Source: a virus
Lineage: Duplodnaviria; Heunggongvirae; Uroviricota; Caudoviricetes
IMG/VR virus record: IMGVR_UViG_2703718837_000001
Length of the DNA stretch: 49,704 nucleotides
Reading direction: 5' to 3' (one strand)
The notes under the pieces were generated by a model that was not told the DNA's origin, ran no database searches, and saw only the letters and a list, made by a program, of their open reading frames with translations. Numbering within the stretch: the stretch's first letter is position 1; each line of letters starts with the position of its first letter. Shown in pieces: positions 1-49,704 of the stretch. The translations under genes and the position numbers were made by a program.

Positions 1-7905: not shown

Positions 7906-9123
7906 ATGCCAACTGAATATGCTCGCGACAACCTTGGTCGCTATCAGACTGATGGATTAAGTGCAAAAGACTTTAACAAGGTCTTCGATCTTATCCGTAA
8001 ACAGCAGCGTCAGAATCGGCGAAACGCGCGACGTACACTCACCCCAAGGATTATGGGGATGCGTAACCGCGAACTTGAGGCATTCCTCAGCCTTGGGAAA
8101 AAGAAAGATGGCACCTACTTTACGCCCGAAGATATACGCAGTTTCAACACCTCAAGGCAGGCTCATAAAACAAAATTCAAGAGCACTGTACCCGGCATTA
8201 CCTATGCTCAGCTGGTGGCGCAATCCACCAGCATTGATATAAAACGCGCTAACAACAAAGTTTCTGATGGCACAGGGATCAAAGCCGCGACATTTCTCGG
8301 GCTAAAACACAACCTTGCATTGATATCTGTTAATGCCTCGGATGAGTCGGTCCACCAGCATCACCGTGTCAGAATTCGATTTGAGGAATGGGATAAAGCC
8401 GTTGAGGATATTGCTGAAGACGGTGCGAAAAAAGCCCGAATAGCTGCCGAACTTTGCAAGGGTCGGGTATCTTTCGACTGTGATTGTGGACGCCATCAAT
8501 ACTGGTACCGCTATATGGCCACAGCTGGTAACTATGCCGTCGCGCCGCCCAAAGAGTATGCATTCCCCAAAGTCCGCAATCCTGATCTGACTGGTGTGGC
8601 CTGCAAACATGTATTGCACGCTATGACGCGTTTTCAGTCTCCCACATGGCACAAGGCCATCATTATTGCCCTGGAAAAAGCAGCTGAACAGGTGGCCTTC
8701 GGCGATGACAAGCGGAAGACAACAACCTATTTCAAAGGCGAACTGGCTAAATCGCTCGCGCGCAACCGGACAACAACGACGGATCAGGCTAAAGCGGCGC
8801 GTGAGTATGAGCTGTATCTGAAATCTCAGGATGCATTAGGCAAAAAACTACGCGCCAAAGATAGCGCCACGGACAACGTTCGCCGGTTGTTAAAAAAAGC
8901 TCGCACCACGGCAAACAGGAAGAATGCCGAACTAAAAGCATCGCGGGTGAGGGAAGCCCAAGCTCGCGCTGAAGCCGACGCTCTCAAAAAAGCCCTGCAA
9001 ACGCAGGCGAACAACCTCATAAAGTTTTTCATGAGCCAGGGAATGGACAAGGCCGCTGCCACCGCGCAGGCGCGAAGCATTCTTGAGACACAAATTAATG
9101 AAGCCCGTAAACGGAAAGGATAA
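7906..9123 (+). CDS. SWIM zinc-finger protein with a basic coiled-coil C-terminus (position of P1 gene 25)
   Basis: 405 aa. CDCGRHQYW...N29...CKHVLH fits CxCxnCxH (SWIM). The C-terminal 120 aa are Lys/Arg/Ala-rich helix. Confidence 0.7.
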   Translation: MPTEYARDNLGRYQTDGLSAKDFNKVFDLIRKQQRQNRRNARRTLTPRIMGMRNRELEAFLSLGKKKDGTYFTPEDIRSFNTSRQAHKTKFKSTVPGITYAQLVAQSTSIDIKRANNKVSDGTGIKAATFLGLKHNLALISVNASDESVHQHHRVRIRFEEWDKAVEDIAEDGAKKARIAAELCKGRVSFDCDCGRHQYWYRYMATAGNYAVAPPKEYAFPKVRNPDLTGVACKHVLHAMTRFQSPTWHKAIIIALEKAAEQVAFGDDKRKTTTYFKGELAKSLARNRTTTTDQAKAAREYELYLKSQDALGKKLRAKDSATDNVRRLLKKARTTANRKNAELKASRVREAQARAEADALKKALQTQANNLIKFFMSQGMDKAAATAQARSILETQINEARKRKG

Positions 9124-12270
<3,147 letters not shown>

Positions 12271-12374
12271 CCAAATTTAAATCTATGAATTACACTAAAG
12301 CAGTATCCACATCAAAAATATATGATTTTTGGGATACAAGTGATAACATTGTTGGGCGTATAGAGGAGCACAAT

Positions 12375-12677
12375 ATGACTAATTATCATTGCATGCCAGA
12401 CCTCAGCCCGGAAGAGATTCGTAAGATCTCTGAAGCAGCCGTGGCGAGTGTCGCTGCAAAAAAAATAGTCACTAACAGCAAGCATATAACTAAAAGTGCA
12501 TCTTTAGCTGGAAAAGTGATGGCTAAACAGGCAAACGTTATCAAGAAACTGTCTGGCACAGGTTCTTCTGCCATTAAAATTAATAAAGCATTTACGGACA
12601 GTGTACTTACGCAAAGCAAAAGTCGAAAATATTTTCAAGAAGCTTTCATACAAGTTCGTAAAACCATCAAGGTTTGA
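12375..12677 (+). CDS. Small protein of unknown function (cargo island)
   Basis: The ORF track gives 12285..12677, but the internal ATG at 12375 has a strong RBS (agaggag, 7 nt upstream). About 100 aa, Lys/Ser/Ala-rich, low GC. Followed by a strong terminator. Confidence 0.5.
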   Translation: MTNYHCMPDLSPEEIRKISEAAVASVAAKKIVTNSKHITKSASLAGKVMAKQANVIKKLSGTGSSAIKINKAFTDSVLTQSKSRKYFQEAFIQVRKTIKV

Positions 12678-12700
12678 TGCTTTCATAAAACATGATTAAT

Positions 12701-12723
12701 GCCCCTTATCGGGGCTTTTTTTT
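12701..12723 (+). terminator. Rho-independent terminator
   Basis: GCCCC-ttatc-GGGGC followed by T8. Confidence 0.85.
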
Positions 12724-12735
12724 GTTTGGTGCGCA

Positions 12736-13437
12736 ATGATTGAACAGCAAAAGCAATGGGTGTTTACTGAATTAGTAAAAGACCCCAATAACATCGAGCA
12801 ACTAATTTCATACACGATTTACAAAGGTTTCAAAAATGAAATAGCCGATAATGCTCGTAAGATGGGCAAGACTGAAGATGAGATCAATGAGGAGTTAGCA
12901 AAATATCACAACTATTGCATTAGTTCTCAAAAGCAATTAGATGTTTTTAGAGATAAAGCTAAAAACACTCTTGACGCTTATATTTTCACCGCTAACCATA
13001 ACATGATGAAACGGTTTAATGCGGAAATTATTAAAATAAAAAACAACTATGATAAAGAACTTGAACTAGCGCAAAAAAAGTTAAAAATTGCCGAAAAAAA
13101 AGCATTAAATAAGCTGTCCAAAGGTGCGGTTCTCTACAGCCAAAAAATTAAAGAGCCAGAGCATCTCTGGGATAAAATCCTTGATTTATTGTGGAGACTT
13201 ATGAAGTTTCTGTTCTCTGGCGTACCTAAACTTTTTGCTACTGCATTTTCTGTTGGTCTAATGTTCACAATTTATACAGCTTTCGACGAAGATGCCACGA
13301 CAGGTTTGAGAAAAGGGCTATATAAAATTGTTGATATGACTGTACCAGGAAAAGATATTCACGAAACCACAGATAATATAACCAATAGTGGCACAGAAAA
13401 AATGTCATCTTCAAATTCCCAAGCGCAGCAAGGATAG
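12736..13437 (+). CDS. Coiled-coil protein with a C-terminal membrane anchor (cargo island; unknown function)
   Basis: 233 aa. The N-terminal 150 aa are helical and Lys/Glu-rich. Hydrophobic stretch LWRLMKFLFSGVPKLFATAFSVGLMFTIYTAF (1-2 TM), then a polar tail. Low GC, weak RBS. Confidence 0.55.
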   Translation: MIEQQKQWVFTELVKDPNNIEQLISYTIYKGFKNEIADNARKMGKTEDEINEELAKYHNYCISSQKQLDVFRDKAKNTLDAYIFTANHNMMKRFNAEIIKIKNNYDKELELAQKKLKIAEKKALNKLSKGAVLYSQKIKEPEHLWDKILDLLWRLMKFLFSGVPKLFATAFSVGLMFTIYTAFDEDATTGLRKGLYKIVDMTVPGKDIHETTDNITNSGTEKMSSSNSQAQQG

Positions 13438-13443
13438 GTGATG

Positions 13444-13872
13444 TTATAAGCCGCGCAGTGATTTCGGCGCGGCAAACGTCTCAATCATCTTTTCCGCGAT
13501 TGCCGACCAGGTGTGACACTGGACCTTTTCAGCATTTTTCACGCGATCAACGCGAGCAATAACCTCATCCCAATCAATCCGCGACTTGATAACCATATGG
13601 TTCACCAAATCCAGGCGATCCGGCGGAAGGCAATCGGGCGGCGTTAATATCAACGCTCCACACATTGCCGCCTCAAGAACAGTTAATCCAAGGCTTTCGG
13701 GATGCGTAACGATAAAAACGTCACTCTTACGCAATTCAGCTGCAAATTCGGTTGCTGGTACCGGCGTCCGTCTGTATGGGGTTACCGATATATTCCCCGG
13801 ATCAATGGTAATCAATCCGTCATCGGTCAACGTTCTGGCCTCATACGGAACGGTCAGACTCTGAAGGTTCAT
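13444..13872 (-). pseudogene. 3' remnant of a GT-B (GT1/GT4-type) glycosyltransferase gene
   Basis: The 142-aa ORF contains only the C-terminal donor-binding region (VFIVTHPESLGLTVLEAAMCGALILTP). The same frame stays open upstream with no start, through the tRNA fragment to about 14072, so the gene is truncated at a recombination junction. Confidence 0.6.
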
Positions 13873-13998
13873 AAGGATACTTAAGGAGTGATCAAAACCA
13901 CTAACATCAAATGCAGCGTGGTCTACAAAAATACGCAGAACATCGTCTGTTTTGGTTTCATCGACGCATGTGCCATACGCCGTACAACTACCAAATAA

Positions 13999-14044
13999 GG
14001 TGTCCCCTACCGGGCTTGAACCGGTGGCTGTGCGATTATGATCC
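13999..14044 (-). tRNA. Truncated tRNA: 3' part only (anticodon-loop region with CAT, T-arm, acceptor 3' strand)
   Basis: Minus strand reads ...GATCATAATCGCACAGCC-ACCGG-TTCAAGC-CCGGT-AGGGGAC-A-CC: canonical T-arm (5-bp stem, TTCAAGC loop) and acceptor strand. No complementary GTCCCCT 5' strand or D-arm upstream, and anticodon-stem pairing fails. P1 carries tRNA genes in this region as I recall. Confidence 0.5.
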
Positions 14045-14168
14045 CTTTGAAAAATAAATGCAGATCTAATAGGTTGTGTTATTTACTCATTGGCACAGAT
14101 TGCCATTACTTATCTAGTTTTAGCCATTTTTACCGCACTTCATCGCTACTAGCCTATGTTTCTTTATG

Positions 14169-15104
14169 TTAGAATGGTACATTGTCATCCATCTCAAAGT
14201 CTGGGGGTGCAACAGATATTCGATGAATTTCATTTCTTTCCATATCCATCATTTGATCCTCCTGCTCCCCATCATCGTACCACGATGAAGTGTCTACCTC
14301 TAAAGCTTCAGATATGACTTCAAATGTTTCAGGAGAGTCTAAGTGAGAAGCCATGTGCAACGTGAACGGATAACTTTCTTCTAGGCTAACCCCATCATTC
14401 CTAGAACCATATTCTTGAGTAACATAGACAGTACCGGAAGCATATATATTGATGTACTCATCATCAATCGACGTGATTCCAAATTCTTCGACTTCAGTGT
14501 AATCTACATACGCATGATTCGCGATAGTCACTAGGTTTTCAGGCATAGAGCTTACCGCCGTGTCAATAACTGCATTTCTAATTTTATCTTCGAGAGTACG
14601 AATTAATTCATCTCTACAAATATGTATACCATTTAGTATTTCTGTAGCGATCTGCAGTATTTGTTTGGCCTTCAGGAAGAACTCTTGAGGTGATGGATGC
14701 ATATATTTCTCTGTTATATGCGTATATTTATTTAAGAAGAAATAAAGCTTAAGCATCTCATCTATTCTTTCATTCGACTCCTCCAGGAACTCTTCCCCCA
14801 AGTACGCATCTGAAATTTTAGCTTGAGAACAGTATTTTAAACGCTGTCTTCTAGATATTTCGTAATGTTCATGTTCTCTCTTATACCACGATGCTTGTAA
14901 TAATTTATCATTCGGAGATTTTTTCTCGATAATATGCTTTATTAGCTCGCGAATTGAAAATGCAAAGTTATGAAAACGTAATGGGTTGCCATGTGATGCA
15001 TAATTTCGCAAACAAGCTGTGAATAATTCTTTTTCAAAATCAGCTTCGAGGTGACTCATAAAATCATTCACAAAATCAAGAGATTGTAGTTTTTTAAGCT
15101 TCAT
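14169..15104 (-). CDS. Orphan 311-aa protein: helical N-domain, beta-rich middle, hyper-acidic linker and an SSB-C-terminal-tip-like end (..PPDFEMDDNVPF)
   Basis: Single long ORF in a very AT-rich segment. The C-terminus is compared from memory with the E. coli SSB tail ..EPPMDFDDDIPF. RNYASH (aa 33-38) resembles an Rx4H motif. No other family recognised. Confidence 0.7.
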   Translation of the reverse strand: MKLKKLQSLDFVNDFMSHLEADFEKELFTACLRNYASHGNPLRFHNFAFSIRELIKHIIEKKSPNDKLLQASWYKREHEHYEISRRQRLKYCSQAKISDAYLGEEFLEESNERIDEMLKLYFFLNKYTHITEKYMHPSPQEFFLKAKQILQIATEILNGIHICRDELIRTLEDKIRNAVIDTAVSSMPENLVTIANHAYVDYTEVEEFGITSIDDEYINIYASGTVYVTQEYGSRNDGVSLEESYPFTLHMASHLDSPETFEVISEALEVDTSSWYDDGEQEDQMMDMERNEIHRISVAPPDFEMDDNVPF

Positions 15105-15927
15105 CGTGTAACCTTATATTCCTGTCTCAGATTTAATATCGGATTCAACCGAATCCTCTTCTTCTAAATTTTAAAGTCGTGTAACATTACAAAATATTCA
15201 AGGTTAAATTGAACATATATCATTGTTATTTAGATGTAAGTATATCTGAGCACTCGTTACAATACCAGAATATTACCATCATTCATCATAAAGTAACTAG
15301 CGAAGGTGTGGCGGAAACGTAAGTAAGTTGTTCTCCAGGTAATTCAATACCTGTTCTTTCTAAATAGCTGCGCGGAATAGTGATCTACTTTCGTCCGCCC
15401 TTGCAGGGCGAGACATTAGGTCGGCGTCCCCTACCTGACCGTGCTGCATCAGGCTTGAGTGTGTTGCCCATATGCAACATACCACACATCAGTAAACGGC
15501 AAGTGTAGTAGTATTAGGCGCAGAAATTTAGTACAGCCCAGAATGCGCCGTAACAATCAATAAACCACTACACCCGCGCCCTGGCTGCAATTCGGTAACA
15601 GGGGATCCCCCCTAGCTTCCAGCGTGATTAGCGCCTTCAGCATGACGGAATATACCCGTAAATACGAGGAACTCTACCCAAAGGCTGTTAAGAACCGGCT
15701 GTTACGCTGAATGAAAAAGGACGTAACAGGTAAGGACGCTGACCAGAAGATGGCCCCTTCTCGTTCATCTGGTTAATCAAACCAGCGCCCTTGCCTGTTA
15801 TGCCTCCTCGTTCCCTAATACACAGACGGGGACAACCCCGTGGTGTCAGGCTTCTTAGGCCGCAACCATCATCAGATCATCGTTTGCATTTACTTTAATG
15901 GTCAGTTTGTGACTGCTCCCCGCCCTG

Positions 15928-17221
15928 TCGGGCGAGGCTTCCCACTTCTCAGGCCACTACCGTCTGTGCGACGGATTTACGCTGGCCTCCATGGGCGGAG
16001 ACGACGAGTCCCGCCGCCTGTAGTTCCAGTATTCCTTTTTGCCGGATGTTGAGTGCCGCATTGATATCGCGGTCGTGCTCTGCTCCACATTCAGGGCATC
16101 GCCAGATGCGTTTATGAAGCGGCATTTCCGGCATTTTGTAACCACAACAATAGCAGGCTTTCGAACTGGCAAACCACTGGTCGAGTTTTACTAGGTGAAC
16201 GCCTTTTTCCGCTGCCTTGTACTCCAGCTTTGTGATGAAGCTATGCCAGCCTGCATCACCTATCGCTCTTGCCAGATTGTGGTTTTTCATCATGTTGGCT
16301 GTTTTCAGCGTCTCGACAATTACCGCTTGGTTTTCGTCAACAATTGCACGAGAGAGCTTGTGTTGAAAATCAGCACGGGCATTAGCCACCCGTTCGTGTA
16401 ACGCTGCCAGACGGATTGTGGCCTTTTTACGATTCGCGCTTCCCTTTTGCTTGCGGGATAAGGCTTTTTGTTTGCGTCGCAGATTACGGCTGGCATTGAT
16501 GAGATGGCGGGGATTTGCAATTTTTACCCCATCAGACTTGATGGCAAAGTGCGATAATCCCATATCTAGGCCAGTAACTGTTGATATCAACGTGGGTTTT
16601 GCCGGAGCTTCCATGCCATCATCACAGAGAATTGAAGCATAGTATTTCCCCGTTGCTGAACAGGTGATAGTGATGCTTTTCAGCTTTCCATGAAGTTCAC
16701 GGTGAAGGCGTGCTTCTATTAGGGACAGTTTTGGGATTTTGATGGCATTATCCAGCACCTTAATCCCGACACAGTGATAGCTCGATTGTTTTCCGTGTTT
16801 ACGTTTAAACGTCGGGAACCGCGCTTTCAGCTTCGGATTAAAAAAGTTGGAAAATGCCACATCAAGATTAATTACCGCCTGTTGCAACGCAATAGAATCA
16901 TATTCTTTAAGCCATCCATACCTGCGGGATTTCTTTGCCACTGCAAGCAGCGGTTTCAGATCGTTACGCGGACTTAAATTTACTCCATGTCGCTGGTAAG
17001 CATGTTTTTTGATGTGAAGAGCTTTGTTGTACGCAAAGCGCACTGCACCGAACTGGGCATTGAGGTACTCTGCCTGTTCTGGTGTCGGGTAAATGCGTAC
17101 TTTTGTTGCTCTTAACATAGTCACCGCTCATTGATACAGGCTTTTTATGCTAACACCGTAATGATTTTTTTAAAGCCCTGTTGGCTTTTCGCCTTATATA
17201 CCCGCCCGCATTAGGCGAGGG
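15928..17221 (-). mobile_element. Minimal IS200/IS605-type (IS1341-like, tnpB-only) element bounded by similar imperfect palindromes; true ends uncertain
   Basis: ccccgccc-tgtc-gggcgagg (15928-15947, just past the tnpB stop) and acccgccc-gcatta-ggcgaggg (17200-17221, upstream of tnpB) share CCGCCC-N4-6-GGCGAGG in the same orientation. A third copy lies at 15394-15413. Confidence 0.45.
15949..17124 (-). CDS. tnpB: TnpB (IS200/IS605-family OrfB, RNA-guided RuvC nuclease), apparently intact
   Basis: 391 aa. N-terminal KVRIYPTPEQ...FGAVRFAYN (OrfB_IS605 helix), RuvC-I GLDMG, RuvC-II VIVETL, zinc ribbon CYCCG...CPECG, RuvC-III HDRDINAALNI. No adjacent tnpA. Confidence 0.9.
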   Translation of the reverse strand: MTMLRATKVRIYPTPEQAEYLNAQFGAVRFAYNKALHIKKHAYQRHGVNLSPRNDLKPLLAVAKKSRRYGWLKEYDSIALQQAVINLDVAFSNFFNPKLKARFPTFKRKHGKQSSYHCVGIKVLDNAIKIPKLSLIEARLHRELHGKLKSITITCSATGKYYASILCDDGMEAPAKPTLISTVTGLDMGLSHFAIKSDGVKIANPRHLINASRNLRRKQKALSRKQKGSANRKKATIRLAALHERVANARADFQHKLSRAIVDENQAVIVETLKTANMMKNHNLARAIGDAGWHSFITKLEYKAAEKGVHLVKLDQWFASSKACYCCGYKMPEMPLHKRIWRCPECGAEHDRDINAALNIRQKGILELQAAGLVVSAHGGQRKSVAQTVVA

Positions 17222-17273
17222 TTTACGGCGTTTTTCGCTAAACCGCCGCAAAGTCGCTAACCATGACGAAACC

Positions 17274-17302
17274 TCTGAAAAAAATGCCCACCCGAAGATG
17301 GG
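17274..17302 (-). terminator. Rho-independent terminator downstream of dmt
   Basis: Minus strand reads GCCCA-tcttcggg-TGGGC followed by T7. Confidence 0.7.
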
Positions 17303-17488
17303 CAAACTGGATGGAAGCTCGTTACGCACTTCGGAGTTGCCTCTTAGGCGCATGGTCAACCTGGCAACTCGGTGGTTTGTCTGGGAGGACTAGGCCCAGC
17401 CATGCTTACCGCCGCGCCTGTCGCGGCTAACAGCTAAATCGCTCTAAAAATCACGATTCATTGATTCGATATTACACTAATAAATTTA

Positions 17489-20400
17489 TTATAGCAATAT
17501 TGCTATAACGTCATGAGCAACACCACGAGTGTCTCCCTTACAAGACACAGAACGTCTGGCAAAAAGAGGTTCCACTCTGAAGCCACTGTCCTGATAAAGT
17601 TCTCTGATGTTTGGCGCGCCACTGTTAGTAATGAGAACCTTTGCACCTCGGCGATGAGCATCCGTCAACAGAGACACCAGGCGTTTTTGCTCTTCAAACT
17701 TAAAGTCATGACCGGAATAGTTCGTGAACCCCTCTGTATTGGGGAGCGGTTCATACGGCGGATCGCAAAAGATGACATCTCCTTCTCCGGCAGCTTCAAT
17801 CACCGCTGCAAAATCACCGCATACAAACTCAGACCGCCCTTCCGCACCGAGGAAGGCTTCCATCTCCTGTAATGGAAAATGCGTAGACTTATACTTCCCA
17901 TACCCGACATTGAACTCACCGGCCTGGTTGTAGCGCGTCAATCCATTAAAACAATGTCGGTTCAGGAACAAAAACGCCGCTGCGCGATGTAAATCATCAT
18001 AGACTTGTTTGTTAAACGCATTCCGTACTGCCAGGAATCCCTCCTGGGTGTTGTAGTCCAGGAAGAAACGATGTGCCAGAGTGATAAGTGAATGCGCCTC
18101 GCGTTGCAGAGTCTTGTAAAAGTTAATCAGGTCAGCATTCACATCATTTAGCAGATTTTCCTGATATCCGGCATTCATGAAGACAGCTCCGCCACCAACG
18201 AAAGGTTCAATCAGGCGCTTCCCTTCTGGCAAATAGCGAAAGATTTGTTCCAGAACACCAAATTTTCCACCAGCCCATTTGAATATGGGCCGTTCGAATT
18301 CTGCCGCTGGTTTAACCTTTCGCTCTTTTGTTTCACTCCCTTCTTTTTGCCGACATGCAGCCTTAGTAATCCGATCGCCAATCCAGCGCATTACTGGTAT
18401 TGCCATACTATTTCCGATCGCTTTGTAACGCGGTCCGTCAGCTGCAAGCATCGCGGCCTCTTCTTCGTTTAAATCAGGATAGTTATTGCGAAGGTATGCT
18501 AGTTCATCTGAAGAAACTTTTTTACGCTTTCCCGTAGGGATCAACGTATGCCAATCAGGAAAACCTTGCAGCCTTTCACATTCGACAGGGGTAAGACGGC
18601 GCATTCTATCGTCGCCGAGCAATACAATTGGTGCTTCATGGTTACATGTCAAAGTTGGTGCCGAATTATCGGTTTTTATCTCAGCCCCTCCTTGCCCATG
18701 TGCCATGGCAATTATGTTTGTATCATCGCAAGATCTGATAGCGATGTTTGAAGTATATCTGGTAGTTTCCTTCCCCTCGCCTCTGCTCGGCGCAATATCC
18801 CGGCGCTCGCCTTCGAACTCAAAAAGTACCGTTGCGGGATCGAGGTCTGTTCGAGCACTTGCGACAACAAACACGCGTCGGCGTCGTTGTGCCACTCCGA
18901 AGTATTGGGCATCAAGGATTCTCCAGGCCACCTTTCGCTGCGGTCCATAAATACAACCACACTGCGGCCACTTTGGAGCATGGCAACCGGTTTTGCCATC
19001 CCACCGCCAGAACGCGTTACTTTTTCCTGATTCAGGTCGATCACCTGGTTCAAATGGCGCATCTTCTCCAGCCAATCCGGCAAGGAAACATCCGAAGGCG
19101 TTATCTGCCGATGACAAGACCCCTGGGACATTTTCCCAGACGATAACGGCTGGTTTGAGAAATGACTCAGCCCGTTTGTCGTCAATTGCATTTGCAAGCT
19201 CCACATACTTTAAAGTTAGCGCGCCACGCTCATCATCAAGCCCACCACGTAATCCAGCGATACTGAATGCCTGACAGTTATGGACCACCGCACCATTGAG
19301 GATATAGGAATGATCACCTTCGACTTCTATGTTGTATACAGTATCTAGGCCTACCGATTTAAACTCTTTGACTGTTCGTAAAAGCATTCCATGAGCCAAT
19401 CTTGATTTACGTGACAATTTCTGCGGGCAGATTGTTACCTGATAATAATTCCGTTGATTTACCACGCGATCCTCAATCACTTTTTTGGGCTCAACTTCAA
19501 TAAAGCTGACCGAAGAAACATAACCACAAGTCTGTGACAACTCCGCAACGCCCCAAGCAAGCGCAGGACTAACACTATTAATTCTAAATCCCGCTTTACC
19601 ACTTGGTGTCCCATCAGTATCAAGATAGCCTTGTAAAAACACATGACGCAATGGATGCGACATCACCCATGCAGGGATACGCTTAGCATGGCTTAACTCG
19701 CCAAAATGTTCATTAAGCCAATTGGCATAACACGTATCATTCAAGGTTACTTTGATGCTCCCTCGGATTTCGCTTGCCACGGAAAATATGTTTTCTGGTA
19801 TGCGGCAATGAAACTTTCTCAATTTCTGGCAATTTATGCCAAAAACAACCGCCTTCTTAGATTTACCTCTCCATCTCCTAATATATCCATCGCCAACATA
19901 AGCGCCCGCAAGATACATAGCCTGTTCTTCAGACAAGAACCGAGAACAAATATCTGGAGATGCAATATTGAAATTAGTTAGAGCACACCATTGATATCCC
20001 GGCATATCACATGCTGCTCGCCATTCCGGTTCAGACAACAACTCTCTCTTAAAATATGTGCCATTTTTCCGGGTGTTTTGGGCTTTCCACCGAACCGCCA
20101 GGAAGGGATGGTCATTGGTTGTTCTTATACCTAAAGGCTGCCCAACGGCATTAAGTAACCCCGTATTAGCTATTTTTGAACCAACTCTTTTTACTTGTTG
20201 TAACCGCCCGAGATGACTGACTACGTAATCGCCAGGGCAAACATCTTCTATTGGTTTATAACCATTTTTACAAAGAACCATATGCCCCGCGGTAAAACAT
20301 GGTGTCCCTCCCACCAGCACATCAGGGGCTTCAATTTCTCCGGCCTGGACTTTTTGGGCGAGTTTTGTCATGTCGCCAAGGTTCGCGACATGGGGCCAGC

Positions 20401-20530
20401 GGTGCGCAAGAACGGCAGAGGGAAAAGGCTCGATTTCAGCAAACCACGCCGGACGCATACCCAACGGTTCCCATGCAATGCTCGCGGCTTCAATTCCACT
20501 GCAAACAGATCCATAGCACAGCTCTCTCAC
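17489..20530 (-). CDS. dmt: Bifunctional DNA methyltransferase Dmt (N-terminal C5-cytosine MTase plus C-terminal Dam-like N6-adenine MTase) interrupted by an intein
   Basis: C5 motifs: I ([11 protein letters not shown]), IV (GGTP/CQAFS, split), VI (ENVPG), VIII (QRRRRVF), X (GNSMAIPV). Dam part: [21 protein letters not shown]. 1013 aa including the 341-aa insertion. Confidence 0.92.
19277..20299 (-). other. Intein (Hint domain plus LAGLIDADG homing endonuclease), Dmt residues 78-418
   Basis: Starts with CFTAGHMV (block A); TNDHPF (block B); [11 protein letters not shown] and [10 protein letters not shown] (two LAGLIDADG motifs); [21 protein letters not shown] followed by Cys (blocks F/G plus the +1 nucleophile). 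Excision recreates GGTPCQAFS. Confidence 0.9.
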
Positions 20531-21453
20531 TGCTTAGCCTCTCCGCCCAGGGCATTTACCAGAGCATCAACCAGGCACGAAATTTCACTGGTTAACAGGA
20601 AGAAATCTGCGTCCAGTCGCTGCGCAACATCTTCACTATCAATATCAGAGTTCTGCTCAAGCAATTCATCCGCAAATTTGACGCTGGTAAGGCTGAAGTT
20701 ATGGTCCAGTGTAAATTTAATGCGGTTCTGCCAGTCGAGTGCCAACTTTGTGACGAGCTTGCCAGCTTCCAGGTGTGTGGAAATTTCATCGCTTCCCAAA
20801 TCCTGCTTTTTCACTCGGGCGATACCGCCATCCTCAAGCACTGCCTTAAGTTCTGCCGCATCCCCCATTTGAAATCCCTGTGGAGCACTACCATCACGTA
20901 CCCAGTCGGTCAGCGTTAATTCAATGGGATTTTCAACACTCAGGGGAACAACAGGAAGAGAACCCAGAGATTTACGCATAAGCGCGAGCATATCCTCTGC
21001 CTGCCGCGCGCTGGCATTGATATAGATACGTTTAGTTGAACCGTCGTAGATCGCCTGGATAACAGAAAACTTTGAAAAAGCCCGTGGCAGAAGAGAATGC
21101 AGAACTTCGTCTTTCAGGGAGTCCTTCTCTATTTTCTTCAGTTTACGCGCTTGTTCTTGCTCAAGTTTTTCAATTTTTTCTTGAATAGCTCGCTGGATAA
21201 CCGGCGGGGGAAGAATTTTTGTTTCGCGCTTTGCTTCAACAAGGATAAAGCCATTTCCATGCATAGCGATCACTTCGGAATTATCACCAAATGGCGATAC
21301 AAAACCGAACTTGGCCATATCCTGGCTACCGCATGGCGTGAATAGGATCATTTTATTTTTATCTTCTAAGTCGGTCAGATCCGCCTCACGAGAAACTTTA
21401 TAAATAGAAATGTTTTTCCAGTGCTTAAACATGTTGTAACCCTTGAATATCAA
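20527..21453 (-). CDS. hrdC: RdgC-family recombination-associated protein (P1 HrdC)
   Basis: Collinear with E. coli RdgC as remembered ([67 protein letters not shown]). The likely true start is Met8 (MFKHWKN). ATGA overlap with the dmt start. Confidence 0.9.
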
Positions 21454-21781
21454 CCACAGAAAGCTCGTCTTTGTAGAAGAAGGTCAGGTTATGGCACCCC
21501 CTCGTTTGAGCGTATGAGCTGGGACCAATTTCGTTCTTCCAGACAAATGGCTTCAGATCCGTACGGCGAAGCATAAAAACGCAATTTGTTCCGCTCTGAT
21601 TCCCAATGAGGCAAAAGCCTTCTTTCACCTTGATAGCCTGCAAGTTGTCGAGTTCACCGCTGGTTACACGGCTATCGAACTCCTTGCGGCTTATTAGCTC
21701 CATCTGCATCTGACGACTCCAAACAAATGCCCATTGAAGGGCGATGGCTGAATGGTACCGAAAACACGATATAAAAAACAA
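21425..21781 (-). CDS. Small protein upstream of hrdC (position of P1 uhr)
   Basis: 118-aa ORF. The internal start at 21709 (MQMELISRK) has GGAG 8 nt upstream and leaves room for the operator/promoter at 21781-21797, so the real product is probably about 95 aa. Confidence 0.55.
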
Positions 21782-21797
21782 TATTTATTAGAGCAAT
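21781..21797 (-). promoter_or_regulatory. C1 operator
   Basis: Reverse complement of atatttattagagcaat = ATTGCTCTAATAAATAT, 16/17 to consensus. Lies between the divergent uhr-hrdC-dmt operon and the PAAR-like operon. Confidence 0.75.
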
Positions 21798-21878
21798 TTT
21801 GTGATAAGTAAACGCCATACAGACCACAAATAACCTAAGTTAAAATAACGAAAATCAGAGCAAATCATTGGTGATGAC

Positions 21879-22163
21879 GTGGCAAGTATTGCAACAAAAG
21901 ACAGCATTTGTTCGGGGCACGGAGGATTCCCATCCAGGCCTCCTGTAGAGAGTGAACCACTACTTAAAGTCAACGGAGTCGAAGTGTTAGTTGATGGTAA
22001 GCAATATGCACAGCATACCGATGGAAACAGTACGCACGGTGGGCAAGCTATATCAACCAGGGCATGGTTTACCGTCAATGGTAAAGGGGTCGTATGCGTT
22101 GGTGACCCTGTTTCATGCGGCTCTACCGTAGCGTCAGGAGACGGCCTAGTTCAGGTAAGTTAG
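21879..22163 (+). CDS. PAAR-like small beta-protein (spike-tip type)
   Basis: 94 aa, GTG start. CSGHGG...VNG...GD...CGS...G...V spacing is typical of PAAR repeat proteins. Confidence 0.55.
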   Translation: MASIATKDSICSGHGGFPSRPPVESEPLLKVNGVEVLVDGKQYAQHTDGNSTHGGQAISTRAWFTVNGKGVVCVGDPVSCGSTVASGDGLVQVS

Positions 22164-22171
22164 GAGATATC

Positions 22172-22960
22172 ATGCTGGAAAAAGACTACCAGTTATCCGC
22201 ATATAAAAAATTGGCCGCAGCCGGTGGGATGAAAACACCTGGTGCCATAACATCGGCACGAAACAGTGCTAACACGGCAAAACAGCTTGCAGAAGAATTG
22301 ATCGGATTAATTCTGGATACAATTGTCTATCCCGACACTATTACCAGCTATGTTTCAACGATCAGAACAACCACAACCGGCTTAACGAACATTGGAGAAC
22401 TGGCAACTAAGCACGCGGACCTGTTGGCTGGTTATGCAGATCTGTCAATGCTGCTTCAACTCGATATTGGTTGGGATGTTTACTGCCGTGCTAATGAGCG
22501 AGAAGTTTCAGAACTGCCGATCTCTATTGCCATTGGTGATGTGAATATTACTAAATCGCTTGAGGACGCTGTTAACGCGCTTAATACATCAAGTTTAGTC
22601 GCTGCTATGGGTGAGATTAACCAGACCCTTAACACTGGCTCAGGAAGCTCGTCAGGCTCTGGTTCAGGCGGCGGCACTGCCATTCCCCCACCAGCACTAA
22701 CAGAAGAGCAAATTGAATCTCTGAAAGTAGCAACTGAACAGTTTGGGGTTGTTTTCAACCAGACAACAGCGCCCACAACTGCGTTACAACAGCAGTATGA
22801 ACGAGCGAATGAAAGCGCCAACGTAGCCATAACTGCTTATAACCATGCTATCGGTACCGCGCTTGCGGAAGCATCAGCAAATAAGGCCAGCACAGCCAGC
22901 GCAGTTGCCGCTTTGGTTCCTTATTCTGTTCTTGATGAATTAAACAAAGCGGCACAGTAA
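22172..22960 (+). CDS. Unknown protein with an internal Gly/Ser linker
   Basis: The ORF track starts at 22115, but ATG 22172 has the RBS taggagatatc. 262 aa, Ala/Thr-rich, with GSGSSSGSGSGGG in the middle. Confidence 0.6.
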   Translation: MLEKDYQLSAYKKLAAAGGMKTPGAITSARNSANTAKQLAEELIGLILDTIVYPDTITSYVSTIRTTTTGLTNIGELATKHADLLAGYADLSMLLQLDIGWDVYCRANEREVSELPISIAIGDVNITKSLEDAVNALNTSSLVAAMGEINQTLNTGSGSSSGSGSGGGTAIPPPALTEEQIESLKVATEQFGVVFNQTTAPTTALQQQYERANESANVAITAYNHAIGTALAEASANKASTASAVAALVPYSVLDELNKAAQ

Positions 22961-22999
22961 CAAAGGACTTCATTGATAATTTTTCTTCAGGAGGAAGAC

Positions 23000-23422
23000 A
23001 TGTCATTCTTTTCTACGTTAAAAACAGCTTTGTCTTTGAAGGAGAAACTTGCTGCTACTGGTGTTCTTGTTCTGATTTGCGCACTTGTTGGTGCTGGGTT
23101 TGCATGGGAACGTCATCAGCTAAAGCAAGCCATGGAGAAAATTGGCAGTCTTGATCAGGCTGTTAAGGAACGTGATAAGTCAATAATGGATCTTAACCAG
23201 GCCATTGAGACGATGAACAAAGCAGAGCAACATTTTCACAGCCAGGAAGTGAAAAATGAATCAGAACAAGCCAAGTATGCTGACAGGCAAATGGAACGAA
23301 AAGCTGAAGTTCAGAAACAACTGGTTGCGGCGGGTAATGTTCGCCAGCGTATTCCTGCTGACACTCAGCGGTTGCTCCGGGAGTCGATCAGCGAATTTAA
23401 CGCCGACGCCGACAAAGGTTAA
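23000..23422 (+). CDS. i-spanin (Rz-like)
   Basis: ATG 23000 follows caggaggaagac. N-terminal TM (AATGVLVLICALVGAGFAW), coiled coil, and VAAGNVRQRIP resembling lambda Rz VAAGRRRLHI. Confidence 0.7.
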   Translation: MSFFSTLKTALSLKEKLAATGVLVLICALVGAGFAWERHQLKQAMEKIGSLDQAVKERDKSIMDLNQAIETMNKAEQHFHSQEVKNESEQAKYADRQMERKAEVQKQLVAAGNVRQRIPADTQRLLRESISEFNADADKG

Positions 23423-23588
23423 CCACCCTGCCCCCAAAAGTGCATTTATGTGCAGGATGCCAGAATTTAGCAGTGAATATTTTGATGATCTGCCAGCCTA
23501 TATCCTTGATACAGAAACGATGCTGATGGGGATTAACAGGAAGAATCGCAACGTTAATGATTACAACCGCGCTATCAGCGGTAACTAA
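23337..23588 (+). CDS. o-spanin lipoprotein (Rz1-like), overlapping the i-spanin gene in another frame
   Basis: MFASVFLLTLSGC lipobox, Pro-rich mature N-terminus. Starts inside the Rz-like gene and ends 166 nt beyond it (overlapped architecture). Probably P1 mlp. Confidence 0.65.
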   Translation: MFASVFLLTLSGCSGSRSANLTPTPTKVNHPAPKSAFMCRMPEFSSEYFDDLPAYILDTETMLMGINRKNRNVNDYNRAISGN

Positions 23589-23599
23589 AAGGGATTTTT

Positions 23600-23992
23600 A
23601 TGTCTGATAAAGTAACAGTAAAGCAAACTATCAACAAAGCGACTTCAATCTACAAAATTGAGCAAATCACTGTTGGCAAGCTAGGATCTGAACAATACCG
23701 TCATGCTTTCGAGCTTGCCGATCAGCTTGGTTTAAAACACCCGGATTGCATCGAGCATGTATTTCCTACCTATGCTGATGAGCAATGTACTCATGTTCTT
23801 ACCGAAGAGGATTTTTTCAGCACTGAAGAACGAGAAGGCGTTGATCGCTGCATTGGTGTGATTTGTTCTTCGGTAAGTGATGAGTTATTCCCTAATGTGC
23901 CTGAATATGGTGGTATTGGATACCAATTCCTGTACGAGGGCGATGAGCTTAAATGTTATGAACATGGTCTTCTTATCGAAAGCGTAGAATAA
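23600..23992 (+). CDS. Unknown protein upstream of the origin (position of P1 upfA)
   Basis: 130-aa ORF with RBS aaaagggatttttATG, followed by a hairpin plus T-run at 24007-24031. Confidence 0.6.
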   Translation: MSDKVTVKQTINKATSIYKIEQITVGKLGSEQYRHAFELADQLGLKHPDCIEHVFPTYADEQCTHVLTEEDFFSTEEREGVDRCIGVICSSVSDELFPNVPEYGGIGYQFLYEGDELKCYEHGLLIESVE

Positions 23993-24033
23993 TACGGTTT
24001 CTTTCCAACCGGCTATGTTGGCCGGTTTTTCAC

Positions 24034-24291
24034 TTATCCACATTATCCACTGGGTAGATCCAATAATTAGGTCCATACAGATCCCAATTAGATCCATATA
24101 GATCCCTGATCGTTGCAGGCCGCGCCACGTCTGGCTTAGAAGTGTATCGCGATGTGTGCTGGAGGGAAAACGATGTGTGCTGGAGGGATAAAAATGTGTG
24201 CTGACGGGTTGCTAATGTGTGCTGGCGGGATATAGGATGTGTGCTGACGGGAAAGCCTGGGTAGTTATCATCACTTATAAAAGCTATCCAC
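24034..24291 (+). promoter_or_regulatory. Plasmid replication origin oriR (DnaA boxes, GATC cluster, incC iterons)
   Basis: Tandem DnaA boxes TTATCCACA/TTATCCACT (24034-24051); five GATC sites within (t/c)AGATCC repeats (24055-24112); five 19-bp iterons; a further CTATCCACA box (24283-24291). Confidence 0.9.
24152..24255 (+). repeat. incC: five direct 19-bp RepA iterons
   Basis: ATGTGTGCTGGAGGGAAAA-type repeats starting at 24152, 24173, 24194, 24215 and 24237 (21-22 bp phasing). Confidence 0.92.
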
Positions 24292-24310
24292 ATAATTCGG
24301 AAAAAGTAAT

Positions 24311-25171
24311 ATGAATCAATCTTTTATCTCCGATATTCTTTACGCAGACATTGAAAGTAAGGCAAAAGAACTAACAGTTAATTCAAACAACACTGTGCAG
24401 CCTGTAGCGTTGATGCGCTTGGGGGTATTCGTGCCGAAGCCATCAAAAAGCAAAGGAGAAAGTAAAGAGATTGATGCCACCAAAGCGTTTTCTCAGTTGG
24501 AGATAGCTAAAGCCGAAGGTTACGATGACATTAAAATCACCGGTCCTCGACTCGATATGGATACTGATTTCAAAACGTGGATCGGTGTCATCTACGCGTT
24601 CAGCAAATACGGCTTGTCTTCAAACACCATCCAGTTATCGTTTCAGGAGTTCGCTAAAGCCTGTGGTTTCCCCTCAAAACGTCTGGATGCGAAACTGCGT
24701 TTAACCATTCATGAATCACTTGGACGCTTGCGTAACAAGGGTATCGCTTTTAAGCGCGGAAAAGATGCTAAAGGCGGCTATCAGACTGGTCTGCTTAAGG
24801 TCGGGCGTTTTGATGCTGACCTTGATCTGATAGAGCTGGAGGCTGATTCGAAGCTGTGGGAGCTGTTCCAGCTTGATTATCGCGTTCTGTTGCAACACCA
24901 CGCCTTGCGTGCCCTTCCGAAGAAAGAAGCTGCACAAGCCATTTACACTTTCATCGAAAGCCTTCCGCAGAACCCGTTGCCGCTATCGTTCGCGCGAATC
25001 CGTGAGCGCCTGGCTTTGCAGTCAGCTGTTGGCGAGCAAAACCGTATCATTAAGAAAGCGATAGAACAGCTTAAAACAATCGGCTATCTCGACTGTTCAA
25101 TTGAGAAGAAAGGCCGGGAAAGTTTTGTAATCGTCCATTCTCGCAATCCAAAGCTGAAACTTCCCGAATAA
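24311..25171 (+). CDS. repA: Plasmid replication initiator RepA (P1 type)
   Basis: 286 aa, MNQSFISDILYADIESKAKELTVNSNN..., recognised as P1 RepA. Flanked by its iteron arrays. Confidence 0.95.
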   Translation: MNQSFISDILYADIESKAKELTVNSNNTVQPVALMRLGVFVPKPSKSKGESKEIDATKAFSQLEIAKAEGYDDIKITGPRLDMDTDFKTWIGVIYAFSKYGLSSNTIQLSFQEFAKACGFPSKRLDAKLRLTIHESLGRLRNKGIAFKRGKDAKGGYQTGLLKVGRFDADLDLIELEADSKLWELFQLDYRVLLQHHALRALPKKEAAQAIYTFIESLPQNPLPLSFARIRERLALQSAVGEQNRIIKKAIEQLKTIGYLDCSIEKKGRESFVIVHSRNPKLKLPE

Positions 25172-25454
25172 GTGTGTGCTGGAGGGCAGCTGCATTCAAA
25201 AAATGTGTGCTGCCGGGAAGGCTTGTCCAATTTCCCGTTTTTGATGTGCGCTGGAGGGGGACGCCCCGCAGTTTGCTCAGACTTTCCCTCCAGCACACAT
25301 CTGTCCATCCGTTTTTCCCTCCAGTGCACATGTAATTCTCTGTCTTTCCCTCCAGCACACATATTTGATACCAGCGATCCCTCCACAGCACATAATTCAA
25401 TGCGACTTCCCTCTATCGCACATTCTGGTCCTGCATCATCCCTCCAGCACACAT
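25171..25454. repeat. incA copy-number control locus: nine 19-bp iterons (3 forward, 6 reverse)
   Basis: Forward copies at 25171, 25203, 25244. Reverse copies (..CCCTCCAGCACACAT) ending at 25300, 25331, 25362, 25393, 25423, 25454. Confidence 0.92.
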
Positions 25455-25564
25455 CTAATAGCCTCATCGCCATTTCTTTACGTGCAATAATTGACGCACG
25501 AATCAAAAAAAGTTGCACGTAGCAGAATCAAACGTACAATTCACTCATACGAAATGATAAGGAG

Positions 25565-26776
25565 ATGATGATGAAACGCGATTACGGCGGTGTTGGCACC
25601 ATAGCTCTTCGTGCAAGCGCATTACTTAAGGCCATGAGTCAGGATATTGAAGATCAGCGCAAAGAGTTCAATCAGACCGAGTATTATCAGACGTTCACTC
25701 GTAACGCTGTGGCAAAGTTGCCGAAGCTGAGCCGCCGCATTGTGGAGCAGGCCATCAAAGAGATGGAAGATGATGGGTACCAGTTCAACAAGAAACAGGT
25801 CGGTAACGTTGAACAGTACGCGCTGACCATCCAGAACGTCATTGATATCTATGCCCACCGTAAGATCCCCAAATATCGCGACATTCACAAATCGCCTTAC
25901 GTTATTTTTGTCGTAAACCTGAAGGGTGGCGTATCCAAAACGGTTTCCACAGTCACGTTGGCGCACGCTCTGCGTGTGCATCAGGATTTACTGCGTCACG
26001 ATCTGCGCATTCTGGTAATTGACCTTGACCCTCAGGCATCCAGCACAATGTTCCTCGACCATACTCACAGTATTGGTTCCATCCTGGAAACCGCCGCGCA
26101 GGCGATGCTGAACGACCTGGACGCGGAGACGCTACGCAAAGAGGTGATTCGTCCGACCATCGTTCCTGGCGTAGACGTGATTCCAGCCTCTATCGACGAT
26201 GGCTTTGTTGCCAGCCAATGGAAAGAGCTGGTTGAAGAGCATCTTCCCGGACAAAATCAGTACGAAATCCTTCGACGCAATATCATTGATCGTGTTGCGG
26301 ATGATTATGACTTTATCTTTATTGATACCGGTCCACACCTGGATCCGTTCCTGCTCAACGGTCTGGCGGCCAGCGATTTGCTGCTTACCCCTACCCCACC
26401 AGCCCAGGTTGACTTCCACTCAACACTGAAATATCTCACCCGTCTGCCAGAAATGCTGGAGCAACTGGAGGAGGAAGGCGTAGAACCGCGTTTGAGCGCC
26501 AGCATTGGTTTTATGTCGAAGATGACCGGCAAGCGCGATCACGAGACATCACACAGCCTTGCGCGTGAGGTTTACGCCAGCAACATTCTGGACTCTTCTC
26601 TGCCTCGTCTGGATGGCTTTGAGCGATGTGGCGAGTCTTTCGACACCGTAATCAGTGCCAACCCGCAATCGTATCCAGGCAGTGCAGAGGCGCTGAAGAA
26701 GGCACGAACCGAGGCCGAGCGTTTCACTAAGGCTGTGTTTGATCGAATTGAGTTTGTTAGGGGTGAGGCGGCATGA
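25565..26776 (+). CDS. parA: Type Ia partition ATPase ParA
   Basis: Walker A NLKGGVSKT, DLDPQ, FIDTGPH, collinear with P1 ParA but diverged (P7-like as I recall). Three consecutive ATGs; the third (25571) is best spaced from GGAG. Confidence 0.92.
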   Translation: MMMKRDYGGVGTIALRASALLKAMSQDIEDQRKEFNQTEYYQTFTRNAVAKLPKLSRRIVEQAIKEMEDDGYQFNKKQVGNVEQYALTIQNVIDIYAHRKIPKYRDIHKSPYVIFVVNLKGGVSKTVSTVTLAHALRVHQDLLRHDLRILVIDLDPQASSTMFLDHTHSIGSILETAAQAMLNDLDAETLRKEVIRPTIVPGVDVIPASIDDGFVASQWKELVEEHLPGQNQYEILRRNIIDRVADDYDFIFIDTGPHLDPFLLNGLAASDLLLTPTPPAQVDFHSTLKYLTRLPEMLEQLEEEGVEPRLSASIGFMSKMTGKRDHETSHSLAREVYASNILDSSLPRLDGFERCGESFDTVISANPQSYPGSAEALKKARTEAERFTKAVFDRIEFVRGEAA

Positions 26777-27738
26777 AAAAAATAGTTTCCCGTGGACGAG
26801 TGCTGGGCAAGAATAGCTCCGAGTTTGCTCGCATGCTTGAAGGCAGTGAAGGCACCAAAACCTTTACCCTAAAATCTGGCCGCCAGGCTAAATTTTTGCT
26901 TACCGTTGTGCTGAGTGGTGAGATTGAGTCGCGCACGTTCGTTGACCCGGCAGTTAACGGCCGCGATCAGTCTCTGCTCACCCCTGAGTCGGTAAGCGAT
27001 ATTTCCCGCACCATTAAATTGCAACAGTTCTTCCCGGCTATCGGCCGTATGGTTGGGGAGCGCATTGAGGTATTGGACGGATCACGTCGCCGCGCTGCGT
27101 GTATCTTCAATGAAACGAAATTTGAGATTCTGGTGACGAAAGATGAGATCAGCCTGGCAGATGCCCGCCAGCTGGCCATTGATATCCAGACAGCCCGCGA
27201 ACACACCCTGCGCGAGCTGGGTAAACGCTTCGAGGTTATGTACGGCAAGAATATGACCAAAGAAGAGATCGCCCGAGCTGAGAACATCTCAAAGGCTAAA
27301 GTGACGCGAGCTTTCCAGGCTGCGGCGGTGCCGGATGAGATGATTGCTGTCTTCCCTGTTGCCAGCGATCTCGCCCTGCCTGATTACCAGTTGCTGCTCC
27401 AGATCTCCGAAGATGCTAACGCTAAAAACGTACCGATTGGAGAACTGGTTGATACGGTGCGCGAGCGAATTGCAGAGACTGAGGGCGCGAAAGAGGATAA
27501 AGCGAAGATACTGGCTATCTTCAAAGCGGAAAGCAAAAGCCTGAAACCTGCGCCGGTTAAATCTGTAGTGGTAGAGAAGCTGCGAGATTTCTCTGACCGA
27601 CGCCAGTACGCACGAAAGAAGACCGATCCGAAAAAACGGGTAGTCGCCTACGAGTTCTCCAGACTCCCATCTGAAGTGCAAACTGAAATTGACGAAGCAA
27701 TAAAAAAAATCATTGAGAAAATGTCCGCAGGAAAATAA
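26773..27738 (+). CDS. parB: Partition centromere-binding protein ParB
   Basis: 321 aa, ATGA overlap with parA. ParB/Spo0J-like core (IEVLDGSRRRAA) and HTH region. Confidence 0.9.
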   Translation: MKKIVSRGRVLGKNSSEFARMLEGSEGTKTFTLKSGRQAKFLLTVVLSGEIESRTFVDPAVNGRDQSLLTPESVSDISRTIKLQQFFPAIGRMVGERIEVLDGSRRRAACIFNETKFEILVTKDEISLADARQLAIDIQTAREHTLRELGKRFEVMYGKNMTKEEIARAENISKAKVTRAFQAAAVPDEMIAVFPVASDLALPDYQLLLQISEDANAKNVPIGELVDTVRERIAETEGAKEDKAKILAIFKAESKSLKPAPVKSVVVEKLRDFSDRRQYARKKTDPKKRVVAYEFSRLPSEVQTEIDEAIKKIIEKMSAGK

Positions 27739-27782
27739 ACCTGCTGGTGGGAGGTGGCGTTAGCCCCTCCCCTGCCTAAAAT

Positions 27783-27865
27783 GTCCCGCACCGATTTCAT
27801 TATTAACATTATGATTTATATATGTTTTTTAGAAAAATTTCAGACTGAAATTCCCACGGTTTAAC
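27783..27865 (+). promoter_or_regulatory. parS centromere (box A heptamers, box B-like hexamers, AT-rich IHF-type spacer)
   Basis: TCCCGCA-cc-GATTTCAT...AT-rich 40 bp...AATTTCAG-a-CTGAAAT-TCCCAC: same layout as remembered P1 parS but different box B letters. Confidence 0.6.
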
Positions 27866-27923
27866 GCCTGTATTACTCGTCCCCACTCCCCGCACAAAAA
27901 AATTAAAAAATTACTTTTCGCGA

Positions 27924-27952
27924 GAAAGTCAACAAGTGACTTTCAATAAAAT
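27924..27952 (+). promoter_or_regulatory. Late-promoter-like element upstream of gene 23
   Basis: GAAAGTCA-acaag-TGACTTTC inverted repeat, then 6 nt after GTGAC a TAAAAT -10 hexamer. Confidence 0.6.
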
Positions 27953-28003
27953 CTCTTCCGAAAAGGGATTCACACAAGTGCCTTGTGTTTAAGGAAGAGT
28001 AAC

Positions 28004-29710
28004 TTGAGTAACTTACGCGAATACCAGAATCGTATTGCAGATATCGCAAAACGCTCTAAAGCTGTGCTTGGCTGGGCAAGTACAGCACAGTTCGGTACTG
28101 ATAACCAATTCATCAAAGATGATGCCGCGCGTGCCGCATCTATCCTTGAAGCTGCACGCAAAGACCCGATTTTTGCAGGTATCTCTGATAATGCCACTGC
28201 TCAAATCGCTACAGCGTGGGCAAGTGCACTGGCTGACTACGCCGCAGCACATAAATCTATGCCGCGTCCGGAAATTCTGGCCTCCTGCCACCAGACGCTG
28301 GAAAACTGCCTGATTGAGTCCACCCGCAATAGCATGGATGCCACTAATAAAGCGATGCTGGAATCCGTCGCAGCAGAGATGATGAGCGTTTCTGACGGTG
28401 TTATGCGTCTGCCTTTATTCCTCGCGATGATCCTGCCTGTTCAGTTGGGGGCAGCTACCGCTGATGCGTGTACCTTCATTCCGGTTACGCGTGACCAGTC
28501 CGACATCTATGAAGTCTTTAACGTGGCAGGTTCCTCTTTTGGTTCTTATGCTGCTGGTGATGTTCTGGACATGCAATCCGTTGGTGTGTACAGCCAGTTA
28601 CGTCGCCGCTATGTGCTGGTGGCAAGCTCCGATGGCACTAGCAAAACCGCAACCTTCAAGATGGAAGACTTCGAAGGCCAGAATGTACCAATCCGAAAAG
28701 GTCGCACTAACATCTACGTTAACCGTATTAAGTCTGTTGTTGATAACGGTTCCGGCAGCCTACTTCACTCGTTTACTAATGCAGCTGGTGAGCAAATCAC
28801 TGTTACCTGCTCTCTGAACTACAACATTGGTCAGATTGCCCTGTCGTTCTCCAAAGCGCCGGATAAAGGCACTGAGATCGCAATTGAGACGGAAATCAAT
28901 ATTGAAGCCGCTCCTGAGCTGATCCCGCTGATCAACCACGAAATGAAGAAATACACCCTGTTCCCAAGCCAGTTCGTTATCGCGGCTGAGCACACGGTAC
29001 AGGCGGCGTATGAAGCACAGCGTGAATTTGGTCTGGACCTGGGTTCCCTACAGTTCCGCACCCTGAAGGAATACCTGTCTCATGAACAGGATATGCTGCG
29101 TCTTCGTATCATGATCTGGCGTACTCTTGCGACCGACACCTTTGACATCGCTCTGCCGGTTAACCAGTCCTTTGATGTATGGGCAACCATCATTCGTGGC
29201 AAATTCCAGACTGTATATCGCGACATTATTGAGCGCGTTAAATCTTCTGGTGCGATGGGGATGTTTGCTGGTGCTGATGCAGCATCTTTCTTCAAACAGT
29301 TGCCGAAGGATTTCTTCCAGCCAGCCGAAGACTATATCCAGACTCCGTATGTTCACTACATCGGTACCCTGTTCGGTAACGTGAAAGTGTACGAAGTACC
29401 TGCTGGTATTTGTAAGAACTTAACGACAGAGAACATTCAGTTCAGCTCGATGGATGTGCTGTGCTACGTCCGTGATGAAAATCCGGGTAAAGCAGGCTTC
29501 GTGACTGGTGATGCTGTCCCGGCCATCCCGTTCCAGCATCCGACCACTCCGGCGCTGGTCAACCGTACCACGCTGTGGGGTTCGGCTATCAACGATATGC
29601 ACCCACGCAACGGCGCTGATTACTTCACTCGTGTAACGCTGACAATGGCCAAAAAAGGCGGGCTTAACTTCATAAGCGGCGACACGATTGATGCCGGTGA
29701 CTCTGAGTAA
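28004..29710 (+). CDS. 23: Major head protein (P1 gene 23)
   Basis: Position next to parS as in P1. Long ORF (track start TTG 27983); TTG 28004 lies 7 nt after the RBS aaggaag. Synteny plus size; sequence family not independently verified. Confidence 0.75.
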   Translation: MSNLREYQNRIADIAKRSKAVLGWASTAQFGTDNQFIKDDAARAASILEAARKDPIFAGISDNATAQIATAWASALADYAAAHKSMPRPEILASCHQTLENCLIESTRNSMDATNKAMLESVAAEMMSVSDGVMRLPLFLAMILPVQLGAATADACTFIPVTRDQSDIYEVFNVAGSSFGSYAAGDVLDMQSVGVYSQLRRRYVLVASSDGTSKTATFKMEDFEGQNVPIRKGRTNIYVNRIKSVVDNGSGSLLHSFTNAAGEQITVTCSLNYNIGQIALSFSKAPDKGTEIAIETEINIEAAPELIPLINHEMKKYTLFPSQFVIAAEHTVQAAYEAQREFGLDLGSLQFRTLKEYLSHEQDMLRLRIMIWRTLATDTFDIALPVNQSFDVWATIIRGKFQTVYRDIIERVKSSGAMGMFAGADAASFFKQLPKDFFQPAEDYIQTPYVHYIGTLFGNVKVYEVPAGICKNLTTENIQFSSMDVLCYVRDENPGKAGFVTGDAVPAIPFQHPTTPALVNRTTLWGSAINDMHPRNGADYFTRVTLTMAKKGGLNFISGDTIDAGDSE

Positions 29711-29770
29711 TCAGGGGAAGTTCTCCGTTTAACATAGCGCCCCCGTGCGGGGCGCATAACAGGGAAAGTT

Positions 29771-31360
29771 ATGTCTCAATATTCAATTCAACAGTCATTA
29801 GGTAATGCATCCGGCGTCGCGGTTAGCCCGATCAATGCCGATGCGACGTTATCTACCGGTGTTGCATTAAATAGCAGCTTGTGGGCTGGTATTGGCGTAT
29901 TTGCGCGTGGCAAGCCGTTTACTGTTCTTGCGGTTACTGAGTCCAATTACGAAGATGTTCTCGGCGAACCGCTGAAGCCGTCTTCCGGCTCACAGTTCGA
30001 ACCAATTCGCCATGTATACGAAGCTATTCAGCAAACGTCTGGTTATGTTGTCCGTGCTGTTCCGGATGATGCGAAGTTCCCGATTATTATGTTCGATGAA
30101 TCAGGCGAACCGGCTTACAGTGCGTTGCCATACGGTTCTGAAATTGAACTTGATAGTGGCGAAGCCTTTGCTATCTACGTTGATGATGGTGATCCGTGTA
30201 TTTCACCTACCCGTGAGTTAACCATCGAAACGGCAACAGCGGACAGCGCGGGTAATGAACGCTTCCTCTTAAAACTGACCCAGACGACTTCGCTCGGCGT
30301 GGTAACGACCCTGGAGACACACACTGTGTCTTTGGCGGAAGAAGCGAAAGATGACATGGGCCGCTTGTGTTATCTGCCTACGGCTCTGGAAGCCCGTTCT
30401 AAATATCTGCGCGCGGTTGTTAATGAAGAGCTGATTTCGACGGCGAAAGTAACAAATAAAAAATCGCTGGCGTTCACTGGCGGTACCAACGGCGATCAGT
30501 CGAACATTTCCACTGCTGCTTACCTGCGTGCGGTGAAAGTGCTGAACAATGCGCCGTACATGTACACCGCTGTTCTCGGCCTGGGTTGCTATGACAATGC
30601 GGCGATCACTGCGTTAGGTAATATCTGTTCTGATCGCCTGATTGATGGCTTCTTTGATGTCAAACCGACATTGACGTACACGGAAGCGATCTCTGCTGTT
30701 GAAGATACCGGTTTACTTGGTACCGATTATGTAAGCTGTGCTGTCTATCATTTCCCGTTCTCCTGCAAAGACAAATGGACCCAATCCCGCGTGGTCTTCG
30801 GTCTGTCTGGCGCGGCGTATGCGGCGAAAGCTCGTGGCGTCAAGAAAAACTCCGATGTCGGCGGTTGGCATTACTCACCGGCTGGTGAAGAACGTGCCGT
30901 CATTGCTCGTGCATCACTTCAGCCGCTGTATCCTGAAGACACCCCGGACGAAGAAGCTATGGTCAAGGGCCGACTCAATAAAGTATCTGTAGGTACTTCG
31001 GGCCAGATGATCATCGATGATGCTTTAACTTGCTGCACGCAGGACAACTATCTGCATTTCCAGCACGTCCCATCCCTGATGAACGCAATCAGCCGTTTCT
31101 TTGTCCAGTTAGCCCGACAGATGAAGCATAACCCGGACGGCATTACTGAGTATGGCCTGACTAAAGGGATGACCAAACTTTTGGATCGCTTTGTCGCCTC
31201 CGGCGCTCTGGTGGCTCCTCGTGATCCTGATGCTGACGGTACAGAACCGTATGTGCTGAAAGTTACGCAGGCGGAATTCGATAAATGGGAAGTAGTCTGG
31301 GCCTGCTGCCCGACTGGCGTAGCCCGTCGTATCCAGGGCGTACCGCTGCTTATTAAGTAA
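29771..31360 (+). CDS. 22: Contractile tail sheath protein (P1 gene 22)
   Basis: 529 aa, directly after 23 as in P1. Size and composition typical of myovirus sheath. Confidence 0.7.
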   Translation: MSQYSIQQSLGNASGVAVSPINADATLSTGVALNSSLWAGIGVFARGKPFTVLAVTESNYEDVLGEPLKPSSGSQFEPIRHVYEAIQQTSGYVVRAVPDDAKFPIIMFDESGEPAYSALPYGSEIELDSGEAFAIYVDDGDPCISPTRELTIETATADSAGNERFLLKLTQTTSLGVVTTLETHTVSLAEEAKDDMGRLCYLPTALEARSKYLRAVVNEELISTAKVTNKKSLAFTGGTNGDQSNISTAAYLRAVKVLNNAPYMYTAVLGLGCYDNAAITALGNICSDRLIDGFFDVKPTLTYTEAISAVEDTGLLGTDYVSCAVYHFPFSCKDKWTQSRVVFGLSGAAYAAKARGVKKNSDVGGWHYSPAGEERAVIARASLQPLYPEDTPDEEAMVKGRLNKVSVGTSGQMIIDDALTCCTQDNYLHFQHVPSLMNAISRFFVQLARQMKHNPDGITEYGLTKGMTKLLDRFVASGALVAPRDPDADGTEPYVLKVTQAEFDKWEVVWACCPTGVARRIQGVPLLIK

Positions 31361-31369
31361 GGGAATACA

Positions 31370-32185
31370 ATGAGCAAAAACTTTTTTCAATCCGGGGCAT
31401 TTTTGGGGAATGGACTGTCCCGTTTCGCTTTGAACTCTGATCCTGTGCAGCTGATGGAGTCTGCCCGAGCAAGCGCCGAACCGCCAACAGATCCGGTTAT
31501 TAATAATAATCCGGAACCGGCGGCACAGACTAACGATAACGTTCCATCTGACCCGGCTCCTGAGCAAATCCTGGAAGGGAAAGACGGTAAAGAATGGACC
31601 GTCGAACAGGCGCACCAGATGATTCTGGAAGCCGCAAATCGAAGTGCTATGCAGAATGCGTTGAGTGATGCGGCCGACGCCGTTTTCGCCTGGGCTGATA
31701 GCGGTGATCTGACTTTCGACTCCCTTGATGGTTTCGTTCAGGCTATCGCTGGTATCTCTGATGACGACGACTCCGAAGTTACAGAAGAACAGGACGATGC
31801 CTATAACGAAGCATGGGCAAATGTTGCTGACTTCCTCGCAGTATGCGGTGTAGATGATGACCTGATCGAAGCACTGGCTGACGATGAAGACGACGACGCA
31901 GCTGCTGATGTTGGTGCCTCTATCGCTGGTTTAGATAGCGACGACCGCGACGAACTGGAAGCGGCGTTTGTTGTTGCTGGCACTTCTGATGAAATGCTGA
32001 CTGAAGCATTTAAGAAGGTTGTTCGTAACGGTGAGATCAAACTCATCCGTAAACGCCTGCGTAAAAAACGTCTGACTGCGGCTCAAAAATCGGCGCTGAA
32101 AAAAGCGCGTCGAAAAGCCCAGACCGGCGCGGCAAAACTTGCCCGCAAAAAGTCAATGAAACTGCGCCGTAAGCGCCTTGGCTAA
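31370..32185 (+). CDS. Hyper-acidic protein with a poly-basic C-terminal tail (position of P1 gene 21)
   Basis: 271 aa. Central DDDDSEVTEEQDD...DDEDDDAAAD; last 50 aa IRKRLRKKRLTAAQKSALKKARRKAQTGAAKLARKKSMKLRRKRLG. Confidence 0.7.
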   Translation: MSKNFFQSGAFLGNGLSRFALNSDPVQLMESARASAEPPTDPVINNNPEPAAQTNDNVPSDPAPEQILEGKDGKEWTVEQAHQMILEAANRSAMQNALSDAADAVFAWADSGDLTFDSLDGFVQAIAGISDDDDSEVTEEQDDAYNEAWANVADFLAVCGVDDDLIEALADDEDDDAAADVGASIAGLDSDDRDELEAAFVVAGTSDEMLTEAFKKVVRNGEIKLIRKRLRKKRLTAAQKSALKKARRKAQTGAAKLARKKSMKLRRKRLG

Positions 32186-32220
32186 AGGAGGAGGCCGGAG
32201 AACTCCGGCCTTTAACTTGA

Positions 32221-32802
32221 ATGGCACCTATTCCTTATGGGGTTTACAGCCAGGCTGACGGTGTATCGCCATTTCTGAAAGTTACTTTAACGAACTCTCA
32301 GTACCAGGTTACCGGATATATCAGCCAGGGGGCGGCAATGAACATGGCCCAGAATTGGGAAGCGCCGTTTACCGGTATGTCCATGGGATCTGTTGCTGGT
32401 GCTTTCAGTGGTTTTGCGCAGGTTGGTACTGAAACAACGTCGGTTGCCCGTTGGAACAGCTTAATGGTTTGGGAAGGGGGAACACCGCCGACTTTCACGC
32501 TGCCAGTAACTTTCATCGCTTTGTTTGACCCATTCACGGAGGTTTCAGGAGCTATCGCCGCATTGTCAGCGATGATTAGCCCGGAACTTAAAGATGCCAG
32601 TATTGGTGGTCGAATCCCGGAGCGTGTGACGCTAAACATTGGTCGCCGGATCAACATCATTGATGTCGCTATCCAGGACATAAGTTTCGATCTCGATGCG
32701 ACCAGGGACAGCAATGGGCATTTCCTGAAAAACACCGTCAACCTCCAGTTGACCGGTTCTTCGATATATAACAGCTCCGATATTGTTCGGGCGTTCCAGT
32801 AA
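32221..32802 (+). CDS. Morphogenesis protein (position of P1 pmgG)
   Basis: 193-aa ORF in the late operon, following a hairpin at 32193-32210. Confidence 0.6.
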   Translation: MAPIPYGVYSQADGVSPFLKVTLTNSQYQVTGYISQGAAMNMAQNWEAPFTGMSMGSVAGAFSGFAQVGTETTSVARWNSLMVWEGGTPPTFTLPVTFIALFDPFTEVSGAIAALSAMISPELKDASIGGRIPERVTLNIGRRINIIDVAIQDISFDLDATRDSNGHFLKNTVNLQLTGSSIYNSSDIVRAFQ

Positions 32803-32813
32803 AAGGATTTTAT

Positions 32814-33323
32814 ATGGGGCACAATAACACTAAGGGAAACCGTAAATTTATTAAGGGCCGCTATACTGCCAACGCGGCCAAAGGCGAACGACTGGTATCT
32901 TCTGAATTCCAGCTCACTTTTGCAGGCCATGAAGATATCAGCGTACTGGTTCGCACGTCGCAAATTCCTGAAATGACCCGCGAGGATGTGGAGGACTATG
33001 GTCCGAATGGTGTGAAGTTCAACCAGCACGGTCCAATCCGTAACTCCGGGGAAATCCAGGTCCAGTGCGTGGAGACTATCGAAGGTGATATTCTTCAGTT
33101 CATTAAAGATCGCATTGCGGCGAAGGACTATGTTGATATCACGATGGCTGCGACCCCTGAATCCAAATCTTCCGGGGTTAACGCCGTGACAAAAGCTGCT
33201 ACAACAATTGAAATGTTGGACTGCAAAATCTACAGTGATGCAATCGACTTTAGTACCGAAGATGTGACTGCCGCTGTGCGTCCGTCACTTCGTATCGTCT
33301 ACAACTGGATTGATTGGGATTAA
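32814..33323 (+). CDS. Structural protein (position of P1 bplB)
   Basis: 169-aa ORF with RBS aaaggattttatATG, followed by terminator aaagctcc-ttcg-ggagctttttt (about 33340-33366). Confidence 0.6.
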   Translation: MGHNNTKGNRKFIKGRYTANAAKGERLVSSEFQLTFAGHEDISVLVRTSQIPEMTREDVEDYGPNGVKFNQHGPIRNSGEIQVQCVETIEGDILQFIKDRIAAKDYVDITMAATPESKSSGVNAVTKAATTIEMLDCKIYSDAIDFSTEDVTAAVRPSLRIVYNWIDWD

Positions 33324-33406
33324 GAGTCATCCCTTGTATTTTAAAGCTCCTTCGGGAGCTTTTTTGTGCTTAAATCATGTCAATATAGCGAAATTTTGAG
33401 CATATT

Positions 33407-33703
33407 ATGGAAATTGATTTTTCATACTCTCCTGAAACGATAGAACGAAGATTCGAAATAATTGGATGCAAAACTATTTCCGAGGAGCATTATTGGATTC
33501 TCTATGATGCCAATACATGGTTATGTGCCTTAGCAGAATGTCAGCCATCGTTATGTGTAGGGGAGGGGGCTTTTCGACATAAGGTGCTGGCTACACTTGA
33601 AGTGAACACGTTACGATATTGGTGTGTAGAAATACTTAGTGATAACAAAGAATTGCACTTATTATTGCTGAATAAGTGTGCTTCTCTGCGCAGAAAAGCA
33701 TGA
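33407..33703 (+). CDS. Small Cys-rich protein (position of P1 pmgF)
   Basis: 98-aa ORF, low GC, followed by a 13-bp-stem hairpin plus T-run (33831-33868). Confidence 0.5.
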   Translation: MEIDFSYSPETIERRFEIIGCKTISEEHYWILYDANTWLCALAECQPSLCVGEGAFRHKVLATLEVNTLRYWCVEILSDNKELHLLLLNKCASLRRKA

Positions 33704-33868
33704 GAAAACCCAACCGCTCTCCCGGAATTATCAGAAGAATATGTGCGGAAAGTTATAGCTAGCTATTGAAAAGCTAAAGTAGATCGGTTAGATTTGCATT
33801 ACTCATCTACCATGTGTAGAAAGAGCGATCGAACCCGATACATAGCAATATGTGTCGGGTTCAGCTTT

Positions 33869-34333
33869 TTATGTCCCAAGTGCTCTTTTTCTGCTTTGTT
33901 TGAGTGTTCTGATTTTACTGTCATAGGTTACAACATAGGCTGTTTTGAGAAGCCAATAGTCTCTACGTGCGGATAGCACAACAACGTAGTTTTCACACTC
34001 ATTCCAGATTACCCACTCTTCAGTTGGTCCTCGTCTTTCAGACCAACATGATATATCGCAATGGTTATAATTCCTTATCATATGCGCGATCCAGCGAATT
34101 CGCTTGCACCGTTCAAGATCGGGTATACGTTCTTCTTCTTTTTTTCCCTCTGATACTAAATGCCAAAATCCGAACTCTTTCCCATCATATTCCGGTGAAT
34201 AACGTAATCGAACAGGGAGACCCTTAAACGTTATATTAGAGATTAAAATGTCTTCTCTGACAATATCATATACATCGTCTATATACTCTTGCCAACTTCC
34301 ATTGAAGTACAATAAATCTGGCATTTGAAGCAT
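33869..34333 (-). CDS. Unknown protein, translationally coupled partner of the DUF3800-like gene (position of P1 rlfB)
   Basis: The track ORF starts at 34348, but ATG 34333 overlaps the upstream TGA by 1 nt (cgcTGATGctt). About 154 aa. Motif CKRIRWIAHMIRN...YVVVLSARRDYWLLKTAYVV. Confidence 0.6.
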   Translation of the reverse strand: MLQMPDLLYFNGSWQEYIDDVYDIVREDILISNITFKGLPVRLRYSPEYDGKEFGFWHLVSEGKKEEERIPDLERCKRIRWIAHMIRNYNHCDISCWSERRGPTEEWVIWNECENYVVVLSARRDYWLLKTAYVVTYDSKIRTLKQSRKRALGT

Positions 34334-35037
34334 CAGCGAGCCTCCCACACGAAAATATTAAATTTACTTTCTGTTGGAAGAGTGCTTTTTAGTAACTCCC
34401 TGTTTGTATGTGATTTTATCCTGTTTATGACTTGGATTTTTCCCGCGTTGCTATTCATTCCTCGATGAACGTAGCCTAATGCACCAATGAAAAGATCCGT
34501 TAGCTGCAATTGTTGCACTTCATGAGATCGTATATGTTGAATTCTGTTTATCGACTCATGATTGTAATCATAGCGATCATTGTGAAGAACCCCTCTTAAT
34601 TTCTCAATTTTTTCAATACCTAAAGTATCTTTTATATCTAGGTAGATATTGTATGTGTTGTTACTTTCTATTATGTTTTTTAAGACATAAAAAAACATCT
34701 TATAATAGAAAGTATTATGATCTTGATGGAATCGAGCATGGTCCAGTTGCTCTTTATCAGGAACAACAACACCTCTAAAGCGCAATGCTGGGTTGCTGAA
34801 GAAGTAATCTACGACATCTAAGTAAAATTCAACTTTGGACGCAGATACTTTAGTCCACTTGATTTCGAAATCAGGTTTTAGATTGTGTTTTAATTTTAAT
34901 TCCTTGATGTCTCTAGCAATTTTTTTTGTGATAGTACCAGGACACCAAAGCGCACCCAATACCATGACTTTATTATGATCATTTAGTAGGTGACAGGATT
35001 CATCGCAGAATACATTAAATGTTCTTCGGTTCAACAT
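34333..35037 (-). CDS. DUF3800-like protein (position of P1 rlfA)
   Basis: 234 aa. N-terminal FNVFCDESCH (the DES signature I associate with DUF3800) and C-terminal QLQLTDLFIGALGY. About 33% GC. Confidence 0.6.
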   Translation of the reverse strand: MLNRRTFNVFCDESCHLLNDHNKVMVLGALWCPGTITKKIARDIKELKLKHNLKPDFEIKWTKVSASKVEFYLDVVDYFFSNPALRFRGVVVPDKEQLDHARFHQDHNTFYYKMFFYVLKNIIESNNTYNIYLDIKDTLGIEKIEKLRGVLHNDRYDYNHESINRIQHIRSHEVQQLQLTDLFIGALGYVHRGMNSNAGKIQVINRIKSHTNRELLKSTLPTESKFNIFVWEAR

Positions 35038-35185
35038 GTTAACTCCACTTATTGTTAGGTAGAATTGTCCGTTAGTTGTTTATTAATTGCAATAATGGGA
35101 CGTCCAGTTTTGGCAACTGTGTCCTCTTACCAAGACGCCTATGAGTTTGCCTCATGGCAAACTAGAAGTGTTGAAAGCATGCATG

Positions 35186-35202
35186 GTTCTAATTAGAGCA
35201 AT
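35186..35202 (-). promoter_or_regulatory. C1-operator-like half-conserved site between repL and the DUF3800-like pair
   Basis: Reverse complement = ATTGCTCTAATTAGAAC: the first 11 nt are identical to the operator consensus, the rest diverges. Confidence 0.4.
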
Positions 35203-35205
35203 TCA

Positions 35206-36051
35206 TTAACCTCTGAATCCTGCCGGTATACCCCATTGTTCGTTATCTTTATTTTTGGCTAAAACCGCATTAAGAGCTTCGTTTACCGTCATGCAATGCG
35301 GCAGATTATCGAAGTTTGATACCCCGCCAATATCAGGAGAACGCTTGTTCTTCAGGTAAGCATATTTCCGCGCTGCCGCCTCTACTTTCTGCTTGAACTC
35401 ATGTTTTTGAGCGCGTTTTTTGGATAACCGCAGATTGTCAGCCTTTGCTTTTGCCTCAGCGATCCATGAAGTCAATTTTTTGAGTCTGGTCGTTCCGGCA
35501 CCGCCGGAAACTGATCTTTTTGTTTTTTTAACTTGTGACTTCTTATTCTTTATTGCCACGTCATCCTGACAGGGGGAGGGGGTATCATTTTGACATGGGG
35601 GTGTGGATAAAAAATTAAATAAAGCCAATGTCTTAGCGAGAACAGCTTTAACCTTGGTTGCCGCTGAAGAGATCTTTAATTTGCTTTCAATCAGCGCATT
35701 TTTGGCTTGTTGTGCGAAGGCCAAAAAGGATGGTGTAAACCGGTACAGGTTAGCGCGACGTTCACGGTGATCGCCGATAACAATCTCTACAGACAGGATT
35801 CCTTTGTTTACAGCTTCACGGAATGCACGAACGACGGTTGATTGGCTATAACCAGTTTCTGCCGCGATCAGGCGGTGAGGCTTGTGAATGAAGTATTCAC
35901 TGGTTGTTGCCGCGAGATTTGCACATTGCGACAGGATATGCCCGGCGCTACGGGATAGACCGGAGTGTGTTACAAAGCAGGCCAATTCATAGCCAGAAAA
36001 AGTAAAATCGCTCATCGTTATACAGCTCAGGAAAGTGACTTTAGCCAGCAT
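35206..36051 (-). CDS. repL: Lytic replication initiator RepL (oriL expected inside the gene)
   Basis: 281-aa ORF directly downstream of kilA, as in the P1 kilA-repL operon. HTH-like STVVRAFREAVNKGIL. Confidence 0.8.
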   Translation of the reverse strand: MLAKVTFLSCITMSDFTFSGYELACFVTHSGLSRSAGHILSQCANLAATTSEYFIHKPHRLIAAETGYSQSTVVRAFREAVNKGILSVEIVIGDHRERRANLYRFTPSFLAFAQQAKNALIESKLKISSAATKVKAVLAKTLALFNFLSTPPCQNDTPSPCQDDVAIKNKKSQVKKTKRSVSGGAGTTRLKKLTSWIAEAKAKADNLRLSKKRAQKHEFKQKVEAAARKYAYLKNKRSPDIGGVSNFDNLPHCMTVNEALNAVLAKNKDNEQWGIPAGFRG

Positions 36052-36080
36052 TACAATGCTGGTGGTTCTTACTACGTCTG

Positions 36081-36881
36081 TTAGTGCGTTGCCGCGACAG
36101 GTACCAGCACACCAGCATCAAGCAATCGCTTCATCAGCCACTGCTGACCTTTGCCGGTTATACGAGTCGTGAAAGAAATCCTGCTTCCATTGCTTGTATC
36201 GATCACGGTTTCTTTAAGGGTGAAATACCCACGGGATATGTATTCTTGTTTGGGGACGTTCCTGCGTTCACCGGTTGCGATCAGAATTCCGTTATCACGC
36301 AACCAGGTGAAGAGATAGTTTTGGCCCAGGCCGAGCACTTTGGCATAGTTGCCGATTAGAACCCCGCTGGCGGTAGCAACGCGTTCGGCGAATTCGACTT
36401 TAGGTGCATCCATCAGCATTTTTTGCTCCAGCCGTTGCTTTTGCTCTGCCAGGTCAGCAGCCAAACGGAGAGCTTCTGGGAGACTCTGCGGAATAGCAGG
36501 TTGTAATCTTCCAGCTCGATAGTCGATAAATGTCTGGTTTACCTTCAGCCGAAACGCGGGAGAAATCCAACCTGCGTACTCCACTGCGAGCAATTCATGG
36601 GCAAAAGTGCCGCCGCCACGGCCTTCGAACGAAACTATGCAATTCTGCATAGTTTCTTTTTCAAGCTCTTCGATGAGCTGTTTAGCTGACAGCGTTCTTA
36701 GCCATTGAGCTGGCGCTTTATGGGCACCGAGTCCGCTCGCTCTGTGTAGAGCATTAAGGTTGTAACGGCCAGCGCGGTCGGTCGTAATTTCAACACCACA
36801 AATAACGGGCAGAGTGGTTGAAGGATCGACATTTTGATGAAGGTTTGATATATTCATATCCGCATTGAATGTTTGTTGCAT
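36081..36881 (-). CDS. kilA: KilA (KilA-N domain plus KilAC/ANT C-terminal domain)
   Basis: 266 aa. KilA-N signature (YNLNALHRASG...PAQWLR). The C-terminal 135 aa are paralogous to the Ant C-terminus. Confidence 0.85.
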   Translation of the reverse strand: MQQTFNADMNISNLHQNVDPSTTLPVICGVEITTDRAGRYNLNALHRASGLGAHKAPAQWLRTLSAKQLIEELEKETMQNCIVSFEGRGGGTFAHELLAVEYAGWISPAFRLKVNQTFIDYRAGRLQPAIPQSLPEALRLAADLAEQKQRLEQKMLMDAPKVEFAERVATASGVLIGNYAKVLGLGQNYLFTWLRDNGILIATGERRNVPKQEYISRGYFTLKETVIDTSNGSRISFTTRITGKGQQWLMKRLLDAGVLVPVAATH

Positions 36882-36951
36882 TTTTTCTCCAAATTTGCAT
36901 CAACCTTCAATCACCAGCTCGAAATGGTGATTTCTTTGTACTCAGAAAACA

Positions 36952-36968
36952 AAAATTATTAGAGCAAA
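36952..36968 (-). promoter_or_regulatory. C1 operator Op53-equivalent at the kilA-repL promoter
   Basis: Reverse complement = TTTGCTCTAATAATTTT, about 70 nt upstream of the kilA ATG. Confidence 0.7.
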
Positions 36969-37012
36969 TTTTTCTGACTCGATCCAGATCGGGTTGGTCG
37001 ATCTGCTCAGAA

Positions 37013-37041
37013 ACCTGCCAGTTCGCTGGCAGGTTTTTTTG
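37013..37041 (+). terminator. Plus-strand rho-independent terminator (fits the antisense transcript reported for the P1 P53 region)
   Basis: AACCTGCCAG-ttcg-CTGGCAGGTT followed by a T-run. No plus-strand gene ends here. Confidence 0.65.
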
Positions 37042-37080
37042 TATAAGGCGTTTTTCAATGTGGATTTGTGGCTGGCTAAA

Positions 37081-37112
37081 ACGAAAAAGGCCACAGGTTT
37101 TACCCTGTGGCC
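37081..37112 (-). terminator. Minus-strand rho-independent terminator after the 38-aa ORF (and ant read-through)
   Basis: Minus strand: GGCCACAGG-gtaaaa-CCTGTGGCC followed by TTTTTCGTTTT. Confidence 0.7.
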
Positions 37113-37166
37113 TGTTCGGGCGCAACGCGCTGCTGTTACACTGCGAACTAACGCCCTTCAATATTG

Positions 37167-37283
37167 TTATGCAATGTGGAGAAGTGAGGCAATCACTGAT
37201 GCCAACACAGAACTTGAAGCTCCGATGATGACAGGAACAATGATGTTGGTCACAATCCACTTGCAAGCTTTTTGAAGAGTCAT
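37167..37283 (-). CDS. 38-aa hydrophobic peptide (candidate type I toxin / small membrane protein)
   Basis: Hand-found ORF: MTLQKACKWIVTNIIVPVIIGASSSVLASVIASLLHIA*. GGAG 8 nt upstream, single predicted TM, own terminator 55 nt downstream. Below the ORF-track size cut-off. Confidence 0.45.
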   Translation of the reverse strand: MTLQKACKWIVTNIIVPVIIGASSSVLASVIASLLHIA

Positions 37284-37342
37284 TACGAAGCTCCGCATAC
37301 TTGCAACAGCAACTGCTTGCGGCTATCCTCTTGTTGTTCAGA

Positions 37343-37386
37343 CATAAGGAATGCCCTCGCTGGTTGCCTCCATGCAACGTTGTGGC
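37343..37386 (+). terminator. Plus-strand terminator antisense to the 5' leader of the 38-aa ORF (candidate antisense sRNA 3' end)
   Basis: CCCTCGC...(inner GTTGC-ctccat-GCAAC)...GCGAGGG followed by T6. Confidence 0.55.
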
Positions 37387-37521
37387 GAGGGTTTTTTCTG
37401 TCTGGAGGCTACGCATCCAGGAGTTCATAACCCCCGCATAACGTTGCGCCTCCCCTGAAAAACAGGGTTGGGCATATCGTACACATGCCTGTAATTTATG
37501 GCAAATCCTGGTCTGAATACG

Positions 37522-38535
37522 TTAAGACAAGGACGCCACTGGTTTTAACAAACCAGCATCAAGTAGCTTGCGAGTTAACCACTGCTGGCCTTTACCCGTT
37601 AATTGGGGCGTCAGCCGTATCTGGTAGCCATTTTCATCATCCAGCACCACTTCTTTCACCGTGAAATACCCGGCGTTGATGTACTGTTGGCGCGGTACGT
37701 TTTTGCGCGCTCCAAAAGCCATGAGAATGCCATTCTGGCGCAACCATGAGAAAAGGGCGTTTTGCTTAAGTCCAACGACCTTTGCAAAGTTCCCGATCAG
37801 GATTCCATTGGCCACTGATACCCGGTCGGCAAAATCGACTTTAGGGGCTGCGGCCACCAGCTGCTGTTCCAACTGCATTTTCTGTTCTGCCAACTCGGCA
37901 GCCAGGCGTAGAGCTTCTGGTAATGTTTGGGGGATCGATGGGGCAGGGGAGTTTGCCTGCTGCAATTCTTCCAGTTTGTCGATCAGCGAACGGCGGACCG
38001 CTTTCGATTCGCGCGCGGCGACTCGCAGGGCTTGTTTGTAGGTCATGGTTATAATATCTATTTCTGCGCCGTTTTTTTGACCTACGAAAATTTCGTAGGT
38101 TTCTCCTTCAAGCTCATCCTTAACTCTGGCAATGAAATCATTGTTGCGAACTGGTTTTTCGCTACATAATTTCCGTGCCTCATTGACCATCTTCAACAAT
38201 GTTTGGCTGTCGATTGTGTCTCCGGTGTTGGGGATGACATTCAGGGCTGGTGCTGGTTTTTCAACATTTAAATTATTACCGGTCATTCTATGTGCCTCCT
38301 TTCTCATTTCTGCTGCCACTGTTGCGTAACGTAGACGTCCTTGTTCAATCAAATAATCCCTGATCTCGGCTATCAGTAGCCTGTTGATCACAGCCTTATC
38401 TGTTCGGGTATAAAAACGTCTGGTTATCATGAAATAGTTGGCAATTGCGCCGGGGATCTCCCGTGTCGGCATACAGGTTGTATGCAAAGCGATCGCTTCG
38501 GCTATTTCATTACGGGTGACGAGAGGTTTTTTCAT
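37522..38535 (-). CDS. ant: Antirepressor Ant (immI)
   Basis: 337 aa, directly after icd with a 4-nt overlap. C-terminal KilAC domain (PEALRLAAELAEQK...GKGQQWL). Confidence 0.85.
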   Translation of the reverse strand: MKKPLVTRNEIAEAIALHTTCMPTREIPGAIANYFMITRRFYTRTDKAVINRLLIAEIRDYLIEQGRLRYATVAAEMRKEAHRMTGNNLNVEKPAPALNVIPNTGDTIDSQTLLKMVNEARKLCSEKPVRNNDFIARVKDELEGETYEIFVGQKNGAEIDIITMTYKQALRVAARESKAVRRSLIDKLEELQQANSPAPSIPQTLPEALRLAAELAEQKMQLEQQLVAAAPKVDFADRVSVANGILIGNFAKVVGLKQNALFSWLRQNGILMAFGARKNVPRQQYINAGYFTVKEVVLDDENGYQIRLTPQLTGKGQQWLTRKLLDAGLLKPVASLS

Positions 38536-38753
38536 AAAACCCCCTGAACGTCGGCAGAGAAGGGGAGGTTCCAGTAACTAAGTGAATTGCGCGAGTTAGT
38601 CGAAAAACGGGCAGTAAAAATGCAGGGGCCATCAGGCAATTGAGAGCGTGCTTCGTCTTCTGTTGCTGCGATGACGAAGTGATAGTGGTGTTTTTTACAG
38701 GAATAGAAACGCCAGATGAATTCAGGGCGTGCGCAAGGATTGGCATTAACCAT
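38532..38753 (-). CDS. icd: Icd (cell-division interference protein, immI)
   Basis: 73-aa ORF overlapping the ant start, the size and position recalled for P1 icd. Preceded by the c4 target sequences. Confidence 0.75.
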   Translation of the reverse strand: MVNANPCARPEFIWRFYSCKKHHYHFVIAATEDEARSQLPDGPCIFTARFSTNSRNSLSYWNLPFSADVQGVL

Positions 38754-38809
38754 AGTTACGGCCTCACAATCAGGTTTAACAACCTGCTACCCGCTGCTAA
38801 ACAGGTGGC

Positions 38810-38890
38810 AGGACGTGACGGGGTTAGCAGACTGGCGATTGTGAAACCAGCAGGCCGAAGCCTCCCCATCACGCCCCACCATAATTTGGG
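38810..38890 (-). ncRNA. c4: c4 antisense repressor RNA (approximate bounds)
   Basis: Stem GTGACGGGG/CCCCATCAC (38815-38871, plus-strand letters) enclosing GTTAGCAG (38823-30) and AGCAGG (38849-54). These are complementary to CCTGCT (38783-88) and GCTGCTAAAC (38793-802) just upstream of icd, and to a second GCTGCTAAAC at 38962-71. Confidence 0.5.
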
Positions 38891-39067
38891 CGTAACGCGG
38901 TTTTACGGACACAAAAATACCGCAATATCGGATATCTGCGGCTGTCCGCACAATCATTCAGGCTGCTAAACCCGGTCGCAGAATTTGCTACGACGGCGAA
39001 ACTATAAGCCTGAACGATTAAAAGGTCAATATGATGCGAAAAGATAGCATTCGCGACTTAAAAATAC

Positions 39068-39084
39068 AAATTTATTAGAGCAGG
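39068..39084 (-). promoter_or_regulatory. C1 operator Op51-equivalent at the immI promoter
   Basis: Reverse complement = CCTGCTCTAATAAATTT (15/17), upstream of c4-icd-ant. Confidence 0.7.
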
Positions 39085-39374
39085 TGAGTGTCGTGCAATA
39101 GATGTATTATTTGTGATGAAAAATAATGCAGAGGGATATTGTTACTTTAAGATGGATATCAATAATCGATACATAAATTAAGTTAGCAATAAACTATTAA
39201 CTTAAGAAATAATGCAGATGGTGAACTTATCTCTGACTTTTCAGCTATACACAATAAGTTAGGGATAGCTTATAAAAAGTTGATTAATTGATATAAGTCA
39301 ATGGGAGTATTCTTGTTTACTTTCCGTTCTCGTGGTAACTTCTCGCCGGTTTTTGTTTTTCTGGGATGATTCTT

Positions 39375-39887
39375 ATGTCTAAAAAGTATACTTTATGCGC
39401 TCTTGTTGTATCTGCAATTCTTCTTTCTGGGTGTCAATCTAGCGGTGCTGATTATGCTGCCGATGTTTATGATACCGCTCAATTGAATTCGAAGCAGGAA
39501 ACAAAGACAGTCAATATTATCTCTGTGCTTCCAGCTAAAGTGAAAGTTGATAATAAAGCTAATAAAGAAGCGGCACAGACATTTGGTGCGGTACTGGGAG
39601 CTGTTGCTGGGGGCGTTGCCGGTTATAATGTTAAAGGCACATCGACACTGGGTGCTGTAGCTGGCGGTACTGGTGGTGCGGCTCTTGGTGCAGCGACTGG
39701 TTCTTTGGTTAGTGATAAAACAATTGTTGAAGGTGTTTCACTGACTTATAAAGAAGGAACTAAGGTGTTCACTTCAACTCAAGTTGGTAAAGCATGCCAG
39801 TTTACAACGGGGCTTGCTGTGCTTATTTCAACTAAAGATAATGAAACTCGAATTCAGCCAAATGCTACTTGTCCAGAAAAGAAATAA
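39375..39887 (+). CDS. SlyB-like outer-membrane lipoprotein (glycine-zipper)
   Basis: MSKKYTLCALVVSAILLSGC lipobox (the track start at 39366 adds MIL). ADVYDTAQLNSKQETKTVNII parallels SlyB GDVYTASEAKQVQNVSYGTIV. Gly-zipper GAVLGAVAGGVAGY...GAVAGGTGGAALGAATG. Confidence 0.75.
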   Translation: MSKKYTLCALVVSAILLSGCQSSGADYAADVYDTAQLNSKQETKTVNIISVLPAKVKVDNKANKEAAQTFGAVLGAVAGGVAGYNVKGTSTLGAVAGGTGGAALGAATGSLVSDKTIVEGVSLTYKEGTKVFTSTQVGKACQFTTGLAVLISTKDNETRIQPNATCPEKK

Positions 39888-39890
39888 TTT

Positions 39891-40430
39891 ATGAATAAAA
39901 TTATTTTATTTCTAATCTTTTCTACGTTTAGTGTAGGCACTGCCTTGGCTAACTCGTTGCAAAGTCAAATTGCTGCTATTGCTCAAGCGGAAAATGAAGG
40001 GCGAGCTAAAGAGCAGCAAGCTGAGGATGCCAGAAAAGAACTTATTCGCCAACAAGCACAAGCTGAACGTATTAGAAGAGAAAAAGCAGCATCTGCCGCT
40101 GCTGCACGCGAAAAACAGCGTGTTGCTGCAGAAAATGAACGTAGAGCGAAACGAGAAGCCGAGCTAGCAAATGACAAGAAGCGAGATCAAGCTTATGAGG
40201 ATGAGCTTCGCAAGCTGCAACTCGAAAGCATGAAACTCGAACTGCAAGCAAAAGCGGCTCGTGTCCAGCGAGAAAACGATTTTATAGAGCAGGAGTTGAA
40301 GGAGAGAGCAGCTAAGACAGATGTAATTCAGTCTGAGGCTGATGCAAATAGAAATATTTCTACAGGAAGTAAAGATTTACTGCAAAGCGAAGGAAAAGCT
40401 AGAGAGAAGAAAGCTAGCAGTTGGTGGTAG
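39891..40430 (+). CDS. Secreted charged coiled-coil protein (TolA-like composition)
   Basis: Signal peptide MNKIILFLIFSTFSVGTALA, then 150 aa of A/E/K/R/Q helix, ending KKASSWW. Starts 4 nt after the lipoprotein stop. Confidence 0.65.
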   Translation: MNKIILFLIFSTFSVGTALANSLQSQIAAIAQAENEGRAKEQQAEDARKELIRQQAQAERIRREKAASAAAAREKQRVAAENERRAKREAELANDKKRDQAYEDELRKLQLESMKLELQAKAARVQRENDFIEQELKERAAKTDVIQSEADANRNISTGSKDLLQSEGKAREKKASSWW

Positions 40431-40454
40431 TAATCACTACGATTGCGAGCATAC

Positions 40455-40469
40455 TGTCACAAATGACAA

Positions 40470-40479
<10 letters not shown>
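40455..40479 (+). promoter_or_regulatory. Late-promoter-like element for the pmgC-tub-pmgB-sit operon
   Basis: TGTCA-caaa-TGACA inverted repeat, then 6 nt after ATGAC a TAGAAT -10 hexamer. Confidence 0.55.
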
Positions 40480-41077
<598 letters not shown>

Positions 41078-41087
41078 GGGAGCTGAT

Positions 41088-41699
41088 ATGGGGCTTAATG
41101 TTGCTTCAGTAAAGTCTTATGTATCTTCGGCATTAACGACGACATTATTTGGCTCCGGCGTTGGTGAGCGGGAAGTTGGTAAGCTGACGTCAATCATCAT
41201 GAACAAAATGTTGTTCGCGCAAGGATGGCAGTTCTCTGTCGAAGTTGATGGACTGGAGGGGGCAGACTTCTTTGCCAAAGATATTACCTACCACGATTAC
41301 AGTATCGAATATGAAACGATTAAAATCGGCGGAGGGAATATCCTTCAACCAACGGAGCGTTCGCCTGGGCAGATAACAATGATGGTCAGGGATACCGTTG
41401 ATGGCCTCGTTTTGGACTGGTTTAAGACGGCAAAAAGTCGGGTGATTAATCCAGACGGTACCGGGAATATACCGTCTAAATATTTGCTCAATGTGCGTAT
41501 TTATCGGTTGCTGTCTTCCGGCTTAACCAAACTGGAAAATGAGATGACTGTATTCCCTGTCACTACCGGCGATGTCACCTATGCGCGGGATCAGGTTACG
41601 GAATTTAAGTCATTCCCAATGACCTTCGCATTGCACAGCACGTTTAACCAATCCTCAAGTTCTTTGGCTTCCCTTCTGGGCTTTAGTTTTTCTCTTTGA
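41088..41699 (+). CDS. tub: Tail tube protein (position of P1 tub)
   Basis: 203-aa ORF two genes upstream of the tape-measure-like sit; synteny with the remembered order tub-pmgB-sit. Confidence 0.6.
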   Translation: MGLNVASVKSYVSSALTTTLFGSGVGEREVGKLTSIIMNKMLFAQGWQFSVEVDGLEGADFFAKDITYHDYSIEYETIKIGGGNILQPTERSPGQITMMVRDTVDGLVLDWFKTAKSRVINPDGTGNIPSKYLLNVRIYRLLSSGLTKLENEMTVFPVTTGDVTYARDQVTEFKSFPMTFALHSTFNQSSSSLASLLGFSFSL

Positions 41700-41713
41700 A
41701 TTAAGGAGCAAGG

Positions 41714-42595
41714 ATGCTTTTACCCCTTTTCCCGTTACCATCGCGGCCAACTGAATTGATCCAGTTTCGTCAACCAAATATTGCTGATGCGATGCGTTTC
41801 AACTCGATAACACCGGAGGAACAAGAACAACAGACAACGGCGTATTTAAAAGCCTTGCTGGCTGAACCCGCGAAACATGACCCCCTGACATGGACGGCGC
41901 AGGACCGGATTACCGCGTTATGGTGGATATTTACCGGCTCCCGTGAAACACCGGTCGAGACATTCACCTACACCTGTAAACATTGCGGTAAAGAGCATTA
42001 TTACGATTGCGATATGAATGCTCTGGCTGAAGATATTCAGGTCCTGGAAGTGGAACCGTTCATTGACGATATTGAGGTGTCTGTAGAGGGAGTGCCTTAT
42101 CAATGGCGTATCGTGCCGCTTGATGGTTGGGCAATGGAAATGCTGGAGATGCGCCGTGCAGCATTGCCACCTGAAGACGACGCGGAATTCAAAGAAGCGA
42201 TCGTTGATTTGCGTTTTTGGGAATTCGCTTATCAGTGTGAGCTTTATAACGATGTTAGTGGTACTCGTGAAGATCAGGCTGAGCGTCGTTATGAAACGAT
42301 TAAACGGATGGCCATTGATACTGAATTTATGAAGCTGGCGGCACACATCCGACTGGCTCATGAAAAGCTCGAACATGGTTTACCGTGCTACATCGATAAA
42401 GGTGAAATGCGTCTTCGTCTCCCGCCGCACAAATGCCCAAACCAGGATCAAAAGGAGTCCACAGAGGGTGCGTATACCCGTCTGTGGGTGCCCTTTCGGG
42501 CTACCGACTTCATTCCACAGGTGGGGATTGAAAAGCTATCAGACCTTAGTGTCCAACCTGGTTTTGTATGGGGGTATACCGATTCAGGACGCTGA
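41714..42595 (+). CDS. Tail assembly chaperone candidate (position of P1 pmgB)
   Basis: 293-aa ORF immediately upstream of sit. Its 3' end overlaps an alternative-frame extension reaching 42665 (see findings). Confidence 0.6.
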   Translation: MLLPLFPLPSRPTELIQFRQPNIADAMRFNSITPEEQEQQTTAYLKALLAEPAKHDPLTWTAQDRITALWWIFTGSRETPVETFTYTCKHCGKEHYYDCDMNALAEDIQVLEVEPFIDDIEVSVEGVPYQWRIVPLDGWAMEMLEMRRAALPPEDDAEFKEAIVDLRFWEFAYQCELYNDVSGTREDQAERRYETIKRMAIDTEFMKLAAHIRLAHEKLEHGLPCYIDKGEMRLRLPPHKCPNQDQKESTEGAYTRLWVPFRATDFIPQVGIEKLSDLSVQPGFVWGYTDSGR

Positions 42596-42676
42596 AAGGC
42601 TTACTGAATCCTATGCGTTTTTCCTGTTGGAGAAACTGGAAGAAAAACTTAAACCGAAACGGTAGGCGATAAGATC

Positions 42677-45600
42677 ATGGAAAGAAAAAACGCCAACATT
42701 GACGATGTGATAAGGACAGTTGAAACCGCCAGCGCAAAAGAGCTGGAAGAGCTTGCTGGTATCCGGGAAGCTGTTGAAGATTTGAAAGGTGGGCGAGTTG
42801 CAACTGTTGATCCTGTCTCTCGCAGTGTGTCGGCATTAAATCGCACAATCGAAAATTCCCGGCCAGACTTTGTGGCCAATGCGCCATCAGTGGACCCTAT
42901 TGTTGAGGCAATGAAACGGCTTAATTTAGGGGACGTTTCTCGTGTAGTTCAGGAGGATGTTGCTCTACAGGAACCGCAGGCCAAATCAACTACGCGAAAG
43001 GGTAAAAAACGACGCAGGAAGGCTATACCAGAGGATGTAAAGGCACAACGGACCGAAGCAGCCGAACACGCTCGCGAAATGTTCGGTCAAAAAGGCGGTG
43101 CGCAAAAAAGCCAAAACCAACGCGATGCGCGTGGTCGTTTTATTGGAAAGTCAGGGAGTAAGGCCGCAGCGGAAGATGCCCGTGCTGAACGTGCTGAAAA
43201 GGCCAGGCGCAAAGAGGATGATGAGCGTCTAAATGCTGAATCAGGTTTATTAAAAAAACTGTCAAAAGTAGCTGAAGGCATAGGTAACCCTTCAGAGACA
43301 CGTGCCGTCGATGCGTTAGGTTATGCCGTTGCTGGTCCATTGTGGGCAGCAGGGAAGGAGCTTGGCGGGATATCAAAAGAAGTTGGTGGATCGCTTAATG
43401 GTGCCAGAAAGTCTATTGCCGATGTGATTCGTGGCAATGACGATAACAGCCGTAAAAAAGGTTTTTTTAGGCGTAAATCGCAAAGTAGTGCCGATGTCGT
43501 TCAGGTTAACACTCAAAAACGGACGGTTCAGGAACTTCAGGATCAGACCAGCGAAATTAAAGAGGGCAATGATAAGATTCTCAGCGCCCTTGAGCAGATA
43601 GCCAAAAACACCGGGAAAAAGAAGGGCGGCTTGCTGTCCAAATTATTTAGCCTGTTAGGGAAGGGGGCCGGAGGCGTCGCGTCGTTATTAATGGGGCGTG
43701 GCATGCTGAAAAAAGCGGGAGCACTCGCTTTTGGCGCTCTGGGGGCAAAGAGACTCGTAGGAATGCTACGCGGTGGGGGCAAGAAGACTCTCGCCCATGA
43801 AGGCGGAGATTTGGCTGCCCGGGCAGCAGGTAAACTTGGATTAAAGGCAGTTGGTAAAGGGGCGTTACGCGCAATTCCCCTAGTCGGCACAGTGGCTGGA
43901 GGTATTTATGATGCGGTAACCGGTTGGAATGATACAGAAGCGCAACGTCGAGCGTTTGGGCTTAAATCAGGACAAGATCCATCATTCCAGCAAAAAGCCG
44001 CTTATACGTTAGCTAATGTTCTTGATATGGGGGGACTGGTATCTGGTATTAGCAGCGCCATTGGTGAGGTTCTCAAATCACTTGGATTTGAGGATATCGG
44101 CAATATGTTGCAATCATTTTCGACGGAAAGTATTGCCCAGGCCATTGATAGTGGGATTACCAACTTAGAAACATATATTTCTAACCTTGGCGACACGATT
44201 TCTACCAAGTTCGATGATTACACAGCAAAGATTGGTGATGCTGTTTCAGCATGGTTTAGCGATACATCTAATAAGCTGCTTGAAAAGCTGGATGCCATCA
44301 AAGACTTCTTTACTGTCGATAACCTGAAACAGGTTTTCAGTGATGCAATTGATAGTGCAATTGACTTCATTAAGAACCCAGGGAAACACATTAAAGAGGC
44401 GGCTGGTAATATTTGGGATGGGGTTAAAAATTTACCCGGTAAAGCATTAGATGCAGCGGTTGATGCCGTTAAAAATACCCCTGCGGCAATGATTGTATCA
44501 AAAATACCCAATCCGATCGGCGAGGCTAATGCAAAAGAAATCACTCCAGAGTTAAAAGCTCCGGTTAATAGCCACCAGGAGACATCTGATTCTAAAACTG
44601 AATCCGATGCTAAACAGACTAATATTGCTACCCGCGTGATAAATGCGGCACTGGACACGGCGAAAGATAGCAATAAAACAGTTAAAGAAACTGCCAATCA
44701 GATTATCAATGCAAATGCCGTAGAAACGGGCAATAGCGCGGTGCGGAAAATTGATTCAGCTATTGGTCAAAATAGCTCGTCATCATCGTCGCTTAATACC
44801 ACTGGCACCAGGAATGACATTCAGAAAGCTGCGGATACTTACAACAATGGCAACTTAGATGTAAAAGTCGGAAGTCTTGGCGCTGAAGGTAAGGCAAATC
44901 TCGATAAGTTGGCTCCGTATTTTGCCGAACTAGAGAATAAATACGGTCTTCCAGAAGGCACTCTTTACGCGATTGCTGCAACTGAATCTGGTGGTAATCC
45001 GTATGCAAAATCCCAAACCGGTGCTCTGGGGATGTTTCAGTTCACGGGGATTGCTCGTGAAGAGACTGGCTTAGCTGAAGGTGAATCGTTTGATCCTGTG
45101 AAATCGGCAGAAGCTGCGGCTCTTCTCATGAGCAAGTATCTGAAGCAAGCCAATGGAGACTTAAACGAGGCCATCACTGCATATAATGCTGGGTTTGGCA
45201 CTATTAATAAGTGGAAAAAAGGCACAGGTGACTTATCGAAAGAAAACCGTGAGTACGCGATCAAGGTCAATACTCATCGTGCTCGCTATTTAGGTGGTGA
45301 AATCTATACACCTGGAGCAGGAGCACAGGGTGGGGCGCAATATGGAGTGAGGGGACCACTGCCTGATAACGCTGTTATCGATCAGTCTACTGGCCTGGCG
45401 TTTACCCTTGGTGATAGCCCGTTTGAGAAAGGCGGTCTGGTCGACAAAATCGGCAATGCTGTTGGCGTTAACGATCTGGTCAACAAATTCATGAATGGCC
45501 GGGGGATGCGTCGGGAAGTCGTTCAGGGAACGCTCGAAGAACGTGCACGAGGGAAGGGGACTGCAACAGCAGCTGGCAATGTGTACGTTGATACTCCGAT

Positions 45601-46069
45601 GCCAGTTGAGGAGGCGCGTCCGGTGGCCAGCAACTCAAGTTACTTTGACCAACTCGGTGCACAAATGGGGATTGATGGGCTGTATGACAAACTCATTAAT
45701 ACCCGGGGAATGCGCTCAAATAATTCTCCTCAACCAGCTTCCACGTCCCAGATGACGACTGTCGCCAACGATTTGCAGCAACCAACCGGTCGTATGCAGA
45801 TAGACGGGCAGGTTATTAGTGACCTTGGCGGTTCCGGTGCCAAGCCGACAATGCAGTTGGCTGATAATACCGTTTCACTTGATGGTGAAACGAAGCGGCT
45901 GTTTGCGCAGATGACCTCATTGCTTGCCAGGATTGAAGAGCACACCAAAGACTCGGCGAAAGGCCAGGGAACTGTCGTAAAGGTCAGCACGCCTCAGCCG
46001 GGCGTTATGCGCACGGTACCACTGTCAATTGATGATCCGTTGATGAATGACTACGCGAGAGTTGATTGA
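42677..46069 (+). CDS. sit: Sit: tape-measure-like structural injection protein with a lytic transglycosylase domain
   Basis: 1130 aa. Long Ala/Gly/Lys-rich helical N-part. SLT motif LYAIAATESGGNPYAKSQTGALGMFQF...AYNAG (catalytic Glu in TES). Confidence 0.9.
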   Translation: MERKNANIDDVIRTVETASAKELEELAGIREAVEDLKGGRVATVDPVSRSVSALNRTIENSRPDFVANAPSVDPIVEAMKRLNLGDVSRVVQEDVALQEPQAKSTTRKGKKRRRKAIPEDVKAQRTEAAEHAREMFGQKGGAQKSQNQRDARGRFIGKSGSKAAAEDARAERAEKARRKEDDERLNAESGLLKKLSKVAEGIGNPSETRAVDALGYAVAGPLWAAGKELGGISKEVGGSLNGARKSIADVIRGNDDNSRKKGFFRRKSQSSADVVQVNTQKRTVQELQDQTSEIKEGNDKILSALEQIAKNTGKKKGGLLSKLFSLLGKGAGGVASLLMGRGMLKKAGALAFGALGAKRLVGMLRGGGKKTLAHEGGDLAARAAGKLGLKAVGKGALRAIPLVGTVAGGIYDAVTGWNDTEAQRRAFGLKSGQDPSFQQKAAYTLANVLDMGGLVSGISSAIGEVLKSLGFEDIGNMLQSFSTESIAQAIDSGITNLETYISNLGDTISTKFDDYTAKIGDAVSAWFSDTSNKLLEKLDAIKDFFTVDNLKQVFSDAIDSAIDFIKNPGKHIKEAAGNIWDGVKNLPGKALDAAVDAVKNTPAAMIVSKIPNPIGEANAKEITPELKAPVNSHQETSDSKTESDAKQTNIATRVINAALDTAKDSNKTVKETANQIINANAVETGNSAVRKIDSAIGQNSSSSSSLNTTGTRNDIQKAADTYNNGNLDVKVGSLGAEGKANLDKLAPYFAELENKYGLPEGTLYAIAATESGGNPYAKSQTGALGMFQFTGIAREETGLAEGESFDPVKSAEAAALLMSKYLKQANGDLNEAITAYNAGFGTINKWKKGTGDLSKENREYAIKVNTHRARYLGGEIYTPGAGAQGGAQYGVRGPLPDNAVIDQSTGLAFTLGDSPFEKGGLVDKIGNAVGVNDLVNKFMNGRGMRREVVQGTLEERARGKGTATAAGNVYVDTPMPVEEARPVASNSSYFDQLGAQMGIDGLYDKLINTRGMRSNNSPQPASTSQMTTVANDLQQPTGRMQIDGQVISDLGGSGAKPTMQLADNTVSLDGETKRLFAQMTSLLARIEEHTKDSAKGQGTVVKVSTPQPGVMRTVPLSIDDPLMNDYARVD

Positions 46070-46425
46070 TGGCCAACAATAACGAAATTGATCCTTTGCT
46101 GACGCTGGAGTTATCCGGCGTAAAAACGTATGAGTCCCAGGAGGAGGCCTGGGGCGCTCGTTTATATGAGTGGCTAAACACTTATCAGGGTGAGGTATAC
46201 GGAGATCCGTCATGGGGCAATGTTTTACCGCAGTTTAAACACGAACCGACCAACTTGTCGCATGTTCAAATTGCGGTTGAGGCAATGCTGTTGCAAAAAC
46301 TGACGGTAGATTTACCTGACATACCGATTTCTGGCTTGTCAGTAGCCGAGGGAGATGCTTTTGATAAGTTGAAAATATCCATTCGTATCAGGGATATAAC
46401 TATCACACAGGACGTGGTGCTATGA
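46066..46425 (+). CDS. Baseplate wedge protein, gpW/gp25-like (position of P1 pmgA)
   Basis: 119 aa, ATGA overlap with sit. Size and position typical of gp25/W. Confidence 0.6.
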   Translation: MMANNNEIDPLLTLELSGVKTYESQEEAWGARLYEWLNTYQGEVYGDPSWGNVLPQFKHEPTNLSHVQIAVEAMLLQKLTVDLPDIPISGLSVAEGDAFDKLKISIRIRDITITQDVVL

Positions 46426-47855
46426 GTAAAACAACACCGACTAAAGACAGTATTCGTGCAGAGTTTGAAGAGCTTGTCGAGAAAGATTCATTCTGGTCGA
46501 AGTTTGTCGGCTCTCAATTTGTCTCGATGCTGACATTGTTTATTACCCAGATTGTCTACAGGTGCTTTCAGTATGCCGATGCGGCGCTGGCTGAAGGCTT
46601 TATATCGACCGCGACGCGGCGTTCCTCTATCCTGGCAGCGGCAGAAACGAATAGTTACGTTGGTACCAAGCCAACACCGTCATCGGGGATGATTGAGATC
46701 ACCGCCACAAGTGAAGATGCCCCAGCGGTAATCCCCAAAAACATGCCTTTAATATCTGACGACCAGTACCCTTACATGACTATGGATGTATGCAGGTTGG
46801 TTGACGGCACCGGTACGGTAGAAGTGGCACAGTTGGAAATCCAGGAGGTGACATATACCGTTACGGCAGCCAAAGAATTTCTGGAAGTCGTGTTATCAAA
46901 GGCTCTCACTGCTGTCTGCTATAAGCTGGAAGTATTCGTGACGACCGATGGTAAGACCACGCAGTGGTCTTCCAGCACTATGTTCCGGTTAGCCGGTAGT
47001 AAAAGCCAGGTCTACGTTGAGTTTTATAAACCATCCGAGCAGTTGGGGGTTCGATTCGGTGATGGGCTAATTGGGCAAATACCGCCAGAAGGCTCGACCA
47101 TTACACTTAAGGTATGGTGCACCAACGGAGATATAACCTTGGTTGCTGGCCAAAATCTGACGCCTGTCGATTCTGCGGCTAATTTAGCTAATTTGATTTC
47201 AGTTAAGACAACGACACCCATAACCGCAGGTACCGATGCCGAAACAACGGAGATCACACGTAATCGTGCACAATATTACCTTGCCTATGATGATCAGGTC
47301 GTATGGGGCGGGGACTATACGTATTTTCTGGTGCGTAACATCCCGGGACTGTCCTGGGTAAAGGCATGGGGCGAAGGCCAGCAAGAGAAATTAGATGGTG
47401 CTTATAATGTTCGGAATATCAATAAGATATTTATTTCAGGATGGCATCCAAACAAAAGCCAGTCAGAGCTTGAAGAAATGATCCTGGCTGCTTTTAAGAA
47501 GGTGCCGAATGAGTTGAACAAGAAATTCTCGTATAAAGAGGTCAGAAAACTACCCTTTAAGATCACCATCACTGGGCGGATATCGGCAAGCCTGACCATT
47601 GAGAACGTGACCGATGAGCTGAAGTCGGCACTGGAAACAAAATTTGGGCGCGACTCAACTTTCTTTGATCCGAACCGCGTCGGAAAGTACATCCTGATTA
47701 AGAAAAAAGACGTTTGGGCGTTTATCGAAACGCTGGGTTATTTCCGCGACTTTTATCTGGAATTTGTCGAGTGGAATGAGTCCAACGGCTTTTACGATTT
47801 CGTCTATCTGGATACAGAAAACTCCACCTTTAATATTTCGTATGAGGATGAGTGA
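46422..47855 (+). CDS. bplA: Baseplate J-like protein (P1 bplA position)
   Basis: 477 aa, ATGA overlap on both sides. Follows the W-like gene as in the P2/Mu W-J order. Confidence 0.65.
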   Translation: MSKTTPTKDSIRAEFEELVEKDSFWSKFVGSQFVSMLTLFITQIVYRCFQYADAALAEGFISTATRRSSILAAAETNSYVGTKPTPSSGMIEITATSEDAPAVIPKNMPLISDDQYPYMTMDVCRLVDGTGTVEVAQLEIQEVTYTVTAAKEFLEVVLSKALTAVCYKLEVFVTTDGKTTQWSSSTMFRLAGSKSQVYVEFYKPSEQLGVRFGDGLIGQIPPEGSTITLKVWCTNGDITLVAGQNLTPVDSAANLANLISVKTTTPITAGTDAETTEITRNRAQYYLAYDDQVVWGGDYTYFLVRNIPGLSWVKAWGEGQQEKLDGAYNVRNINKIFISGWHPNKSQSELEEMILAAFKKVPNELNKKFSYKEVRKLPFKITITGRISASLTIENVTDELKSALETKFGRDSTFFDPNRVGKYILIKKKDVWAFIETLGYFRDFYLEFVEWNESNGFYDFVYLDTENSTFNISYEDE

Positions 47856-48691
47856 TGCAGCGTTCCTGGTTTAATAACCGGCTTACATCAGCTAAGCAAA
47901 AGTCATTGCTCTATAAATCATTGGCTGATTTGGTTCAGTCAATGATGGACACCTTTGTTGACCCATGGTTGGAGCGAATTACCAACCGGAAGTCTATTTT
48001 CTCCATGAGCAAGGAAGATCTGGAGACTAGGACAAATGAACTTGGCCAGTTCTTTACTATCAGAACCTCGAACTCATCTTCCGTTCCGATGTTGTTACAA
48101 CAGCGGTTTGATGAGATCCATTTTAAGGGTACTGAACGCCCTATAAACCAGACAATTTATCGCGAATTTAACGGTATATCGGTTTTATGGGATCCCATAT
48201 ATGCTCCGGTGGACTTTGAACGTCATCCCTATGGCACGGTCCTGATTCCAGAAAGCACACTGGAAACCACCGGCGGCACATTCGGCGAGATGTTTCTGAC
48301 TTCCAGAGGAATGATCAGTATTCCCATAAACGACCTGGCCCGGACAATGGGTATTACTGGAACGATAGATCAGTCCGCAATTACAGAAGAAATTCTCAGA
48401 AAGTTTAATCAGTTCGTAAAGCCTCTACTACCACTGCATATAGTGTTTGATGGGCTTACGCTCTATTTGTCGGTTGTTGTAAATGAACAGGCCGACATGA
48501 TCACTTTGAATGAGATTTCTGATACCGAAAAAGCATTCTGCTGGTTTGAAACTTCGGATACAACTTCGCTTACAGGAGTTACGTCGATTAGCGCCCCGAT
48601 CACCGCAACGCCGGGCGGCACTATTGTGAAAGCGACACCTACGTTTGATCGCACCCGCGCAGATGATTTGTTGCTGGATAGCGATGCCTGA
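47852..48691 (+). CDS. Baseplate/tail-fibre-attachment protein (position of P1 gene 16)
   Basis: 279-aa ORF, coupled start. Followed by the GC-rich hairpin at 48695-48719. Confidence 0.6.
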   Translation: MMQRSWFNNRLTSAKQKSLLYKSLADLVQSMMDTFVDPWLERITNRKSIFSMSKEDLETRTNELGQFFTIRTSNSSSVPMLLQQRFDEIHFKGTERPINQTIYREFNGISVLWDPIYAPVDFERHPYGTVLIPESTLETTGGTFGEMFLTSRGMISIPINDLARTMGITGTIDQSAITEEILRKFNQFVKPLLPLHIVFDGLTLYLSVVVNEQADMITLNEISDTEKAFCWFETSDTTSLTGVTSISAPITATPGGTIVKATPTFDRTRADDLLLDSDA

Positions 48692-48769
48692 CAATCACCC
48701 CGTCCGCAGGGCGGGGTGACAAGTTACTTCTCTTACAATGTGGTTCCACAACGTTGATTAAGGAAAATC

Positions 48770-49204
48770 ATGTCTGACGTCTCAACAAACCTCTATAAGA
48801 GTCAGTTGTTGGACTATTACTATCAGCGGCGCGCTGAATCGTCCATTAACAAAGGCTCTCGATTTTTAATCAGCAAGGCCGTTTTCGGTACCAGTTCGCT
48901 GGTTACTAAGAAAGGAGATGGCACTTATGAGATTGGAGAACTGCCAAAGGCTTTCGATCTGGCAGAACTGACCAGTCAATTTTGCACCATCAACCTCGTG
49001 CCAACCTACTCAGGTGGGACAATTACTGTCCGAATGGACCTTGATCAAAGCCAGTTGCAGGAAGGGAAAAACTACCCATTCAACACTCTGGTTGTTCTGG
49101 ATAACGAGAACAAGCCAATCGCCATTATTTGTGTCCAGGAAGACTCGCTGTATGTGGGCAAAACATATACCGCAGTTATGGCCATAAACACGACTACAGC
49201 ATAA
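48770..49204 (+). CDS. R: Tail fibre-associated protein R
   Basis: 144-aa ORF immediately upstream of S, as in P1. RBS aaggaaaatcATG. Confidence 0.65.
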   Translation: MSDVSTNLYKSQLLDYYYQRRAESSINKGSRFLISKAVFGTSSLVTKKGDGTYEIGELPKAFDLAELTSQFCTINLVPTYSGGTITVRMDLDQSQLQEGKNYPFNTLVVLDNENKPIAIICVQEDSLYVGKTYTAVMAINTTTA

Positions 49205-49215
49205 GGATATGCTTG

Positions 49216-49704
49216 ATGAATGACGTTACAGTTGTCACATCGGTTACTTACCCATCACCCGAGTCGTTGGCTCTGGTGGCTGATGTGCAATACCACGAAC
49301 CATATCTGTCAGCCGCGCTAAACCGAAAATTCAGGGGAATTGTTGATCCTGGATTTTATGCCGGTTTCTTGCCTAAGCCTGGTGGTGGGATGAACCTGTT
49401 AATCACCTCAGTGGATGGTGATAAAACCGCTGGCGCGGCGTCAGTGGATGTAGGTGAATTCTACCAGGTAACTATTCAGCACCGTAAGGATATTTCTCTT
49501 GCACTTAGCGCAGGTAAGAAATATGCAATTGTTCTGAAGGGAAGATACCTCCTTGGAGAAGATACCTATCAGGTGAATATCGCGTCACATATTTATGCGG
49601 CCGAATTTGTTGCCAGAACCTATACCGATTCATATCAGTTAGGAGATGGGGAGCTGCTTGTTTGTACGGTGAATATCCCTGCTGGTTGGATTTGCCCCTA
49701 TATT
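49216..49704 (+). CDS. S: Tail fibre protein S, N-terminal constant part (partial, continues past the window end)
   Basis: ATG 49216, MNDVTVVTSVTYPSPESLALVADVQYHEPYLSAALNRKFRGIVDPGFYAGF..., open to the window end (163 codons). Recognised as the P1 S N-terminus. Confidence 0.75.
   Translation, partial: MNDVTVVTSVTYPSPESLALVADVQYHEPYLSAALNRKFRGIVDPGFYAGFLPKPGGGMNLLITSVDGDKTAGAASVDVGEFYQVTIQHRKDISLALSAGKKYAIVLKGRYLLGEDTYQVNIASHIYAAEFVARTYTDSYQLGDGELLVCTVNIPAGWICPYI

What the first reader, a model, noticed from the sequence alone, without database searches (positions are those of the whole stretch)
37167..37386. Candidate type I toxin-antitoxin: 38-aa hydrophobic ORF with an antisense-oriented terminator over its leader
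Between ant and kilA, a minus-strand mini-ORF (MTLQKACKWIVTNIIVPVIIGASSSVLASVIASLLHIA) has a GGAG RBS and its own terminator (37081-37112). On the opposite strand, a strong terminator (37343-37386) faces away from any gene. It sits where an sRNA starting near the ORF start (possible TTGCAA-17-TACGAA at 37261-37289) would end, giving about 90 nt complementary to the toxin 5' UTR. This is the hok/sok or ldr/rdl type of layout. It would provide plasmid-prophage addiction or abortive-infection capacity inside the immunity region.
Basis: inference. Interest (0 to 1): 0.55.

Follow-up and report, generated by a model that had tools for sequence, protein, structure and literature searches.

The report
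Divergent Ldr/Rdl toxin-antitoxin cassette in P1-like prophage
A 0.5-kb insert between the ant and kilA genes of this P1-like plasmid prophage is a divergent copy of the E. coli "long direct repeat" (ldr/rdl) RNA-controlled toxin-antitoxin module, with a remodelled 38-residue membrane peptide, and no paper in the searchable library places this family on a plasmid or phage.

Summary
The 38-aa hydrophobic ORF (37283..37167, minus strand), its GGAG ribosome-binding site, its terminator (37113..37078) and the opposing plus-strand terminator (about 37353-37397) are all present.

The whole segment 37041-37534 is absent from P1, P7 and SJ46. It is homologous end to end to the LDR (ldr/rdl) type I toxin-antitoxin repeats of Enterobacteriaceae. 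A profile of the four K-12 repeats gives E 2e-18, and a 36-unit family profile gives E 9e-36.

Promoter boxes, the 5' hairpin, the 5'-3' pairing, the helix that sequesters the toxin start site, the Rdl stem-loop and the terminator are all kept, several through compensatory base changes. By homology the antitoxin RNA is about 62 nt (37336-37397, promoter TTGCAA-17-TATCCT at 37301-37329).

The peptide keeps the family's PxxxG motif in register. It lacks the Trp plus charged C-terminal signature and is missed by Pfam and NCBIfam.

The cassette occurs at 98.5% identity or more in 21 of 510 P1-like plasmids. The ORF is always intact, and two independent IS insertions cut the toxin from its promoter. 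Toxicity, expression and a role in plasmid addiction are inferred, not shown. I rate it a new variant of a known kind, of moderate interest.

The parts
37041..37534 (.). Accessory cassette, an LDR-like unit. It replaces 16 bp of P1 between the ant stop codon and the P53as/ant terminator, and it also supplies the last 4 codons of ant.
   Evidence: P1 matches the window up to 37040 and again from 37535. There is no phage-database match, even with distant blastn. nhmmer with LDR profiles covers 37493..37076.
37476..37504 (-). Predicted toxin-mRNA promoter: -35 TTGCCA (37504..37499), a 17-nt spacer, and -10 TACGAT (37481..37476). The start site is near A37469.
   Evidence: The promoter scan scores it 9/12. 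The -10 aligns with the family-conserved TAGAAT/TAGGAT box. In some relatives IS1 is inserted between the two hexamers.
37078..37469 (-). Predicted toxin mRNA of about 390 nt.
   Evidence: MFE is -164.5 kcal/mol, z = -7.7. It keeps 55 of the 70 base pairs of the family consensus structure, against 20-32 for slid controls, with 4 compensatory double changes of its own.
37453..37467 (-). 5'-terminal hairpin of the toxin mRNA (CCCUG/CAGGG).
   Evidence: Present in the MFE structure. It is the equivalent of the family hairpin GCCGG/CCGG, with covarying pairs.
37441..37450 (-). 5' arm (GGCGCAACGU) of a long-range 5'-3' helix, analogous to fold-back inhibition in hok.
   Evidence: It pairs with 37128..37119 in the MFE with unpaired probability 0.00. 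The homologous GGCGC/GCGCC pairing is kept in 36-37 of 37 family units.
37119..37128 (-). 3' arm (GCGUUGCGCC) of the 5'-3' helix, in the 3' UTR.
37301..37329 (+). Predicted promoter of the Rdl-like antitoxin RNA: -35 TTGCAA (37301-06), 17 nt, -10 TATCCT (37324-29).
   Evidence: It aligns with K-12 TTGTAA-17-TATTCT, which lies 7 nt upstream of the annotated rdlD 5' end. AAGAATAGCCGC and GTTG..TTGCAA are among the most conserved blocks of the family.
37336..37397 (+). Rdl-like antisense antitoxin RNA of about 62 nt: a 16-nt single-stranded 5' tail, a long stem-loop and a U tract.
   Evidence: Rfam rdlD matches full length at 21.1 bits, E 0.088, below the gathering score of 50. A family CM built without the cassette scores 24.2 bits, E 1.3e-4, and is the only hit in the window. 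The fold is -22 kcal/mol. A compensatory U-A pair sits in the otherwise invariant stem.
37283..37345 (-). 20-codon leader ORF (MSEQQEDSRKQLLLQVCGAS). Its SD (GAGGG, 37358..37354) and AUG lie inside the sRNA target, and its UAA overlaps the toxin AUG (UAAUG).
   Evidence: The coupling is inferred by analogy with mok/hok and the proposed ldrX. An ORF in this position is not conserved across the family.
37167..37283 (-). Toxin ORF of 38 aa plus a stop codon, with its SD GGAG at 37294..37291.
   Evidence: GRAVY is 1.44, with one TM segment from about W9 to A38 and PxxxG at P17-G21. The start codon and P..G are in register with Ldr. The ORF is intact in every copy examined.
37129..37161 (-). 3'-UTR segment predicted to sequester the toxin SD, AUG and first codons, and the region upstream of them.
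   Evidence: MFE helices: 37313..37302 x 37140..37129, 37297..37289 x 37149..37142, 37284..37281 x 37153..37150, and 37279..37272 x 37161..37154. The homologous family helix (alignment columns 222-231 x 410-419) shows covariation, including two double changes specific to the cassette.
37078..37113 (-). Intrinsic terminator of the toxin mRNA.
   Evidence: Terminator scan. It is homologous to the LDR terminator, with a compensatory G-C to A-U change.

Best explanation
The segment 37041-37534 is a horizontally acquired, divergent member of the LDR (ldr/rdl) type I toxin-antitoxin repeats. It sits as an accessory cassette between ant and the P53/kilA-repL lytic replicon of a P1-like plasmid prophage.

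Proposed mechanism:
- A minus-strand promoter just after the ant stop codon makes a roughly 390-nt, very tightly folded mRNA. Its 5' end pairs with its 3' UTR, and the toxin Shine-Dalgarno and AUG are buried by the 3' UTR, so the full-length transcript is translationally inert.
- A constitutive plus-strand promoter (37301-29) makes a roughly 62-nt Rdl-like RNA (37336-37397). This RNA is perfectly complementary to the 5' UTR and covers the SD and AUG of a 20-codon leader ORF whose stop codon overlaps the toxin AUG.
- Binding of the sRNA therefore blocks leader translation and, through coupling, toxin translation.
- If the sRNA decays faster than the mRNA, for example after loss of the plasmid prophage, the 38-aa peptide is made. 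It inserts in the inner membrane as a single helix. The helix carries PxxxG and a face of small residues (G21/S25/S29/S33) that could favour oligomerisation. The cell stops growing or dies.
- The most likely benefit to the element is post-segregational killing (addiction) of a one-copy plasmid prophage.

Shown: homology of the whole unit to LDR, conservation of the RNA architecture, an intact ORF in all copies, and absence from P1.

Inferred: transcription, sRNA control through the leader ORF, toxicity and the addiction role.
For: Homology:
- The alignment with K-12 LDR-A to LDR-D is collinear from the -10 box to the terminator.
- The K-12-only profile hits 37469..37076 at E 2.4e-18.
- A 36-unit profile built without the cassette gives E 9.1e-36. 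With the columns used to fish out the loci masked, it still gives E 9.5e-26.

Geometry matches ldrD/rdlD:
- The sRNA 5' end lies about 50 nt upstream of the toxin AUG (54 nt here, 49 nt in K-12).
- The sRNA is 62 nt here and 64 nt in K-12.

RNA structure:
- The mRNA fold has z = -7.7.
- The family consensus structure has 97% of cells paired, against 34-54% for slid controls, with 18 covarying pairs and 0 of 500 shuffles reaching it.
- The cassette keeps 55 of 70 pairs and has its own compensatory changes in the SD-sequestering helix, the Rdl stem and the terminator.
- The Rdl CM hit is unique in the window and full length.

Peptide:
- It is hydrophobic and has PxxxG in register with Ldr. The motif is described for Fst/Ldr toxins in PMC7472228.

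Population evidence:
- The 38 aa are identical in 18 of 21 plasmids.
- Copies with an uninterrupted cassette carry only synonymous changes, at three sites.
- The two amino-acid changes (I10V, K8E) occur only in copies already disrupted by IS elements.
- Two independent IS insertions separate the toxin ORF from its promoter. IS1 lies between the -35 and -10 boxes. A second IS lies 2 nt from the rdl -35 box and leaves the sRNA gene intact.

Literature:
- Ldr toxins kill on overexpression and RdlD counteracts them. Control through a leader ORF (ldrX) was proposed by Gerdes and Wagner (PMC4147584, PMC8594479).
Against: - There are no expression or toxicity data.
- The peptide lacks the Ldr/Fst signature of a Trp after the TM helix followed by a charged C-terminus (PMC2887945). 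It has only 4 of the 10 residues invariant in my Ldr alignment. It gets no Pfam or NCBIfam hit, although LdrD scores 6.5e-27 in the same search. BLASTP against LdrD finds nothing, and hhalign gives only 20% probability.
- Rfam rdlD scores 21 bits against a threshold of 50.
- All known copies are at least 98.5% identical, so conservation of the ORF is weak evidence and the synonymous/non-synonymous pattern rests on 5 events.
- A leader ORF abutting the toxin AUG is not a conserved family feature, and Rdl's mode of action is unresolved even in E. coli.
- The toxin -10 box (TACGAT) is weaker than the family's TAGAAT.
- The IS insertions could be neutral.
Confidence: 0.75

Rival explanations
1. 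Decayed LDR relic. The RNA scaffold is still recognisable, but the peptide has drifted out of the Ldr family and is no longer toxic. On this view the cassette is a neutral passenger, or is useful only as a pair of terminators that insulate ant from kilA/repL.
For: The peptide has lost W11, D13, W30 and the RNRK tail, and it fails Pfam and NCBIfam. The cassette is rare, in 21 of 510 P1-like plasmids. About a quarter of copies carry IS insertions.
Against: Promoter boxes, the SD, the start codon, the ORF and both terminators are all intact. The cassette lineage made compensatory changes that preserve the helices hiding the toxin start site. The ORF remains a clean, strongly hydrophobic TM helix with PxxxG. 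No frameshift or stop occurs in any copy, and uninterrupted copies show only synonymous change. Another non-canonical peptide class sits on otherwise intact LDR scaffolds in Kluyvera and Atlantibacter, so a departure from the Ldr signature does not by itself mean decay.
Confidence: 0.15
2. The module is active, but its job is not plasmid addiction. One option is abortive infection or exclusion of other phages. Another is a membrane-damaging function tied to the phage's own induction, because transcription reading through from ant enters the cassette without an intervening terminator.
For: No terminator lies between the ant stop codon (37522) and the toxin promoter. On the minus strand the Rdl hairpin lacks a U tract. 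hok/sok is reported to exclude T4 (cited in PMC4147584). P1 itself already has phd/doc for addiction (established knowledge, not checked in this window).
Against: Nothing in the sequence distinguishes this from addiction. The architecture of an inert, probably stable mRNA and a short antisense RNA is the classic post-segregational design. ant transcription is normally shut off by c4 in lysogens.
Confidence: 0.25
3. It is a hok/sok-family locus, the other family the first reader named.
For: There is a weak Rfam sok match at 37296-37435 (-), 16.3 bits, E 0.28. The logic is similar: a leader ORF, 5'-3' pairing and an sRNA over the leader.
Against: The score is far below the gathering score of 59. 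The peptide gets no Hok/Gef Pfam hit. The unit aligns end to end with LDR instead.
Confidence: 0.02
4. The real gene is the plus-strand 'hypothetical protein' that PGAP annotates across this region in some plasmids (equivalent to window 36877-37275). On this view the small ORF is chance.
For: PGAP calls it in several records. Plus-strand ORFs of 93 and 119 aa exist in the window.
Against: It starts inside the kilA start and P53/Op53 control region, which is non-coding in P1. A 1-bp indel at 37146 in several copies frameshifts it and leaves the small ORF untouched. It runs antisense through a unit with strong LDR homology.
Confidence: 0.02

Closest known systems
ldr/rdl (LDR, long direct repeat) type I toxin-antitoxin loci of E. 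coli K-12 (ldrA-D / rdlA-D) and other Enterobacteriaceae
   Same: The unit size is the same, about 0.45-0.5 kb, and the parts come in the same order. Homologous parts are the toxin -10 box, the 5' hairpin, the GAGGCGCAAyGUU..GCGGGGG block, the 5'-3' pairing, the Rdl promoter, stem-loop and U tract, the SD, the ATGAC start, P-x-x-x-G in register, the 3'-UTR helix and the terminator. [quoted passage not shown]
   Different: - DNA identity to any unit is only about 45-49%.
- The Rdl-like RNA is 49-58% identical to family Rdls, against a within-family median of 81%.
- The peptide is 38 aa rather than 35, lacks WHDLAAP, the conserved Trp and the RNRK tail, and carries its two basic residues at the N-terminus instead.
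- A distinct 20-codon leader ORF abuts the toxin AUG.
- It is located on a phage-plasmid rather than a chromosome. The literature I read describes ldr/rdl as chromosomal, without plasmid homologues and without evidence of horizontal transfer (PMC2887945, PMC7472228).
hok/mok/sok of plasmid R1
   Same: The predicted logic is shared. The full-length mRNA is inert and locked by 5'-3' pairing. Toxin translation is coupled to an overlapping leader ORF. A short antisense RNA blocks the leader. Both are plasmid-borne, so post-segregational killing is the expected role. Chromosomal hok copies are inactivated by nearby IS elements, as some copies are here.
   Different: There is no sequence or family relationship. 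The Hok peptide is about 50 aa with a periplasmic domain.
Non-canonical 30-aa peptides on LDR scaffolds in Kluyvera, Atlantibacter and an uncultured Enterobacteriaceae (MTFREALVIAVVTSIIGPIVVALVCHFCNI and relatives), found here
   Same: The RNA scaffold is LDR. The peptide starts MT[FL], has charged residues only near the N-terminus and no charged C-terminal tail, and is not recognised by Pfam or NCBIfam.
   Different: They are chromosomal, often tandem, and 30 aa rather than 38. Their Pro is displaced by one position. Their scaffold is much closer to canonical LDR than the cassette's.
par (Fst/RNA II) of Enterococcus plasmid pAD1, from the Fst/Ldr superfamily
   Same: A small single-TM toxin with a PxxxG motif, on a plasmid, with a post-segregational killing role (PMC7472228).
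   Different: The antisense RNA overlaps the 3' end and direct repeats, the regulation differs, and the host is Gram-positive. There is no nucleotide homology.

Membership tests
LDR (ldr/rdl) type I TA repeat, nucleotide/RNA level | Significant collinear nucleotide homology to the roughly 0.5-kb LDR unit | tested here: met
   The K-12 LDR-A to LDR-D profile gives E 2.4e-18. The 36-unit profile built without the cassette gives E 9.1e-36, and E 9.5e-26 with the fishing-motif columns masked. It is the only hit in the window.
LDR (ldr/rdl) type I TA repeat, nucleotide/RNA level | A cis-encoded sRNA of about 60-66 nt, antisense to the toxin 5' UTR, lying 5' of the ORF and fully inside the mRNA | tested here: met
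   By homology, the promoter and start site align with rdlD. The family CM hit at 37336-37397 is full length, E 1.3e-4. Transcription itself was not tested.
Rfam RF01813 rdlD | Score at or above the curated gathering threshold of 50 bits | tested here: not met
   21.1 bits, E 0.088 in a 561-nt search and 0.86 in 5.5 kb. The match covers model positions 1-66 in full.
LDR (ldr/rdl) type I TA repeat, nucleotide/RNA level | The conserved toxin-mRNA secondary structure: 5' hairpin, 5'-3' helix, GCGGGGG/CCCCCGC helix, upstream-of-SD/3'-UTR helix and terminator | tested here: met
   55 of 70 consensus pairs are kept, against 20-32 for slid controls, with 4 compensatory double changes. The cassette's own MFE contains the same helices.
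Ldr toxin (Pfam PF13940 Ldr_toxin) | A match to the family HMM | tested here: not met
   No hit at E up to 10, while LdrD scores 6.5e-27 in the same search. NCBIfam gives no hit.
Fst/Ldr toxin superfamily | The signature of a conserved Trp after the TM helix followed by a cluster of charged residues at the C-terminus (PMC2887945) | tested here: not met
   The C-terminus is ...ASLLHIA, with no Trp after the TM segment and no charged residues. The only charges are K5 and K8 at the N-terminus.
Fst/Ldr toxin superfamily | A PxxxG motif inside the TM helix (PMC7472228) | tested here: met
   P17-V-I-I-G21 sits at the same positions as P17..G21 of Ldr.
Type I toxin-antitoxin system (general) | The small protein is toxic when expressed, and an antisense RNA prevents its synthesis | not testable with these tools
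   Only indirect support: a hydrophobic single-TM peptide, IS insertions that uncouple the toxin from its promoter while sparing the sRNA gene, and amino-acid changes found only in disrupted copies.
hok/sok | A Hok/Gef peptide domain and a match to the sok/hok RNA family | tested here: not met
   No Pfam hit. Rfam sok scores 16.3 bits against 59.

The most novel reading that the evidence does not exclude
The LDR RNA scaffold may be a portable regulatory chassis whose toxin payload has been remodelled several times: the canonical 35-aa Ldr, a 30-aa class in Kluyvera and Atlantibacter, and this 38-aa peptide. One version then escaped the chromosome onto a phage-plasmid.

There it sits directly downstream of ant with no terminator between them. 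Derepression of the immI operon, on induction or superinfection, would then send read-through transcripts into the cassette and override the Rdl-like RNA. That would couple membrane damage to the phage's lysis-lysogeny decision, in addition to plain plasmid addiction.
Probability: 0.12. Interest if true: 0.7.

Novelty: new variant of a known kind. Interest (0 to 1): 0.45.

Why it matters
ldr/rdl is one of the classic chromosomal type I toxin-antitoxin families. Its biological role and its mechanism of sRNA control are still unsettled. The family has been described as lacking plasmid homologues and as not spreading horizontally (PMC2887945).

A diverged copy on P1-like phage-plasmids is a natural counter-example. 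It is also a convenient test case.
- Post-segregational killing can be assayed directly on a one-copy replicon.
- The neat leader-ORF/toxin overlap (UAAUG) makes the long-proposed ldrX-type coupling testable.
- The remodelled peptide shows which parts of Ldr toxins are dispensable. PxxxG is kept, while the Trp and charged tail are lost.

Practically, the module is invisible to current annotation. Neither the peptide nor the sRNA is called in any of the records examined, and a spurious opposite-strand ORF is annotated instead. Surveys of toxin-antitoxin or defence cargo on phage-plasmids would therefore miss it.

Tried and rejected
- Protein searches with the peptide were uninformative. The 5.8-billion-protein search returned one near-identical entry.
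- A degenerate back-translated pattern (NIIVPVIIG) in IMG/VR found only identical cassettes.
- blastn in distant mode against E. coli genomes did not connect the cassette to the chromosomal LDRs at E 1e-5 or better. The homology was seen only by reading the K-12 ldrD locus next to the cassette and then confirmed with profiles.
- A metagenome scan for intermediates, using the CCCTCGC variant of the LDR motif, gave three more identical cassettes and four canonical Klebsiella-type LDRs. It found no intermediate, so no dN/dS test with real power was possible.
- The 43-aa form of the ORF is rejected, because its ATG is GTG in most copies.
- hok/sok membership is rejected.
- A conserved ldrX-like leader was looked for across about 100 units. 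The commonest upstream ORF starts inside GAGGCGCAAUGUUGCGGGGG and has a variable end. In the cassette it is reduced to MRGL-stop, so it was not used as evidence.
- A literature search found no paper linking Ldr/Rdl with P1-like elements or phage-plasmids. The library is incomplete.
Full report
**Context.** The window is a P1-like plasmid prophage. On the minus strand it carries, in P1 order, the following genes.
- The c4 antisense RNA and its a1/b1 targets (Rfam, 38801-39007).
- ant (37522-38535, Pfam ANT).
- kilA (36081-36881, KilA-N + ANT) and repL (35206-36051).

The 159 bp upstream of kilA (36882-37040) are 95-96% identical to P1, P7 and SJ46. In P1 this stretch holds operator Op53, promoter P53, the antisense promoter P53as and a terminator.

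**The observation.**
- The 38-aa ORF MTLQKACKWIVTNIIVPVIIGASSSVLASVIASLLHIA runs 37283..37167 (-). GGAG lies 7 nt upstream of its ATG.
- A minus-strand terminator lies at 37113..37078.
- A plus-strand hairpin plus U6 ends at 37397, at -22 kcal/mol.
- The suggested promoter TTGCAA-17-TACGAA exists at 37261-37289 but has a poor -10 box.

**The region is an insertion.** P1 matches the window up to 37040 and again from 37535. Sixteen base pairs of P1 are replaced by 494 bp here, including the last four ant codons. The 481-bp core has no match in 50,697 phage records, even with sensitive blastn. It is present at 98.5-99.6% identity in the following.
- 21 plasmids, mostly E. albertii, plus E. coli and one Salmonella.
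- 10 complete E. coli genomes.
- 7 IMG/VR contigs and 3 metagenome contigs.

Of 510 PLSDB plasmids that carry the P1 kilA/P53 segment, 21 have the cassette. No record annotates the small ORF or an sRNA. Some annotate a plus-strand 'hypothetical protein' across it.

**What it is.** Rfam gave a weak but full-length match of 37336-37397 (+) to rdlD, the antitoxin RNA of the E. coli ldrD locus (21 bits, below threshold). Reading the K-12 ldrD/rdlD locus next to the cassette showed block-by-block similarity. An alignment with LDR-A to LDR-D is collinear from the toxin -10 box to the terminator.

A profile of the four K-12 repeats, chosen by annotation only, hits the window once, at 37469..37076 (-), E 2.4e-18. 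I then scanned one genome per species with a motif shared by the cassette and K-12 (GAGGCGCAAYGTT...AAAACCCNCGC). This retrieved about 100 LDR units from Escherichia, Shigella, Salmonella, Citrobacter, Kluyvera, Klebsiella, Pseudocitrobacter and Atlantibacter.
- A profile of 36 representatives without the cassette hits 37493..37076 at E 9.1e-36.
- With the motif columns removed from both profile and target it still gives E 9.5e-26.

The cassette is therefore a member of the LDR family at the nucleotide level. It is also an outlier, only about 45-49% identical to any unit.

**Anatomy by homology.** The parts are as follows.
- The toxin promoter is TTGCCA-17-TACGAT (37504..37476). Its -10 box aligns with the family's TAGAAT.
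- The Rdl-like promoter is TTGCAA(37301-06)-17-TATCCT(37324-29). It aligns with K-12 TTGTAA-17-TATTCT.
- G37336 aligns with the annotated 5' end of rdlD. The sRNA is therefore about 62 nt (37336-37397) and begins 54 nt upstream of the toxin AUG. In K-12 the values are 64 nt and 49 nt.
- A covariance model of Rdl built from 36 units without the cassette finds exactly this interval, full length, at 24.2 bits and E 1.3e-4. The next best hit in 49.7 kb has E 1.3.
- In the otherwise invariant Rdl stem GCCCCCG/CGGGGGU, the cassette has a compensatory U-A pair. The same double change recurs independently in a Klebsiella-type LDR from metagenomes.

**The toxin mRNA.** The predicted 390-nt transcript folds far better than shuffled controls: -164.5 against -119 +/- 5.9 kcal/mol, z = -7.7. 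The minimum-energy fold has four notable features.
- A 5' hairpin.
- A 10-bp 5'-3' helix (37450..41 with 37128..19).
- A GCGGGGGUU/AACCCUCGC helix.
- A long interrupted helix in which the 3' UTR covers the toxin SD, AUG and first codons. The unpaired probability of the AUG is 0.01.

The RNAalifold consensus of 37 units contains the same helices. Across the family 97.1% of cells are paired, against 34-54% when partners are slid by 1-3 columns. Eighteen pairs show changes on both sides, and 0 of 500 shuffles reach the observed values. The cassette keeps 55 of the 70 consensus pairs, against 20-32 for slid controls. It has four compensatory double changes of its own, two of them in the helix upstream of the SD. 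This argues that the cassette lineage has been under selection to keep the mRNA architecture.

**Leader ORF.** Inside the sRNA target lie a GAGGG (37358..54) and an AUG (37345). They open a 20-codon ORF whose UAA overlaps the toxin AUG (UAAUG at 37285..81). This is the mok/hok arrangement, and it resembles what Gerdes and Wagner proposed for ldrX (PMC4147584, PMC8594479). In the family at large, upstream ORFs are heterogeneous and none is consistently placed like this. The coupling is therefore an inference specific to this cassette.

**The peptide.** It is very hydrophobic (GRAVY 1.44), with one TM segment from about W9 to the C-terminus and two lysines at the N-terminus. It has a P17xxxG21 motif and a helix face of small residues: G21, S25, A28/S29 and A32/S33.
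- The start codon and the Pro and Gly are in register with Ldr at both the DNA and the protein level.
- The peptide lacks W11, D13, W30 and the RNRK tail, having only 4 of the 10 residues invariant in my Ldr alignment.
- It gets no Pfam or NCBIfam hit, while LdrD scores 6.5e-27.
- BLASTP finds nothing, and hhalign gives 25% identity over residues 1-24 with 20% probability.
- The published superfamily signature, a Trp followed by a charged C-terminus (PMC2887945), is not met. The PxxxG motif (PMC7472228) is met.

Another non-canonical class (30 aa, MTFREALVIAVVTSIIGPIVVALVCHFCNI and relatives) sits on intact LDR scaffolds in Kluyvera, Atlantibacter and an uncultured enterobacterium. It is also missed by Pfam and NCBIfam.

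**Population evidence.** The ORF is intact in every copy. Eighteen of 21 plasmids encode the identical 38 aa. Uninterrupted copies differ only at three synonymous sites.

Two independent IS insertions occur.
- IS1 lies at 37491/92, between the toxin -35 and -10 boxes.
- A 1.1-kb IS lies at about 37299/300. It cuts the SD and ORF away from the 5' UTR and sits 2 nt from the intact rdl -35 box.

The only amino-acid changes (I10V, K8E) are in IS-disrupted copies. This fits a toxin that is under constraint while expressed and is sometimes silenced. The events are few and the copies are related.

Two further polymorphisms bear on which ORF is real. A 1-bp indel at 37146 in several copies frameshifts the annotated plus-strand ORF but lies in the toxin 3' UTR. 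The T-to-C change at 37298 removes the upstream ATG of the 43-aa form in most copies.

**Mechanism and role.** The best-supported reading is an active, divergent Ldr/Rdl-type module that works as described under the best explanation. Post-segregational killing of the single-copy plasmid prophage is its most likely use. The Rdl-like RNA is only 49-58% identical to chromosomal Rdls. This would limit neutralisation by the host's own rdl genes, although the shared GC-rich stem means cross-talk is not excluded.

Alternatives are a decayed relic, a role in phage exclusion, or coupling to ant read-through. No terminator separates ant from the cassette.

**Novelty.** I found no paper linking Ldr/Rdl to P1-like elements or phage-plasmids. 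The reviews I read describe the family as chromosomal, without plasmid homologues and without horizontal transfer (PMC2887945, PMC7472228). I rate it a new variant of a known kind: same RNA chassis and logic, remodelled toxin, new genetic location.

Noticed in passing
L016:851-1722, L025:5520-5939, L038:5917-6336, L051:2928-3347, L061:1831-2250 (Kluyvera, Atlantibacter, uncultured Enterobacteriaceae): Otherwise typical LDR units encode a second, non-canonical 30-aa peptide class (for example MTFREALVIAVVTSIIGPIVVALVCHFCNI and MTFKQAFWLAVLTSIIGPIVVALIRYFFSF). These lack the WHDLAAP block and the charged tail and get no Pfam or NCBIfam hit. The toxin payload on the LDR scaffold is more variable than the family models suggest.
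   Followed up: partly
relatives of window 37296-37301 and 37491/37492 (L002, L085, L086; L005, L006, L009, L085): Two different IS elements are inserted in the 0.5-kb cassette in about a quarter of its copies. Both lie upstream of the toxin ORF and neither is inside it. One plasmid (L085) carries both. This is reminiscent of the IS-inactivated chromosomal hok loci.
   Followed up: partly
window 36877-37275 (+), equivalent to L001:2837-3235: PGAP annotates a plus-strand 'hypothetical protein' (WP_063099948.1) spanning the kilA start, the P53/Op53 control region and the antisense of the toxin gene. A 1-bp indel polymorphism at 37146 frameshifts it, so it is probably an annotation artefact.
   Followed up: partly
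window 38913-38994 (-): A sub-threshold Rfam match to the Salmonella IsrK sRNA (43.7 bits against 50) overlaps the c4 a1/b1 target region upstream of c4.
   Followed up: no
window 39366-39887 (+): A 173-aa predicted lipoprotein (signal LSGC, glycine-zipper region, weak TraT similarity at E 1.5e-4) lies divergent from the c4 promoter region, where P1 has simABC. It may be a different superinfection-exclusion or surface-exclusion cargo.
   Followed up: no
L003 (E. coli ST2747 chromosome NZ_CP007393.1, 2225904-2232384): The same ant-cassette-kilA-repL segment is deposited as part of a chromosome, next to a truncated lambda-like gpJ gene. This is either an integrated or rearranged P1-like element or an assembly artefact.
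   Followed up: no
L001:534-689: In one carrier plasmid (NZ_CP020936.1) a hokD-type type I toxin gene and an IS4-family element lie just downstream of repL. That element would carry two different type I toxin genes. The window itself has rlfA/rlfB-like genes at this position and no hok.
   Followed up: partly
L057 (503-bp contig labelled Bacillus sp. EB106-08-02-XG196): An enterobacterial LDR motif occurs on a very short, low-coverage contig of a Bacillus assembly. It is most likely contamination.
   Followed up: no
window 37425-37439 (-): In most LDR units an ORF starts inside the invariant GAGGCGCAAUGUUGCGGGGG block (MLRGL...), with a variable end. In the cassette a 2-nt insertion shifts the AUG and leaves a 4-codon mini-ORF (MRGL-stop) behind a strong GGAGG. 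Its significance for regulation is unknown.
   Followed up: partly
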